DNA from: a virus
DNA length: 64,000 nt
Strand: one strand, 5' to 3'
Virus record (IMG/VR): IMGVR_UViG_3300007619_000129
Span: 1-64,000 of that record
Part shown: positions 1 to 64,000 of the stretch, piece by piece
How positions within the stretch are numbered: the stretch's first letter is position 1
Layout of the letters: each line of letters begins with the position of its first letter
The notes under the pieces: model-generated
The model's input: only the letters and a program-made list of their open reading frames with translations
Told to the model about the DNA's origin: nothing
Database searches by the model: none
Program-made: the position numbers and the translations under genes

Positions 1-316
1 CGTCTAACCACTCAATAGCTGGCAAATCATTATCTCTATGTATTTTTCCTTCTTTGTACCAACATTTTTCACCATCTGAATATTCAACAGCTGGCAAATC
101 ATTTTCCCTATGAAAAATGGCTTTACCCCAATCAAAATCTTTTATATCCAATTCTTCAGGATTCATTACCCAAACTTTAGTTCCTCTTGGAAATTCCAGC
201 ATTGTTGACTTTTCTTCAACAACTTTTCTTTCCTGCCCTCCACAACAAGTCAAACATGGACCATTTTCAAATAATCCAACATAAATCCCTGTTCCTTTAC
301 AGTCTTTGCAAATCAT
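1..316 (-). CDS. Partial hypothetical protein (runs off the window): N-terminal CxxC...CxxC plus HRxNDLPA repeats
   Basis: Not in ORF track. Hand translation from ATG 316: MICKDCKGTG...CLTCC...FHRENDLPAVEYSDGEKCWYKEGKIHRDNDLPAIEWLD, a repeat type common in large phages. Confidence 0.65.
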   Translation of the reverse strand, partial: MICKDCKGTGIYVGLFENGPCLTCCGGQERKVVEEKSTMLEFPRGTKVWVMNPEELDIKDFDWGKAIFHRENDLPAVEYSDGEKCWYKEGKIHRDNDLPAIEWLD

Positions 317-340
317 TTTAATATATGCTATCACATGTCC

Positions 341-943
341 CTATTGTTCGTTTAGTATTTCTTTACATTTTTCAACCAATTCAGACAAAATTATCTTTTT
401 ATCTCTATTTGCATTTACTGGCACCCCAATATCTTTATTATTTTTAAGCCAATCATTATAACAATTTCTAACCTTAAACTGAAAATCATTATCTGACTCA
501 TAACAATCGTCACCACGATCTTTTGTTTTAAACGATTTACCCTTAAAAACAAACACTAAATCTGGTATTACCAAATCCTCTGACAACATATTAAGAACAT
601 TGTCACTCAACCCAGAAGCCTTTCCATATACCCATCCCGAAACTGTCCATCTATCAAGTATCAAAAATTCTGTTCCACAACACTCATAATCTTTATACTT
701 CTCATTTTGCCATAAAAGCCTATTTGCATATTGTAGAGTCTGAAAAATCCTTGGGTATTTTGAAGCGTCTCCACTCTCAAGCATCTTATATATTTTTTTA
801 TATATATAACCATCATTATATGGTATTTCTACTGAATCACCATCTAAGTCCAAATCTCTCAATGCACTTAACAACAATTTCGTTTGCGTTTGTTTCCCTA
901 ATTTATCAGGACCTTCTATTACTATTATCTTTGGTTTTGACAT
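341..943 (-). CDS. tmk: Thymidylate kinase
   Basis: IEGPDKLGKQTQ P-loop, LILDRW motif, PDLVF; adjacent to DHFR and ThyA. Confidence 0.9.
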   Translation of the reverse strand: MSKPKIIVIEGPDKLGKQTQTKLLLSALRDLDLDGDSVEIPYNDGYIYKKIYKMLESGDASKYPRIFQTLQYANRLLWQNEKYKDYECCGTEFLILDRWTVSGWVYGKASGLSDNVLNMLSEDLVIPDLVFVFKGKSFKTKDRGDDCYESDNDFQFKVRNCYNDWLKNNKDIGVPVNANRDKKIILSELVEKCKEILNEQ

Positions 944-944
944 A

Positions 945-1445
945 TTAACGACTCTTTTCTAAAATTTCAAATCTATGAGGAATATTTTTTTCATTCTTAA
1001 ACCAAGGTGTTTTAAGGGTTGATTTCCATAAATCATTTAGCTGTGGGAAAAAAGTATCTCCTTCAAATTTTTCCTTTATGTGTGTTAGATATATTTTACC
1101 AGCCACTGGAAGAAAAAGACGATAAATTTCTTGACCCCCAATAACCATAAGTTCAGAAGATCCAAATTTGTGGCTCGCTGAATATACTGCGTCCTCCAAA
1201 GTAGAAACAACTAAACAGTCTGGAGATTCATATTTTTTTTGTCTAGTCATTATAATATTTCTTCTGTCTGGCAACACACCCCCAATTGATTCGTGGGTTT
1301 TTCTTCCCATAACAACAGATTTTCCTTTTGTATTAAGTTTAAAAAATTTAAAATCTAATGGACACTTACCATTCCACGGTATGTCATTGTCATTTCCTAT
1401 AACCCTGTTTTCTGTTGACATTGCTACAATAAGTGATATTAACAT
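945..1445 (-). CDS. folA: Dihydrofolate reductase
   Basis: LIVAM...VIG...IPW, VVMGRKTHES, LPDRRNII, VIGGQEIY, GDTFFP. Confidence 0.97.
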   Translation of the reverse strand: MLISLIVAMSTENRVIGNDNDIPWNGKCPLDFKFFKLNTKGKSVVMGRKTHESIGGVLPDRRNIIMTRQKKYESPDCLVVSTLEDAVYSASHKFGSSELMVIGGQEIYRLFLPVAGKIYLTHIKEKFEGDTFFPQLNDLWKSTLKTPWFKNEKNIPHRFEILEKSR

Positions 1446-1467
1446 TTTTATTCCTTTTGTTCTGTTT

Positions 1468-1704
1468 TTACTTTACTAGTTTTAAATTAACCACCAAATC
1501 ACACTCACAACCACAAGGAGTGTTGGTTATGTCTAATTCAGTAAATTCTAAATCAAAATCATCATATATTGCACTATTTATCTCTTCACTCCTTTCCGGT
1601 TCCTCTAACCAAAATTGGATATTTCCACATGACCTATGAGGACTACCGCTGATTATTTCTTTTTCGTATTTTTGAAGTTTTTTTATAAAGTCTTTTAGTT
1701 TCAT
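1468..1704 (-). CDS. Hypothetical protein
   Basis: 78-aa ORF in operon orientation with AAGGG upstream. Confidence 0.6.
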   Translation of the reverse strand: MKLKDFIKKLQKYEKEIISGSPHRSCGNIQFWLEEPERSEEINSAIYDDFDLEFTELDITNTPCGCECDLVVNLKLVK

Positions 1705-1735
1705 TATTTTTATACCCTTAAAAATTCTACATATC

Positions 1736-2539
1736 TCATACTGCTATTGGAGCCTTTATTCTAGATTGACATTTATAGTTCTGTAATTCAAAATCTTCAA
1801 ACTTAAAATCTTTTATATCTTTAACTTCAGGATTTATTTTCATTGTTGGCATAGGATATGGTTCTCTTCCTAATTGTTGCTTTACTTGAGTAAGATGATT
1901 AAGATAAATGTGTGCCGAACCCAAAGAATGAATAAACTTTCCAGGACTCAAATTGCAGACTTGAGCTATCATCATTGTTAAAAGTGCATAACTGGCGATA
2001 TTGAAAGGAATACCAAGGAACATATCAGCACTTCGTTGATATAATTTGCAATGCAATTTGTTATTTTGAACGTTCATTTGAAATAAACAATGACAAGGAG
2101 GAAGTTTCATATTTGGAATTTCCCTAACATTCCATGCTGAAACTATCATTCTCCTACTATCAGAACTGTTCTTAATTTCATTGATTAAATTACTTATCTG
2201 ATCTACTCCTCCCCAATTTCTCCATTGTGATCCATATATTGGTCCCAAATTTCCATTTTCGTCTGCCCACTCATCCCATATATGCACACCATTATCATTT
2301 AAATATTTTATATTTGTATCTCCCCCTAAAAACCAAATCAATTCATGAATTATTCCTTTCAAAAACATTTTTTTAGTTGTTAACAAAGGAAATCCTTTAG
2401 ATAGATCAAATTCCATTTGTGGACCAAATAACTCTAACATTCCAGTACCTGTTCTATCTCCCTTTTCTATTCCATTATCAAGTATTTTTTGCAAAAGATC
2501 TAAGTATTGTTCTTCTGAATGGTTCCGTTCTATAATCAT
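1736..2539 (-). CDS. thyA: Thymidylate synthase
   Basis: [19 protein letters not shown] catalytic Cys, QRSAD, PFNIASY, HIY. Confidence 0.98.
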
Positions 2540-2552
2540 GAAATATTATAGC

Positions 2553-2927
2553 TCATTCAATCCACATTCTATGGATAAAATGAGACCATTTTTTTTCAAT
2601 TCCAATATACTGAAGTATATAATCCGTAGTTTGATCCCTATCATATAAATTCTCTGAAAATATCTCTATACTAAATCTTCTCGTATCAAAATCAGACAAA
2701 ACATTAATATGTCCACTTTCTAAAAAGCAAAATGTTCTAACTTTATTACGTGACATTATGTCTCTTTGTGGTTTTGTTTTTATTTTTTCTTTTATTTTTT
2801 TTGTAACATCATCAAAAAAAGCAAGAACGAATTTTTCATTTCTTGCTTTCTCAATTGAGTCTTTTTTTATAATTCCATCTAAAATAAGGTGATAACCCAA
2901 ATACTCTAATGAATTACTTACCCACAT
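2553..2927 (-). CDS. S-adenosylmethionine decarboxylase-fold protein with degenerate active site
   Basis: GYHLILDG N-terminus, ~120-aa size, FLESGHINVLS...SIEIFS aligning to the LxESHISIHT...DxFxC motif. Confidence 0.55.
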   Translation of the reverse strand: MWVSNSLEYLGYHLILDGIIKKDSIEKARNEKFVLAFFDDVTKKIKEKIKTKPQRDIMSRNKVRTFCFLESGHINVLSDFDTRRFSIEIFSENLYDRDQTTDYILQYIGIEKKWSHFIHRMWIE

Positions 2928-3532
2928 TTAGAATACCCACAATCTAAACACAATAAACAACCTTCTTGATAAGTCATATTTTCCCCACTACAACTGTCGC
3001 ACTTTTTGTTAACTTTTGTTCCATCTTCAATGTATTTCTTTAATACTCTTGCTATGGTTTTATTAAAACTAAATAAATCTGCATCTTTATCTCTTCCTAA
3101 TTGTTCAGAAAGAAAATTTATTTGAATACCATGTCTTAAACTTAAGCTTATCATTCTTGTCATAACTGAATGATCTCCGTTGTCAAAAGTCTTGACGACA
3201 TCCTTGATTACCCACTTATCATCTCCATCCCCCAAAATCAAGTCATATTTTCCACCACTCTTAAATCTTCTCTTCTTTATTAGTCCATTTTCATACTTTT
3301 TAGGAATTTCAATTGTTTCTGATAGTCCACCAAATAACTCATATGGTTTGTTATTATAAATACCAACAAGAAAAAGCCATTCTTCTCCCTTCATTTTTGA
3401 TCGGTGTATTTCACACGGCAAATATTCTGGCCTCTTTGGAGAAGAATGGTGTATTATTTCATTTGGAAAATCTTTTTCAATTTTGTGAAAAGATATTATT
3501 TGTTTTTCGATTTTAATCTTCTTCATTTTCAT
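2918..3532 (-). CDS. nrdJb: Class II ribonucleotide reductase, C-terminal part (NrdJb; TSCPD-like domain plus Zn ribbon)
   Basis: KRPEYL, KPYELF, TRMISLSLRHG, IARVLKKY, CDSC...QEGCLLCLDCGYSKCG terminus. Confidence 0.9.
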   Translation of the reverse strand: MKMKKIKIEKQIISFHKIEKDFPNEIIHHSSPKRPEYLPCEIHRSKMKGEEWLFLVGIYNNKPYELFGGLSETIEIPKKYENGLIKKRRFKSGGKYDLILGDGDDKWVIKDVVKTFDNGDHSVMTRMISLSLRHGIQINFLSEQLGRDKDADLFSFNKTIARVLKKYIEDGTKVNKKCDSCSGENMTYQEGCLLCLDCGYSKCG

Positions 3533-3686
3533 TAGCGTAAATCGCCCTCTCTTGTCCTATTGCGTCTTTTTTTGTGTCGTGCTTTCCTAATATTTTTGAT
3601 CCGTCTTTAGTATATAAACACCATTTTGAACCACACTTCCTTATGGTTTCAGATATAAATCTTCTCAATAACTTTTTTAATTTCAT
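3513..3686 (-). CDS. Small basic protein, possibly virion-associated (57 aa)
   Basis: Not in track. MKLKKLLRRFISETIRKCGSKWCLYTKDGSKILGKHDTKKDAIGQERAIYANENEED; AGGA upstream. Confidence 0.65.
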   Translation of the reverse strand: MKLKKLLRRFISETIRKCGSKWCLYTKDGSKILGKHDTKKDAIGQERAIYANENEED

Positions 3687-3703
3687 AAAAAATTAATTCC
3701 TAT

Positions 3704-3949
3704 TCATAATATTTTTTCTTTTTTAGTAGCATAAAAATTTGGTACGGCTTCTACACAAATTGTAAATCTATATTTTTCTCCGGAAGGACATTTTACAATA
3801 ATTGGGTGTCCATTATCATAAATTCCGTCCATTAATCCGTCAGAATCTTCATCTGCATATTCTTCTGCTGCATATTCAGGGCAATAAGCCTCAAACGCAT
3901 CAGCACACTCTTCATCTGAATTCAACTCATCCCAAACTAAATATTTCAT
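3704..3949 (-). CDS. Small acidic hypothetical protein
   Basis: 81 aa, ATGA overlap with the nrdJa stop, D/E-rich N-terminal half. Confidence 0.7.
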   Translation of the reverse strand: MKYLVWDELNSDEECADAFEAYCPEYAAEEYADEDSDGLMDGIYDNGHPIIVKCPSGEKYRFTICVEAVPNFYATKKEKIL

Positions 3950-6015
3950 AAATCTAAAGCCTCTTTTAAATCTTCAACCTTAATTCTTTTATCGTTATAC
4001 TCTATAATTGTTCCTTCTTCAACGGACACTATGCTTCCATCTTCTAAAATAACTTCATACATCATTCCATTTGATTTATTGTCTTCGGAAATTTGTGTTA
4101 ATACACCATCTCTTGACCCCTCTCTATATACAGTAATCCCCTTAACCCCTGATTTCCATGCTTCTTCATATATTTCTTGTACTGTTTCCCAAGAAACATC
4201 TTCTGGAAGATTAACTGTAGAACTAATACTATGATCAACCCATTTCTGACAACTAGCCTGTAATTTAACTCTTGACAACCAATCTATTTCATAAGCAGTA
4301 GAACCAAAATAAGGAGATTTTTCAATTTCTTTATCTCCAGTTATTTCCATCCATTTTTTTAGTCCATTATGATAAACAACATATTCTATCCACTTATCCC
4401 CATTTGCATCAATTTTTTTATATTTTTCTCCATCCCTAACTTTTCTGCTTCTATTGTATTTTAGTAAATACACAGGCTCTATACCAGATGATGTTCTTGC
4501 TAATATTGAAGTGCTTCCAGTAGGAGCCGTTGTTAATAGAGCTATATTCCTTCTTCCATATTTCTTATAAATGTCATTTAACTTCTTGTCTTCTTTCATT
4601 ACTCTTTTTATAAAAGAATTATTTTTTTCTTTTTCATAAGAATAAATCTTAAATGGACCTCTGTCTCTTGCCATTTCACAAGAAGAATAATAAGCCCCCA
4701 AACAAAGTGTTTTATAAATTTTTTCTGCTATCTCTATACTCTCCTCTGTTCCATATTTTATTCCCAATGATGCAATCGTGTCTCCCAATGCAGTTATCCC
4801 TAAGCCTGTTCTTCTTGCTTCTTCACAAGTTCTTTTCATTCCTATCCAATGATCTTTTTCTATTTGTTTTATTTTTGGATCTTCAGGATCTTTTTCAATT
4901 TTTTCAATTATACGATCTATGTGTTCTGATTCAATGTCAACCAAATCATCCATTAATTTTTGTGCCTTTTTAGAAACTAAAAAGAATTTTTCAAAATCAA
5001 ATTCTGCACCTTTTGTAAATGGACTATTAACAAAGTTTAATAAATTTACCAATAATAATCTACATGAATCGGCAGTTAAGTCAGGAGATCCCATAAAGAT
5101 TTCACTACAAGGATTACTACTTGTAGATCTATACCCCTCATAAGATTCAGAAGGACAATATTTCTTAACGTTGTTCCAGAACATTAGTCCTGGCTCTGAT
5201 GAGTCTCTAGCCATTTTACAGATATCGTCCCAAAGCTCTTTAGCATCACACTTTTCACTGATGTCTGGATCATCACTTTCAACTGGCCACCTTAATTGAA
5301 ATTTTTTATTATTTTTAGCTGCATTAAGAAACTCATCTGTTAATCTAACTGAAACATTCGCCCCTGTTACTCTTGTTCTTTCTTCATGTCCACACTTTCT
5401 ACATTCTGTTTTATCGTCTTTAATTGAAATAAATTTTCTAATTTCTGGATGATGAACACTCAAACTTATCATAAGAGCTCCACGCCTCCCACTTTGTGCC
5501 ACTTCTCTTGTAGAATTTGAATATCTTTCCATAAAAATACCAATTCCATCTGTAGTCCCAGAAGCATTTTTAGTTGGCAGTCCTTTTGGTCTAATGTTTG
5601 AAATGTCAAATCCAACGCCACACCTTCGTTTGCATGCTTGAACCAAAAGTTGATCAACATACAATATTCCTCCATAGGAATCAACCGGTGGACTAACAAC
5701 TACACAATTAGAAGTTGATTCTATTCTATAGGGATTTCCTATAGCACTCATTGGACTACCCTGTGGAATAATATACCTAAAGTCTTTTAAATATCCATAA
5801 ATCTCATCTTCACTCATCGCATTTGGATATTTGGATTCAATACGAGCAAATTCTCTAGCCAACCTTCTATGCATATCGTCTGGTGTTTTTTCATAATAAT
5901 TTTTCCCGTCCGTTAAACAATATTTAAAAAAAACATCAGCTGCTAACTCATCACCATCAAAATATGCTAATGTAGCATTTCTAACTTCCTCTCTCGTATA
6001 TTTTTTCATGTTCAA
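3946..6015 (-). CDS. nrdJa: Class II (B12-dependent) ribonucleotide reductase, catalytic part (NrdJa)
   Basis: SNCVV, GVGFD, GRRGALM, GANVSV, SEPG, SNPCSE, RRTGLG, APTGS, TSSGIEP, SISSTVN, KGITVYREGSR. Confidence 0.93.
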   Translation of the reverse strand: MNMKKYTREEVRNATLAYFDGDELAADVFFKYCLTDGKNYYEKTPDDMHRRLAREFARIESKYPNAMSEDEIYGYLKDFRYIIPQGSPMSAIGNPYRIESTSNCVVVSPPVDSYGGILYVDQLLVQACKRRCGVGFDISNIRPKGLPTKNASGTTDGIGIFMERYSNSTREVAQSGRRGALMISLSVHHPEIRKFISIKDDKTECRKCGHEERTRVTGANVSVRLTDEFLNAAKNNKKFQLRWPVESDDPDISEKCDAKELWDDICKMARDSSEPGLMFWNNVKKYCPSESYEGYRSTSSNPCSEIFMGSPDLTADSCRLLLVNLLNFVNSPFTKGAEFDFEKFFLVSKKAQKLMDDLVDIESEHIDRIIEKIEKDPEDPKIKQIEKDHWIGMKRTCEEARRTGLGITALGDTIASLGIKYGTEESIEIAEKIYKTLCLGAYYSSCEMARDRGPFKIYSYEKEKNNSFIKRVMKEDKKLNDIYKKYGRRNIALLTTAPTGSTSILARTSSGIEPVYLLKYNRSRKVRDGEKYKKIDANGDKWIEYVVYHNGLKKWMEITGDKEIEKSPYFGSTAYEIDWLSRVKLQASCQKWVDHSISSTVNLPEDVSWETVQEIYEEAWKSGVKGITVYREGSRDGVLTQISEDNKSNGMMYEVILEDGSIVSVEEGTIIEYNDKRIKVEDLKEALDL

Positions 6016-7478
6016 TGTACCACCTTTTCTCCATCAAGGGAATCTAATTTATTTAATTCTTTACTTTTTGCTTTTTCTCTAGCCCTTTTTATATTGTTTT
6101 TTATTTCTTTTTCTTGATCACCAAAAGCTTCCGGTAATTCTTCGTCTGATACCACTCTGAATCTCGAAACCCTTCTATCAATAAACATATTGAACAATAA
6201 TCCGTCAGCATTATCTCTACTCTTTGCTATATGAAGTTTACCAAATCCAAAGGACTTCTTTTTAAGATCCATACCGAAACCCAAAATTATGTCGGGATCA
6301 TCTGATCTGCTATATCCTTCTGCACAATGTTGAATTGTGATAATTAAATCACTTCCATTTGAACCGTCCTTATTAGACTGAAATGCCGTCCAGAGAGGAC
6401 AATTAAATTCCTTGGCAAGATTACGTAGATTTTGATTAATCCTTTTCAGTTCGTGTCTGGTTTGATTGGTGTCAAAATTTTCTGTAGCCCTCATATTGTC
6501 AGCATAGTCAACAACAATAAGGTCGGGAATAAAATTGTCTTTTAATTTTAATCTTTGTAAATGAGCCCTAAGGGTTGTTGAATTAACTTGACCTAAACCA
6601 TATTGAGCAATCTTAAGCCTTCCACATTTTTCTACCAACAATTCTTTTGTGTATATTTCAGCTACTTCATCTTTTCTTTCACAAATTTCTTTACTGTTTA
6701 TTCCAGTAAGCCAAGCATCATATCTTCTACCTACTTTAGTTTCGTCCATTTCAAAAGTATAATGAACAACATTATAACCCTTATATAGTGCATAAGCCCC
6801 AACCTGTACTAGCCAATGCGATTTCCCCACACCTTTTGGCGCCATAAAAACACCGAGCTCACCCCTGCCAAGTCCACCATCAAGAACATTTTTGTCATCC
6901 AATTCTGGAATTCCTGTAGGAATAGTGCTTCGATGCCCTTCAGACCATCTCTGTTCTTTATCTCTAAAAAAATCATGTCCATTTGGAATCTCCTGACCTA
7001 CAGTAACAGCTTTTTTAAACAACGTTTCTATTTCATCATATTTTCCTTGCTTCACCAAATCAACACATTGTTCAATAGCTTCAGCAAATGCTTGATTTTT
7101 ACAAAATTTATGAGATTGTTCTTGAACAAATGGTAAGTCTGACAATTCAGGATTGTTTCTAATCTCCTTGAAAAAATTTACTACTTTTTTTGTTAATTTT
7201 TTATCGTCTTCATCTTTTAATGATTCTTTTATTATTGTTTTAAGCATCCTTTGAGAAGGATATGCCCCATATTTCTTATAATATGAAAGGTGCTTATCAA
7301 CAATATACTGTAAATATTGTAAATCAAAATATGAAGCCTTCATCATCTCATAAACTTGTTCAGACCAATTATGATCAACAATCATTGCTTGTACAACTTT
7401 CTTTTGGAAGTCTTCTCCAAAATTGGCAAATATAGCTTCACCTTCATCTAAACCATTATCTTCTATGTCAATTGTCAT
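6012..7478 (-). CDS. Replicative DNA helicase (DnaB/T4 gp41 family)
   Basis: Walker A APKGVGKS, YTFEM, IVVDYAD, WTAFQSN, AKSR. Confidence 0.92.
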   Translation of the reverse strand: MTIDIEDNGLDEGEAIFANFGEDFQKKVVQAMIVDHNWSEQVYEMMKASYFDLQYLQYIVDKHLSYYKKYGAYPSQRMLKTIIKESLKDEDDKKLTKKVVNFFKEIRNNPELSDLPFVQEQSHKFCKNQAFAEAIEQCVDLVKQGKYDEIETLFKKAVTVGQEIPNGHDFFRDKEQRWSEGHRSTIPTGIPELDDKNVLDGGLGRGELGVFMAPKGVGKSHWLVQVGAYALYKGYNVVHYTFEMDETKVGRRYDAWLTGINSKEICERKDEVAEIYTKELLVEKCGRLKIAQYGLGQVNSTTLRAHLQRLKLKDNFIPDLIVVDYADNMRATENFDTNQTRHELKRINQNLRNLAKEFNCPLWTAFQSNKDGSNGSDLIITIQHCAEGYSRSDDPDIILGFGMDLKKKSFGFGKLHIAKSRDNADGLLFNMFIDRRVSRFRVVSDEELPEAFGDQEKEIKNNIKRAREKAKSKELNKLDSLDGEKVVH

Positions 7479-7484
7479 ATATTT

Positions 7485-8465
7485 TTACACCGTAAAATGA
7501 GAAAATCCACCCATAAATAAATTTGTGTCTATTGCTTGTTCTAATTGAAATTTTCTCCTTACCTTGATTAATCTGAATTTGCTCTTCTTTGGCTTATATG
7601 AATCTATTATCTTGTTTATTTTATTTATTTGTTGAATAGACAACATCGCCGTATCAAGATACATGAGCTTCCAATTTCTCCTAACTATATCAGAATTACT
7701 TTTAATTCTTTGATGAATTTTTAATTTAGCCGCTTTCTTATCAGTGACCATCTTTTGTTCATTTAGTGTAAGTAGTTCCTCTACACTAGTTTCGTGGTCA
7801 CTTCCTAAAATTGGAAATTTTTTAGGCAAATTCTTGAAACCAACCCTATCAATTCCCTTAATGTTGTCAGATGAATCCCCACAAAATGCTTTTGCAACAC
7901 AAAAGTTTTTTGCTGTAATGTCAAATTCTTTTTTTACGTCTTCTTCATAAATAAAAATTTTCTTTCCAGGAGAATAAATCCAAGTATTACTATCTAATAA
8001 CTGATAATAGTCCTTATCAGAAGATACTATTATTTTTTTATTGTTTTTAAATCTATTTCTACACAAATACCCAATAACATCGTCAGCTTCACAATTGGGA
8101 ACGTATATCTGACAAACCGGAACTGTTTTCAATAATTTTACAGCAACAATTTTTTGTTGCATTTCATTTTCCGGAGAATCAGGAATGTCTTTTCCATAAA
8201 ACCTGTTCATCTTCTTAGGTTTTCTGTTTGCCTTATATTCAGGATATATTGCCCTTCTTTTTTTAGACCCACCTGACTCCCAAACCATATAAATATTTTT
8301 TGGCTTTAACTGTCTTGAAATCCTTGAAACTAAAGAAGCAGTTCCTACAGCACCACCCATTAATTCACCCTCAGTAGACATCAATGGATTACCAAGATAA
8401 TTTCTTGTAAAAACACTCAACCCATCAATTAATAAGATGGTTTCTTTATCGTCCGGAACTCCCAA
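7485..8465 (-). CDS. 5'-3' exonuclease / flap endonuclease (T4 RNase H-like)
   Basis: LLIDG, YPEYKANR, EADDVI, SSDKDYYQL, GDSSDNIKGI. Confidence 0.92.
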   Translation of the reverse strand: MGVPDDKETILLIDGLSVFTRNYLGNPLMSTEGELMGGAVGTASLVSRISRQLKPKNIYMVWESGGSKKRRAIYPEYKANRKPKKMNRFYGKDIPDSPENEMQQKIVAVKLLKTVPVCQIYVPNCEADDVIGYLCRNRFKNNKKIIVSSDKDYYQLLDSNTWIYSPGKKIFIYEEDVKKEFDITAKNFCVAKAFCGDSSDNIKGIDRVGFKNLPKKFPILGSDHETSVEELLTLNEQKMVTDKKAAKLKIHQRIKSNSDIVRRNWKLMYLDTAMLSIQQINKINKIIDSYKPKKSKFRLIKVRRKFQLEQAIDTNLFMGGFSHFTV

Positions 8466-8928
8466 ACCCCTTATCTCCTCTTTCGCTTTTTTCCTGCCAA
8501 TTTACCTCTTTTACGCAAACTTCATGAGCATCTGTATTCGCCAACACTAATTCAAAAACTATTTGAGCAACTTTGTCTCCCTCTTCAACCCAATACCCTT
8601 TTTTGCTTCCATTATATAAACAAATCTTAAAATCCCCACGATAACTCCTATCAATTACTCCACCAATAGGAAATATACTCTTTGTAGCCAATCCTGACCT
8701 TCCTTTTATTTGCGAATTTATTGAATATGGAAGATAAGGGTTGTTTTTATAATATGGTGTTGTGGCAAAAGATATTCCGGTTGATATTAGGGTTGTTTCT
8801 TGTGGTAGCAAATATTGTCTCGCTACTGAATATAAATCCCAACCTGAATCGTCTTTATTTTGTGTTGGCAATTTTGCTCTTTCGTCTAATTTTTTTATAA
8901 AAATTGTAGTTAAATGTTTTTTTATCAT
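8446..8928 (-). CDS. dut: Trimeric dUTPase
   Basis: SGWDL, GRSGLA, GVIDRSYRG, RGDKGFGSSG. Confidence 0.95.
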   Translation of the reverse strand: MIKKHLTTIFIKKLDERAKLPTQNKDDSGWDLYSVARQYLLPQETTLISTGISFATTPYYKNNPYLPYSINSQIKGRSGLATKSIFPIGGVIDRSYRGDFKICLYNGSKKGYWVEEGDKVAQIVFELVLANTDAHEVCVKEVNWQEKSERGDKGFGSSGR

Positions 8929-10262
8929 GACAATTCCTCAAATGCACTATCAAGTTCATCAACTGATTCCCTTACTGCTCTAACCTCTTCAAAACTATTT
9001 GGATTAAGATCAGACGCCTCCTTGGCAGAAGATGCCTTCATTCTCTTGCTCATAATAGCATCTACACACTCTTTTACTATTTTTTTATGTTCCTTTAATT
9101 TTTCTTGTATATCAGGCTTTCTAAACTTATCATCCAATACAATCTTGTCTCCATTAGTTACAATAATTTTCTTCCAGGCAGCATTGCTAAACTCAACACT
9201 TCTACCATCACTCAACTCAACTGGAGAATTCTCAATTAACATTTCCCACTTTGCTTTCCAGTCTTTTATTCCAACCCCAAAATGAATTTCAAATTCACAA
9301 CTTCTGAATGGACTAGTTATTTTGTTTTTTATTGCCTTTGCCTTAACTCTAATTCCTATTGGGGGAATATTTTTTTTGCTTGCTTCTTTATGTTCCATTT
9401 CATCAGGATAAACATAAGCTTGCCCGCCGTAACGAGGATCAAGTTCTAATCTAATATCAGCAGCATATCGCAACTTCTTTCCTCCGCGGGTACTTGTTTT
9501 CTTCTCCCATCGTTCAGCCCCAATTATAGTATATTGTTGATTTATAACGACAAGCATTATGTCATTAAATCCTATTGTATTCTGAACCCTTGATATTCCT
9601 CTTGAAATTTGTTTAGCATTTACACCTGGCTGTTGAGCCATGTCCAGATCCTTTTCAGAATCCATCACTGAATCAATCCCCCCAACAGAATCCCAAATAA
9701 CACAAAGGGGAACATTTTTCCTAATATTTTCCGGAATTTTAGTTGTTTTCTTAACAAATTTTTCCATTGCACTAAAAACAGCCTCAATCGTATCTTGTTG
9801 CGTAAACCAAAATCTTTTTGTAAAATCAACCCCAAGCGACACCAAATTATCTTTTGCTGTTGCGCTTTCAGTGTCAATATAACAAACAATCCCCCCAAGA
9901 GCCTGAACACTTTTTGCAATTTGATAAGCCAAATGAGACTTTCCTATTGATTCTGGTCCTGAAACTTCAATAATTTTTCCTCCGGGAAATCCTCCATTTG
10001 GAATTCCTGAACAAATCCAATCTAAAAGATCGCTACTGGTAGAAGCCCACCACTTAACGTCAGTTGGAGCAGAATCTTTTTCCAAATTCAAAAATAACTT
10101 TGACCCCTCTTCTTTGTTCAATTCGTCCATTAATGTTTGTGAATATTCATCAATATTAGAAATACTCTCGTTAATCACACCTTTTTCTTCTTTATCCTTT
10201 TTCTTTTTTGCCATACAGCCTCTCTGTATGATTAAGGGGAGCATGATAACTCCCCCAATCAT
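8925..10262 (-). CDS. recA: RecA/UvsX recombinase (true start probably MAKKKK at ~10214)
   Basis: GKIIEVSGPESIGKS, YIDTE, IWDSV, VINQ, GGKKLRYAADIRL, KNKITSPFR. Confidence 0.93.
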   Translation of the reverse strand: MIGGVIMLPLIIQRGCMAKKKKDKEEKGVINESISNIDEYSQTLMDELNKEEGSKLFLNLEKDSAPTDVKWWASTSSDLLDWICSGIPNGGFPGGKIIEVSGPESIGKSHLAYQIAKSVQALGGIVCYIDTESATAKDNLVSLGVDFTKRFWFTQQDTIEAVFSAMEKFVKKTTKIPENIRKNVPLCVIWDSVGGIDSVMDSEKDLDMAQQPGVNAKQISRGISRVQNTIGFNDIMLVVINQQYTIIGAERWEKKTSTRGGKKLRYAADIRLELDPRYGGQAYVYPDEMEHKEASKKNIPPIGIRVKAKAIKNKITSPFRSCEFEIHFGVGIKDWKAKWEMLIENSPVELSDGRSVEFSNAAWKKIIVTNGDKIVLDDKFRKPDIQEKLKEHKKIVKECVDAIMSKRMKASSAKEASDLNPNSFEEVRAVRESVDELDSAFEELS

Positions 10263-10286
10263 TAATTTAACAACATCTTTTATTTT

Positions 10287-11150
10287 TTATTCATCATCAT
10301 CGTCAAGATCGGCAAACGCTTCATCTACATCATCAAAATCATCATCATCGTCATCATCATCTTCAACAACTGTTGATGCTGTTTTCTTTGCTGCCTTTTT
10401 GCTTTTACTACTCTTCGTAGAGATTTTTTCGCTATCGTCGTCATCCTCGTCATCGTCGCCCTTTTCTTCTTCTTCGTCCTCTCCCAACATCTTATTTAGA
10501 TGACCCTCAAGCTCATCATAACTCATGACTGGATACTCCTCATCAAGATCGGGCAAGTTTTCTAGCCATTCATTTAGTTTTGACTTGCTCTTTGTCAATG
10601 GAGTTGGTCGTCCTCCACACTGTACAGTGGTTTCAGGATATTGTTTACCTTCTGGTTTTTTGGTCATAACCTTCATCCATCTACCTTCTTTAAAGTCCAT
10701 TGGATCTCCATATTCTTCTTCATCGTTTAAGATTTCAAGAAGCTGACTTTCCACAGTTACTCCGTATTCCCAATATTGTACTCCCTTTTCTTCTTGTCCT
10801 TCTACAAGAACAGGCGTAAAAGTTCTCTTACGTGGATAAAGGCGTTTTACTTCTGGATCGTTTTTTGCCATTCCGTCTTCCAAAAGTTGATCGATCGTTT
10901 CTTGAACCGGATCTTTTTTTCCATATTGCGAAGGAGCTGGAATACCCCATCTTGCAATATTATAATAAAAAGAAATGTCTTTGAACGGATCCCACTCATC
11001 TTGTGGATCGTTTGGATTCCAAGGAAGAACCCTAACTCTATATTTGGTTCCAAGTTCAGGTTTGAACTTTCTTTTACGTCTCTCTTGTTTTTCTCCGCTT
11101 TGTCGTTCTTTATTTCTTTTATATCTGTCTAATAATGCTTTTCGTTTCAT
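10287..11150 (-). CDS. Single-stranded DNA-binding protein (T4 gp32-like)
   Basis: RVRVLP...DPF...YY...G..DP pattern, long acidic C-terminal tail, position next to RecA. Confidence 0.85.
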   Translation of the reverse strand: MKRKALLDRYKRNKERQSGEKQERRKRKFKPELGTKYRVRVLPWNPNDPQDEWDPFKDISFYYNIARWGIPAPSQYGKKDPVQETIDQLLEDGMAKNDPEVKRLYPRKRTFTPVLVEGQEEKGVQYWEYGVTVESQLLEILNDEEEYGDPMDFKEGRWMKVMTKKPEGKQYPETTVQCGGRPTPLTKSKSKLNEWLENLPDLDEEYPVMSYDELEGHLNKMLGEDEEEEKGDDDEDDDDSEKISTKSSKSKKAAKKTASTVVEDDDDDDDDFDDVDEAFADLDDDDE

Positions 11151-11156
11151 TTTTTC

Positions 11157-11230
11157 CTCTTTCTTTTTTTATTGTTGTGCCATCTTCGTCTTGGCAAAGT
11201 ATATTGTATATCAAAAAATAAAGAATGTAT
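11157..11230 (-). repeat. SSB promoter/leader with hairpin, copy 1 of an imperfect direct repeat
   Basis: Aligns with 11961-12030; hairpin TGCCA-N9-TGGCA at 11178-11196. Confidence 0.7.
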
Positions 11231-11239
11231 CAAGAATTT

Positions 11240-11950
11240 TCAAAGAATTTTATTTCCCTTCTTTAAATTATCCTCCTCCCACAAAGGTTGTAAATTTTTA
11301 TAGTTAAAACATTCCTTTTGTTGTTTTGGATCTAAAAAATCAAACGATGAACACGGCATGATATGATCAATATGCCAACCTTTAAGTCCATAATTGTCCC
11401 AAGTCATACCTGGTTGAAACTGTTTTTGTAAATGTTTTTTTAAATAATCTACAGTACAACCAAGAAGATCTAATGTTGATTTGGATTTATTTTTGCCACT
11501 TAATACGAGATTCAGTCTTCTTCTTAAATTTCCAATTAATCTAAAAACTGGATCAATTTCTCTTCTTTTTTTAGAATAAAAAATTTGATTTTCTATTATC
11601 TTTTCTCTGTTTTCTTCATAATATTCTTTTTTCTTTTCTTTTATCTTTTTTCTGTTTTCTTCATAATATTCTTTTTTACAATCTTTACAACAAGATTGTA
11701 ATCCATCTTTTTTGCTTTTGTCTTTATAAAAACAATCTAATCTCTTCTCTTTCCCACAATTCAAACACCTTTTCTTTCCTTTTATCGTTTTTTTATTTTT
11801 TTCATAATTTTCTTTATTTTTTTGACGATGTTCTTTTTGATATTCTTTATTACACGATTTACATTTAGACTGTAATCCATCTTTTTTGCTTTTGTCTTTG
11901 CTAAAACATTTTAAATCCTGCTCTTCACTACACTTTGAACATCTTTTCAT
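11240..11950 (-). CDS. Free-standing HNH homing endonuclease with two N-terminal Zn-ribbon repeats
   Basis: Two copies of KRCxxC...FxKDKSKKDGLQSxCKxC; LLGC, GMTWDNYG, WHIDHIMP, NLQPLWEEDNLKKG. Confidence 0.88.
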   Translation of the reverse strand: MKRCSKCSEEQDLKCFSKDKSKKDGLQSKCKSCNKEYQKEHRQKNKENYEKNKKTIKGKKRCLNCGKEKRLDCFYKDKSKKDGLQSCCKDCKKEYYEENRKKIKEKKKEYYEENREKIIENQIFYSKKRREIDPVFRLIGNLRRRLNLVLSGKNKSKSTLDLLGCTVDYLKKHLQKQFQPGMTWDNYGLKGWHIDHIMPCSSFDFLDPKQQKECFNYKNLQPLWEEDNLKKGNKIL

Positions 11951-11960
11951 TTTATAAAAT

Positions 11961-12030
11961 TTTCTCTTTTTTTATTGTTTTGCTATCTTCTTAGCAAATA
12001 TATTTTACAACAAAAAATAAAAATATTATT
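11961..12030 (-). repeat. HNH gene leader with hairpin, copy 2 of the direct repeat
   Basis: Hairpin TTTGCTA-N6-TAGCAAA at 11979-11998. Confidence 0.7.
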
Positions 12031-12037
12031 ACATTTT

Positions 12038-12712
12038 TTATTTTTTCATTTTTCCGCCACCAAAAGACTTAGCCATCTTTTCTATTCTATCATCGTCTTG
12101 ATTTCCCCCTGTTCCAAGAGGGGTTGTATATCCCGCTATTGCACCACCGCCCAGAGTTGAAACTTCATCAGTTTTTTCACCATCTTCTTCTATTTCTAGT
12201 TCGGTCATTGCACTTTCTACAATTTTTCTAATTAATTTTCTAAGATTATTCATTTTTACTTCCCTAACATGATGTGAATATTGTCCCATGTCACTTTCAT
12301 TTCCATTAACAATATAAGGAGGATCAAAGGCAGCATCCTCCCAATATTCAATATCCTCATCAGTCATATGTTGTTGTTGAATTTGTGACATAGTAACTGA
12401 TGGTGCTGACGAGGGATCTCCTGACTGTCCAGAAGACGGAAAGTCTCTTGGAACATTTCCTAATGTGTGTTTGTCATACCAAGTTTCAGGAGGACCGCCT
12501 GGTACAGCAATTCCCCTTCCTGAACGATAATCTCCCGGAGATACAAACGTTGCCGTTCTCTGCAAAATAAAATCTTTTACTTTGTTATTAGTAGGCACTA
12601 CTAATGTAATTAGTCTCACTTTTAATGGAAAACAAAAATTAAGAAAGGATATTTTTCTTTGTTTTTCCTTGAATTCTAACAATGTCAATACAATTTGACA
12701 ATAAAACTGCAA
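12038..12712 (-). CDS. Hypothetical, probable virion protein (true start likely GTG 12598)
   Basis: Late-promoter-like motif at 12606-12613; contains LRKLIRKIVES and GGGAIAGYTTPLG. Confidence 0.6.
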   Translation of the reverse strand: MQFYCQIVLTLLEFKEKQRKISFLNFCFPLKVRLITLVVPTNNKVKDFILQRTATFVSPGDYRSGRGIAVPGGPPETWYDKHTLGNVPRDFPSSGQSGDPSSAPSVTMSQIQQQHMTDEDIEYWEDAAFDPPYIVNGNESDMGQYSHHVREVKMNNLRKLIRKIVESAMTELEIEEDGEKTDEVSTLGGGAIAGYTTPLGTGGNQDDDRIEKMAKSFGGGKMKK

Positions 12713-13241
12713 GATCTGGCTCTTTCATTCGATATCTATGATTTTCGGGATAACCAGGACCATAAGACAATAATATTGCTAACCATTCTTCTTCTGTTAG
12801 TTTAATTCCAAACTCTTGGATTAAAAATAAGCTTCTATGAGTAGTCGCCATAAAACTAATATCTTTATTGTATGTGTAAGGCTTACCCCTTTCAGTCCAA
12901 TATGCATCAGATTTTTCAAATAAGTCATCTTTTCTTGTTCCAACAATCCCTATAGCAAAAAATAAACAACAGATAATCATAGATCTTTTATCTACTTTTG
13001 TTTTTGTTACTTTGACCACATCTCTCATTCTTTTTAGAACAGACAATGAAAAATCAACAAGCCCCCCCTCATAAGAACCTCCATATTCACTGGAGAATGG
13101 GGCAATTGCTAATCTTTCTCCAAAAAATTCTACCATTTCCTTAAATTTTTCTGCTCTATTCCCTAAAGAATCACACAATTTTAAATAAACATTATAATTT
13201 GACTCAATTTTGTCAATTTCTTTTATCTCTTGACTCTTCAT
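12639..13241 (-). CDS. HD-domain-like protein lacking the metal-binding His/Asp residues
   Basis: APFS...YEGGLVDFSL...IICCLFFAIGIVG...RSLFLIQEFGIKLTEEEWLAI follows the phage HD-protein framework. Confidence 0.65.
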   Translation of the reverse strand: MKSQEIKEIDKIESNYNVYLKLCDSLGNRAEKFKEMVEFFGERLAIAPFSSEYGGSYEGGLVDFSLSVLKRMRDVVKVTKTKVDKRSMIICCLFFAIGIVGTRKDDLFEKSDAYWTERGKPYTYNKDISFMATTHRSLFLIQEFGIKLTEEEWLAILLSYGPGYPENHRYRMKEPDLAVLLSNCIDIVRIQGKTKKNILS

Positions 13242-14448
13242 AGTTTTCAGAAATTATATCATGTTTTGCCTCAAAATTGTTTTTAAACCCTTTAATCTTT
13301 TTCATTCTATTCATTTCTTCCTTAAGGGTATCCAATAAACTACTCTTAACGTCTATTAGTATATCATCATGAATAACTGCTACGGGATCTGCCCCTTCAA
13401 TATTAGAAAAATTAATATTGGAAAATCCTAACATATAAGCGTCAACAGCAGTTGATTGTATTTTCGCATTATATAACTTGTGAGGGGCTGGATCTTTTAT
13501 TCTAATGATTTTTCCATAAAAATTTCTTATAAACCCTAATTCATTATATTCATACAATAAGTCTTTTGTTATCTTTTGTACTTTAAAATATTCTTTTATT
13601 TTTGAAATGTATTGATATAAATCAATATTCTCTATTTTTGTAGATTTAGATAACAATTCTTTTCCTGCACCATACAAAATTGATAAAACTAACTGTTTCG
13701 TAATATCTCTACTAATTTTAGAATTAAAAAGCTCATTTGAAATGTCTTGATATATATCCCCCTCTTTCATCTCTCTACCTGCTAAAATCAAAGCAATTTT
13801 TGGCTCTATAGAAATATAATCAATTGATACTATCAATCCATTTTCATATCTTGATTTTATTATATTTCTATATTCTTTTTTTAACGTTAATATTCTTGGA
13901 CCCTTTTTTATTTTCATTCTACCAGTTAGAGTATTTCTAGAATATTTTATTTCCCCAGCCAAACCATCCTCAAGTGGAATAAAGCTTTTTAGGGACCCGT
14001 TTACATCTTTATCATTACTCAAATATTGATTCAGCACGTCATTATCAATACAACACCTTTTTAGGTGCCCCAGAACCTTTTGAGACGTACAATATATATT
14101 TTCATAATACTCACACCCAATTTCTTTTAAGTCTTTCCACATGGACGACACAAGGTTCTGAGCGTATTCCATCCATTGATCCTTGGGCATAAATTTTCTC
14201 CAAGGTATATATTCATCTTCACACCCCAATAAACTAATAACATTATCCCAGGCTAGATTTCTACGGGGAGATTCATTAATTTTAAGACCATTTACAAGAA
14301 ATAATTTTTTTAGATTATTCTTGTAGTTTTCACTATTGTTGTAAACCCAACAGTCGTCAGGAATAGAATTAGATTGTAATATTTTTTTTCCATCAAAAAC
14401 TAAATGCTTTTCATGTCCTATTATTTTATTTTCAATACAAATTTTCAT
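13213..14448 (-). CDS. Minimal family A DNA polymerase (polymerase domain only)
   Basis: TLTGRM, motif A DYISIEPKI, motif B RDITKQLVLSILYG, QSTAVD, motif C IHDDILID. Confidence 0.85.
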   Translation of the reverse strand: MKICIENKIIGHEKHLVFDGKKILQSNSIPDDCWVYNNSENYKNNLKKLFLVNGLKINESPRRNLAWDNVISLLGCEDEYIPWRKFMPKDQWMEYAQNLVSSMWKDLKEIGCEYYENIYCTSQKVLGHLKRCCIDNDVLNQYLSNDKDVNGSLKSFIPLEDGLAGEIKYSRNTLTGRMKIKKGPRILTLKKEYRNIIKSRYENGLIVSIDYISIEPKIALILAGREMKEGDIYQDISNELFNSKISRDITKQLVLSILYGAGKELLSKSTKIENIDLYQYISKIKEYFKVQKITKDLLYEYNELGFIRNFYGKIIRIKDPAPHKLYNAKIQSTAVDAYMLGFSNINFSNIEGADPVAVIHDDILIDVKSSLLDTLKEEMNRMKKIKGFKNNFEAKHDIISENYEESRDKRN

Positions 14449-15518
14449 AAAGTTCTATTATTTTGTCTACTAAATTGAATGACCTCAGAAAACATTTCTT
14501 TTAGTAGATAAGGTTCAATTTCTTGCCTCGTTTTATATTTTCTACCATCAATTTCTATTAAGATAATGTTGTTTTCTTTACAATAATTCCTCAACCACTG
14601 ATCTCTTTGTTGTTGCTTCTTAAATCTACCTTTTTCCTTGTGAAAAAACGAATTTTCTTTATAGTGTTGTTCTCCATTATATTCAACAAATATTTTATTT
14701 TTGTTTAATATAATTTTAAAATCAATTTCTACTGATTTTTGAATTGTCTCTCCAAATTCATTCGTTATTGGTTTTTTTAATTTATATGATGAAACTATCT
14801 CTTTATTAGAAAAATTTTCTTTTAATATTTCTCCTGTTATTGTTTGCGATTTATATAAACACTTTGGACAACTTCTTCCATTACTTTTTTTGTTTATTCT
14901 TGATTTCCACTCATGACCTTCTTTACATTTCCACCAAACTTTCTTTTCAGAACCTGCCGAATAACATTCAGGACCTTTTTCATTTTTATCATAATTCCAT
15001 TCTTTGCAAAGTTCTGGGTGAGTTGTTTTTAAATCTGTTTCTCCAATAATCGGATATCTTCCCGAACAATAAGGGCAACAACTTCCATTTGTTCTACCCC
15101 TATTATTTATTATTGCCTCCCATTCATGATCTTCTATACATTTCCACCAAACTTTCTTTTCAGAACCTGCCGAATAACAATCGGGACCTTTTTCATTTTT
15201 ATTATAGTCCCATTCTTTACAAAGTTCTGGATGAGTGGTTTTTAAATCTGTTTTCCCAATAATGGGATATCTTCCCGAACATTTTGAACAACAACTTCCA
15301 TTTGCTCTACTTCTATTATTTATTATTGCTTCCCATTCATGACCTTCTGTACATTTCCACCAAACTTTCTTTTCAGAACCTGCCGAATAACATTCAGGTC
15401 CTTTTTCGTTTTTATCACAGTTCCATTCTTTGCAAAGTTCTGGATGAGTAGTTTTTAAATCTTCCTTTTTATTATTTTTTTTATCAACATCATTCATTAC
15501 GTTAAAAAATTCTATCAC
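14445..15518 (-). CDS. Treble-clef Zn-finger repeat protein (DUF4379-like, 3 repeats) plus Vsr/DUF559-like nuclease, paralog 1 (likely start ATG 15497)
   Basis: 70-aa repeats DLKTTHPELCKEW...KKVWWKCxEGHEW...CPxC; C-terminal IDF...VEYNGEQHY...RD...LIEI. Confidence 0.85.
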   Translation of the reverse strand: MIEFFNVMNDVDKKNNKKEDLKTTHPELCKEWNCDKNEKGPECYSAGSEKKVWWKCTEGHEWEAIINNRSRANGSCCSKCSGRYPIIGKTDLKTTHPELCKEWDYNKNEKGPDCYSAGSEKKVWWKCIEDHEWEAIINNRGRTNGSCCPYCSGRYPIIGETDLKTTHPELCKEWNYDKNEKGPECYSAGSEKKVWWKCKEGHEWKSRINKKSNGRSCPKCLYKSQTITGEILKENFSNKEIVSSYKLKKPITNEFGETIQKSVEIDFKIILNKNKIFVEYNGEQHYKENSFFHKEKGRFKKQQQRDQWLRNYCKENNIILIEIDGRKYKTRQEIEPYLLKEMFSEVIQFSRQNNRTL

Positions 15519-15569
15519 AAACCAAAAAAATCCCTTGACTTTTTATACAGATGATGAGAACATCAGTAC

Positions 15570-16184
15570 ATGCTTAATACTAATACATTACAAAAACTGT
15601 CTAAACAAATAAAGAATATAAGAAAAAGATTTCATGAAAACAAAAATAGTGAAGTGGTCAATAAAAGACTTCCAAATTTAGTTTATCTAAACAAAACAAC
15701 ATCTCCACAACTAGTTTCCACTGAAATAGAGAAATTCATTTCATATTCTATGGGATTTTCTACTCTTGGAAATTTTAGTCCATTTGGTGATGCATATGAC
15801 ATTTTTACAGGTGAAACTGTTGAAATTAAACACAGAATTACATTTGAAGATGAACTAAAAACATTAGATTATCTTCAAATAAGAAATTTCATAGATGATC
15901 TTGAAAGATATATTCTTATTTGGTTTAATATAAAAAACAATAATAAAATTTCTATTTTATCATTTTCTCTAACCAAAGAAGAAATGGAATATGAACTTGA
16001 ACAAACAAGAAAGGTTTCAAAATCACATTCAGACAGTGAAGAAAAAACTGTTAGGTTAGACGTAAATGGTAAAGACTTTAATAGGTGGATTGAAAATTAT
16101 GGAGACTCCTCAGTATCCAGAAAACTAATACAACATACAACTCCTTCACTTAGAAGGTTTCTTGAGATCTATAAGGGAAGATAA
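15570..16184 (+). CDS. Putative PD-(D/E)xK endonuclease (restriction-like)
   Basis: GDAYD...VEIK and LQIR motifs; TTGACT upstream; converges on and overlaps the MTase gene. Confidence 0.5.
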   Translation: MLNTNTLQKLSKQIKNIRKRFHENKNSEVVNKRLPNLVYLNKTTSPQLVSTEIEKFISYSMGFSTLGNFSPFGDAYDIFTGETVEIKHRITFEDELKTLDYLQIRNFIDDLERYILIWFNIKNNNKISILSFSLTKEEMEYELEQTRKVSKSHSDSEEKTVRLDVNGKDFNRWIENYGDSSVSRKLIQHTTPSLRRFLEIYKGR

Positions 16185-16868
16185 ACACCTATAATACCAT
16201 TCTTTATCGTTTTCAATTCCCATAAAGTCCCTATTCAATTCTTTACATGCTTTTCCAGTAGTTCCTGATCCCATACAACAATCTAAAACCATATCTCCTT
16301 CATTCGTATAAGTTCTTACAATATATTTCATAAGCTCTAATGGCTTTTGTGTTGGGTGTCCATTTTTTATTCTTGGATTAGATACCCTTATGACGGATCT
16401 AGCATGTCTATATCCGTCATTTTCTTTTTTGTTTTCTCTTTGTTTTCCGTAACCTTGTTCTTTTAGAGCTTTTCTACTTATTTTATATGGGCTTCCTTTT
16501 GTTTTTTGTTCATTGTATGTAGGTTGTTTTCTATAAAAAACTAAAATAGACTCATGAACCCTTAGTGGTTGTCTTTTTATATTTAATTGTCCAGAACCAA
16601 TTGTTTTTTCCCAGATTATCTCATATCTGAAATCTCTAATGTTTGACGATACCAGCATTGAAGTAAATGGTTGTGTAGCAGTAAAAATAAAAGGACAATC
16701 ATTTTTACCAATTCTGTAAAACTCTTTCCACAAAGGATCAAAAGGAATAATGATGTCCCATTTATTTTGACTTGTTCCATATGGGAGATCTACAATAACA
16801 GCATCAACACAGTCATTCTCTATAGACTTTAATAATTTTAAACAATCACCATAAAATATTTTTATCAC
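16146..16868 (-). CDS. Beta-class N6-adenine/N4-cytosine DNA methyltransferase
   Basis: GDCL, motif IV DLPYG, IIWEK, HESILVF, HPTQKP, motif I DCCMGSGTT. Confidence 0.93.
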   Translation of the reverse strand: MIKIFYGDCLKLLKSIENDCVDAVIVDLPYGTSQNKWDIIIPFDPLWKEFYRIGKNDCPFIFTATQPFTSMLVSSNIRDFRYEIIWEKTIGSGQLNIKRQPLRVHESILVFYRKQPTYNEQKTKGSPYKISRKALKEQGYGKQRENKKENDGYRHARSVIRVSNPRIKNGHPTQKPLELMKYIVRTYTNEGDMVLDCCMGSGTTGKACKELNRDFMGIENDKEWYYRCLSSLIDLKKPSK

Positions 16869-16871
16869 AAT

Positions 16872-16887
16872 ATAAAAAGTATATCAC
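16872..16887 (-). promoter_or_regulatory. Extended -10 promoter GTGATATACTTTTTAT (exact copy at 18129-18144)
   Basis: TGn-TATACT located 9 nt upstream of the start codon; no SD. Confidence 0.65.
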
Positions 16888-16891
16888 ACCA

Positions 16892-18121
16892 TTATAATGT
16901 CTTATTTCTTTTATTAAATTGAATGATCTCAAATAACATTTCTTTTAATAAATAAGGCTCAATTTCTTCCTCCGTTTTATATTTTCTACCATCAATTTCT
17001 ATTAAGATAATGTTGTTTTCTTTACAATAATTCCTCAACCACCTATCTCGTTGTTGTTGCTGTTCAAACCTTCCTTTTTCCCTGTGAAAAAACGAAGTTT
17101 CTTTATAGTGTTGTTCTCCATTATATTCAACAAATATTTTAATTTTTTTGTTTAATGTAATTTTAAAATCAATTTCTACTGATTTTTGAATTGTCTCTCC
17201 AAATTCATTCGTTATTGGTTTTTTTAGTCTATGTTGTGAAACTATCTCTTTATTAGGAAAATTTTCTTTTAATATTTTTTCTGTTATTGTTTGAGACTTA
17301 TAAAGACATTTTGGACAACCACTTCCATTTGTTCTTTTGTTTATTGTTGCTTTCCACTCATGATCTTCTGTACATTTCCACCAAACTTTCTTGCCAGAAC
17401 CTGCCGAATAACACTCAGATCCTTTTTCGTTTTTATCACAGTTCCATTCTTTACAAAGTTCAGAATTCGTGGTTTTTAAATCATTATATCCTTTTAGTGT
17501 CTTTTGTCCAGAACAATAAGGACAACCTATTCCCTTTGTTCTTTTGTTTATTATTGATTCCCATTCATGATCTTTTTTACATTTCCACCAAACTTTCTTC
17601 GTAGAACCTGCCGAATAACATTCAGGTCTTTTTTTATTTTTATCATAATTCCACTCTTCACAAAGTTCAGAGTGAGTTGTTTTTAAGTCATTATACCCTT
17701 CTAAAACTTTGTTTCCAGAACAATAAGGACAACAGCATCCATTTGATCTACTAGCTATTATTGCTTCCCATTCATGACCTTCTGTACATTTCCACCAAAC
17801 TTTCTTCGTAGAACCTACCGAATAACATTCAGGTCCTTTTTTGTTTTTTACGTAATCCCATTCTTTACACAATTTTGGGTTAATTGTTTTTAAATCATTA
17901 TACCTTTCTAAAACTTTGTTTCCAGAACAATAAGGACAACCCATTCCTTTTGATCTGTTTTTTATTATTGCTTCCCATTCATGACCTTCTGTACATTTCC
18001 ATCCAACTTTCTTGTTAGAACCTTTTGTATAATACTCAAGACCCTTTTTATTTTTATCATAGTCCCATTCTTTACAAAGTTCTGGATGAGTAGTTTTTAA
18101 ATTTTTTTTTATCAACCTCAT
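16892..18121 (-). CDS. Zn-finger repeat (4 repeats) nuclease, paralog 2
   Basis: Four ~69-aa repeats plus a nuclease domain nearly identical to paralog 1. Confidence 0.85.
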   Translation of the reverse strand: MRLIKKNLKTTHPELCKEWDYDKNKKGLEYYTKGSNKKVGWKCTEGHEWEAIIKNRSKGMGCPYCSGNKVLERYNDLKTINPKLCKEWDYVKNKKGPECYSVGSTKKVWWKCTEGHEWEAIIASRSNGCCCPYCSGNKVLEGYNDLKTTHSELCEEWNYDKNKKRPECYSAGSTKKVWWKCKKDHEWESIINKRTKGIGCPYCSGQKTLKGYNDLKTTNSELCKEWNCDKNEKGSECYSAGSGKKVWWKCTEDHEWKATINKRTNGSGCPKCLYKSQTITEKILKENFPNKEIVSQHRLKKPITNEFGETIQKSVEIDFKITLNKKIKIFVEYNGEQHYKETSFFHREKGRFEQQQQRDRWLRNYCKENNIILIEIDGRKYKTEEEIEPYLLKEMLFEIIQFNKRNKTL

Positions 18122-18148
18122 TCATTACATAAAAAGTATATCACGTTA

Positions 18149-19390
18149 TTATAATGTCTTATTTCTTTTATTAAATTGAATTATTTTACATAACACCTCT
18201 TTTAGTAAATAAGGCTCAATTTCTTGCCTAGTTTTATATTTTCTACCATCAATTTCTATTAAGATAATGTTGTTTTGTTTACAATAATTCCTCAACCATT
18301 GATCTCGTTGTTGTTGCTTCTTAAATGTACCTTTTTCCTTGTGAAAAAAGTAGTGTTCTTTATAATGTTGTTCTCCATTATATTCAACAAATATTTTAAT
18401 TTTTTTGTTTAATGTAATTTTAAAATCAATAAACAAATATTTTCTAATTCGTTCACCATCTTTACTAAAAGCTGAACACTTAAGAAAATAATGTGGACTT
18501 ATTTTTAAGTTGTTTGATAAAACATTTTTTAATATTATTTTTTTTATTATTTTTTCTTTTTTGTTTGAACCTTTAGAGCACTCTGGACAAGAGTTTCCAT
18601 AAACCCTATTATTTATAGAAGAATTCCATTCATGATTTTTTGTACATATCCACCAAACCTTTTTACCAGAACATTTTGGATAGTATTCAGGTCCTTTATT
18701 GTTCTTTACATAATTCCATTCTTTACACAATTTTGGATTAATTGTTTTTAAGTCATTAAATCCTTTTAATACTTTAAATCCCGAACAATAAGGACATCTA
18801 CTACCAGACGAAATATGACTTATACTAGTTTTCCACTCATGACCTTCTTTACATTTCCACCAAACTTTTTTATTAGAGAAAACAGAGTAAAATTCTGGTC
18901 CATATTTATTTTTTTCATAATTCCATTCTTCACAAAGTTCAGGATAAATTGTTTTTAGATCTGTTTTCCCAATAATCGGATATCTTCCCCGACAATAGGG
19001 ACAACCAACTTTTTTTATTGTCCTATCTGATACTCTTGCATCCCATTCATGATACTTTTTACATTTCCATCCAACTTTCTTGTTAGAACCTGCCGAATAA
19101 CATTCAGGTCCTTTTTTATTTTTATCACAATTCCACTCTTCACAAAGTTCAGAGTGAGTTGTTTTTAAGTCATTATATCCTTCTAAAACTTTCTTTCCCG
19201 AACAAAAAGGACAATTTCTTCCATTAATTCTTTTGTTTATACTCGCTTTCCACTCATGTTTATACTTGTAACATTTCCACCAAACCTTTTTGCTTGATCC
19301 GTGAGAAAAGTCTTTAGGGTTACCACCTATTGCGTAGTGCCACTCATTAATTAAACACTCTTTCCATCTGGGGTGATCTGTTAAATTCAC
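18149..19390 (-). CDS. Zn-finger repeat (4 repeats) nuclease, paralog 3
   Basis: Four repeats plus the same VEYNGEQHY nuclease domain. Confidence 0.85.
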   Translation of the reverse strand: MNLTDHPRWKECLINEWHYAIGGNPKDFSHGSSKKVWWKCYKYKHEWKASINKRINGRNCPFCSGKKVLEGYNDLKTTHSELCEEWNCDKNKKGPECYSAGSNKKVGWKCKKYHEWDARVSDRTIKKVGCPYCRGRYPIIGKTDLKTIYPELCEEWNYEKNKYGPEFYSVFSNKKVWWKCKEGHEWKTSISHISSGSRCPYCSGFKVLKGFNDLKTINPKLCKEWNYVKNNKGPEYYPKCSGKKVWWICTKNHEWNSSINNRVYGNSCPECSKGSNKKEKIIKKIILKNVLSNNLKISPHYFLKCSAFSKDGERIRKYLFIDFKITLNKKIKIFVEYNGEQHYKEHYFFHKEKGTFKKQQQRDQWLRNYCKQNNIILIEIDGRKYKTRQEIEPYLLKEVLCKIIQFNKRNKTL

Positions 19391-19419
19391 AAGTAAAATT
19401 TTATCACACTTTTTATTCT

Positions 19420-22335
19420 TTAAACATTTCCTGTTGAAACGTCTGTATTATCATCAGAAACTATTTTACTTAAAATGCTATTTGCACCGGCAATTTTATC
19501 ACTTAATGCCCTATAGGTCGGGTATGCGTCAGCAGGAGTAAATGAAATACTTGTATTAAATTCTCCAGCTCTAAATCTGTGAGTTAATTTTGTAACATTA
19601 TAAATGTTGTCAAACGTTGTGTAAGTTTGAAAATCAACAAAATAACTTTGCATAAACTCAATAATTGGACAACCAAAAATTTCCATATCCATTTGTGCAG
19701 GATGAACCCATAGCGGAATTCCTCCCTGCCCTGCACCCGATGGTGTTAGTGGCGAAGCATCCCCAGAACGTAACATATTAACAGTACCAAGTCTTGGATC
19801 ATGCATAGTTTTTAACCCAGCCTCATTTACGGCGGTTCCATTAGAAGAAAAAATTATACTTGGCATTGTATTTGAAATAAATTCTTTAACTTTTCTTGGA
19901 CCACCAACAAGTCTATATGAAGATCCAGATCCATCTACAAAATCAGCCTCAATAAGCCCCATGCTTTTAGCTTGTTGAATTATTTTTTTAGCTACCTCTT
20001 CATGATCAGACGTATTTCCCTCTCCCTCTTTTACATTACTTCTTGTTATTGACCCTATGTCTTCGTCTCTAAGTGCTCTTAGTAAATCACCTAATGAAGA
20101 AAACGGAGTAGCAACACGATCAAAAAAGTGAATTCTTAATATTGATCTATGATCATTTGAATTTTTAGAACCCTCAAGCGTTTCAGATGGAACACATTCA
20201 AAATAAACATCTAAATGAGCCATTTTAAATGTTCCGTTTGGAACACCGGACTCTCTTATTCTTTCTTCATATTCGTCTCTTAAGTCTGTTTTTTTCTGCC
20301 CTTTAGATTTTCTTATTAGTGACCTTGGTTCTTTACTTCCTGTTTTTTTATTTTTTTCATAGGTATAAAATCTTCTCATTCCATAATCAAGAGAAGCAGG
20401 ATCATCAAAAAAATTATTTGTCATAAATTGAACAAAGTCTCTAATGGACAAATCAATAGTTCTTTTACTATCTCTAATCTTTGCAAACTTTCTTTCGAAT
20501 CTTGATATTTCTATTGAAAAACTAGAAATATTTAAGTGCCTTGCAAAACCAGCACCATCATTAAACGGATAAAACAATAATTGTACTTCATCAAACTTTT
20601 TTGATGCTGCTAATGGTTGTCCAATAAAAAGAGTGGCTAACTTTCCAAAGGAAACATAATCACTTTTTCTAAAGTTATTTGCAAGATCAAATTCTTCTAC
20701 CCTATCTTCAAGTCCGTGAATCCAAGGATCCGGGGTCCTTTGACCTTCAGGAACTGTTTTTCCATCTGTAACCAACTTCATTCTTTCCTGAAACTCTTCA
20801 GCTATTGTCTTTAATAGCCCTGAAGCTAACCCGTCCTTTCCGTCCTTCCCATATAGATCCTGTAACATTCTCTTTAGTTCTCTAGCGTCATCTCCTGGAA
20901 CATTCTCAAGGGAAGAAAGGTTTTTTCTCAATTCCTTCCTTAGGTCTCTAGATAATGACAGATTGCTTGATATATCACTTGCTGCACTTAAAATTTGAGT
21001 TCCTCTCAATTCTTTTACAAAAGTTGATTGTTTATTGTATAACCTACTTTTTAATTCAGATATCCTTTTTTGTAAATTTACAACCTGTTGTTGGGTCTTT
21101 CCAACTTGTCCTCCATCATTTATTGTTGTGTTATATGAATCAAGGGCTCCCTTCATATATAACTCAAGTTCTATTTCTACCTGTCCATCATTTGTTATTC
21201 TTGCCTTGTGGTTCCTTATACTATATTTTTCTTTCTTTCGCATGGAATTCAAAAATTTCCCATAAGGACTTTGCAAATCGGGATGAGACCAGCCATATTC
21301 AATAAGCATTTCAATATTATGAAACCCTGTCATGTCTGGCTTAATAAATTCTGCAATTTCAGACAATCTTGATCTGTCATGTAATATAATCTTCATTGTA
21401 GCTGTTTTATAGCTCATAACACCCGTTGTTGGCACGACTTGAACCTCAAACTCTTCAATTGACATAAATGGCCTGAATTTATCAATAACAGGAGAAACTC
21501 TTGAAAGTTCACTATTGTCCGGGTCAGCATTCACTAGTGTTTGTGGAGAGGTAAACAATTCCATTCCCGAAAATCCAGTAGCCCCCCCGACTATAACGTT
21601 TCCCTGTTCATCTTTATCTGACCTAGCTTCAATGTTAGTTGGTTGAGCTGTATGAATAGAATTGTTTACACTATTATTTTCAAGATTATTAGCACCATCA
21701 AGAAACTTTATTAAACTCATTGTAAGTGGTCTTCCCGATATGTCAGTTGGTGGTCTTATAATTTGAAACTGAACATTCAAATAAGGAACACACCTGCTAA
21801 GCTCTATCGTTGGAACTGAATTTAAAAATATAGTTGCAGCACCAGTGTTTCTACTGGCAGGATTTACCCTAATTGTATTAATGTTATAAACCGCTAAAGA
21901 TGGACTGTCTCTAGACGGCAAATTGGGTGAATTATTTATTTCATCTCCCCTTGAACCAAGTATTTGTTTTATGGTTGGCAAATTAGGAAAAAAGAAATTT
22001 TCTTGATAAATAATAGGAATTCTATTCAAAAATTCTTTTCTCTCTTCAGCAACAACTTCCTCTCCAAACAACAATGTTATTTCGTCTATAATCTCTCTTG
22101 TAAATTTTCCGCCAGTTTGAGCATCAACAATTTTTTGTCCAATTATATTAAGAGAATTAGTGTCATCAACAATTAAGGAAATATTATTTTCTATTATTTT
22201 AGATTGACCACTGCCAATGTCTTGTTCGGGCAATCCAGCTAAAGCCAAATCCGCCCCAACAACATCTCTTAATGAATATAAGGCAAAATATCTTGAAAGC
22301 TCCTCAACAGCATTCTTTAGTTGGGGAGACGGCAT
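19420..22335 (-). CDS. Putative baseplate hub protein (GpD/gp27-like)
   Basis: Follows the LysM/tail-X gene; IEYGWS motif; C-terminal IFGCP...DNIYNVTKLTHRF...FNTSISF. Confidence 0.55.
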   Translation of the reverse strand: MPSPQLKNAVEELSRYFALYSLRDVVGADLALAGLPEQDIGSGQSKIIENNISLIVDDTNSLNIIGQKIVDAQTGGKFTREIIDEITLLFGEEVVAEERKEFLNRIPIIYQENFFFPNLPTIKQILGSRGDEINNSPNLPSRDSPSLAVYNINTIRVNPASRNTGAATIFLNSVPTIELSRCVPYLNVQFQIIRPPTDISGRPLTMSLIKFLDGANNLENNSVNNSIHTAQPTNIEARSDKDEQGNVIVGGATGFSGMELFTSPQTLVNADPDNSELSRVSPVIDKFRPFMSIEEFEVQVVPTTGVMSYKTATMKIILHDRSRLSEIAEFIKPDMTGFHNIEMLIEYGWSHPDLQSPYGKFLNSMRKKEKYSIRNHKARITNDGQVEIELELYMKGALDSYNTTINDGGQVGKTQQQVVNLQKRISELKSRLYNKQSTFVKELRGTQILSAASDISSNLSLSRDLRKELRKNLSSLENVPGDDARELKRMLQDLYGKDGKDGLASGLLKTIAEEFQERMKLVTDGKTVPEGQRTPDPWIHGLEDRVEEFDLANNFRKSDYVSFGKLATLFIGQPLAASKKFDEVQLLFYPFNDGAGFARHLNISSFSIEISRFERKFAKIRDSKRTIDLSIRDFVQFMTNNFFDDPASLDYGMRRFYTYEKNKKTGSKEPRSLIRKSKGQKKTDLRDEYEERIRESGVPNGTFKMAHLDVYFECVPSETLEGSKNSNDHRSILRIHFFDRVATPFSSLGDLLRALRDEDIGSITRSNVKEGEGNTSDHEEVAKKIIQQAKSMGLIEADFVDGSGSSYRLVGGPRKVKEFISNTMPSIIFSSNGTAVNEAGLKTMHDPRLGTVNMLRSGDASPLTPSGAGQGGIPLWVHPAQMDMEIFGCPIIEFMQSYFVDFQTYTTFDNIYNVTKLTHRFRAGEFNTSISFTPADAYPTYRALSDKIAGANSILSKIVSDDNTDVSTGNV

Positions 22336-22628
22336 TATCCAACAGCCTCCTCAACATCTTCAAGTATAGGGATTTTTATTTCGGTACCAGGGGGAACCTG
22401 TAAAGACCAACCAATTTTACTAGCAGCAGCTATTATCCAATAATAATCAGAACGACCATATTCTTTACCAGCAATACTATCAAGCCTTTCTCCACCCCTT
22501 AATTTCCTAGTTTCTTTTAACCTAATTCGTCCATCTTCAACACCTTCTCTAACAATTCGAGTTGAATTTGTTGTTCCCAACATTTTCCCAGCACGCAAAA
22601 TTGGTGCTCTTCCATATCTTCTTGCCAT
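22335..22628 (-). CDS. Baseplate LysM / tail-X (gp53-like) protein
   Basis: GERLDSIAGKEYG...YWIIAAAS...VPPGTEIKIP. Confidence 0.85.
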   Translation of the reverse strand: MARRYGRAPILRAGKMLGTTNSTRIVREGVEDGRIRLKETRKLRGGERLDSIAGKEYGRSDYYWIIAAASKIGWSLQVPPGTEIKIPILEDVEEAVG

Positions 22629-22633
22629 TTATT

Positions 22634-25576
22634 TTATACTCCCTTACCTATACTTGTAGAAGCTTTAGCGTGATCAAATTCAAACTTCTCTGATCCATCA
22701 AAATCATAAGCATCACCCGAAATCAATTTTGATACTTGACCAACAGGATAAATAGGTGCCCTATTAAATCCTTCATTATCAAGTCCAGGAGAAATATCGT
22801 GTATAACACTAAATGTTAAATTAACTTGTATTATTTTTGGAGCCCTAGAACCATGTTCTGTTGTCTCCCATACAGAAGCATTCATTTCGGGAAACGATAA
22901 AGTATTTATCACACCAGCGAGACCTCTTCCTCTTGTTGAATTAAATGATTTTACTATTGAATTTTCACTATCTGACATAAATTCAGAGATTATGTCTAAT
23001 CTATCATCCAATGAATCAATTTCTTCATCTGGAATTCCACCACGAACAGCTGTAGCTAAAGACTTTAGATCGGGATACAAGTCCTGATGAGTAACTAACC
23101 AATTACCCTGCTGTTCGTCTCCTCCGGGATTTATTACCTCAACGGTATAATATGTTATCGGCTTACCACCATAATTTACTAAAAGTCCCCTATCATCTGA
23201 AGGGCTTTTTACAATCCTTACTCTTGTTGCTGCTGTTATTCTTAATCTTCTTGATTCTAAATTCCCAATCCTTCCATTAGAAATTCTTCCAATTATTCCA
23301 CGAGCAATAATTCCAGCCTTACCGGAAGCAAATGTTGCTTCAACATACCCCTTGTGTATTTTGGGCATCAACATAGCAACATCCCCAGAACGATATCCAG
23401 ATCTTCCGGTATGTCCTGAGGGTTCGTTTGAAGGATCAGTAGACATTCTAATTTTTTCTGCTTCAATTTTTTTCTTAAGATCTTGTAATTCACTCAAGTC
23501 ATCTTCAATTATTGCAATATCATTTTTGTCTGTTCCAAAACCAAATATTCTTGCAAGATTAAATTTAGAATAATTTGACTTAATAACATCACCGATTCTT
23601 ATCCTTATCAAAGGAGAGGCTTTTGGTATTTGTGAAAATGGCTGTATGAATTTTTTATTTCCCTCAACATTTCTTGACAAAACCTGTTGACCCTGAGACC
23701 ATTGAGGATACATATAAGAAGATAAGTGATTTATCTTCCACCACATTTCGTCAAAGTCTTCTTTATTTGTTGCTACTGCCTTAAAACCAACAGTTAATGT
23801 CCTAACAGTATTCTTATAGATTTGTATTGGGTCGACCCTTCCATAAGGTTCAGAAGAATTATAATTTGCCGAATAATTGTCGTCCAATGCAGTTAAAAAG
23901 GCGGGAAAAGAAACTATTTCATTAGTCCTAAGATCATGAAAATAAAACGGAACATATTCAGCGTCCAATTCGTCTTCTAGCTTTTGTACAACTAATGGAT
24001 CAATTCTATTATTTTTTATCTCGTCACTATTAGATGCGCGACCATTTAATCCAGCAATAGCTCCTAACGCTTTTGCGTCAGTTATACCATTCATCATTTT
24101 ATCTAATTTTTGAATCGTTGATGGAAATAAGTATTTTGATGGTGGTCCAGAATTTTGCCAAGATAATTTCATATCACCACGCCTACTTTTCATAACTCTT
24201 GTTGCTGCATTATCAACAAGCTTGTCAATAGTGGAGATCTCTTTATCACCAGATTCAAATCCCTGCGATTCAACCTCTAATGCTTTATCACCTATTTGAG
24301 CCATTACATTAAGAAAAGAAATAACTTTTGACCCCTTAAGGGTGTCCACTATACCAACTACTGATTGAGCAATCTCTAATGGGTTTCTATTCCTAAAACT
24401 AAATGCATCCTTTACGTCATTTACGATAAGGTTTCCACCTCTGATTATTGATCTAATTATCGTAACATAATATCCAGGAGATTGAAAATCAAACCTTAAA
24501 AAAATGTCAATTCCCTTATCAACAGCAGATAAAAAGTCCCTTTCTGTTGGCTGTATTCCTATACTCTTTAGTGTAAAAGGTCCATTTAGATCTGGTCTTC
24601 CAAACTCCCCCAAAATAAATGGTCCTCTTGGGGGAATTGAATTTTTTTCACTGTTTGGACTAACAACTAAACTTAATAAAGAAACTAATGAAGCAGCAAC
24701 AATTCTAAGAGAAACAATTAGAATTCCACTCAACGCAAGCATGCTTAAGGGAGCAAACCCATCAAAAGGTTCTGCATAATTGTTCAATTGCCCCCATGAT
24801 CCCATTCCCTTATTTTCTTTTAGATCTCCTTCTAGTCTTGATTTGCTAGGGGCTCCAAAAGCATTTTCAGCATACATATCTTGTGAAGATAATTTTGTTG
24901 CTCCCAATTGTGCTTCTCCCGGAATAAGAGAGCCAACACCTGATACAAAGTCATCTGGATCTCCTTCAAGAAAATTTCCAACAGCTTTTATTGCCATAGA
25001 TTTGGAAACTTTGGACAATTGTTCAAATGTTATATCTTTTCCTTTAGGGTTATAAACACCAAGTTGGTTTTGCTCAACTGCAACCACGTCAGGTGCTTCC
25101 CCTTCAGAAACATAGGGACTTTCACCTGATGGGTTAAATCTATTATTTGTCAAAACAGAAGATACTGCTCTTTGAATCTTTCCCTTGGGAAGGGGGGCAG
25201 TATTTGAGCCGTTTTTATTTGTATTTCCTGAAATCTTTCGTAAAGTATCGTGACCATCCTTACCTTTTTCAACAAAATCCGAAACTGAAGGCTTGAAAAC
25301 TAACCCACTATCAGAAATACCATTTAAGTGGTGGTCATTAGGAGCAAATGATTCTTTGGCTCCATTTTGTGGTTGTGAGAACGTATCTAATGTTGATTTT
25401 TTTGACCCTTCTTTGAGAACAAATCTATTATTTCCTTCTTTCGTTAAACAACTAAGATAATCCCCAATAGTTTTTTTAGTTGTTTCATGAAAATCATCTC
25501 CTTCTCTAAGAAGACCTTCAGGTCCACTACCCTCAAGAACAGCATCAACGCCGTTTATGTCAATATCTCTAGCCAC
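22634..25576 (-). CDS. Baseplate/tube-initiator-like structural protein
   Basis: SFPAFLTALDDNY...YGRVDPIQIYKNTVRTL...PLIRIRIGD domain; located between tape measure and LysM genes. Confidence 0.55.
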   Translation of the reverse strand: MARDIDINGVDAVLEGSGPEGLLREGDDFHETTKKTIGDYLSCLTKEGNNRFVLKEGSKKSTLDTFSQPQNGAKESFAPNDHHLNGISDSGLVFKPSVSDFVEKGKDGHDTLRKISGNTNKNGSNTAPLPKGKIQRAVSSVLTNNRFNPSGESPYVSEGEAPDVVAVEQNQLGVYNPKGKDITFEQLSKVSKSMAIKAVGNFLEGDPDDFVSGVGSLIPGEAQLGATKLSSQDMYAENAFGAPSKSRLEGDLKENKGMGSWGQLNNYAEPFDGFAPLSMLALSGILIVSLRIVAASLVSLLSLVVSPNSEKNSIPPRGPFILGEFGRPDLNGPFTLKSIGIQPTERDFLSAVDKGIDIFLRFDFQSPGYYVTIIRSIIRGGNLIVNDVKDAFSFRNRNPLEIAQSVVGIVDTLKGSKVISFLNVMAQIGDKALEVESQGFESGDKEISTIDKLVDNAATRVMKSRRGDMKLSWQNSGPPSKYLFPSTIQKLDKMMNGITDAKALGAIAGLNGRASNSDEIKNNRIDPLVVQKLEDELDAEYVPFYFHDLRTNEIVSFPAFLTALDDNYSANYNSSEPYGRVDPIQIYKNTVRTLTVGFKAVATNKEDFDEMWWKINHLSSYMYPQWSQGQQVLSRNVEGNKKFIQPFSQIPKASPLIRIRIGDVIKSNYSKFNLARIFGFGTDKNDIAIIEDDLSELQDLKKKIEAEKIRMSTDPSNEPSGHTGRSGYRSGDVAMLMPKIHKGYVEATFASGKAGIIARGIIGRISNGRIGNLESRRLRITAATRVRIVKSPSDDRGLLVNYGGKPITYYTVEVINPGGDEQQGNWLVTHQDLYPDLKSLATAVRGGIPDEEIDSLDDRLDIISEFMSDSENSIVKSFNSTRGRGLAGVINTLSFPEMNASVWETTEHGSRAPKIIQVNLTFSVIHDISPGLDNEGFNRAPIYPVGQVSKLISGDAYDFDGSEKFEFDHAKASTSIGKGV

Positions 25577-25805
25577 CTCTCTTAATAAAATCTCCTAATG
25601 TCTTTTTTGAATATATTTTTTTCAATTCTTCTGAAACTCTGGCATTGCCAAGTGCAGTTGATAATGGATTTAATAATCCACTTTCTAAAGTTTCCATAAA
25701 TCTTTTCATTTGCTCTTCTACTACTTCTCTTTCTTTTTCTGATAATCCCTCTATTATTTCTTTATATTTGTTATCATTAAGTAGTTGTCTGTATAAATCT
25801 GTCAT
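25569..25805 (-). CDS. Hypothetical protein
   Basis: 78-aa ORF translationally coupled within the tail module. Confidence 0.65.
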   Translation of the reverse strand: MTDLYRQLLNDNKYKEIIEGLSEKEREVVEEQMKRFMETLESGLLNPLSTALGNARVSEELKKIYSKKTLGDFIKRGG

Positions 25806-28800
25806 TTTTGCATCCTTGGCCCAGCAGCAACTCTACCAGTCTCTAAAGTAGCATCAGCTACCTTTTTTGCATCCATTGAAACATTAATATGAAAATGTTG
25901 ATGAATTTGACCCTGTTTTATTGTAAACTCTTCAGTAGCACCCATCCCAAGCGCTTTTCCCAATTCTCTAAGCTTAACAGAAGCATTTAGCGCCTTTAAA
26001 TTGCTCAATTGTTCTGAAACTTCATTGGCTATAGTCACCATATTCGTAATTCCTTTCACAACTGGAGCCTCTAGTGCAGATGCGTCACCAGCAAACACTG
26101 ATACCTGTTGAGCAATACTATTAATCGTTGCCTCTACATCTCCTATTCTTTTTACTACTTTTTCTTTATTAAATTTTGCTCCCTCAATCGTTTTCATTGA
26201 ATTGGAAATATCAGCAACCCTTTTTGCCTTATCGGACAATCCAGACCCTTCAGATCCAAACTCTTTCCCTTTTGCTACAGGTTTCTTTCCTAATGATTCT
26301 AAATTCTTTTTCTTTTCTTCTTCTCTTGCAATATTTTTAAGCTCACTATTAACGTCCATTAAAACAGTTCCGCGCTTCCTAAGCTCTTCATTTATTCTTT
26401 CTTCAATTTTTATACGATCTTCAGCACTTGCCTTTCCACCACGACCAAGCTTGATTCCTTCTCTCTCTACAATCTGTCTGCTTAATTCGGCTTTAAGCTG
26501 GTCTTGTTTGAATCGGACTGCTTGTAAGGCTATTTTTCTATCCTTTAAAGATAAATCAATGTTTGTATTAAGAACACTTTGAATTCCACTCAATGCATCC
26601 TTTTCTTTACTTCTTAATGCATTAGACAATTCTTGATTTTTTACAATTGATGCTTGTTTTGAAATAAAATCAGGCATTCCAGCTTGCATTTTAGAAATGG
26701 CATCATTTACATTTTTTCTTAAATTTTCTGTTTGTCCAGTAATCCACCCAACCAACTTATCAATTTGCTTATCAAGCCCAGTTGCTTCAAGTAACCAAGA
26801 GGTTCCAAAATAAGCCGCCAACCCAACACCAATAGCCGATGCTATCGTAGCACCAAGAGTTCCCAAAATAGCTGTTAGTCCCCTAAATAATAATGACCCT
26901 ATTGATTTACCTGCCATAAGAAATTTTCCACCAGTCTTTTTTGCTATACCAGAAAATGAATCAGTTATTTTCTTAGCCATAGAAGAGTTTGTTATCTTTT
27001 TAAGAATCCCATCATTCATATTCTCTCCAACGACTTCTCCAATTTTTGATCCTGTTTTAGACTTTAAGACATGAGACCCTATTCCCAAAGCAACTTTTGA
27101 CATCATGTGTATTCCTGAAGCTATGACAGCTTTTATAATAGATGGACCAAATAATATTAAAGATATTATTTGTCCCACTTCATCAAAAGCAAGAAATTTC
27201 ATTCCCTTCTTTATCAAGCCCCATATACCCTGATTGTCTGTTATCTCATTCCATTTTTTTATTGCGAACTTCTTAACCTTATTCCACAATATACCGAACA
27301 AAGTTTGTGTAGCATCAACAAGAGCACCCCAAGATTTTCCCAAAGCTTCTTTAATTGCATCAATAAGTTTTCCAACCATTGTTTTTGAACCATCTTTTGC
27401 CTCTCCAAAAATTTTCATAAAAGCATCTGTAAATGGTGCTGGATCTAATACAACTTTTGTTATTTTTTTTATCCAGAAAGTGAATTGATCCATTATTAGT
27501 CGTAATCCCTGTAACGCGATACTTCCGATCGCCTTAAATATCCTTTTAAATCCAGAAACTATCTTTCCTGCTGGAGTTGTTTCCTTTCCTATTAACATTT
27601 TGAATGATTTTCGTAAGTTTTCAAAGAACCTACCTAAAGCATTTGAAGCCAATTTTGGATCTCCAAGATCTGAAAATAGTTGTCTAAAGTCATTTACAAA
27701 TTCTTGAAAAGGACCAATATTCATAAAGTCCCTTGAACCTTTCATGGTTGCAAAGAATTCTTTAAGTCCCTCTAAAGCAGTAGCAACACCAGGGAATAAT
27801 TTTGCAAAAGCACGACCAACTCTTCGACCAGCCCTTTCGGCAGCCCATAAAGATCTTTTAATGTTTCTAATCATCTTCCAAAAGTCTCTAGTCCAAAAAA
27901 GACCTTTTCTAAATCCCATCATGAATCTTTGAAAAAACCCACCTTGTCTATTTCCTTGCTTTACTAATCTCTCAATTGAATTAGTCAAACCTTTCAAAGC
28001 TTCAGCTTGACTTAATTGTGATTTTTCAGCATCCGCAGAAGCATTCTGCACTTCTTGATAACTTAATGCTTGATTTTTGGCTGCAAATGTAGCTTCAAGA
28101 GAAGCTCCCTCTAATCCAGTAGTTTGTGCTAATAAATTTCTTTCTTGCCTTGTCATTCCTTCAATGCTTTTTCCAGCATCAAAAAATGACTTACGTAACA
28201 TGTCAATTCTTTCTCCAGGATCTTGAGCTTTCATCATTTCAAAAGCATCAATATTGAGTCCAAATGATTGAGCTAATTTTGCAGCACTTTCAGCTGCATC
28301 TTCAAAATTATCAAACTTATCAACAATGCCAAGAAGCTCTTTGAAATCTGCACCTAATTTTCTCGCAAAAACCGATAATGATGCCATTTGTTTGGTTCCA
28401 ACACTTCCAAACGTTTTAAAATCTAAAACCATTTCCGATATGTCTCTAGCGATCACTTTTTGATCAATTCCAAACCTCTTTCCCATTTGAAGAGATTGGT
28501 TTGCAACCATTCTTTGTGAATCAGCTAATGTTGTAAAATGTTTATTGGCAAATATAGCCATGGCGCCCATTGCCTCATTTGTCATTCCCAACCCCTTTTG
28601 GAATTGCAAAACAGCTTCAGCATTTCTATAAATTTCACCACTAAATTGGTGAGCCACTGCCCCCATGTCCGTCATTAACTCTCTAACTAAATTTAGTCTT
28701 TCATATAAAAGACCAAAAACCCTATACGATCTAAGTCCAGTACCTTCAAGAGACCCCCTCAATTGTCGTGAAGCCCCAATTACATCCTTTGATACACCTG

Positions 28801-29380
28801 TTCGGAAATCACCAAATTGTTTTCTGATATCCTCAAACGCTTGCATTAGCTGCGTTCCGCCATGAAAAGAATTGGCAATATCTACAAGTCCATTAAATAT
28901 TTTAATTGGTATAGCCAAAATAGCTTTACCAATACTAAAAACAGTACCAGCCAACTCTCCCGCAAGACCAATAATTGTTTTAAGTGTTTTTCCAATAAAT
29001 CCACCAGTCTCAAACATTCCAGAAGCAAACGCTCCCCACCCAACAGCTAAAGTGCTTGTCTCTCTATTTGCTTGTTCTAATGACTCAACCCAATCAGAAA
29101 TCGTACTAGTCTCAAAAGATTCTCTAATTTTTTCTTCTAATTCTTCGTGAAGATCTTTTTGCTCCTCAATCTTTTCAGTTCCTTCCTGTACCGATTTATT
29201 AAAGTCTCTCGTTTGTTTTGTAGAATCATCAGGAAAATTAATTTTAGAAATTGACTCCCTAATCCGTTCAGCCATATCAGATTGACTCTCAAGCTCTTTA
29301 GTTTGTTTTTCTAAAAGCTTTTGCCTTTCCCTCATTGCCTCATTAATCTGTTGCTGAAGCTTTAGATTGTCTACTGCCAT
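25802..29380 (-). CDS. Tail tape measure protein
   Basis: 1192 aa, helical A/G/K-rich, N-terminal coiled coil, hydrophobic segments, FDNFEDAAESAAKL motif, downstream of tube and chaperone. Confidence 0.85.
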   Translation of the reverse strand: MAVDNLKLQQQINEAMRERQKLLEKQTKELESQSDMAERIRESISKINFPDDSTKQTRDFNKSVQEGTEKIEEQKDLHEELEEKIRESFETSTISDWVESLEQANRETSTLAVGWGAFASGMFETGGFIGKTLKTIIGLAGELAGTVFSIGKAILAIPIKIFNGLVDIANSFHGGTQLMQAFEDIRKQFGDFRTGVSKDVIGASRQLRGSLEGTGLRSYRVFGLLYERLNLVRELMTDMGAVAHQFSGEIYRNAEAVLQFQKGLGMTNEAMGAMAIFANKHFTTLADSQRMVANQSLQMGKRFGIDQKVIARDISEMVLDFKTFGSVGTKQMASLSVFARKLGADFKELLGIVDKFDNFEDAAESAAKLAQSFGLNIDAFEMMKAQDPGERIDMLRKSFFDAGKSIEGMTRQERNLLAQTTGLEGASLEATFAAKNQALSYQEVQNASADAEKSQLSQAEALKGLTNSIERLVKQGNRQGGFFQRFMMGFRKGLFWTRDFWKMIRNIKRSLWAAERAGRRVGRAFAKLFPGVATALEGLKEFFATMKGSRDFMNIGPFQEFVNDFRQLFSDLGDPKLASNALGRFFENLRKSFKMLIGKETTPAGKIVSGFKRIFKAIGSIALQGLRLIMDQFTFWIKKITKVVLDPAPFTDAFMKIFGEAKDGSKTMVGKLIDAIKEALGKSWGALVDATQTLFGILWNKVKKFAIKKWNEITDNQGIWGLIKKGMKFLAFDEVGQIISLILFGPSIIKAVIASGIHMMSKVALGIGSHVLKSKTGSKIGEVVGENMNDGILKKITNSSMAKKITDSFSGIAKKTGGKFLMAGKSIGSLLFRGLTAILGTLGATIASAIGVGLAAYFGTSWLLEATGLDKQIDKLVGWITGQTENLRKNVNDAISKMQAGMPDFISKQASIVKNQELSNALRSKEKDALSGIQSVLNTNIDLSLKDRKIALQAVRFKQDQLKAELSRQIVEREGIKLGRGGKASAEDRIKIEERINEELRKRGTVLMDVNSELKNIAREEEKKKNLESLGKKPVAKGKEFGSEGSGLSDKAKRVADISNSMKTIEGAKFNKEKVVKRIGDVEATINSIAQQVSVFAGDASALEAPVVKGITNMVTIANEVSEQLSNLKALNASVKLRELGKALGMGATEEFTIKQGQIHQHFHINVSMDAKKVADATLETGRVAAGPRMQK

Positions 29381-29433
29381 CTATTATTACACTCGTCTGT
29401 TTACTGTTTATTATCTGTTAAAAATAAAAAATA

Positions 29434-29796
29434 TTACTTAAGGGGCCAGGGTATTCCAAGAACCCTTTCAAATTCTCTTCCCTTAAGTCTTGAAAGGTTT
29501 AGTAAATTCATTACACTTTTTACAGTTGCTCCAGGCTTTTTTAATTCATCCTGAAACCTTCTCGAGGATCTAAGAGCATTCGCAATAGCTGTAACTTCCT
29601 GTTGAGTACCACGAACTCTCAAGTTAGAGGCTTTACCCACCATCCAAGCAGCTAATCCACCTAAAAATATCTTTCCTGTAGTGCTTAATTGAATTCCTTC
29701 TTCAATTAAATTGTTTTTTTTGTCTTTTTTAGATTCTTCTAAAGACTCTTTGCGATCCTCAACCATTAAAAATGGAAATTCACTTGATATGGGCAT
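29434..29796 (-). CDS. Hypothetical tail-module protein
   Basis: AGGAG RBS and late-promoter motif upstream; ends in GIPWPL. Confidence 0.75.
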   Translation of the reverse strand: MPISSEFPFLMVEDRKESLEESKKDKKNNLIEEGIQLSTTGKIFLGGLAAWMVGKASNLRVRGTQQEVTAIANALRSSRRFQDELKKPGATVKSVMNLLNLSRLKGREFERVLGIPWPLK

Positions 29797-29829
29797 TATT
29801 GTTCTCCTACGAAATAAATATGCCTAATG

Positions 29830-30075
29830 TCAAAAGTTAATTTGCTTCATATTTTCATAAATGGGGTTATTTTTTGGTTTTTTGTCAGAATTTTCAGAAT
29901 CGTTATCTTCTGGGTTGTTTTCGTCACTATTTTGTTTTTTTCTTTCTTTCGCTATTCTGTCCAAAAACCATCTTCTCGCATTGATCGGCAATTTATAGGC
30001 TTCTGTATACGAAAAATGTCCATATTCCATTAATAAAAAAATTGGCTCCCAAAATATTTCTTTATTCGGTGGCAT
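29830..30075 (-). CDS. Tail assembly chaperone C-terminal extension (gp51/GT-like)
   Basis: IFLLMEYGHFSYTEAYKLPINARRWFL pattern; overlaps the upstream chaperone in the +1 frame. Confidence 0.65.
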   Translation of the reverse strand: MPPNKEIFWEPIFLLMEYGHFSYTEAYKLPINARRWFLDRIAKERKKQNSDENNPEDNDSENSDKKPKNNPIYENMKQINF

Positions 30076-30913
30076 TTGGATAAAGAAAGTCGATGCCTAA
30101 CGGCATCACAACCTCCTCTACATGAGTACATTCAGGACATTCAACTGATTGTTTCATATCAATACCTGGTTCATTATCTTGCATATATCTTCTAAGTGCA
30201 GAGGAATCCATAGCTCTCATTCTTCTTATCTTCTTTTCTAATTGTATTTTATTCTCAATGTTACCAATTTTTACAATAGAATATCTCAATTTATCAGTTA
30301 CATTTTCTTCTTTTCGGCTTTTTCCAAGGATTTTGCGCATTCTTTCTTTTGCTGTTGATATATCGTCCTGATCTTTAACTGTCAAAAATTTGAAAATAAC
30401 CTTCTCTTTAGAAACAGGAAGTGTATATTCAAATAAATTTTTTCCTACCTCTACGGGACTTATTTTTAATCTTTTAAGTTCCAATTCGTCTAATCTGAAG
30501 GTATGTTCATATATCTCTCCACAAGAAGAACACTCAACTCTTCCAGGATACTCAGAACCATATCCAATAATTCTCAAACCAACCAAAAGAGCATTATGAT
30601 CTCCTGCAATTAAGTCAGCATGATTTACTGTTTTATCTAAAACACAAGAACTAACAAGCTCTTCTAATACTGTTCCTCTTTTCATATATGCTGGATTAGT
30701 AAGAATGTTTTCTTCTTCTGCTGTCATAACTTTTACTGGGAGAGATTCTCTTTTGTGTAATGAAGTGCCAGATTCATATATAACACCATTTGATGGTAAT
30801 GGAATGTCCTCATAAGGAATCTCTTCCTCTTCACTAGTCACTTTATTTACCGGAGGAGATCCGCCAAAAGCTACTGCATTTTTTTCTTGTCGTTCTTCAT
30901 TTTCCATATACAA
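30062..30913 (-). CDS. Baseplate hub / tail assembly chaperone (T4 gp26-like)
   Basis: LPSNGVIY, MTAEEENIL, LIAGD...RIIGYG, CxxC, YTLPVS...FKFLT, C-terminal CPEC...FLYP. Confidence 0.8.
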   Translation of the reverse strand: MYMENEERQEKNAVAFGGSPPVNKVTSEEEEIPYEDIPLPSNGVIYESGTSLHKRESLPVKVMTAEEENILTNPAYMKRGTVLEELVSSCVLDKTVNHADLIAGDHNALLVGLRIIGYGSEYPGRVECSSCGEIYEHTFRLDELELKRLKISPVEVGKNLFEYTLPVSKEKVIFKFLTVKDQDDISTAKERMRKILGKSRKEENVTDKLRYSIVKIGNIENKIQLEKKIRRMRAMDSSALRRYMQDNEPGIDMKQSVECPECTHVEEVVMPLGIDFLYPNATE

Positions 30914-31029
30914 AAATCCTTATTAAACAATAAATTATAGACCTACTATACATTCTATAATATTGAATATAATCTGTTAAATCTTTTACTTTAATGACTC
31001 AACAATTCTAACTATATCAAAAACAAAAA

Positions 31030-31407
31030 TTATGGAATTTCCCATTTTATATAAGATTCTTTCTCTGGTAGTACAATAATCCCCCTCACCATTCCATTTC
31101 CAACATCTTTCATATCAATACTTTCAGGGGATAATCCAATACGAGACCAAGCACCATCCAACAAATTTTTAAGTCCTCTCAAAACGCTGTTTTTTATAGA
31201 GACCTCTCTTCTTCCTGGTAGATGAGCGTCTTTTCTTTGTATTATTATACTATATGTGGCTGGACCCATTTCTTCAAATTTATATATGCTCCAACCATAT
31301 TCATCAATAGCTAAGCCAGATTCGTCAATAGCATTTGATATTTTTTCCTGTAAATTATTCTGTTCTTTTATAACAAACCTAACAATTTTTTTTAGCGTTT
31401 CTCTCAT
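31030..31407 (-). CDS. Hypothetical protein, possibly head-packaged
   Basis: Starts LKKIVRFVIKE; late motif upstream. Confidence 0.65.
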   Translation of the reverse strand: MRETLKKIVRFVIKEQNNLQEKISNAIDESGLAIDEYGWSIYKFEEMGPATYSIIIQRKDAHLPGRREVSIKNSVLRGLKNLLDGAWSRIGLSPESIDMKDVGNGMVRGIIVLPEKESYIKWEIP

Positions 31408-31417
31408 CTTAAAATAA

Positions 31418-31449
31418 ATAATCTCCTTAAATCAATTCAAGGAGATTAT
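31418..31449 (-). terminator. Intrinsic terminator after the tail tube gene
   Basis: 11-bp inverted repeat ATAATCTCCTT/AAGGAGATTAT followed by a T-rich tract on the minus strand. Confidence 0.65.
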
Positions 31450-31465
31450 AGAAACTAAAAATATA

Positions 31466-31954
31466 TTAATATTGCAAAATCCACTTATCGGCTTGGATAA
31501 CTAAAGCAATATCTTGAGCATCACTCGATGAATAGTCTAAATCGTTGAAATTAGCATCTTCGACCCAAGCTCCCCTTCCGTCCCACAGTTCTACAACATT
31601 GCCCATTGGATCAAGCAATTTCATTTGAATATTTCTTTTATAAAAATCGGCATAACCATCTCGTCCCGATACTGCTTCGCTTGTCAACCTTAGCCATTCC
31701 ATCAATTGTTGTGCTCCTGATGGTGAAATAGCATCATACATTGTTACTGATACTGTATCAAAACTCCTTTTTCCAGCGAGCCATCTTTTATCATTGATAT
31801 AATCAATTGTTATTTTTTCATGAGTAATATGTGGCCTTGCTGCTGTTTTCATCAAATAAGCATCAATTCCTTCAATTTGAAAAATCCATCGATATTTTCT
31901 TTTTGGCTCATATCGATTAGCCAACATATCAGTAACTCCAAGTGTTTCAACCAT
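31466..31954 (-). CDS. Tail tube protein (T4 gp19-like)
   Basis: YEPKRKYRW, RP, AGK, MYDAISPSGAQ, YKRNI..KLLDP.G.VVE.W; follows the sheath genes. Confidence 0.92.
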   Translation of the reverse strand: MVETLGVTDMLANRYEPKRKYRWIFQIEGIDAYLMKTAARPHITHEKITIDYINDKRWLAGKRSFDTVSVTMYDAISPSGAQQLMEWLRLTSEAVSGRDGYADFYKRNIQMKLLDPMGNVVELWDGRGAWVEDANFNDLDYSSSDAQDIALVIQADKWILQY

Positions 31955-32016
31955 AATAAAAAACTCCGCTATTATTAACTAACTATCATATAATATAAAA
32001 TATTACCCAAACAAAC

Positions 32017-34983
32017 TTATTGAATTTCAGCTCCTTGATTATTTACAACAAAGTCTAATGAAATAAACTCAAGAGATCTTACCGGTTTAAGTACGATTTG
32101 TCCCCTAATGACATTATTATCAACGTCAGCTTGTGTTGTTGTCTCCGTATTAATCAAAACTCTAAATTTATCAATTCCGGCCTGTTCTTGAATTCTTCTC
32201 AAAATAGGTCTTACTTGATTTGAGAATCTTTCAAGAGTTTCTTCTCTATTTGGCTCAAATAAGAAAGTTCGCCCAACTTCTCGAACCTTTCTTCTAACGT
32301 CCAAAAGCATTCTTCTTACATTAACCTTCTCAAGACTATTAGCTTCTGATAGGAGAGTATTCTGTCCCCAAATTGTAACTCCTGGACCACCTGGAAAAGA
32401 AACTATTGGATTAATATCCGCACTTTGAAGATCGTCCAACTTATCTCTTTTCAAACTTACTGTTGCCCTTTCAACACTTGACAATACTCCACGAGAAAAT
32501 CCGGCTGGAGCGAACCATGGGTGAGATAAAGCATCGTTCAGCGCCATTGCCCCAAGAGCCACAACAGATGGTGGAGCCTGTACTAATGCCCCACTGCTTG
32601 GATCGGTCATTACAACGTCTGGGAAATATGCAGCAGCAAAGCTTGAATCAAGACTTCTTGCCGAATGTGCTGTTACAGTATTGTTGACCGAAACATCCTG
32701 TAAAGAAGAAGTAACAACCGTATTCACTGTATCTTTCTCTTCAACGTCCATTAGATACAAAGCATCAAAACGACCTTCAGCAGTTAAAATAGCTGAATCA
32801 GTTATTACATTATGTCTAATTCCCGGAATGGCCATAAGATTAATGTCAACATCAGAAGTCTCTTCAAGAACCTCAAGAGCCTTTTTATATGTTTTAACTG
32901 TTGGACCATTATTTTGTCCTCTATCTGAAAATGACATTTCTTCTATGATTGCCCTATTGGACATATCTGATTCATTTTTGTTGAAGACATTAACTCCATC
33001 AAAACCACCCTGTAAAAATATACTAAATTTAGCAACAGTTCTAACTGCTGGAACCGACAAATCGGTTGAAACATCAAGACCCCTGGTTTTATTCGCTGCA
33101 TTGGAAGAAATTCCTCCCTGTCTAACATAGGTCCATTGATCAATTGTCTTAACGTCAGCCTTAGTATCAGAACCGGTTACAACCTGAACATTTTCAAGAC
33201 TAAAAGAATTGTTATTAAAAAGATCGGAATCAAGAACAGTTCCATTTGAATCTGCTGTTCCAGCATTATCCCCAACGTGAACATTCCTTAATGAGGTCAT
33301 GAAGTTAGGAAAATATTTAGTATAACTTCTAATGGTTTCGTCAAGCTTTACACTACTATTTGGTTCAGTAAGAGATGTTTTCTGCTGAAATTGAACTCCC
33401 CAATAGAAATTTTTATTTACTACCTGTTTCGGTGAAACCCCAACAGTCAAATTCTCTCTAAGTGGGATTGGATATTCCACTGTCTCCTTCAGTGGAGAAG
33501 CATCACCAGGAGCGGTCATTGGATCTGAACCTGATGTTACAAGATGCCTTGGCCCTCTGAACCCTACTGGAAGTGATTCCTGATCAATATCCGCATTTAC
33601 AACATCGTCCGGTAGTTTTACTCTAATTCTATTAGATTTATTTGGATAACTTCCTTCTTCTACTAGTTTTTGAGATCCTAATGCTTTATCAAAATCAAAA
33701 TAGATATTTTTATCACCAATTATTTTGGCGATAAACCGATCAGATGATGGATTTAATGACAACCCTCTATATTGTTCAAGAACAACTTTTTCGTCATCAT
33801 TATCACCAAAGTCTCTAACTACAACATCAAATTTTCCATATAAATCAGTATCAGATGTTGATGGAGTTACATTTTCAATAGAAACCTTCCACTTGTCGCT
33901 AGATACTGCCCCATCTGATCTGGAAACTAGTTTAAATAAATTTACAGTGGATCCACCAAACTTTTGTGAAGTAATCCAAGGAGTTTCAGCTGCTTGGAAT
34001 CTATCTTCAAAATTTTCATAGTTAGGAACTGTAGTAGTTCCGGCATTTCTTCCAGCTGATCCTGTAGTCAAGAATGCAATTTGCTCTTTACTTTCGGATA
34101 TTAGGTCAGAACTACCAGTTACACCAGCGATTCCTGTACCGGTTAATACCGCCTGTGAAGTGTGAATATCATAATGGGTATATAGTAGATATCCAGCATC
34201 TTGTAATTTTAGCGGATCTTCATTCAAGATATTTGGGAAATAATTTGGTGCAGTAGTGTCAAAACTAGCTGTAATGACATTTGGATAGCTTGGATCAAGT
34301 TCTTTATGTCCATTTAGTAATAAAACAAATTCCTGCTTACCAGCACTAAGGTCTACTGTTCCTGTAATGTGTCCTTTTCCACCACCTGCCACCGCTGCTG
34401 TAGAAGTACTTGGATCAGCTGAATCAACAAAACTTGAAGATAGCCTCAAAACTACCCCTGAAGCTGCCATTAAAACACCCCTTACAATTGGGTGTGGAGA
34501 ATCAATGGCAATGCCTGCATCAGAAAAAACTGTAGAGCCAGCTGATTCCGACATATATGCACCAAGAAAATATGTTCGCCCAAGTGGACCATTTTCCACA
34601 GCATCTGTATTAGAACCAAAATTTCCAGAATCGTTTGGTTGCTCTTCCCCAACAACAAACCCAGCACTTTCTACGCTTCCAATATTGTTGCCTGTTGTTA
34701 GTCTTTTTTCTCCCTTTCCAGCACCAAGAACTCGAAGATACGTTCCAGCAGTTGCGTTGCGTAACCACTCAAACATTGCCAACATTCCGTCTTTAGCGTC
34801 TGTATCTCCAAATACTGAAACAAGATCCTGCACTGAACCAACAGTTACAGGAACAAATGCTGGACCCTGATTAGCAGTACCAATTACGCCCGCTGGGACC
34901 CCAACCGGATCTACATTAGATGGACCGCTCTGATCAATCTCTCTTACGCTTACCCCAGCACTTTGCAATTTTAATTCGACCAT
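32017..34983 (-). CDS. Tail sheath protein, paralog 2
   Basis: GVSVREID, GPAFVP, GGFDG, AAYFPD, PWFAPAGFSRG, INPI, WGQNTL, VNVRRML, LFEPN. Confidence 0.95.
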   Translation of the reverse strand: MVELKLQSAGVSVREIDQSGPSNVDPVGVPAGVIGTANQGPAFVPVTVGSVQDLVSVFGDTDAKDGMLAMFEWLRNATAGTYLRVLGAGKGEKRLTTGNNIGSVESAGFVVGEEQPNDSGNFGSNTDAVENGPLGRTYFLGAYMSESAGSTVFSDAGIAIDSPHPIVRGVLMAASGVVLRLSSSFVDSADPSTSTAAVAGGGKGHITGTVDLSAGKQEFVLLLNGHKELDPSYPNVITASFDTTAPNYFPNILNEDPLKLQDAGYLLYTHYDIHTSQAVLTGTGIAGVTGSSDLISESKEQIAFLTTGSAGRNAGTTTVPNYENFEDRFQAAETPWITSQKFGGSTVNLFKLVSRSDGAVSSDKWKVSIENVTPSTSDTDLYGKFDVVVRDFGDNDDEKVVLEQYRGLSLNPSSDRFIAKIIGDKNIYFDFDKALGSQKLVEEGSYPNKSNRIRVKLPDDVVNADIDQESLPVGFRGPRHLVTSGSDPMTAPGDASPLKETVEYPIPLRENLTVGVSPKQVVNKNFYWGVQFQQKTSLTEPNSSVKLDETIRSYTKYFPNFMTSLRNVHVGDNAGTADSNGTVLDSDLFNNNSFSLENVQVVTGSDTKADVKTIDQWTYVRQGGISSNAANKTRGLDVSTDLSVPAVRTVAKFSIFLQGGFDGVNVFNKNESDMSNRAIIEEMSFSDRGQNNGPTVKTYKKALEVLEETSDVDINLMAIPGIRHNVITDSAILTAEGRFDALYLMDVEEKDTVNTVVTSSLQDVSVNNTVTAHSARSLDSSFAAAYFPDVVMTDPSSGALVQAPPSVVALGAMALNDALSHPWFAPAGFSRGVLSSVERATVSLKRDKLDDLQSADINPIVSFPGGPGVTIWGQNTLLSEANSLEKVNVRRMLLDVRRKVREVGRTFLFEPNREETLERFSNQVRPILRRIQEQAGIDKFRVLINTETTTQADVDNNVIRGQIVLKPVRSLEFISLDFVVNNQGAEIQ

Positions 34984-35001
34984 TCTTGTCTCCTATTACT
35001 C

Positions 35002-35009
35002 ATAAATAT
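35002..35009 (-). promoter_or_regulatory. Putative late promoter ATATTTAT (representative of a TANTTA motif family)
   Basis: Same core found just upstream of about 15 structural genes (see findings). Confidence 0.6.
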
Positions 35010-35023
35010 AACAATCTCTAAAT

Positions 35024-38000
35024 TTACTCATTAAAAGTTACTCCGCTATCATCAATAACGAAATCAATTGAAATCTTTTCAGCTGTTCTTGTTGGAATTA
35101 GTTCAATTATTCCATTCATTTTATTAGCTTCTTCATCTTCTGCTGAATTATTTGAATCATTAGCAATGATATTAAATCCTTCAATTCCAGCCTGAAGTTG
35201 TACAAGAGACAATATCGGAGTAACAATAGAAACAAACCGATCTCTTTGTTCAGAAATTGGTTGTTCAAACACAAGTCTTCTTGCAGCATCACTAACGGTT
35301 CTTTTCACAGCAATTAGTAATCTTCTTACATTAACTCTGTCAAGTGCCGAAGCTGCTTGTTGTAATGTTCTTTGTCCAAAAATAACCTTTATCTGTGGTG
35401 GAAAATTAGCAATTGGATTAATCCGAGCATCATGTAAGGTTGCACGATCATCCTTTTTCAATCTAACATCAATACTTTCCACGAAATCAAGAGAACCACG
35501 ATTAAATCCTGCTGGAGCAAACCATGGGAATCCTACCTTATCATTGAAGGCAATAGCTCCCATAACCCCAACAGAAGGTGGAACTTTTACTGTTCTATTA
35601 TTTACTGAATCCGTGATTATTAGATCAGGAAAATAAGCAGCAGAATAATTGTTGTTTATTGCCCTTGAGTCAAATTGTTCTGCTGTTTTCTCCACATCTG
35701 GCTTATCACTACTAATGTCATAAAGCCTTGTAGTAGAATCGTCATAACCAGCAATATCCATAACATAAAATGCTAATCCATAATCCTTTGTAAGGTCTGC
35801 TACATAATCAGTAATAAAGCTATCTCTAATTCCAGGAATTGCTAATAATTGTACTCCAGGACCATTTCTCAAGTTAGCTGGACTTGTAAATGGATCTGTC
35901 ATTATTTTAGCAGCTGTTCTATAAGCTACAACAGAGTTGTTATTTTTACCGGTTCCGGCTGGATTATTAGACAATCCAGGCGCAGTAAATGCGCTAGCAG
36001 CTGAACCACCAGTGTCACTTGAAGACCCTTTGTCATTCATTCTTGCCGAATTCTTATCAAGAACATTAAGTCCATCCCATCCACCATACATCATATTGGT
36101 AAATTTATTATATGTAGTAAACTTATTGAATTTAGCTGAACCAGTTTCAGCCACTAATGTACCTAACGTTATTCTATTAGTAAGAACTCCGTCCGAAACA
36201 GAGCCAGAGAAATTTGGATTTCCATTTCTAATATAAGCCGCCTCTTTCATATGTGCCTGAGCGGTTCCAGTAATCTCAGAAACAGCAGCATTAGAAAATG
36301 CAACCCTTGCTAAGGTAAATTTATTTTCATTGAATGAATCGACTGTTGAGCCCGTGACAAGTACGTCTAACTTCTCAATACCAGCCAATTTAGCTAGTGA
36401 AGCAACTAATTTGTTTTGTTTCTTTGTTATATTTGGATTAAGTGGAGTAGTATTTCTTTCAAATTTAACTCCCCAATATAATCTACCATCAACCTCTTCT
36501 GATGAACCAGGATTACCAGCAAATCCACTAGTTGAAACTGAACCTCTTGTAACTTTAAATCTAAATGGTACTGGTGGAACAATTGAGCTTGTAAGCCCAA
36601 GTCCGCTTGATCCTACAATTCCAAGCCTTGAATCGCTTGAAGCCAAACTTCCAGTGTCAACATTATCTGGATTAGTTTTTAGAACACTAAGTCCCCTGAA
36701 ACCAAATGGTAAAGCTCTCGCTGGAACTTCCCTTCTTTCTACGGCTTCGTTCATTACAACTCGTACGATTCTTGATTTATTGGAGTATTTTCCTGTAATT
36801 TCAACCCGTCTATCATCTTCATCTTCAGCATCCCAAATATATTGAGCTTTTATGTCTCCAATTTTAGCAGCAACATAATCTTCTGATAATGGGTTTAAAT
36901 TACATCCTGTATATCTTTCAATAATTTCTGGAACTTGATCAGTATCGTCAAATCTACGAATAAGAACAGAAAAAGTTCCATATTCATTATTAGTTTCGTT
37001 TGACATTCTTACATCAGCAATTGAAACCTTCCACTTTTCATTGGTTTCTTCACCATCATCGAGAGCTTCGATGTAAAACAAATCAAATTCGGTATCACCA
37101 AAAGGTTGTGAAATAAAGTTTGTAGTTCTTGATGATCTGTATCTGGTATCAAAATGTCCATAAGCGTCTCTATATGGCATTGTGGTATTACCAGAAGAAT
37201 CAGAAGTGGCAGTAGAACCCGAAACTACCGCTACAGAAATTCCGTTTGTATCTACAGTAGCAATTTGGTTATCTACAGCAAAATCAGCATATAGTAAATG
37301 CTCTTTTGATGGAAAATTTTCTGGATTAGTATTAAGAATCTTTGAAATATAATTTGAACTATCAGGATCAAGGGATGCAGTTAAAACTGTTTGTTTAGCT
37401 GAAGACGAAACAATTAACTTAAATTCATTGTTTGACAATGAAGCTACATCATCAACATTTGATCCCAAGTTAGTTGGAGTGGCTTCATCTCCATTTAATA
37501 TCATTAGTCTTGTACCACTAGCAGTAAGAACTACTGCCCTTACAAGATTAACGAAATCCGAAGCTGAAGTGGCTACAAAACTATCATTATCAGTAAATAA
37601 GGGCATTCCAATTGCTTCATTTGTTGCCAAATCATGTCGAGCAACAATAAATTGGGTCGCACCCTGATGTCTTGGGTCTTGAGTATCAACAGTAGTTCCA
37701 GTAACTACAAAACCAGCATTTTTTACTTGTCCAGTTAGTCTAGTGTTGTTAATATCAGTAACAGTATCGTTTGCACCACCGCCCAATACTCTCATATATG
37801 TTACAGCGCTTTGGTGCTTAAGATATTCGTTTACAGCATATGGTCCTGCTTTTTTTGGATCAAGACCACCAAAAATTTGTTCAAAATCATTAGAAGAACC
37901 AACAATCATCGGAACAAAAGCTGGGCCTTGCTTAGCAGTGCCAATAATTCCGGCTGGGGTGCCTATGGGACCTGGAGTTGGTTGTACCAATACAATTTCT

Positions 38001-38041
38001 CGGTCTCGATATCCTGGCGCTCTAAAAGTTTGTTCAGCCAT
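35024..38041 (-). CDS. Tail sheath protein, paralog 1
   Basis: APGYRDREI, GPAFVP, GGWDG, AAYFPD, PWFAPAGFNRG, INPI, FGQRTL, DRVNVRRLL. Confidence 0.95.
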   Translation of the reverse strand: MAEQTFRAPGYRDREIVLVQPTPGPIGTPAGIIGTAKQGPAFVPMIVGSSNDFEQIFGGLDPKKAGPYAVNEYLKHQSAVTYMRVLGGGANDTVTDINNTRLTGQVKNAGFVVTGTTVDTQDPRHQGATQFIVARHDLATNEAIGMPLFTDNDSFVATSASDFVNLVRAVVLTASGTRLMILNGDEATPTNLGSNVDDVASLSNNEFKLIVSSSAKQTVLTASLDPDSSNYISKILNTNPENFPSKEHLLYADFAVDNQIATVDTNGISVAVVSGSTATSDSSGNTTMPYRDAYGHFDTRYRSSRTTNFISQPFGDTEFDLFYIEALDDGEETNEKWKVSIADVRMSNETNNEYGTFSVLIRRFDDTDQVPEIIERYTGCNLNPLSEDYVAAKIGDIKAQYIWDAEDEDDRRVEITGKYSNKSRIVRVVMNEAVERREVPARALPFGFRGLSVLKTNPDNVDTGSLASSDSRLGIVGSSGLGLTSSIVPPVPFRFKVTRGSVSTSGFAGNPGSSEEVDGRLYWGVKFERNTTPLNPNITKKQNKLVASLAKLAGIEKLDVLVTGSTVDSFNENKFTLARVAFSNAAVSEITGTAQAHMKEAAYIRNGNPNFSGSVSDGVLTNRITLGTLVAETGSAKFNKFTTYNKFTNMMYGGWDGLNVLDKNSARMNDKGSSSDTGGSAASAFTAPGLSNNPAGTGKNNNSVVAYRTAAKIMTDPFTSPANLRNGPGVQLLAIPGIRDSFITDYVADLTKDYGLAFYVMDIAGYDDSTTRLYDISSDKPDVEKTAEQFDSRAINNNYSAAYFPDLIITDSVNNRTVKVPPSVGVMGAIAFNDKVGFPWFAPAGFNRGSLDFVESIDVRLKKDDRATLHDARINPIANFPPQIKVIFGQRTLQQAASALDRVNVRRLLIAVKRTVSDAARRLVFEQPISEQRDRFVSIVTPILSLVQLQAGIEGFNIIANDSNNSAEDEEANKMNGIIELIPTRTAEKISIDFVIDDSGVTFNE

Positions 38042-38117
38042 TAATAATTTCTCCTTGAATTACAAAAAAGTACAGTATTCTTGTAGATAACTATGATGTC
38101 CAAATGATAAAAGCACT

Positions 38118-39347
38118 TCATCTTTTAAGTACCTGAGCAATATCGTCTATGTGGTCTGCGCCTATTATTGTTTCTCCATTTCTTGGATTTTTAGACACCA
38201 CCTTAACAAATTTAGTGGTTTGTTTTCCAGATATTCTATCTTTTACTATGACAGATTTAAAAGTGTCTTTATTGCGCCCCGTTTTAGCATTGCCCTGTAC
38301 GTCTAAAGGGACTACGTCACTCAAAACAAATTTGTTGTGATCGCCACTTGGGTTTCTACTATTTGTTTCTGATGTTATTATGTCTGAATTTGACTCATAA
38401 ATTCCAAATGATATTTGTGGAGCAGACACATATCTTCTTATCGCAATTGGATCAGCATCATTTCTTTGAGCATGAGAATATGCTGGAACCCTTACTTTAA
38501 AAACATATTTTAATACCCTTTCCTCATCTGCAAAATCGTCTGAATTATCATCACCACTAATGCTATCATCAAAATAAGCCACAAACCAATATCCCTTATC
38601 CGTTTCAAGCTGAAATGTGTTTAATTGTTCGTCATAATTTGCAAAAATTCTTTCTATCATTTGATTTAAATGCTCTCTATATTGAGACCATAAAGTTACT
38701 TCATATTCACATACAAAAAAAGTAGGAAATGGAATGGTTATTATTTCAAATATATTATTTCCCAAATTATTATTTGATAATAATTCCTCCCCAAGTCCAG
38801 GAGCATTTCTTCTTCTAGAGGCTACTCTTCCTGGCAAATTTCCTGTTTCATTAGTAGAACTTTCAAAATTATTATCACTATCAACATTGTCCTGATTTTG
38901 TATGGACAATTTATTAACAAGAGACTGATATTGTCTATCGCTTGAAGATAATCTCTTTTTTATTACAATATCTCCAACATCAGTACCCATCCCCATACCA
39001 TTATTTTCAGGTCCTACCGGAGTTTTTTGACTAATTCCAGTTCCTACTATTGATATAATTGGCAATATAAGTTGTCCATTCTCATCTCTAATTGGGTTTT
39101 TTCTCATCCGTGTAGCAAATCTCTCTCCAGAGGCAAAAACTACTGGTACCTTTCCAGATGCTCCAGAATTCTTTATTGGTGTTACGTGGATAGGAACAAC
39201 TTCATCAAACAATTTAAATAATGCTATATCAACATCCTCTATTCCAACTGGTGCCACACTAAAATCTGTTGGAATATTAAGTCCCTCATAACCAGATAAA
39301 ATTCTATTACTAAGAGGTTCTCTACCTGCTCTTCTCTGTCTCGCCAT
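38118..39347 (-). CDS. Tail terminator / sheath stabiliser (gp15-like)
   Basis: IEDVDIA, VPVVFASGER, IRDENGQLILPII, YEVTLW; located between neck and sheath genes. Confidence 0.7.
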   Translation of the reverse strand: MARQRRAGREPLSNRILSGYEGLNIPTDFSVAPVGIEDVDIALFKLFDEVVPIHVTPIKNSGASGKVPVVFASGERFATRMRKNPIRDENGQLILPIISIVGTGISQKTPVGPENNGMGMGTDVGDIVIKKRLSSSDRQYQSLVNKLSIQNQDNVDSDNNFESSTNETGNLPGRVASRRRNAPGLGEELLSNNNLGNNIFEIITIPFPTFFVCEYEVTLWSQYREHLNQMIERIFANYDEQLNTFQLETDKGYWFVAYFDDSISGDDNSDDFADEERVLKYVFKVRVPAYSHAQRNDADPIAIRRYVSAPQISFGIYESNSDIITSETNSRNPSGDHNKFVLSDVVPLDVQGNAKTGRNKDTFKSVIVKDRISGKQTTKFVKVVSKNPRNGETIIGADHIDDIAQVLKR

Positions 39348-39395
39348 ATTTATAATTATTGTTGTGTTTTGATAAGAATCAAAAATACATATTAA

Positions 39396-39740
39396 ATGAT
39401 GTCTTTATTGAAGGATTTCTTCGTCAGATTCCTTCTAAAGGTGTTTTTTAAAAATGAAAATAATGTTTTAATGGTAAAAATGATTAATTCAAGAAATTTT
39501 TTACCACTAAGAGTAATATTCAAAAGTCCAAAGAATGACAATATGTGGCAAATGCAAATATTTGATATTAATATGGAACCAAAATTAGACTATCAATATA
39601 ATACGCTCTTGGAATGCATTCTTTGCCAATTAGAAATGAACTTTAAAATAAAAGAAATCCACACAAAATCACAAGCTCACACAAGCCACTCTCAGAAGAT
39701 TTTATTTCAGAACATACTAAGACTAATCAATTATTTTTAA
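39396..39740 (+). CDS. Hypothetical protein on the opposite strand
   Basis: 114-aa ORF exactly filling the gap between two minus-strand genes. Confidence 0.55.
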   Translation: MMSLLKDFFVRFLLKVFFKNENNVLMVKMINSRNFLPLRVIFKSPKNDNMWQMQIFDINMEPKLDYQYNTLLECILCQLEMNFKIKEIHTKSQAHTSHSQKILFQNILRLINYF

Positions 39741-39746
39741 ATGGAT

Positions 39747-40124
39747 TTAGGCTACCCTTTTAGCTCCAGGGGCTACTGGCAATTCGTGCTTTGGTCCACC
39801 CTTCATTTTTTCATCCATTACTACCAATTCATCAACGATCTGATTCCACAATTTCTCTTGTTTCAAAATCCATTGCAAATTTTCAGTAGCTTTCTTTTTA
39901 ATCATAGGGTTTTTAGATCTTTGAGCTAAATAAGACATAATATTACTAACTTTTGACATTCCATCAAATACATTTTTCATAGCATTATTTAATGGCTTTT
40001 CATATCCTCTTAATTCAGGAGTTTCTAACTCTTCAATCAAAAATACTTCTCGTAAACTTCTTTTTTTACCCATAATATTATATATCTCCATCTCCATAAA
40101 AAGACGATCTTTTCGAATTGGCAT
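39747..40124 (-). CDS. Hypothetical protein (likely start ~40073, MGKKRSLRE)
   Basis: ORF directly after the neck gene. Confidence 0.6.
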   Translation of the reverse strand: MPIRKDRLFMEMEIYNIMGKKRSLREVFLIEELETPELRGYEKPLNNAMKNVFDGMSKVSNIMSYLAQRSKNPMIKKKATENLQWILKQEKLWNQIVDELVVMDEKMKGGPKHELPVAPGAKRVA

Positions 40125-40761
40125 TAGTTACACTTTTTGCCCTAGTTGAAACTTCGTCCGGTTTCTTTATTGTTTTGTCAATAACTCCTTGTTTCTCTAG
40201 ATCCCGACTATCTCCAGTAGGCCCAAGTCGATTATCAGCAAAACCCCTCTGTTGTACAAAGTCTTTTTGAACTGCATCATCATCTGAATATTTCTCATCA
40301 GTAGGTCCAAATATTTTGCTCTCAAATTGACTTTTTCTTGCCTGAACACCCTTAATCATTAATCCCATTTTATATTCAACTTGCCCATGAACAACGGTTT
40401 CTGGAACAACAGATGTAACTTCAAAAAATTTAGGTCCAAAACTAAAAAAATCACCCTCTTCTAATTTTATTTCTTTATCAATCATATCCCTTGACTGAAC
40501 ATAGCAAGTTATTTTGCTTTTATATTCAATTCCAAACCTGTTTGTTGAAGTTTCTGGACTTTCCCACTTAACAAAACACTCTATTTCCAAAGGATCATCA
40601 AAAATCTTTTCTGGACTTTCTTCATAAATTTCATGGACTTTTGTTTTTGTTACTGATATCGGGTAATAATAAATTTTCTGTCCAGCTACATCCTTAATTA
40701 GCTCTTTTACAGTATCATTAAAAAAATCAATACCTCGTGGTGTAAGAAATAATCGTGCCAT
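40078..40761 (-). CDS. Neck / head-closure protein (gp14-like)
   Basis: GQKIYYY, IYEES..K, EGDFF...FFEV. Confidence 0.75.
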   Translation of the reverse strand: MARLFLTPRGIDFFNDTVKELIKDVAGQKIYYYPISVTKTKVHEIYEESPEKIFDDPLEIECFVKWESPETSTNRFGIEYKSKITCYVQSRDMIDKEIKLEEGDFFSFGPKFFEVTSVVPETVVHGQVEYKMGLMIKGVQARKSQFESKIFGPTDEKYSDDDAVQKDFVQQRGFADNRLGPTGDSRDLEKQGVIDKTIKKPDEVSTRAKSVTNANSKRSSFYGDGDI

Positions 40762-40770
40762 TTATTATAA

Positions 40771-41940
40771 TTAGCCAGGCTTAATAAAATAACCATTAGG
40801 CATTGGCAGCAACCTAAGTTGTTTTAGCAAGTTTTCAGCTTTTGTGGCTTGTATTTCCACAATTGACTGATCTGTCAATTGATCAAGGGTTTCTCTTAGA
40901 GTTGTTATTAATTTGTCTTTGTCGTCCCTTCCACTTGATAAAAGATCTCCATAATTTAAAGTAACTTCTCCACCCGGAATTGGAATTGTATTAAATTTTC
41001 CACGAATATAACCTAAAGTTTCCATACATAACGATAAAGTATATTTTCTTATCCAATTTCTTCCCATAGAAGTAATTTCAGTATATGTCAAATTACCAAA
41101 TGGTACGTCAGAAATATTAGAAATGCCATCAATCGTATCGTCCGTATAAGAAGGGTTGAAAGGATCTGGGGGAAGCATTACACGAATCCATAATTTTTTT
41201 GTTTGTCCCTCAATAAATGTTGGCATTGGATATATTCTTATGCTTGATCCTCGTATATCATAAGAATAATTTGATCTCCTAACCCTTTGAGACAATTGCA
41301 TTTGTCCAGCCCTCAATAAATCTTCAAAAACAGGGAGAACATAAAAAATTGTCTCAGGAGTAAAGCTTTCAAAGCTAAACTCATTATTTAGATAATTAAT
41401 AGCTGAAGTTGAATCAAAAAATCTATAAGCAGCAAGAGGAGAAAAATGAAAAACTTCCATAATTCTCATTTTTCCAAAAGAACCCGTGGTTTGTGTCTGA
41501 AATAGTGCCGTTCCATCACCATTCTTCAGATCCGTTAAAAGATTATAGTCTTGTTGCCTTGAAACTAAATCAATAGAACCAGAAACATGTTGTTTATAAC
41601 CACTATATCCAGCTTCCATTGCATATGGTTCAGCTTGACGAATTAAATGATCAACACTTTCTCTAGGATATTGGTTTTGTACATTACTTCCTGTTGGTTG
41701 CCCTTTTAATAAATGAATTTGAGACTTAAATTGATATTCATTTACCAATTCGCTATATTGTAATGTAGCTTCCTCAAATGCTGCCCATATAGTCCTTTTA
41801 GGTAATGCAACAGATACAACATCATCTCCTAGCATCCGCCTAACAAACAAAACCATATTGTCAGCTTCAGTCTGAAACGCTGTATCTGCATCAAATATAC
41901 CAAATGGTGTGGGTGTAACCGTATTCGCAAATGTAACCAT
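40771..41940 (-). CDS. Neck / head-tail adaptor protein (gp13-like)
   Basis: RRMLGDDVVSV, WIRKYTL..C.E.LG.IRGKF..IPIPGGEVTLN. Confidence 0.85.
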   Translation of the reverse strand: MVTFANTVTPTPFGIFDADTAFQTEADNMVLFVRRMLGDDVVSVALPKRTIWAAFEEATLQYSELVNEYQFKSQIHLLKGQPTGSNVQNQYPRESVDHLIRQAEPYAMEAGYSGYKQHVSGSIDLVSRQQDYNLLTDLKNGDGTALFQTQTTGSFGKMRIMEVFHFSPLAAYRFFDSTSAINYLNNEFSFESFTPETIFYVLPVFEDLLRAGQMQLSQRVRRSNYSYDIRGSSIRIYPMPTFIEGQTKKLWIRVMLPPDPFNPSYTDDTIDGISNISDVPFGNLTYTEITSMGRNWIRKYTLSLCMETLGYIRGKFNTIPIPGGEVTLNYGDLLSSGRDDKDKLITTLRETLDQLTDQSIVEIQATKAENLLKQLRLLPMPNGYFIKPG

Positions 41941-42081
41941 TATGAATATAATTACATGAGATAAACTGTCTTTTTTATATTATTTATTTGATTTTTAAAA
42001 AAACGACGAGATTTACGGTTTTTGTCTTTTTTCGTATGAAACTCTAAAATCTCTTGTGAAGGTTTCTCATATAGAATGATA

Positions 42082-43107
42082 TCATACAGATGGAAGATTA
42101 GACATTAAATCTTCTGGACTCATTGATACCATACTCTTTAAAGTTCTATATGCATCTGAAACAGATGGGTGATTTGTTGCATTAACTAATCTACCTTTTG
42201 GATCAAAAGTTCTAAGTTGAGCTGAACCATCTGGCTTCTCTACCAATTGGGCTTTCCAGCCAGCAGATAAATCATATCTTATTCCCTTTCTTGCACCCGA
42301 ATCCCCAGGTACCATTTTTTCTTTCAATAAAGGTTTTGATTCAACTATTACAACTTCCATCAATTTTGTGGCTTGTTTTTTATTTAGTTTATTTTTCTGT
42401 AGTAATTTTATTACCTTTGACATTCCACTTTCAAGAAATCGAGAAGCACTTAACTTACTTTCAAACAAATTCAGACTTTTAAAAAGTCCAGTTAATTCCC
42501 ACTTTTTTACCAATTTGACGTTGTCAACCTCTTCTCTAACAATTCTCCCCAATTGCTCATCTGTAACAACGTTCTCATTCATATTTCCCATTAAAGCATC
42601 CATTTCTTCTCTTACGAGTTTTTTCAATTCCTTCTCTGTAATAGACTCTTTTTTTATATTTTTATCTTTACGCCTATAGTCTGTACCTAAAAATGATGCA
42701 GCCATTCCACTTGGCTCTTCAACTTTATATAATTCCCCATTTTTCCCCAACCTCATAAAAGTTTTAAGAGACTTATAAGCTCTTTGGGGAGTTTGAAGTT
42801 CTTCTCCATGAAAAAGTTCGCCTTTAGGATTTTTTAAGAAAACTCTATAAACCAATTTTCCATCTTCCGACATATGATCAGTCACAGCCTTATATCCACT
42901 ACCTAAATCAACTTCATCTCCCCACTTAAAATTATGTTCTTGCTGCAATTTTTTAAATGAATGTCCCTCAACATTTCCTAGTCCTGTAAATTTGCCAGAA
43001 GTGACACCACTACCATTTCCACCACCCCACGAAGCAAATCCAGGACCAAATGCAGATCCAACATGTTCTTTAATTGATTTTCTTTTCATGTCTATAAATA
43101 TAGACAC
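42082..43107 (-). CDS. Putative internal head protein with a duplicated domain and a capsid-like segment (likely start ATG 43089)
   Basis: Two DLxxGxKA...PKG...AYxxLK domains, two LxxxVREE helices, and LVKKWELTGL segment. Confidence 0.65.
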   Translation of the reverse strand: MSIFIDMKRKSIKEHVGSAFGPGFASWGGGNGSGVTSGKFTGLGNVEGHSFKKLQQEHNFKWGDEVDLGSGYKAVTDHMSEDGKLVYRVFLKNPKGELFHGEELQTPQRAYKSLKTFMRLGKNGELYKVEEPSGMAASFLGTDYRRKDKNIKKESITEKELKKLVREEMDALMGNMNENVVTDEQLGRIVREEVDNVKLVKKWELTGLFKSLNLFESKLSASRFLESGMSKVIKLLQKNKLNKKQATKLMEVVIVESKPLLKEKMVPGDSGARKGIRYDLSAGWKAQLVEKPDGSAQLRTFDPKGRLVNATNHPSVSDAYRTLKSMVSMSPEDLMSNLPSV

Positions 43108-43140
43108 TAAAACCGTTTTTTATTTTTTATATAAAAATTA

Positions 43141-43572
43141 TTATTTTCTATTAATAATTTTTTCGTTAGCCTTTTCAAGTTCACCAATTCTTTTTTTAAG
43201 ACTTTCTATTTCTATATTATTAAATTCTATAAATTTAAAATATATTTTCTTAATTTTGTCATGAAATTTTTCCGGCAAATAATCCAAAAAATCATCAAAT
43301 GACATTATTTGTCCCATAATATATACATCACTTATATTCGTGATAGACGCATGACAAAAAAAAGTAAGCCCACAAGGATGTTTAGCCTCAATTTCTACAT
43401 CAATACAATTATATATCAATGATTCTGATACTTCACTGATTAAGTTCCATGGATAATCATTTATATTTTTCGAATCTATTATAATGACATCATTTTTTTT
43501 ACCAAAAAGTGTACTAATGTGCTCAACGTTATTAACGTACCAATTATAGTGATTTTTTGATGATAATTTCAT
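43141..43572 (-). CDS. Hypothetical protein
   Basis: 143-aa ORF in the accessory operon. Confidence 0.65.
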   Translation of the reverse strand: MKLSSKNHYNWYVNNVEHISTLFGKKNDVIIIDSKNINDYPWNLISEVSESLIYNCIDVEIEAKHPCGLTFFCHASITNISDVYIMGQIMSFDDFLDYLPEKFHDKIKKIYFKFIEFNNIEIESLKKRIGELEKANEKIINRK

Positions 43573-43573
43573 T

Positions 43574-43912
43574 TTAATTTAATGTCCTAGTTGACTTATC
43601 TTCTTTAGAAGATTCCATTATTTCCCAACCAAAATCAAGAGCTTCCTGAACTTTTATTTCATACAATTCTAAAGAATCTAAATCCTCTTCAAATGTAAAA
43701 ATTTCAAATGAACTAAATTCATGATTCCAAATAACGTTATCAATAAACAAAAGTGCTTTAGCAAAATTAATCTCAAGACCTGTAATAGGAACAAAAGGCA
43801 AAAACAATTCCTTCGTCATAGATGTAAAAGTTTGTTCACTTTTGTTTTTCCCACCTTCCATGTTGTTGTCGTTCTTTATCTTTATCATTCTAAACAATAA
43901 ACATCTATACAT
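43574..43912 (-). CDS. Hypothetical protein
   Basis: 112-aa ORF with 1-bp spacing from its neighbours. Confidence 0.65.
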   Translation of the reverse strand: MYRCLLFRMIKIKNDNNMEGGKNKSEQTFTSMTKELFLPFVPITGLEINFAKALLFIDNVIWNHEFSSFEIFTFEEDLDSLELYEIKVQEALDFGWEIMESSKEDKSTRTLN

Positions 43913-43913
43913 A

Positions 43914-45599
43914 TTATATTTCCTTTTTCTTCAAAATTAAAAATGGCTCCATTTTCATTAAGTTATCAGTTCCTACCTTTTTACTTAAGTGACTCTTACT
44001 AAATCTCATATAAAACGTATCAACATGTTTAAATCCTATCGAAATAGCTATTGATTTCATTGTATCTAATATTTCATAATTTTTATGTTTTTTGCATACA
44101 TTGAATATAAAAATACCATTATCATTTAGACAATTATAAATTTTTTTCACCGTATTGAACCAATACTCATTTATAAAGTATTCATAACCATTGTTATATG
44201 CTTGTTTTTTATCATTACTATAAACTTCTTTTGAAAAATATGGCGGAGAACTCATTGCCAAATCAACATTTTCAATGGGGTTGAAATTCTCTGACCTTTC
44301 CTCTATTAAAGATGCATTTTTCAATCCAAAATCTTCAATAATTTTTTTTCCATTATTTATTGTGGTTTCCCACGGATCTACTCCAATATATTTAATATTT
44401 CCACAAGACATTGCACCCAAAAGTCTTTGATTAAATCCTGAAGAAAAATCATAAACACTTCCGCCATTCGGTAAGAATTTTTTATATATAAATTTTGCAA
44501 CAGTAGGTCTAAAATTAGACGTAACTGGAACTAATCTCATACTTCTAAATCCTTGTCTTAACATATTCCCCGTCATTGTAAATGGATGAGAAACTCCTCT
44601 ATAATAAAAGGTTATTCCCAATCTATTTTTTATTACTTTCATTAATGTTTCATCATCATTAAATGCCTCAACCATACTTCTTGATTTTTTATTATCCTCT
44701 TTAACAAAAAAGAAATGTGGAGAATAAGTTTTAAAAATAAGGTTTCCTATTGTTGAACCAGAACTTATAATTTTCTTTTCTTTGTCAAATATTGATTCAA
44801 CATCAAAATTACACAACTTTTCCCAATCCTTATCTAATTCCTCTTTTGTATAGACCGGAAAGGGAAAATATCTAGATCGAAAATAATCAAATAAAAACTC
44901 AGCAACCTCTTCTTTTTTATTTTCACTCATTTCAAATATGTTTTTAACAGTAAGAGGAATGTTTTTATATCTGATTATATAATCAGTACCATATCTTGAT
45001 AAATCATTATTGTTTCTTGTAAATTTAGTTTCTTTTTTATTCCTTTTTAAAATACTTTCTGTGTTTGCCCTCACACTTTTCTTTTTTTTTGTTATTATCA
45101 TAGGCATTTTTAGTGCATTTTTATCAAAAAATTCTACTTTTTTGCCTTCCTCCATAAACAAAATCAACTCCATTGTATAAGTGGCATGTGTTTCCTCTTT
45201 AATAAAATTAAAACCATATTTCTTATAAAATTTTATTGCTATTTCATTAATTTTTGCTACTCTAAGACGAATATTTCTTTTTTCTTTTTTTGCTTTGTCA
45301 ATTAGGGCACTTAAAAGTTTTGAGCCAACACCTTTCCCGCGCACCGCGGAATCAATCGCCATTTTTTCAAGTAAAAAATATGGTTCCTTTTTATATCTTT
45401 TCCAAATCAAATAACCCACTATATTATCATTTTCACTAATAGCATAAATAACCCTGTCTTCATTTGTTCTTTTTACAATAGAAGAACGATATATTGGTCC
45501 CATTATTTTTTGCTTTGTATACGGTTTTGTCAAGTCAATTATTTTTTGAACCGTTTGATCGTTTTTAACATTGATTTTCTCTGAAATGTCAAAATCCAT
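43914..45599 (-). CDS. GNAT acetyltransferase fused to an amino-DNA methyltransferase
   Basis: N-terminal AIDSAVRGKGVGSKLL...NEIAIKFYKKYGF; C-terminal NFRPTVAK, YDFSSGFNQRLLG, SSPPYF..EVY. Confidence 0.85.
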   Translation of the reverse strand: MDFDISEKINVKNDQTVQKIIDLTKPYTKQKIMGPIYRSSIVKRTNEDRVIYAISENDNIVGYLIWKRYKKEPYFLLEKMAIDSAVRGKGVGSKLLSALIDKAKKEKRNIRLRVAKINEIAIKFYKKYGFNFIKEETHATYTMELILFMEEGKKVEFFDKNALKMPMIITKKKKSVRANTESILKRNKKETKFTRNNNDLSRYGTDYIIRYKNIPLTVKNIFEMSENKKEEVAEFLFDYFRSRYFPFPVYTKEELDKDWEKLCNFDVESIFDKEKKIISSGSTIGNLIFKTYSPHFFFVKEDNKKSRSMVEAFNDDETLMKVIKNRLGITFYYRGVSHPFTMTGNMLRQGFRSMRLVPVTSNFRPTVAKFIYKKFLPNGGSVYDFSSGFNQRLLGAMSCGNIKYIGVDPWETTINNGKKIIEDFGLKNASLIEERSENFNPIENVDLAMSSPPYFSKEVYSNDKKQAYNNGYEYFINEYWFNTVKKIYNCLNDNGIFIFNVCKKHKNYEILDTMKSIAISIGFKHVDTFYMRFSKSHLSKKVGTDNLMKMEPFLILKKKEI

Positions 45600-45651
45600 A
45601 TTTCTATATTACCACAATTTCCCCATACTTTACAAACAAAAAGTTTTAATT

Positions 45652-46071
45652 CTACCTAACTTTAACGTACCAATTTTGTTGTTTTGATGTTTTTTTCTTA
45701 TGACAATTAGCACACAATATTTGACACTTACTTATTTCTTTTAAAACCCTTTCCCAGCACCACTTTCCAATTGCCCACGAAATATTAACTTCCTTATCAA
45801 ATAAATGATCAAATTCAAGACATACTGGATCAGACTCTCCACAAATTACACATGGGTGTTTCAAAAGATATTGATATAATAGTTTTTTTCTTTTGTTAGC
45901 ACTATTTGTAGCATAATTTATATAATATTGTTTATTATTATTATAATATTTTTTCCTTAATTTCTTAGAACAATCTTTGCACCTATGAGAATATCCATCT
46001 TTTGATGATCTGTCCTTATAAAAATTATTCATCGTTTTTATATTTTTACATTTACTACAACTTTTGTCCAT
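45652..46071 (-). CDS. HNH endonuclease
   Basis: Zn ribbon CSKC...CKDC; CVICGE...LEFDH...KCQILCANCH. Confidence 0.88.
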   Translation of the reverse strand: MDKSCSKCKNIKTMNNFYKDRSSKDGYSHRCKDCSKKLRKKYYNNNKQYYINYATNSANKRKKLLYQYLLKHPCVICGESDPVCLEFDHLFDKEVNISWAIGKWCWERVLKEISKCQILCANCHKKKTSKQQNWYVKVR

Positions 46072-46076
46072 AATTT

Positions 46077-47531
46077 TTATATTTTCTTTTCATAAAGATA
46101 ATTTCCACACCCATATATCCTATATACACCATTTTCTTCCGCAACTTGCTTTTCTGTTTTTCCTGGTTGGGCTCGAAACATAAATCTATTATATCTTATT
46201 GTACCATCTGTATACCAAAAATCTATACCAGTATCTGAAACCCATTCAAATCCACAAGACCTATACACATTGCCGTCTCCCCACCTCAAATCAGAATATG
46301 TTATTATTTTTTTATATCCCTTATCACTCATCCACTTCTCCACACTTTTCATTAATTTACTAAATCCACCTATTACCTGGACATTTAAGGCTGTTGCGAA
46401 TCTTGATATTTCAATATTGTTTTTATATTTCTTATGGTTTGGCTTTCTAAGGGCTATTGCACAAACTAATTTATTCTCATAATAAAGTCCGAAACTTATT
46501 TTAGATCTTGTATAACCCGATATATGATTCTCTTCAAAAAATAGTTTAGAAATTTTTCTATGAATTTCTCTTATTTCACATTTTCTTGCACCAATTTTTA
46601 TATCGGTTAACCCTAATTTGTTTTTTATAATTGATTTTACTATTTCGTTCTTCTCAATCCATTCATCAGAAAATATCTGAATAAGATTTATTTTTTTCTG
46701 TCTGCACAACAACATTTTATCTCTATGAGAATTTTTGTCCCAATACTTGTTTTTATTATTATTATTTTCCATATGCCAATAAAGTCCGTGATATTCAATT
46801 CCAACCATTTTATCTGGAATAAAAACATCAATTTCTTTAGGGGCAATTGATTTTCTATCACTTTGTATTGTTTTTATGCCTAATGACTTTATAAAATCTA
46901 ATACCTCCACTTCAGCCCTGGAGGTTATACAAGGATAACATTTAATACACAAAGACTTTCTCTCAAACGCTTGTAAAGTTTTTCTTTGTTCTGTACCACA
47001 CTTTTTGCAAATAATATCAAGATATTGATGTTGTCTTGAATAATATTCACTATATTTTGTTTTAACTTCAAATTCTAAACCCCTTTCCAAAAGCCTTAAT
47101 TTATACTCTTCCTCACTAAGAGACTTCTTTTTCTTAATCTTATTAATAGATTCAGGAGTATGTTTTTTCCCATAAAATCCATTTTTCTCACCATAATGAA
47201 CGTGCTTTAATATTCTTGGATCGGTTTCTTTAGTTTTGTTTTTATTCCACGCTTCAGCTTTTCCACCAATCTTGCCACCTTCTGATGACGCCTTACAAGA
47301 ATGTTCCTTACAATATTTTTTATATGTGAATCTAATATATCTTGTTTCTCTTATGCAAGACCTTTCAGCACATATCGGTCTTTTGCCATTATAAAAATAT
47401 TTGTTTGTATATTCTAATGATGATATTTTGTGTTTCCTAAGGTGATAAGAAAATTCTTTCAAATCATTAAAAATAACATTACAGATATTACAAATTATTG
47501 GTGGTTTTCTTCCTTGATATTTTATAGTCAT
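46077..47531 (-). CDS. Hef-like homing endonuclease (C2H2 finger, NUMOD3, Vsr-like nuclease, C-terminal GNAT/Mom-like domain)
   Basis: CNIC...HLRKH, NGFYGKKHT, EIDVF...IEYHGLYWH, ARKCEI...NHISG...SRFA...GGFSKL...TYSDLRW..G..Y...GF. Confidence 0.8.
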   Translation of the reverse strand: MTIKYQGRKPPIICNICNVIFNDLKEFSYHLRKHKISSLEYTNKYFYNGKRPICAERSCIRETRYIRFTYKKYCKEHSCKASSEGGKIGGKAEAWNKNKTKETDPRILKHVHYGEKNGFYGKKHTPESINKIKKKKSLSEEEYKLRLLERGLEFEVKTKYSEYYSRQHQYLDIICKKCGTEQRKTLQAFERKSLCIKCYPCITSRAEVEVLDFIKSLGIKTIQSDRKSIAPKEIDVFIPDKMVGIEYHGLYWHMENNNNKNKYWDKNSHRDKMLLCRQKKINLIQIFSDEWIEKNEIVKSIIKNKLGLTDIKIGARKCEIREIHRKISKLFFEENHISGYTRSKISFGLYYENKLVCAIALRKPNHKKYKNNIEISRFATALNVQVIGGFSKLMKSVEKWMSDKGYKKIITYSDLRWGDGNVYRSCGFEWVSDTGIDFWYTDGTIRYNRFMFRAQPGKTEKQVAEENGVYRIYGCGNYLYEKKI

Positions 47532-47681
47532 AATATTTGAAGCATATCACAAACCAGGATCTAACTCCCCGAAAGGGTGTCGGTACAAATCTCTTATTTG
47601 TTCAATGTTTACAGATATATAGACTTTTTTCTGTTGTTCTGTGAGATTTCTCACTAGTTTTACAGTGTGTAAAAATAAAAC

Positions 47682-47706
47682 AAAAAAGGGGTTTGAAAAA
47701 ACCCCT
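47682..47706 (-). terminator. Intrinsic terminator after the major capsid gene
   Basis: AGGGGTTT-loop-AAACCCCT stem followed by T6 on the minus strand. Confidence 0.85.
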
Positions 47707-47732
47707 CTCTTGTGATAGTCTATTTCTATGAT

Positions 47733-49625
47733 TTAGATAGTATTCATGTCAAGAACAGTAACTGTTCCATAAAAATCGCTTCTTACCATCTTCTTACCAT
47801 ATCTCGTCATGACACCTTTGCGTGGCGTGAAATCTTCTGGTCCAAAGATTGTTGGGGTAACGATAAGTGGTACATATGGTGCATACACATATCCAGTTTC
47901 AAGATATGTTCCACCTTTGTATCCAAGTAGAACCTTATTTCGTGGGAAATATGGATCTTTATAGACCTGGAATCGTTGAGTTAGTGAACCAACTCTTTCG
48001 GCTCCGATTGAGAATGGAGTTGCTACTTGACCATTACCATCAAGGTTATAATTACTTCGGTATAGAGTGGTCTGTTCAAGGATTGTACAGACATCTGGTG
48101 AAGTTACAACAAAGTTGGCTGAACCACGAAGTGTTTTTCTGTGAATAGTGTTAGCAGCATCAATAATGGTCTCAACAAGAGTCTCGTACCATTCTCTAAC
48201 TGTACCAGTGAATGCTGGACCTGGATCAAGAGTGCTGGTTAGCTGTACTAGTGAACCATTTTCTTTGTTCACAAACTTACCCGGCGATCTACTCCAATAT
48301 AGGTTAGCTCCATTAGCTTCTGTTAGAAGATCATTAAGAATTTCTCTATCAATATCAACAGCAACCTGTTCAGATAGAATCTTAGTTAGCTCAACCTCAG
48401 CATCAAGACTGTGGAAAGCATTAAGATCCTGAGCAAGCTCTGGAGACCATCGAGCTCGTAGCTTTCGTGAAGTGGCTACAACGCTGATCTGTTCAATCTT
48501 AATGTCAATTTCAGGGATTGTTGGGGTTGGAGTCGCACCGAAGTCAGACTCAAAGCTTGGAATAACAAGAGTGTCACCATCAGTTCCACCAATATTATTC
48601 ACGTCAGACTTTACCATGCTTACGTGGATATTGTCTGAACCAATCTGTGGTACAGTTCCACCATTAGAAAGTCGTAGAACAAACTTAATGTGATCACCAC
48701 CAAGTGGGTCTGGTGTCCAAGTTGAACCGTCCCAATCTCCTCTCTCGTTTAGTCGACGAAGATTTAGAACTCCAGCACCAGCCTGATATTTCTCTCCCCA
48801 AGCAACAGCTCCCTGTACAGATGGAAGATCTGTAATGGTAATTTGCTTGACTTCCTGTAGATCGCCATTACTGATTTTGCTTGTAAGCTCAGCAGTACTG
48901 ATGAAAAGGAAAGTAAGATCAAGAACGTTGTCTTCAAGATCTCTCTGAATATCAGGGTCAAAGCCAGCCAAGCGAGCATTGGTACCTGTAAAGTCAGAGG
49001 AAGTATCAACAACTGAAGCTGATGTGAAGGCTTCGCTTGCGCCAGTGAAGGCACCAAGTCCAAGACCATCGCCAGCTACTGAACCAGTACCTACGGTTAG
49101 AGAACCGCTGTGTACTTTAGTATATCCAGTACCAACCAAGTCATATTGTCCACCTGTTGCAAGTGAACCTGAACGGACACCAGCACCAGCTGGATTGTTA
49201 TAAATTGACTGACCGGCTTGGTATGTATTGTCAGTAGCTGATGCTTCACCACCTACATTGTTACCATAAGTGTAATCAAGGTAGAAAAGTAATCCAGCTG
49301 GAAGACTCATTGGCTGAATTGACACAAGATCATTAGCCACTAGCCCACCGAATACTCGACGTACAATTGGGAACGCAACATTTGTAAAACCTCGGATATT
49401 GCCAGAAGATGTTAGGGCTCCTGCTCCGGTTGATAGGGATGAAGTCTCTCGAAGTAGCTCAGCAGCTTGGTTTTCAAGCAATCGAGCCATATTTTCTCGG
49501 TCATATCCCCCAAGATTTTTTAGTAGACCAGTTCTGGCCCATTTTTCAACAAGACGACGAGACTCCGCACCAACGTGCCGTTCTCTAATGTCTTCTGTTA
49601 ATTTCTCTAGTGAAAACTTACTCAT
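47733..49625 (-). CDS. Major capsid protein (T4 gp23 family)
   Basis: LLENQ, FPIVRRVF, VSIQPM..P.GL.FYL, RKLRARWSPELAQDL.A.H, IDREIL, GYVYAPYVPL, PRKGVMTRY. Confidence 0.97.
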   Translation of the reverse strand: MSKFSLEKLTEDIRERHVGAESRRLVEKWARTGLLKNLGGYDRENMARLLENQAAELLRETSSLSTGAGALTSSGNIRGFTNVAFPIVRRVFGGLVANDLVSIQPMSLPAGLLFYLDYTYGNNVGGEASATDNTYQAGQSIYNNPAGAGVRSGSLATGGQYDLVGTGYTKVHSGSLTVGTGSVAGDGLGLGAFTGASEAFTSASVVDTSSDFTGTNARLAGFDPDIQRDLEDNVLDLTFLFISTAELTSKISNGDLQEVKQITITDLPSVQGAVAWGEKYQAGAGVLNLRRLNERGDWDGSTWTPDPLGGDHIKFVLRLSNGGTVPQIGSDNIHVSMVKSDVNNIGGTDGDTLVIPSFESDFGATPTPTIPEIDIKIEQISVVATSRKLRARWSPELAQDLNAFHSLDAEVELTKILSEQVAVDIDREILNDLLTEANGANLYWSRSPGKFVNKENGSLVQLTSTLDPGPAFTGTVREWYETLVETIIDAANTIHRKTLRGSANFVVTSPDVCTILEQTTLYRSNYNLDGNGQVATPFSIGAERVGSLTQRFQVYKDPYFPRNKVLLGYKGGTYLETGYVYAPYVPLIVTPTIFGPEDFTPRKGVMTRYGKKMVRSDFYGTVTVLDMNTI

Positions 49626-49678
49626 TTGTTTCTCCTATTATTATTATATATTCTCCAAAAAGTTAAAAATGCATTGAT

Positions 49679-51823
49679 TTATGCATCAAAAGCGAGTTTT
49701 TGCCAGCGCTGTACTTCAGGACTGACTGACTCATTGAGTGTTTTTTCAGACGAAGCGCCTGATTTGGTTGGTTTAGATGAAGACCCTCGAACATTTCCTT
49801 CACGAAGCTTTTTCTTTCCCTTATTGCTAAGTGCTTCGGTAAGTGCCTTATAGATCTTTCGTACTTCCTTCAACGACTCAGCTCCATCGATTGCATCAAT
49901 AACTTTCATGCGCATTTTCGGAGTAAGACTCTCGTTCTGGAGTAATTTGTTAGCGTGAACAATTTTTTCATTGAAAAGAGATTGCTCTGCTAGTTCTTTT
50001 CGTAGCTTGGCAGTATATTTTTTAAATTTGCCAATTGTTTCTTTAAGTTCACGATTCATGCGTGCACTTTCTTTTAATTTCTTTGTAAGGTTTTCTGTAG
50101 TAACATCAGCGTCAGATGTATCTCTAAAGGGTTCTTTCCAAACGTCTCCGCCACCATACTGGTCAGCTTTTGGATCGGTCATCTTGTCACTAACGTCATA
50201 AGCCTCATTTTTGGCTTTTCCTTTCATTCTCTTAAGTTCTCTTCGTAGAGCAGCTTCAGAAATCTCATAAACTTCACCTTCGCTAAGACCATCTTCTGAT
50301 TCCTTAACTTCCTCCCCGTCCATTTCCTCGTCTTCCATTTCGTCAAGTTCGTCAAGCTCGTCAAGCTCAGATAGTTCTTCTGATTCAGAAACTTCCTCTG
50401 ATTCGCTTGTATTTTCAGCTTCAGACATTTCGTCCTCTGATTCGGCCATTGATTCTAATTCTGCTACAATTTCATTAACATCCATTTCTTCTTCTCCGTC
50501 TTCATCATCAAGATCAAGATCAAGTTCTCCGCCTTCACTACCACCTTCAAGATCTTCACCGGCGTCGGCATCTTCGGCAGCAGCTTGGACGTCTACATTT
50601 ATTCCAGAAACATCAAGTCCTTCCTCGTCATCTCCTGGTAAATCAACTTGAAGTTCAGCATCCATTTCTCCATAAAGTCCTTCAACTTCTGGTTCACCTT
50701 CGTCTGTGTCTAAGTCTAAATCTAATTCTTCTCCGCCCATCTCGTCTCCCATTGGCTCGTCCATTGGATCTTCCATTGGAAGTTCCATTGGAAGTTCTTC
50801 TCCACTCATCCCCATCCCATCATCAACTGCTGGCTTAACTTCAACGTCAAGCTCTCCCAAATCTGTTTCGTCTGGAAGTCCCTTGAGTAGCAGGGTAAAG
50901 TCAGCTTCGCTTAATATATTTCTTGCCATTTTGTGTAGCTCCCTGTATAAGTTACTTATGTTGTTACAAACCCTTTTTACGTCTTGTGTTTCATTAATTT
51001 TTGATAATGACTTGGTAAATTTGAACAATTTCACTGATTCTCCAAGCATTCTTCCCAATGTTAAGGAAAGCTCTTTTGAAGATTCTTTTACCAAATTATC
51101 GCCTGATGCTTTGATTAGACGATTTATACCAATAGTTCTTTTCCCCAAATTAACGAAACCCTCTTCAATAACAGAAAGTCTCGCCGGTACATATAATTTG
51201 TTAATTTCTCTATAAATTGACTCAAGTTTTTTCTCTACAATTTCACAAGTTTCAGAAGAAATTTTATCTTCACCCTTTGATTCTTGTAGTTTTTTATACA
51301 ACTTTTCAGTTTCAACCTTAAATTGTCTTATTTTTTCTGAATATTTTACACTTTCTGAAATCAAACCTTTGTTTTTCTTAATTTTTGACAATTTATCAGA
51401 AAGCTCTAATACTCTTATTCCATAATAATCTGCTTCTGAATTAGCAATATCAACCAATGCCCTTAAGGATTCTGTCGTAAGCTCAACTGTTTCACCAGTA
51501 TCTTTAGTTACATTTACAACGGGACTATCAGCACGGACATCATCAACATCTAAAGTAACTTTTCCACTAGAGTCAGGAACATTCATTGGTAATGGTGGAC
51601 CGTCCCCTGAAAGAGTGTTCAACGCATCAATATCAGACATAACATCCTGCAATACATTTTTTTCATCCTCTTCTGAATCAGACGATTCTTCCATAAGAGT
51701 TTGTTCAATTAACCTCTTTACAGTAGGCGTAATTGACTTAATAATTGCATTTTTAGCATTGTTTGTTGCTACTTCTCTAAGTTGTTTGGCTTCTGCTAGC
51801 GCTTCCTTATGCAATAATGACAA
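49679..51823 (-). CDS. Prohead scaffold / core protein (gp22-like)
   Basis: EALAEAKQLREVA..NAK N-terminus, very acidic middle, LFNEK...NKL and C-terminal RWQKLA; immediately upstream of MCP. Confidence 0.85.
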   Translation of the reverse strand: MSLLHKEALAEAKQLREVATNNAKNAIIKSITPTVKRLIEQTLMEESSDSEEDEKNVLQDVMSDIDALNTLSGDGPPLPMNVPDSSGKVTLDVDDVRADSPVVNVTKDTGETVELTTESLRALVDIANSEADYYGIRVLELSDKLSKIKKNKGLISESVKYSEKIRQFKVETEKLYKKLQESKGEDKISSETCEIVEKKLESIYREINKLYVPARLSVIEEGFVNLGKRTIGINRLIKASGDNLVKESSKELSLTLGRMLGESVKLFKFTKSLSKINETQDVKRVCNNISNLYRELHKMARNILSEADFTLLLKGLPDETDLGELDVEVKPAVDDGMGMSGEELPMELPMEDPMDEPMGDEMGGEELDLDLDTDEGEPEVEGLYGEMDAELQVDLPGDDEEGLDVSGINVDVQAAAEDADAGEDLEGGSEGGELDLDLDDEDGEEEMDVNEIVAELESMAESEDEMSEAENTSESEEVSESEELSELDELDELDEMEDEEMDGEEVKESEDGLSEGEVYEISEAALRRELKRMKGKAKNEAYDVSDKMTDPKADQYGGGDVWKEPFRDTSDADVTTENLTKKLKESARMNRELKETIGKFKKYTAKLRKELAEQSLFNEKIVHANKLLQNESLTPKMRMKVIDAIDGAESLKEVRKIYKALTEALSNKGKKKLREGNVRGSSSKPTKSGASSEKTLNESVSPEVQRWQKLAFDA
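50340..50800. repeat. Short coding tandem repeats in the scaffold gene
   Basis: 9-bp unit (LDE repeats) near 50340-50368 and 12-bp TTCCATTGGAAG x2 (ELPM) near 50771-50797. Confidence 0.7.
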
Positions 51824-51884
51824 CTTAAATCTCCCTTATTCCTTACGAATAACTATTTCCCTAAAACTAAAAAAACTAACCACA

Positions 51885-52094
51885 TCATTTAGTGAATGTT
51901 TTTATTGAAAACGACGTATTGTCTTGTGTAGTAAAATCTTCTAATTCTTCTTCAGTCCATATGTAATCCCATGGTTTGCAACAAAATAAATCTTCTTTCT
52001 GTTCATTACTTTTTTTAGATAAATGTTTTTTGAGAAAGGACTCAAGCCTTTCTTCTCTAACTATTTTTCTTAATTTTACTGGACTTAATTTCAC
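51885..52094 (-). CDS. Small hypothetical protein, possibly head-packaged
   Basis: MKLSPVKLRKIVREE; late motif upstream. Confidence 0.6.
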   Translation of the reverse strand: MKLSPVKLRKIVREERLESFLKKHLSKKSNEQKEDLFCCKPWDYIWTEEELEDFTTQDNTSFSIKTFTK

Positions 52095-52146
52095 AAACGA
52101 CCTTTCTTTTTATAAATAGCGCCGTAAAAATCAAAACATTAATAAA

Positions 52147-52560
52147 TTATAAAACTAAAGAAGCATCATGTACTCTCATTTTTACCTTTATTGTAATTGA
52201 TACATCCTCTAACTCATAGAGATTACCAAAATCTACTTCATATAAATCAACAATCATTTCCCACTTTTCAAGAACATCTCCATTTTCTGATAATAATCTT
52301 ATTGATGCCTTTCTTTTTTTATTAGTTTTAATAATTTCAATAACCTGTTTCGAACCACTAGGATCCACTGAGTCATACATCACAAAGCAAATATCACAAA
52401 TTTCCCAATTTCCATTATTTTGTTTTATAAATCTTGGTCGAGATGTCCTACAAATTAAGTCTGAATCAATACCGTCAACAGAAAGAGTCCACCTAAAAGC
52501 TTTTTTAAGTTCATATTTTTTTTCAATTTCTTTTTCTTCCATTTCAAAAATACATATCAA
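52147..52560 (-). CDS. Truncated tail-tube paralog
   Basis: Aligns with 31466-31954: YExK..RW...GID......RP, MYD...PSG..Q, KR....LL...G.V.E.W. Confidence 0.75.
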   Translation of the reverse strand: MICIFEMEEKEIEKKYELKKAFRWTLSVDGIDSDLICRTSRPRFIKQNNGNWEICDICFVMYDSVDPSGSKQVIEIIKTNKKRKASIRLLSENGDVLEKWEMIVDLYEVDFGNLYELEDVSITIKVKMRVHDASLVL

Positions 52561-52563
52561 AAA

Positions 52564-53208
52564 TTATTTTCTTATTTCTTTATTTATCCTGGACTTTATA
52601 ATCTTTGAAAGTTCAGATTCTGTTATCTTAATTTTTGCTTCTTGAAAGTCAAAATATTGAACTGGGTTATCCAAATCATCTTCATCAACATCACCTTCGT
52701 ATGAATCCCACTGATCTTCGTCTCTTACCATTACAGACTTCAAAGTATAAGCAGGCTTTCTTCTTTTTGGTCTAACCGGATATTTTGGTGGTGTTGCTCC
52801 GGGCCAGGCATCATGACCCAAGCTATCGGGCTCAGAGGAAGCGCTACGCAATCTAAAAATATCTTCCAGTACAAGACCTACTATTTTTTTATAAGTCTCT
52901 GAAACGCCTCTGGTGCTCCCGTCAACGTAATGAAAGCGATCCCTAACCCACATACCGGCAGGATCGGAAGGAATTTTGGCATTTCCTACTTTATTTGAAA
53001 ATTTATTGATGCCATCCAAACCATCAAGTCCCAATTCTTCCGGATCCCAATCGTATGCCTCTTCCTCTGGTGGTTCCCACCCATATGGAAAATCATCATG
53101 AGCTTTACCTAATTTGTCATGTCTTGTTTTTGTTGTTCCATAGCCATGTCCAGTATCGTCATCTGGATTAAGCATATGAAAAAGATGTTCTTCAATTAGG
53201 GCTTTCAC
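52564..53208 (-). CDS. Hypothetical head-module protein
   Basis: DTGHGYG; C-terminal KITESELSKII; late motif upstream. Confidence 0.7.
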   Translation of the reverse strand: MKALIEEHLFHMLNPDDDTGHGYGTTKTRHDKLGKAHDDFPYGWEPPEEEAYDWDPEELGLDGLDGINKFSNKVGNAKIPSDPAGMWVRDRFHYVDGSTRGVSETYKKIVGLVLEDIFRLRSASSEPDSLGHDAWPGATPPKYPVRPKRRKPAYTLKSVMVRDEDQWDSYEGDVDEDDLDNPVQYFDFQEAKIKITESELSKIIKSRINKEIRK

Positions 53209-53349
53209 TATTTGTAATTATGGCTCTTTTTTTATTTCCATTGATAATAAACAGAATTTTAACACCCCAAGATTCATTTACCTCTGTTACATCAATGTCT
53301 ATAATTTTTATTTCACGATTGAACTTTTCTAAAGTATATTCTTGCATTC

Positions 53350-53390
53350 AAAAAAAAAGACAGCATATTTTTACTAATACTGCCTTTTCA
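53350..53390 (-). terminator. Probable intrinsic terminator
   Basis: Minus strand GGCAGTAT...ATGCTGTC stem (with G-U pairs) followed by T9. Confidence 0.55.
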
Positions 53391-53429
53391 ACCCCGTCTT
53401 TTGGGCTATCTGATACGCAAACTCACTTA

Positions 53430-53816
53430 TTATACTGGAGAAGAAGATCCCTTAATAAGTTCTCCAATTTTTTGTCTTGAAATTCTTTCCGCCCCTTCCT
53501 TGGGATCATCTGTTGAGCCCGCTCCAGATGGTTCATATTCTGGCTTTGGCTCCACCTGATCTTCTGGGTTGTCTGAACCAGGACCTGGAGAGCTTGTATT
53601 TGGATACATGTCCCCTAACTCAAGGCTAGGTGATTCATTATAATCTAAATCCACAGGCCCAGTCTGATCATTTTCTGTAACAACACCATCTACCAAAATA
53701 CTTGAATCTGGCTCATAATCCTCAGTTGGACTAGCAGGATACATAGCTACCATTCGAGCCGTATCTGATCTACCCAATCCTCTTTGAGTTTTTTTTACTC
53801 TCTTATTAAGTGCCAT
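53430..53816 (-). CDS. Hypothetical Pro/Gly/acidic head-module protein
   Basis: 128 aa, YPNTSSPGPGS motif. Confidence 0.7.
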   Translation of the reverse strand: MALNKRVKKTQRGLGRSDTARMVAMYPASPTEDYEPDSSILVDGVVTENDQTGPVDLDYNESPSLELGDMYPNTSSPGPGSDNPEDQVEPKPEYEPSGAGSTDDPKEGAERISRQKIGELIKGSSSPV

Positions 53817-53824
53817 TTATTTAT

Positions 53825-54211
53825 TTATTTCCCTTGCTTTTTTGGTGTTTTTGGCTTTGGATCATTATTAAGTTTGCGTGTAGTCGAAACCTCTGAAATC
53901 AATTTCCGTAAATGTACTCTTTTATTACGTGCTTCTGCCATTTTTACAGCATATGATTTCATTTTCTTTTCAAAAGCCTTTTCTTCAGCCATTAACTTTT
54001 CATCAACTTTCTTTGCAGCTTCTTTTACCTTAGCAGCCTTTTCCCAATCAACACTTTGCTCAAGAGTTTCAGCATATTCATCAGCTTCTACCTCTTTAGT
54101 TTTATTAGTTTCTGCATTAATCTCTTTTTCATATTGCTTAACGTGTTCATAAATCTTTTTTTCTAGTTGTTTAACAGAAAGTTTCATTTTTAAAATTCTC
54201 CTTGCCTCCAA
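53825..54211 (-). CDS. Hypothetical prohead core-like protein (likely start MKLSVKQL)
   Basis: Charged coiled coil; EVEADEYAETLE. Confidence 0.7.
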   Translation of the reverse strand: MEARRILKMKLSVKQLEKKIYEHVKQYEKEINAETNKTKEVEADEYAETLEQSVDWEKAAKVKEAAKKVDEKLMAEEKAFEKKMKSYAVKMAEARNKRVHLRKLISEVSTTRKLNNDPKPKTPKKQGK

Positions 54212-54246
54212 TTGGCATAATCTAAAGTTAAGTATGTTTGTATTTG

Positions 54247-54771
54247 TTATTGTTCATCAAAAAAAGCAACAGTAGCCCAATGACTATCACCATCTATATC
54301 TGCACCCGAACCAATTGAGGCAACTCCTGCTGAATTCATTAAATTACTTTGGGGAATTGGGGCATTTCCATAAGCACCACCATACCCATCAAAACCTTCT
54401 TGTACATAACCCCCTTCACCTCCACCAGGGACTGAAAGCATCTCCATTGGTCTTGCACTCATTTCTCCCTTAGAGTTTTGATCTTCCATTGTTGATTTTG
54501 CTGAAAGTATCATCTCAGTCATTGTTGGTGGACTAATATGATTATGTTGCCTATGAATCGGCTGTCTACCTGCTATATTGGGATTTTTTACATTTCCCTT
54601 TTGCATTAGTGAGTTTAAAGATCTTTTATTGTTTCTTACCATTTGTTGAGTGGAACCTTTATTAATAGCAGAAGACATCATTTTCCTTTGGTTTGTCTCG
54701 CTTAAAAGAACTTCTCCAAAAATTTCAAGAAGACATTCTTTCACTATTGCTTTAAATTCTGATCTTTTCAT
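54247..54771 (-). CDS. Hypothetical head-module protein
   Basis: MKRSEFKAIVKECLLEI; C-terminal WATVAF resembling the scaffold end WQKLAF. Confidence 0.7.
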   Translation of the reverse strand: MKRSEFKAIVKECLLEIFGEVLLSETNQRKMMSSAINKGSTQQMVRNNKRSLNSLMQKGNVKNPNIAGRQPIHRQHNHISPPTMTEMILSAKSTMEDQNSKGEMSARPMEMLSVPGGGEGGYVQEGFDGYGGAYGNAPIPQSNLMNSAGVASIGSGADIDGDSHWATVAFFDEQ

Positions 54772-54776
54772 AAAAA

Positions 54777-55193
54777 TTATCCAATATTTGGAACAAATTG
54801 ATAATTTGAACCAGTTGTTCCCTGTAAAGAAGTAGAACCACTAATGTCAGGAAATGCATTTCTACTAATATTAGTTAATCCAGCAAGAAAATCAAATGTC
54901 GTTGAACCGTCCTCTGGCAATAAGTAAACATCTCTAACTCTCAAGTCAAAATCCATAATAGTACCAGTTGGAACAGTCATAAAATTACTTCCTGTCACAC
55001 CATTAAGGGTAAACCCAACCCTAAGATCTGAAGCCCCTAAATTTCTAACTGAAAAATATTTGCAAATATGACTCAACTCCATTTTTTTAGTTTCATTAAG
55101 AGAAATTGAAACAGAACCAGTTACCCACGGAACTCCTGGCACATGATATGCCGTGAACCAATTCATTCCACTATTTGGCCATTGTAAAGTCAT
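54777..55193 (-). CDS. Putative structural (decoration-type beta) protein
   Basis: AYHVPGVPWVTGS...LRVGF...AGLT; in head module. Confidence 0.55.
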   Translation of the reverse strand: MTLQWPNSGMNWFTAYHVPGVPWVTGSVSISLNETKKMELSHICKYFSVRNLGASDLRVGFTLNGVTGSNFMTVPTGTIMDFDLRVRDVYLLPEDGSTTFDFLAGLTNISRNAFPDISGSTSLQGTTGSNYQFVPNIG

Positions 55194-55196
55194 ATA

Positions 55197-55853
55197 TTAT
55201 TTCCCCCACGATAGAATGTCATTTGCAATTCTATCTATTCTGTCAGATTTTGTAAAAACTTTGTTAAGATATTCATCAATGCCTTCTGTCAAATAAACAA
55301 AAGCACCTGGAGTAGAAGGTTCAGAAACAACATCCCAACAAACAAGTTGAAAGTCTTCCTGAACAACCTGATATCCGTTTGAGTCAGATTGTGTTGAACC
55401 AACCCCCCTTGAAGATATTCCTACAGTTATATTTTGTTTAATAAGTCCTTTTAACTCTTTACCGTTTGTAGTATGATTTAAAATCTCTAAACGTCCCCTA
55501 ATAATACCTTTGTTGTCCATCTCTGCCTCAACAATAACATGAGAAGCAGTTTTCAATTCAATTATTGAGTTGTCAGTATGGTCTAGTGCACCAAGTGCCC
55601 TTCTTTCTCTTATTAATTTTTGATAATTTCTTAGTTCTTTCTCCAGAATATCTCTTGGATAAATTCTTCCATTTTGATTTAGGGTATCTGCTCTTTGTAA
55701 AATTCCCTCTAGAAACATTACCTCTTCACCGTTCACCTGTTCCACAATTACTTTTTTGTCCTCTAAAGTACATCCCTCAATCAAAACACCTCTCTCTATT
55801 GGAGCAAAAGAAAGGTTAGACGAAACTGTATTAATTGTCTTTATTAACGACAT
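55197..55853 (-). CDS. Prohead maturation protease (gp21 family)
   Basis: NQNGRIYP, GALDH, ASH, GISSRGVGS, WDVVSEPSTPGA. Confidence 0.95.
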   Translation of the reverse strand: MSLIKTINTVSSNLSFAPIERGVLIEGCTLEDKKVIVEQVNGEEVMFLEGILQRADTLNQNGRIYPRDILEKELRNYQKLIRERRALGALDHTDNSIIELKTASHVIVEAEMDNKGIIRGRLEILNHTTNGKELKGLIKQNITVGISSRGVGSTQSDSNGYQVVQEDFQLVCWDVVSEPSTPGAFVYLTEGIDEYLNKVFTKSDRIDRIANDILSWGK

Positions 55854-56677
55854 TCAATTTCCTCCCTTAGTTTAGATATGTCTAAAAACCTATCTACAAC
55901 CTCATCATTTACAATATCAGTATTTACTTCCATAATTTTTTCTTTTACTTGACTTAATTTTTTAACAAGGTACTTATCCGTTCCTTCGCTTAATAAATAC
56001 CTATCTAAACCTTCAAGAATAGAATCTTTAAGTGATTTAATGTGTTTTTTTACCTTTTCATGATTTTCTTCAAAAACATAAGACCTAATCAAGTCTTGAG
56101 ATTCTTCATTTAGAGTGCCGTATCTCTCATTTATTTTTTTTGTCATTAACTTTACGACTAAAGCATCAGAGGTAGTATCAATATGTTCTCTAATGTTTTC
56201 CCTCTTCTTTTCAGCCATTAGTTTCTTTTTAAGTTTATCCTCATACTTCGCCAATACTGCTAAGTCTGAACCTTCTCCATTTCTCCACTCATTCAAAAGT
56301 GTCTGAACCGTAGCATAATCTGTATAATCCTCTACTATTTGATTATAAAAATTTGGATCGTTCAATTCATGATTAATACTTCTTATCAATAAAGACTTTT
56401 CATAATCAAGCTTTTTTTTATCGTAATTTCGTGCAGCACTCTTTGCTTCAGTCAATATACTATTTGCTACCGATTCCGAACTTACTGTAGTAGAAACTAA
56501 AGCATTAAAAAGTCTAAATTCTTTATATAATTCAGTACCCTTTTTAAAGTGTTCCTTTACAATATTAAAAGACTTAAGTCTCTTTTCTTCATCTTTCTCT
56601 ACGATAGCATTGGCAATACACCTAGCAAGCCATTCATATAGTAGCCCAGTATTTCTTTTTTTGTTGTGTTTGGCCAT
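55844..56677 (-). CDS. Conserved head-assembly hypothetical protein
   Basis: KHNKKRNTGLLYE N-terminus; located between portal and protease. Confidence 0.7.
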   Translation of the reverse strand: MAKHNKKRNTGLLYEWLARCIANAIVEKDEEKRLKSFNIVKEHFKKGTELYKEFRLFNALVSTTVSSESVANSILTEAKSAARNYDKKKLDYEKSLLIRSINHELNDPNFYNQIVEDYTDYATVQTLLNEWRNGEGSDLAVLAKYEDKLKKKLMAEKKRENIREHIDTTSDALVVKLMTKKINERYGTLNEESQDLIRSYVFEENHEKVKKHIKSLKDSILEGLDRYLLSEGTDKYLVKKLSQVKEKIMEVNTDIVNDEVVDRFLDISKLREEIECR

Positions 56678-56681
56678 CGTT

Positions 56682-59600
56682 TTATTCTTCCTCTTTTTCC
56701 TCTTTTATAATGTGATCTAACTCATTTTCCACAATCAGATCATCTAATTTTTTTTCTCCCTCTTCTTCAAAAATTATCTCAATATCATCAACATCTCTAC
56801 TTTCTGATTCCTTAAGAATATTCCTCTTATTAATATTTAGGTCCTTTTTCATTGAATTAAGAGCTTTTTTAATTTCTTTAGTCATTCGTGCCTGCTGAAA
56901 CATCATCTTATCTAAGACATCCCTATTCGTTCTAGCATTAATTTCGTGAAAAGGCCCCTCTGCTTCAAACCTTTCATCATTAGCATCATAAGAATCACTC
57001 TCAAGAGAATTCATTCTTGACAAATCAGGCATAGAAGTAGCATACGGACCCTTACCATGCTTTAGTCTTTTTCTGTTGTATTGAACTCTTTGTGATTGAC
57101 TTATTGGATTTCTTTTTACAGGAACTTTTTCCTCTTCGCTTTCATCCAAATCAAATTCATCATCTTCTTCTTCAATGTCTAACATTAATGATTTTTTATT
57201 TTTTTCTTCTCCAGCGAAAAGGTCTTCTTCTTCCTCTTCTTCCCCTCCCTCTTCTTCTCCACCACCTGGACCTTCTTCACCGCCTAATCCCCCTAATCCA
57301 CCTTCTTCTTCACCACCAATTTCTTCTTCTCCACTCCCAAGAGCCTCTAATCCTGGACCTCCACCACCACCAAGTCCTCCACCCCCAAGTCCTCCACCAC
57401 CGCCTTCTCCACCAAGTGCTCCAGGTTCAGTAATTTGATCAAGGATTGCTTGTCTTTGTAGATCTTTTATCTGTTCTTCTTCTACTTTTTTAATTTCTTC
57501 TTTGGTTAAGTTAAAAACTTCACGATAAACATATCCATTTGATAACAAATTCTCAGGCTTTGATTGTGCAATCTCAAATCTACGACCAACAAGCTCCAAT
57601 TTTTGTTGTTGTGCTGTATTAGACGGATTAGATAAAGCAATTTTAAAATCAATTAAATCTTCTTCATCATATCCGTTAGCTGCTAAGTGAATTGCTGCTA
57701 TTTTATTTAATTCTGAAATTATAACTTTCTGAATAGCTTGTATAGCACGCGAGAATCTAACGTCCTCCTGAGCTAAATTCGCCTTCGAACTGTTATGAAC
57801 AATGTTTCCAGAAGAAGTGGCAAAATTATGCCATCTTTTAACGGTCAAATCATAAACCTCAATTGGAAATTTTAAATTAATGTCTCTAACACTTATAACC
57901 TTATGGTTATTTGGGGTTTTTTCTTTAAGTTTTGGAATTAAAATTTCTTTTTTAAAATCTCTCCACCCACTAAAACCATTTTCCTTTAATAAAGTTTTTA
58001 CATGTCGTAATCCAACTGGTGGAACTAAATCAAATCTTCCATCTCTATACTTGAATACGTCTCTATGAGTAAGATCATTTTCTACGCAGTAACCAATTAA
58101 CCAATCATAAGTGTAAGTTTTATACTTCCTCTTACTATGATGATTTTCTCCAAAAATTTTAGCCCTAACTTCAGGTCTTTGAAGTATTTCTTTATTTTGT
58201 TTAGTTTTAATTTTTCTATATTCAGAATCTTCCCAATTTTTCTTCATAACTTCAGACATAACATCTGAAATCTCATCTCCATGAATCCATTCATATAGTG
58301 GCCTACCAGGAGTTGTGGTTTCATATTTCATTTGCTTTGAAGACATTTCCTTATGATCTTCAGAACTAAGCCATTTTCTGTGAGCCTTTATACTTTTTTC
58401 TTCAACCCGAATATTCCTTAATAAATCATGACATTTCTCGCTATTAGCCCATAAAAGCTGATTTTTTCTTCTTCGCTCTTCTATTTCAGGATTGCCCATA
58501 ATATGAGTCATAAAATGGTTGGCATGATATTCAAAGTGTTCTTTCTTCCCCATTTCAACTAATAAATCAGGATTATTATTTCTTTTATTAAAAGAAGAAT
58601 GATGAATAACTCTATCATTCAAGGGCAATTTATAATTTTGTGTTGATTCAAAAACTAATTTATGGGTATAAATCCATTTTCCGTCTTGGAGAATTTGTTC
58701 ATAACCTTCAATTTTATCTCCTTTTTCTTTAGAAGAAATTTTTCTATAAAGTGGCATCAAAGACTCTCCAACCATAATCTCATCTGCCCTTTTATATTGC
58801 CCATTTCTTAATAAAAATGGATGATTTTCTGTACACAATATTTTTTCACCATTATCTAAAACAACTTCAGTTAATTTATTAACTGTTTTTGTTGGTCCTG
58901 CCCATTCAATTTCACCTGGTTTTATATTTCCCTGTAAATCAGATGAATAAACCCAATTTTTAATTCCATTTCTATATTCTTCAGAGATTTCTTTAATTGA
59001 CAATTCTCTACCGTCTAATAATGGAATTTTAGTGTCGGGATGTAAACAAAGCTGTTCATCAAATCCAATATATGCTTTTGGAACTTTAAGAGCAGCAAAT
59101 AACTTTTTCTGAATATATTCAACATCATCAATAGCAGTAGTGTTTGTACCACCGGGTAATGTGTCAATTCTTGTACCTCCTTCAGTACCTCGAATAGGAA
59201 TAAAATAATCAATATCTACTGACCAAGGATTATAACGAAGGTCTACTCGACCGGTATCTTTATCAATAACTTCTTGTGACTTAAGCTGTGTTCTTGCATT
59301 CTCAATGACATTTGGAACATCATCTGGCGGAATTCCAGCAACATCAATATAGAAAACTCTTCTTTCTGGAGCTCTGATAACCCTATAAACAAGCATTGCA
59401 TCTTCAATAAGAATAAGTTGTCTCCAAATTCTTCTAGCCGATTCCAAAATAGAAGAACCATAAGGTAAAAATGCATCATTCCCTTGTAATCTAAAGTGTG
59501 CAACTTGCCAATTTTGAAGAACTTGGTTTCCCACAGTTACCCACCTAAATCTTACGGACATTGGATCGTTTGGATCCCAACCCTCTTCTCTTTCTATCTC

Positions 59601-62462
59601 GTTTACAGGAATTGGATAAGCATTTATTACACCATATCCATCAGTAACATCAATAAAGATGAAAAAATCTCCATATTTGCATAAATTTCTCACCCAACCC
59701 AACAGTACGAATTCAATATTAAGTGTGTCGTAAAACAGTTCCTCAAGTAATTCTTTTATTTTAGCATTTTCTGAAAATATGTGAAGAGAACGACCCTTTT
59801 CATCAGGCGCTACCGATTCTTCCGCATGAACCTGAAGGGCTGATGCTATCTCAGGTGTATATTCCATTTCCGAATTTTTTATTATTACAAATTTTTGTGG
59901 TTCACAACTAAAATTCTCATAATTTAGATCGCAATCAGAACCAGCTGCAAAATTATGGTATTTATCTACAGTAAGGTTATAAACCATTTCCTTTTTATCT
60001 AAAAAATCTACACTTATAACTTTATGATTATTATAGTTTTGAACCCAATCATAATAAGACCTAAATCCTTCTTTAATAATTCTTGCTAAAATTTTATTTT
60101 GACTAGTTCCAACAGTGCTTGCCAATTCTCTATATGTCATTCCCTCTTTATAAGAATTACAAATATCCTGATAGGAAATTGATTGATCAATTAATTCTTT
60201 CCTTCCCACCCCTTCAACAACACTAAATCCATTATCTTCTTTAAGATTAGACCATGTTCCATAACCATGGGAAAAAATTCTTCTACGTATTGCATTTGGA
60301 GTACAAGATAATTTTTGACATAATTCATAAATGTTTTGACAATCTTTTGATTTTTCAATAATATCTTCTATTTCAGGACTTGTAGATTCTTTAATAATGT
60401 TATTGTCAGTTATGTGTTGTTGTATTTCATTTCTTTTTGACTTAAAGTCAACCCAATTTTTAAAGCCCCTTTCTCTTAATCTTCTTTTTATAACATTTTG
60501 ATCAACCTTAAGAGCTTTTTTTACCTTGCTCATTACAAAATTAAGCTCTATTGCTAACTCAAGAATTTTTTCAAAAGTAATATCAGTTCTTTTTGAAGGA
60601 TTATTTTCTCGCATCCATTTTGAATGCTTATTATTTGGTTTACCAAATTTATTTTTGTTATTAAGTTGAGCATGATATTTGTAATGCTCAATCCTATCCA
60701 TTATCATTAAATTTTCAAGTTTATTATTATCTTTATCAAAATCAATATGGTGAACAACCTCATTATCCTCTATTTTTCTTACAAAATGCTCTATAACAAA
60801 TCGATGTTCTCTCTGCCACCCCCCATATTTTTCCATTGTATAAATGTATTTGTATCCATTAGAATCTAATTTTTTAATTGTAAATGGCATAAGTGCCATT
60901 CCTGATTTTAGATCTTTTGCCTGAACATAATCTCCACCTCTCAATAAAAACTTATGGTCTAATGTAGAATCAATATGTCCTCCATCAAAATGAACTCTAA
61001 CTAATTTTTGTTTTTCTCCATTTCTTGAAAGTCTAGGACTATGAGCTTCTGCTATAACAATTTTGTTATTTTCATGATCGTAAGAATAAACATGAAATCT
61101 TTCACCATTTTTATATTTTTCCGAAAGCTCTTTAATGGTAAAAATACCATTAGTAGTATAAATTTTTGTATCTCCCCTTACACAAAAATCCGAATATCTT
61201 GAATTATGTACAATAATGCTATCTGTTGCGAAATTTTCATATCCATCTACTGTTAAATCTCCAACTTCTAATTGGTTAAATTTTTCAACAGAAACAACTT
61301 TATGATTATTTAATCTCAATTCTTTTTGTTTAAAATCAGACCAAGATTCATATCCCTGTTTTTTCAAATACTTACATAAAGTAAGTGGATTTATATCAAG
61401 AATTTCAGAAGCTTCTTTTTGGTTTAATGTACAACCATATCCAAAAACAGAAATAAGATTCTCAAAAGAACATACTAAATCAAAATTCTTATTTTTTCTT
61501 TGTTTTGCCTTTTTTGATATTTTATCTCTAATTTCACTTAAATTTGTTGGATTATTTTTTAATAAAAATTCTCTTCTTTTTTTGATTACATCTTCTCTTG
61601 AATTATTTTTAGCTACATTTTTTGCCCTAGATCCATCATCTCTTTCCCAGGCTTTTTTAATCCCATTTATCATTCTTTCTCTAATTTCTAAATTTTTCCA
61701 TTGTTCTTTAGTATTTTTTCCATGTAAAATTAAATGATCATGAGCATCCATAATTTGAAGGTTTTCTGGATTATTGTCTTGAGACAAAAAATTTATATGA
61801 TGAACATGTTCACTTTTTTTTATTTTTCTTTTAAAGAACCATTCAGCAATTAATTTGTGTTCTGACTGCCAACCATTCCAATTATTGTCTTTTCTATTAA
61901 AAGTTAATATACTTCTATAACCAAAAAATTTCTTTCCATCTTTATCCGATTTTCCTTCAAACCTTTTTCTATAAAAAGGCATCATAGAATCACCTGAACT
62001 TAAATTTTCCGCATCCTTATATGAACCATCTCTCATCATACACGGATGATCAGATGTACAAATCAAATATTTCCCATTATCAAAAGTAATTTTTACAGTA
62101 TCTTTAGTGCCTGAAATTCTTGGAGTGTGTGCCCATGCTGGAACAATACATCTCTTTTCATGATCATAAGAATAAACAATAAATTTTTCTCCATTTGGAT
62201 ATTTTTCTATTAACTCTTTTAATGTCAAAAACCCTTCAGGTCCAGGAATGGCTATTTTTGTATTAATATCAATACACAATCTATCGTATTGACCGTAAGC
62301 ATTTAGTGCATTCCCGTATACACCAGTAGTAGATTTTCGGAATACATCAAGGGCACTACTTGTGATTTCGCCTGTTCTAAAGCCTCTTACTTTTCGCTTT
62401 ACAATAGGTCCGGACCTAAATAGTCTTGTTAATCTTTTGAATAAATCGTTTTTTTGAGCCAT
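56682..62462 (-). CDS. Portal protein (T4 gp20 family) containing three inteins; spliced length ~712 aa
   Basis: Exteins PEIASAL, LCKYGD, AHFRL...PYGSSILE.ARRIWRQL.LIEDAMLVYR..RAPERRVFYIDV, DYFIP, IDTLPGG, LAQEDVRF. Confidence 0.95.
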   Translation of the reverse strand: MAQKNDLFKRLTRLFRSGPIVKRKVRGFRTGEITSSALDVFRKSTTGVYGNALNAYGQYDRLCIDINTKIAIPGPEGFLTLKELIEKYPNGEKFIVYSYDHEKRCIVPAWAHTPRISGTKDTVKITFDNGKYLICTSDHPCMMRDGSYKDAENLSSGDSMMPFYRKRFEGKSDKDGKKFFGYRSILTFNRKDNNWNGWQSEHKLIAEWFFKRKIKKSEHVHHINFLSQDNNPENLQIMDAHDHLILHGKNTKEQWKNLEIRERMINGIKKAWERDDGSRAKNVAKNNSREDVIKKRREFLLKNNPTNLSEIRDKISKKAKQRKNKNFDLVCSFENLISVFGYGCTLNQKEASEILDINPLTLCKYLKKQGYESWSDFKQKELRLNNHKVVSVEKFNQLEVGDLTVDGYENFATDSIIVHNSRYSDFCVRGDTKIYTTNGIFTIKELSEKYKNGERFHVYSYDHENNKIVIAEAHSPRLSRNGEKQKLVRVHFDGGHIDSTLDHKFLLRGGDYVQAKDLKSGMALMPFTIKKLDSNGYKYIYTMEKYGGWQREHRFVIEHFVRKIEDNEVVHHIDFDKDNNKLENLMIMDRIEHYKYHAQLNNKNKFGKPNNKHSKWMRENNPSKRTDITFEKILELAIELNFVMSKVKKALKVDQNVIKRRLRERGFKNWVDFKSKRNEIQQHITDNNIIKESTSPEIEDIIEKSKDCQNIYELCQKLSCTPNAIRRRIFSHGYGTWSNLKEDNGFSVVEGVGRKELIDQSISYQDICNSYKEGMTYRELASTVGTSQNKILARIIKEGFRSYYDWVQNYNNHKVISVDFLDKKEMVYNLTVDKYHNFAAGSDCDLNYENFSCEPQKFVIIKNSEMEYTPEIASALQVHAEESVAPDEKGRSLHIFSENAKIKELLEELFYDTLNIEFVLLGWVRNLCKYGDFFIFIDVTDGYGVINAYPIPVNEIEREEGWDPNDPMSVRFRWVTVGNQVLQNWQVAHFRLQGNDAFLPYGSSILESARRIWRQLILIEDAMLVYRVIRAPERRVFYIDVAGIPPDDVPNVIENARTQLKSQEVIDKDTGRVDLRYNPWSVDIDYFIPIRGTEGGTRIDTLPGGTNTTAIDDVEYIQKKLFAALKVPKAYIGFDEQLCLHPDTKIPLLDGRELSIKEISEEYRNGIKNWVYSSDLQGNIKPGEIEWAGPTKTVNKLTEVVLDNGEKILCTENHPFLLRNGQYKRADEIMVGESLMPLYRKISSKEKGDKIEGYEQILQDGKWIYTHKLVFESTQNYKLPLNDRVIHHSSFNKRNNNPDLLVEMGKKEHFEYHANHFMTHIMGNPEIEERRRKNQLLWANSEKCHDLLRNIRVEEKSIKAHRKWLSSEDHKEMSSKQMKYETTTPGRPLYEWIHGDEISDVMSEVMKKNWEDSEYRKIKTKQNKEILQRPEVRAKIFGENHHSKRKYKTYTYDWLIGYCVENDLTHRDVFKYRDGRFDLVPPVGLRHVKTLLKENGFSGWRDFKKEILIPKLKEKTPNNHKVISVRDINLKFPIEVYDLTVKRWHNFATSSGNIVHNSSKANLAQEDVRFSRAIQAIQKVIISELNKIAAIHLAANGYDEEDLIDFKIALSNPSNTAQQQKLELVGRRFEIAQSKPENLLSNGYVYREVFNLTKEEIKKVEEEQIKDLQRQAILDQITEPGALGGEGGGGGLGGGGLGGGGGPGLEALGSGEEEIGGEEEGGLGGLGGEEGPGGGEEEGGEEEEEEDLFAGEEKNKKSLMLDIEEEDDEFDLDESEEEKVPVKRNPISQSQRVQYNRKRLKHGKGPYATSMPDLSRMNSLESDSYDANDERFEAEGPFHEINARTNRDVLDKMMFQQARMTKEIKKALNSMKKDLNINKRNILKESESRDVDDIEIIFEEEGEKKLDDLIVENELDHIIKEEKEEE
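57792..59048 (-). mobile_element. Intein 3 of portal (419 aa, HNH-type)
   Basis: CLHPDTKI start, CTENHPF block B, VIHH..FNKRNN, VYDLTV..HNF, IVHN/S end. Confidence 0.93.
59874..61184 (-). mobile_element. Intein 2 of portal (437 aa, HNH-type, ends KN/S)
   Basis: CVRGDTKI start, STLDHKF, VVHHIDFDKDNN, VYNLTVDKYHNF, IIKN/S end. Confidence 0.9.
61203..62276 (-). mobile_element. Intein 1 of portal (358 aa, HNH-type)
   Basis: CIDINTKI start, CTSDHP, HVHHINF...NN, VGDLTVDGYENF, IVHN/S end. Confidence 0.93.
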
Positions 62463-62537
62463 TTTTGCTCCTATAGTGAATAGAAAGCTCTTCTATTTCA
62501 ATTATTATATCATATATGTAGCAATCAAATTTAATTA

Positions 62538-64000
62538 CTACTCAAGTAACCATTTCCATTTTTTTCCTAATCTTCCTTGGACCATACCTCTTTTGTTCAA
62601 GGAGCCGATTTTACTTGCCCCACTACCTGGAAGTGGTATAAATATTGAGTACTCTTCTTGTTTTCCTGTTGTAACGTCCGTATTTGATTTGATATCTTCT
62701 ATTTTAGTAGTTTTAACACCCATTGAATCAAGCATTATTTTTTTTGTTTCTCTTGCTCTTTTGTCAACTGTTCCACTTTCCCCAATAAGCCAAGAACCAA
62801 TAGCATAAGACATAACTAAATCATCATTATAACCCCTCATAGCTTCTGCTTTATCCGGGTTAGTCCAAACAAAGGTTCTCAGCTCTTTCAGTAGCCTTGT
62901 GCTGTATATTTTTATGGTTGTATTCCTAAGGGACTCTTCTAATTGAGAGATGGCCTGATTCCTTGTGCGTCCATTGGTGTCAAATCCTGCTTTATCCAAA
63001 TCTTGTCTATATGTAAATTCGTTTATTGAAATAATTTTGCTATCTCTATAAAAAATATTTGGATATTCTAAATCTCGTAACTTTATTAAGGATGCATGCC
63101 CATGCTGATTTCTTTCGGGTGCTACTAGTGCATTATTATATTTTCTTCCTACTTCATCTAATAATTCAGCAAATCTATCAGGGGCAATTTTTCCTTTATA
63201 TTCAGCAACACACTCACTTGAATCAAGATCTATAACAGGAAATGCTGAATAATCTTTTCCATATCCACTTGCGACATCTGCTGAAATCACATAGTAATGA
63301 CCTTTTACTGGATAATTCCAAATCCACAACCCACCATCTGATCCTTCTTTTCTAACTGGGTTTTTAGTTGATTTCTCAAGCATTTTCATAATGTGTGCAC
63401 TTACCAAAGTATCACCAGACGATAAGAAATCACATTCGTATTCTTGTGCGATTTCTTTTTCGTCCATATCTTTCGTTTGACTTTCAAACCATGCATCGTC
63501 TCTAGCGGGAACGCATCGCCAATCCAATTTGATTCCATTAAAGTTATTACACCCATCTTCTCCTGGTTTTTGGTTTTCCCATTTTTTTGCTGAGCTTTCA
63601 TATAATTTATGAAAAAGATTACCTACTCCTCTAGGTGTTGAAAGTAAAATACACCTACCTCCAGTAGAGATAGTTGGTTTAAGTCCCAACCACAGTTTAT
63701 CCATATTTTTAATAATGGCTGCCTCATCAACAATCAATAAGGAAAGGGCCTCTGAAACCCCTACATCATCCGATGTTGCTACAGCTTTTATAATTGATCC
63801 CCTGGATGATTCCATAGTATGTACAGATTCTTTTTCAACTTTCAGATATTGACGCATCCATTTAGGGAGGTTTGAAATAACAACCTTTACTTTTCTCAAA
63901 AGATTTTTTGCTACATCCTGTTTTGTAGCTACAATTAGTATATTTGCTGGTGGATGAAACAAAAACATCCAAGTAGCATATGCTGCTACAAGGGTTGACA
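62538..64000 (-). CDS. terL: Terminase large subunit (gp17 family), 5' end outside window
   Basis: Frame open to the window edge (STLVAAYATWM); Walker B LLIVDEAA, LSTPRG, QEYECDF, ADVASG...DYS, ERN, NDDLVM. Confidence 0.95.
   Translation of the reverse strand, partial: STLVAAYATWMFLFHPPANILIVATKQDVAKNLLRKVKVVISNLPKWMRQYLKVEKESVHTMESSRGSIIKAVATSDDVGVSEALSLLIVDEAAIIKNMDKLWLGLKPTISTGGRCILLSTPRGVGNLFHKLYESSAKKWENQKPGEDGCNNFNGIKLDWRCVPARDDAWFESQTKDMDEKEIAQEYECDFLSSGDTLVSAHIMKMLEKSTKNPVRKEGSDGGLWIWNYPVKGHYYVISADVASGYGKDYSAFPVIDLDSSECVAEYKGKIAPDRFAELLDEVGRKYNNALVAPERNQHGHASLIKLRDLEYPNIFYRDSKIISINEFTYRQDLDKAGFDTNGRTRNQAISQLEESLRNTTIKIYSTRLLKELRTFVWTNPDKAEAMRGYNDDLVMSYAIGSWLIGESGTVDKRARETKKIMLDSMGVKTTKIEDIKSNTDVTTGKQEEYSIFIPLPGSGASKIGSLNKRGMVQGRLGKKWKWLLE

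Follow-up and report, generated by a model that had tools for sequence, protein, structure and literature searches.

Why would a phage carry, among its head genes, a second and shortened version of its tail tube? The question is posed by an open reading frame in the window analysed here, a stretch of 64,000 nucleotides (positions 1 to 64,000 of IMG/VR record IMGVR_UViG_3300007619_000129) with a GC content of about 32% and nearly all of its genes on the minus strand. The source record has 88,566 bases and a CheckV completeness of 26%, and the phage is a distant T4-type myophage, large and uncultured. Its head and packaging genes encode a gp23-type capsid protein, a gp21-type prohead protease, a large terminase and a portal, the portal gene being split by HNH-type inserts; its tail genes encode two tail sheath paralogs, one tube and a T4-type baseplate hub. 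Judged by capsid protein, the nearest named phages are Flavobacterium phage immuto (42%), Rhodothermus phage RM378 (39%) and Microcystis phage Mel-JY01 (31%), and two uncultured huge-phage records fall into the same nearest set. The sequencing runs that contain the stretch are two DNA runs, one in full, perhaps from the source sample, and one to a share of 0.07, with no RNA run among them; they gave one contig that is identical to the window, with no joints and no variants.

The reading frame at 52147–52560 on the minus strand is open for 137 codons from a TTG at 52560 (P0001) or for 131 codons from an ATG at 52542 (P0003), the 131-aa version being the form on record. In BLASTP it aligned with the phage's tube (P0002, 162 aa, 31466–31954, minus strand) at 26% identity (E 8e-15), and the 25 gap columns of this alignment cluster at two sites. 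A 76-row alignment allowed the gaps to be measured: counted from the RP motif's Pro to the YD motif's Asp, the short protein has 20 residues and the tube 32, and from the PS motif's Pro to a conserved Gly the counts are 26 and 39. A preliminary description had reported just such an alignment to the true tube with two deletions of about 12 and 13 residues, in a gene among head genes some 20 kb from the tube gene, and each of these points held: 12 and 13 residues are missing, the distance is 20.2 kb, and the gene lies downstream of the prohead protease gene (55197–55853, minus strand, PF03420 at 1.7e-25) and upstream of genes for a 714-aa acidic protein and the 630-aa gp23-type major capsid protein (47733–49625, minus strand, PF07068 at 6.6e-75). 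Four residues that are invariant across a 28-row alignment, P42, P67, G94 and W100, are all kept in the short protein. Other consensus residues are lost, such as the Pro of the EPKR motif, which has become Leu, and the Trp after the PS motif, and the N-terminal segment has diverged and is without a motif that long tubes and many short forms keep. When the family profile was run against the whole record, exactly two reading frames matched (E 2.4e-46 and 5.8e-45). The frame at 52147–52560 is intact and encodes a paralog of the tail tube.

The two proteins differ in how they are recognized. The long-form tube matches the tail tube family phrog_4542 at 3.2e-31 and PF06841 at 4.5e-5, the latter below the PF06841 cut-off, and its gene follows the two sheath paralogs and precedes the T4-type baseplate hub gene; related phages have long tubes that are 52–62% identical. 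The 137-aa short protein gave no match to PF06841 or phrog_4542 at E up to 1 and no direct match to any Pfam or PHROG tail family; its homology is visible only by way of its own tube and a custom family profile.

Such a gene could be a passenger without present function, a horizontally acquired tube derivative that drifts in a hyperplastic region. Its consensus losses would fit this, as would its uniqueness among 80 relatives, its missing ribosome-binding site and its long end branch (1.09) in the tree described below. The rest of the family points the other way. An exhaustive phmmer search returned 76 cluster representatives at E up to 1e-3, all of 114–208 aa except P0070, a repetitive protein of 438 aa that we set aside, leaving 75 members for examination. 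These distant homologs are short in both segments in 71 of the 75 cases, with medians of 20 and 26 residues, the exceptions being P0028, P0050, P0059 and P0061. We define the short tube subfamily here by two short loop segments, retained core motifs and a length of about 115–210 aa; the 131-aa protein of the window fits it, its 20 and 26 residues being the family medians. The family comprises at least 75 clusters at 50% identity, and the ESM Atlas holds clusters of 137–145-aa look-alikes with 51–58 members each. The preliminary description missed this membership in a large family.

A single pair of loci from another subclade, L068 and L230, gave a measure of selection: with 16 changed residues in 176, the short-form gene has a dN/dS of 0.24, compared with 0.043 for TerL and 0.009 for the portal of the same pair and a range of 0.009–0.18 for neighbouring core genes. 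Judged by these ratios, the short-form gene of this pair is under purifying selection, looser than that on the core genes. Because 71 of 75 homologs share the deletions and dN/dS is 0.24 in this one pair, neutral decay is unlikely, and the expectation that homologs keep the same deletions under purifying selection was borne out to that extent. The frame in the window is also intact, its four invariant residues are in place, and its predicted structure is of high confidence (pLDDT 93.6). We regard a drifting passenger as very unlikely.

The phylogeny was built from 76 short, 17 long and 6 cultured-phage rows, without P0001 (the same as P0003), P0070, P0079, P0080 and every second long form of alignment A5. 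The long tubes formed one tight clade (support 96), and short and long forms of the environmental clade were together split from the tubes of cultured relatives (support 98). Branches of short forms have a median length of 0.73 versus 0.06–0.37 for true tubes; the end branch of the short gene in the window measures 1.09, and that of the phage's own tube, at 0.37, is the longest among the 17 long forms. Short forms were not resolved as a single clade (2 changes), in a tree that would still allow a single origin. On this phylogeny the 162-aa tubes found in this group of uncultured T4-like phages would be the stock from which the short subfamily branched off.

In a cluster look-up the best 10 homologs came from Logan or ENA assemblies. 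The contigs that carry P0006 and P0009 measure 209 kb and 375 kb, and those of the family members P0064 and P0013 measure 62 kb and 40 kb. A tblastn search of INPHARED with the 137-aa protein gave no match at E up to 0.01, and one with P0007 gave seven records, all long tubes (immuto, Mel-JY01, RM378, LR756508); no cultured carrier of the short form was found in INPHARED. A word-index search with the 137-aa protein returned only the protein itself, and a search with profile A4 returned 114 proteins, mainly 162-aa long forms, none of them informatively named.

We then compared predicted structures. An AF2 model of the short protein from a 75-row alignment reached pLDDT 93.6, and in VIA-align it gave Z 13.3 to the Klebsiella phage KP1 tube, 12.5–13.2 to the tubes of Afp, Pvc and other injection systems, and 13.0 to T4 gp19 (5w5f; rmsd 2.4 over 126 aligned residues). 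Hcp proteins scored slightly lower (Z 10–11), with Flavobacterium johnsoniae Hcp1 (6bdc, 123 aa) at 11.3. Foldseek matched Afp and Pvc tubes at E of about 1e-5, and an Atlas structure search gave TM 0.90–0.91 by query to clusters of 161–163-aa tubes. By its model, the short protein has the tube fold, a beta-sandwich flanked by one helix. The preliminary description had made its reading depend on a gp19-type fold, and the fold is present at the confidence and Z score just given.

This fold is shared by other tail proteins, and it brings up a second possibility, that the gene encodes a regular tail part, either a tube terminator like gp3 or an initiator like gp48/gp54 or Afp5, whose gene by chance stands among the head genes. 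In T4, paralogs with the tube fold serve as just such terminators and initiators, according to the accounts in PMC8718954 and PMC12929629. Against the T4 portal-neck-tail entry 9mkb the short protein gave Z 12.7 for one chain of 175 residues, and since the Z scores to tubes and to this neck-tail chain tie, the fold fails to separate a tube from a terminator or initiator. The family profile also matches Afp5 weakly (E 0.027), and the gene is co-oriented with the late structural genes. We return to this possibility with the genomic evidence below.

The model of the phage's tube (pLDDT 78.4) locates the two deletions. The first removes most of a long hairpin formed by strands 43–51 and 56–65, in place of which the short protein has strands 38–40 and 46–48. 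The second corresponds to tube residues 92–106, which follow helix 78–91 and have no counterpart in the short protein. Both deleted segments contain residues that are invariant across 34 long tubes of the clade. As modelled, what the short protein has lost is the beta2-beta3 hairpin together with the alpha-loop. In the description of tube structures in PMC8718954, the beta2-beta3 loop forms the largest inter-ring contact, and when it is deleted, T5 and SPP1 form no tube and YSD1 is left with hexameric rings. The same source describes the alpha-loop as a bridge that in AFP and PVC joins sheath, N-loop and beta2-beta3 loop, and as present in all contractile tubes outside T6SS, whose tubes are without N-loop and alpha-loop, and it describes the core's inner beta-sheet as forming the six-fold ring. 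These published structures, in which the beta2-beta3 loop is the main contact between rings and the alpha-loop ties this loop to sheath and N-loop, agree with the preliminary description, which had taken the hairpin loops of tail tubes for elements of contact between subunits and in ring stacking. By comparison of the models, the elements for stacking and sheath contact are lost or altered in the short protein and the ring-forming core is retained. The short protein fails four features that define a working tube, namely a family model match, a beta2-beta3 loop, an alpha-loop and a place next to the sheath genes.

From this anatomy we infer that the most likely role of the short protein is that of a ring that docks without propagating. 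The retained inner sheet of the sandwich-and-helix core would assemble into a hexameric ring; this ring would accept the loops of an exposed tube ring and offer none itself, so that it would neither lengthen a tube nor hold sheath. A few copies would then act late in infection as a cap or adaptor on tube ends, either on the phage's own tube or on that of a co-infecting relative. We put the probability of such a one-sided, low-copy hexameric ring that docks on a tube end at roughly 0.4. Its closest precedent, by analogy, would be T4 gp3, which brings the growth of the tube to an end and is itself a tube-like paralog with about 22% identity to gp19 (PMC12929629). The preliminary description had proposed a polymerisation-incompetent tube mimic that caps tubes, acts as a chaperone or poisons the tail assembly of competing phages. 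This proposal is supported in part, namely for the tube-fold paralogy and the loss of the two contact elements; an inability to polymerise, binding to the tube and each of the three activities would be predictions.

Complex prediction gives weak support to a pairing of the short protein with the tube. A two-chain prediction of the phage's own tube with the short protein scored 0.54, and the best of three controls scored 0.00. The mark used in this test is reached by 58 of 80 solved complexes and by 2 of 110 mismatched pairs, and scores that reach the mark but stay at or below 0.60 came from only 7 of the 80 solved complexes and from both of the passing mismatches. The prediction runs agreed in at least 96% of contacts, with a partner pLDDT of at least 79. 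The pass may reflect memory of the fold, because tube-tube complexes are among the solved structures.

Several observations weigh against a cap. A small tube protein can polymerise even when it has none of these loops, as the Bacteroidota Hcp1 (6bdc, 123 aa) exemplifies. A cap made during the phage's own tail assembly could poison its own tails, and the short protein is about equally distant (24–30% identity) from own and foreign tubes. The short-form gene also evolves faster than neighbouring core genes in the one pair compared (0.24 versus 0.009–0.18), and the gene is absent from the phage's kin, both from 80 related head modules and from cultured relatives, which have one tube-family match each.

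This absence became clear when we gathered 80 related head modules by capsid protein (60–74% identity). None of the 80 has a tube-family reading frame. The interval from protease to scaffold is spanned by 47 of these loci and ranges in them from 1,185 to 7,342 nt; in this phage it measures 3,374 nt, with the protease gene as its upstream border. It contains a gene for a 214-aa protein (52564–53208, minus strand) with homologs in 5 of the 80 loci, followed by what appears to be an inserted segment of about 740 bp (51824–52563, minus strand) that consists of the short paralog, a 52-nt spacer, a 69-aa reading frame with a GTG start (51885–52094, minus strand) and a 61-nt spacer. The 69-aa frame has no family match and no homolog among the 80 related head modules. 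The 714-aa acidic protein on the far side (49679–51823, minus strand), directly upstream of the capsid gene, has homologs in 78 of the 80 loci; it is without a family match and is a putative scaffold by position and composition. In two close relatives, L097 and L099 (capsid identity 68%), a gap of 44 nt separates the end of the 214-aa gene's homolog from the scaffold-like gene, and in a third, L096 (73% capsid identity), the two are likewise adjacent. At the junctions, the DNA of L097 and L099 has diverged too far for an alignment to give exact insertion ends. From this gene order the short paralog is an accessory insertion in this phage, absent from its relatives, and its place among the head genes is a variable hot spot rather than a conserved position, two points that the preliminary description had also missed.

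The genomes of the complete cultured relatives immuto, Mel-JY01 and RM378, and the 484-kb LR756508, have one tube-family match each. LR756511 has three, two of which are adjacent long-type paralogs beside a gp15-like gene. Neither the 80 head modules, with the protease-to-scaffold interval spanned in 47, nor the complete cultured genomes contain the gene, and this counts against a terminator or initiator, because an essential tail part would be conserved.

The surroundings of other short forms were sought in several scans, which yielded mostly long forms: 79 of 80 loci in a first viral scan, all five loci (on MAG contigs) in a genome-contig scan, and 82 of 85 in the genome and metagenome scans together. 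A further scan with subclade alignment A8 returned 80 loci, every match span of which fits a long form, as judged by span. In all ten loci checked, the long tube gene comes after a pair of sheath genes and ahead of the hub gene. The idea that the two sheath paralogs serve two tubes was rejected, as all 10 of these relatives, which have one tube, keep both sheath genes.

Short forms were found in five contexts, namely the window, L068 with its near-twin L230, L176, L315 and L316, and all five lie outside tail modules. In L068 and L230 the short gene lies upstream of a 161-aa gene, TerL and the portal, and in L068, but not in L230, it has a GIY-YIG endonuclease gene as a neighbour. In L176 it stands between a gene for a 613-aa enzyme and a series formed by a zinc-ribbon frame, an HNH-like frame (so labelled from inspection of the sequence), a 177-aa frame and TerL, and in L315 a gene for a gp4-like head-closure protein and another for a 687-aa HNH/methyltransferase-like protein precede it. 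Homing-endonuclease-like genes thus adjoin the short form in three of the five contexts. Within the sequence covered, no recognized sheath or baseplate gene stands beside the short form in any of the five, two of these contigs being short (3.4 and 5.9 kb) and the neighbours in L316 being unannotated. This too speaks against a regular tail part, as does the lack of a PHROG or Pfam tail-family match noted above, and we consider such a part quite unlikely. Absence from kin, a hot-spot location, fast evolution and nearby endonucleases all fit an accessory gene, and they leave room for roles in conflict.

One such role would take the protein out of tail assembly altogether. As a tube look-alike it might occupy host immune sensors of tail-tube proteins and so act as a decoy. 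Tube proteins do trigger defence systems, as reported for DSR2 (PMC11850899) and, in a preprint, for a STAND sensor. The sporadic distribution of the gene, its variable hot spot (1.2–7.3 kb across 47 relatives), the homing-endonuclease-like genes beside three of five short forms, the long branches of the family (median 0.73 versus 0.06–0.37) and its variable N-terminal extensions would all suit a decoy. The gene lies, however, in a late structural operon, without a promoter or ribosome-binding site of its own. This counts against a decoy because counter-defence genes are usually early, and a form without the loops might escape a sensor that reads them. We find this role quite improbable.

Alternatively, the protein may be a weapon, a poison subunit that caps the tubes of co-infecting rivals and to which the phage's own tube is resistant. 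Its loop-less anatomy is the same as that on which the docking ring is based, and its scattered occurrence among relatives and its fast evolution in one pair are those of an accessory gene. That the phage's own tube ends in a longer branch (0.37) than any other of the 17 long forms in the tree would also suit a weapon, and blocking of tail assembly has a precedent in Tab, a defence from Pseudomonas prophages (PMC10884400). Yet the short protein's identity to its own tube and to foreign tubes is alike, so there is no sign of specificity, and Tab, as described in the same source, is prophage-borne and targets the tape measure, and its mode of action may differ. Overall, a weapon against rivals appears highly unlikely.

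The non-propagating ring that we favour would presumably be made in small amounts. Measured from the stop of the upstream 214-aa gene, the short paralog's TTG follows at 1 nt and its ATG at 21 nt, and no Shine-Dalgarno-like motif precedes either start, whereas AGGA- or GGAG-type motifs precede the capsid, tube, portal and protease genes and both sheath genes. The simplest reading of this arrangement is a low output of the short protein through coupling to the upstream late gene; a low copy number is suggested because neither start has such a motif. A promoter-like 8-mer upstream of the 69-aa frame was dropped as a candidate; it occurs just twice on the minus strand.

How does such a ring compare with known systems? 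T4 gp3, which forms one terminal hexamer and halts tube growth (PMC12929629), is likewise a tube paralog with the same sandwich-plus-helix fold, and both proteins have diverged far from their tubes, gp3 to about 22% identity and the short protein to 26%. T4 gp3 differs in being an essential, conserved tail gene product whose loops grip gp15 and gp19, whereas the short gene is absent from relatives, sits in a variable head-module interval and has no terminator family match; conservation of the kind seen in a terminator was found in 0 of 80 head modules. At 131–137 aa, the short protein is also shorter than gp3, which has 176 aa. The initiators gp48/gp54 and Afp5/Pvc5 form tube-fold rings once per tail at the baseplate end, and Afp5 (6rao_F) is among the best matches of the short family by sequence profile and fold, the profile match being weak (E 0.027). 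Their genes, however, are conserved in tail or baseplate clusters, unlike the short forms, which lie outside tail modules in five of five contexts.

With gp19-type tubes (PF06841, phrog_4542), the short protein shares descent, through the 162-aa tubes of the clade, as well as core motifs and fold, but it is without the beta2-beta3 hairpin, the alpha-loop, a strong ribosome-binding site and a sheath neighbour. It resembles T6SS Hcp in having a minimal tube fold of about 120–140 residues, N-loop and alpha-loop being absent from T6SS tubes as described in PMC8718954. Hcp, in contrast, polymerises inside a sheath, and the short protein descends from a phage tube rather than from Hcp; its gene lies in the head module of a T4-like phage and not in a context of T6SS sheath, baseplate and VgrG genes. 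The short gene looks like a natural version of the loop-deletion mutants of YSD1, T5 pb6 and SPP1 gp17.1 summarised in PMC8718954, except that those are laboratory constructs of unrelated siphophage tubes and the short form is natural, widespread and conserved. Tab is phage-borne and blocks the tail assembly of other phages, a functional analogy for the weapon only; compared by description, it differs in targeting the tape measure, in being expressed from a prophage and in being paired with an anti-Tab (PMC10884400). By descent, then, the short protein groups with gp19-type tubes, and it would work most like a terminator or initiator ring, although without the conservation of one.

Known tube-fold paralogs are fixed parts of the tail, namely terminators, initiators and neck proteins, and the short form differs from them. 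New here is a naturally loop-deleted tube that forms a conserved family and is accessory, lying outside tail modules in all five contexts found; a literature search at the level of search results found no account of loop-less accessory tube paralogs encoded outside tail modules. If capping is true, the short form would offer a natural handle on the start and stop of tube growth and a possible case of interference between phages by structural mimicry. Should the short form prove a decoy, it would bear on how bacteria sense conserved virion proteins.

Not all members of the family need serve the same purpose. A hairpin motif has been relocated in four of them, to the C-terminal part in three and to the N-terminus in one, N-terminal extensions vary across the family, and one subclade has a hydrophobic N-terminal leader; these features may point to roles other than capping. 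It is conceivable, if rather unlikely, that short tubes in general are mobile, phage-borne structural mimics that spread between large T4-like phages by way of hyperplastic regions and act in conflicts, either by capping the tubes of rivals or by blinding tube sensors, with some sub-lineages re-tooled by relocated hairpins or membrane-seeking leaders. The short form of L068 matches phrog_4542 at 3.2e-5.

The interval between the prohead protease and the scaffold-like gene, which in the window spans 51823-55197, is a hot spot in the related head modules (loci L095-L174), ranging in length from 1.2 to 7.3 kb across 47 relatives. Most of its small genes are common to only 1-8 of the 80 loci; one, at 54777-55193, is present in 36. 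Inserted together with the short tube gene is a 69-aa ORF (51885-52094, minus strand). The start of this ORF is an amphipathic segment with a Glu at its end.

Variation within the short-form family was of several kinds. In 4 of the 75 short forms (P0008, P0009, P0028 and P0027), the hairpin motif located in the β2-β3 loop of true tubes is found at other sites, lying ahead of the last strand in three and within an N-terminal extension in one. It is as if the hairpin had been relocated within these proteins. In one subclade (L068 6538-7068 and L176 2407-2901, both on virus contigs, and the proteins P0054, P0047 and P0032), the N terminus has a leader of ~25-30 residues that is basic and hydrophobic. 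The Kyte-Doolittle 17-residue maxima of this leader were 0.8-1.5 in the three proteins scored, and the leader might form a membrane-seeking helix. No such leader is present in the short tube protein of the window. Immediately upstream of the L068 short tube gene is a GIY-YIG homing endonuclease gene (L068 5973-6521); the near-twin contig L230 is without it, and the rest of L230 is 92-94% identical to L068.

Endonuclease-type sequences were also seen in the head module of the window itself. The gp20-type portal ORF (56682-62462, minus strand, 1926 aa) matches phrog_213 in two stretches (5.6e-55) and is broken up by HNH-endonuclease-type segments, which look like in-frame inteins. Immediately after the capsid gene are three genes (43914-47531, minus strand): a 484-aa Mom-like/HNH-family gene, whose homologs occur in only 15 of the 80 relatives, a 139-aa HNH endonuclease gene with homologs in none of the 80, and a 561-aa GNAT-methyltransferase fusion with a homolog in one.

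Around the true tube, two tail sheath paralogs of 1005 aa (35024-38041) and 988 aa (32017-34983), both on the minus strand and 31% identical, adjoin each other ahead of the single tube gene, and this pair was kept ahead of the tube in all 10 related loci checked. In two related tube loci, L029 and L079, the tube gene is followed by a third sheath-like ORF. Between the window's tube and the baseplate hub gene is a 125-aa ORF (31030-31407, minus strand). None of the 10 related tube loci checked has a homolog of this ORF, which may be another lineage-specific insertion. Tube paralogs occur side by side in LR756511.1, the 595-kb record of an uncultured huge phage, where two minus-strand genes encoding 266 and 227 aa (10071-10871 and 10934-11617 of L175, its stretch 455000-477000), both phrog_4542, adjoin each other directly after a gp15-like sheath stabiliser gene.
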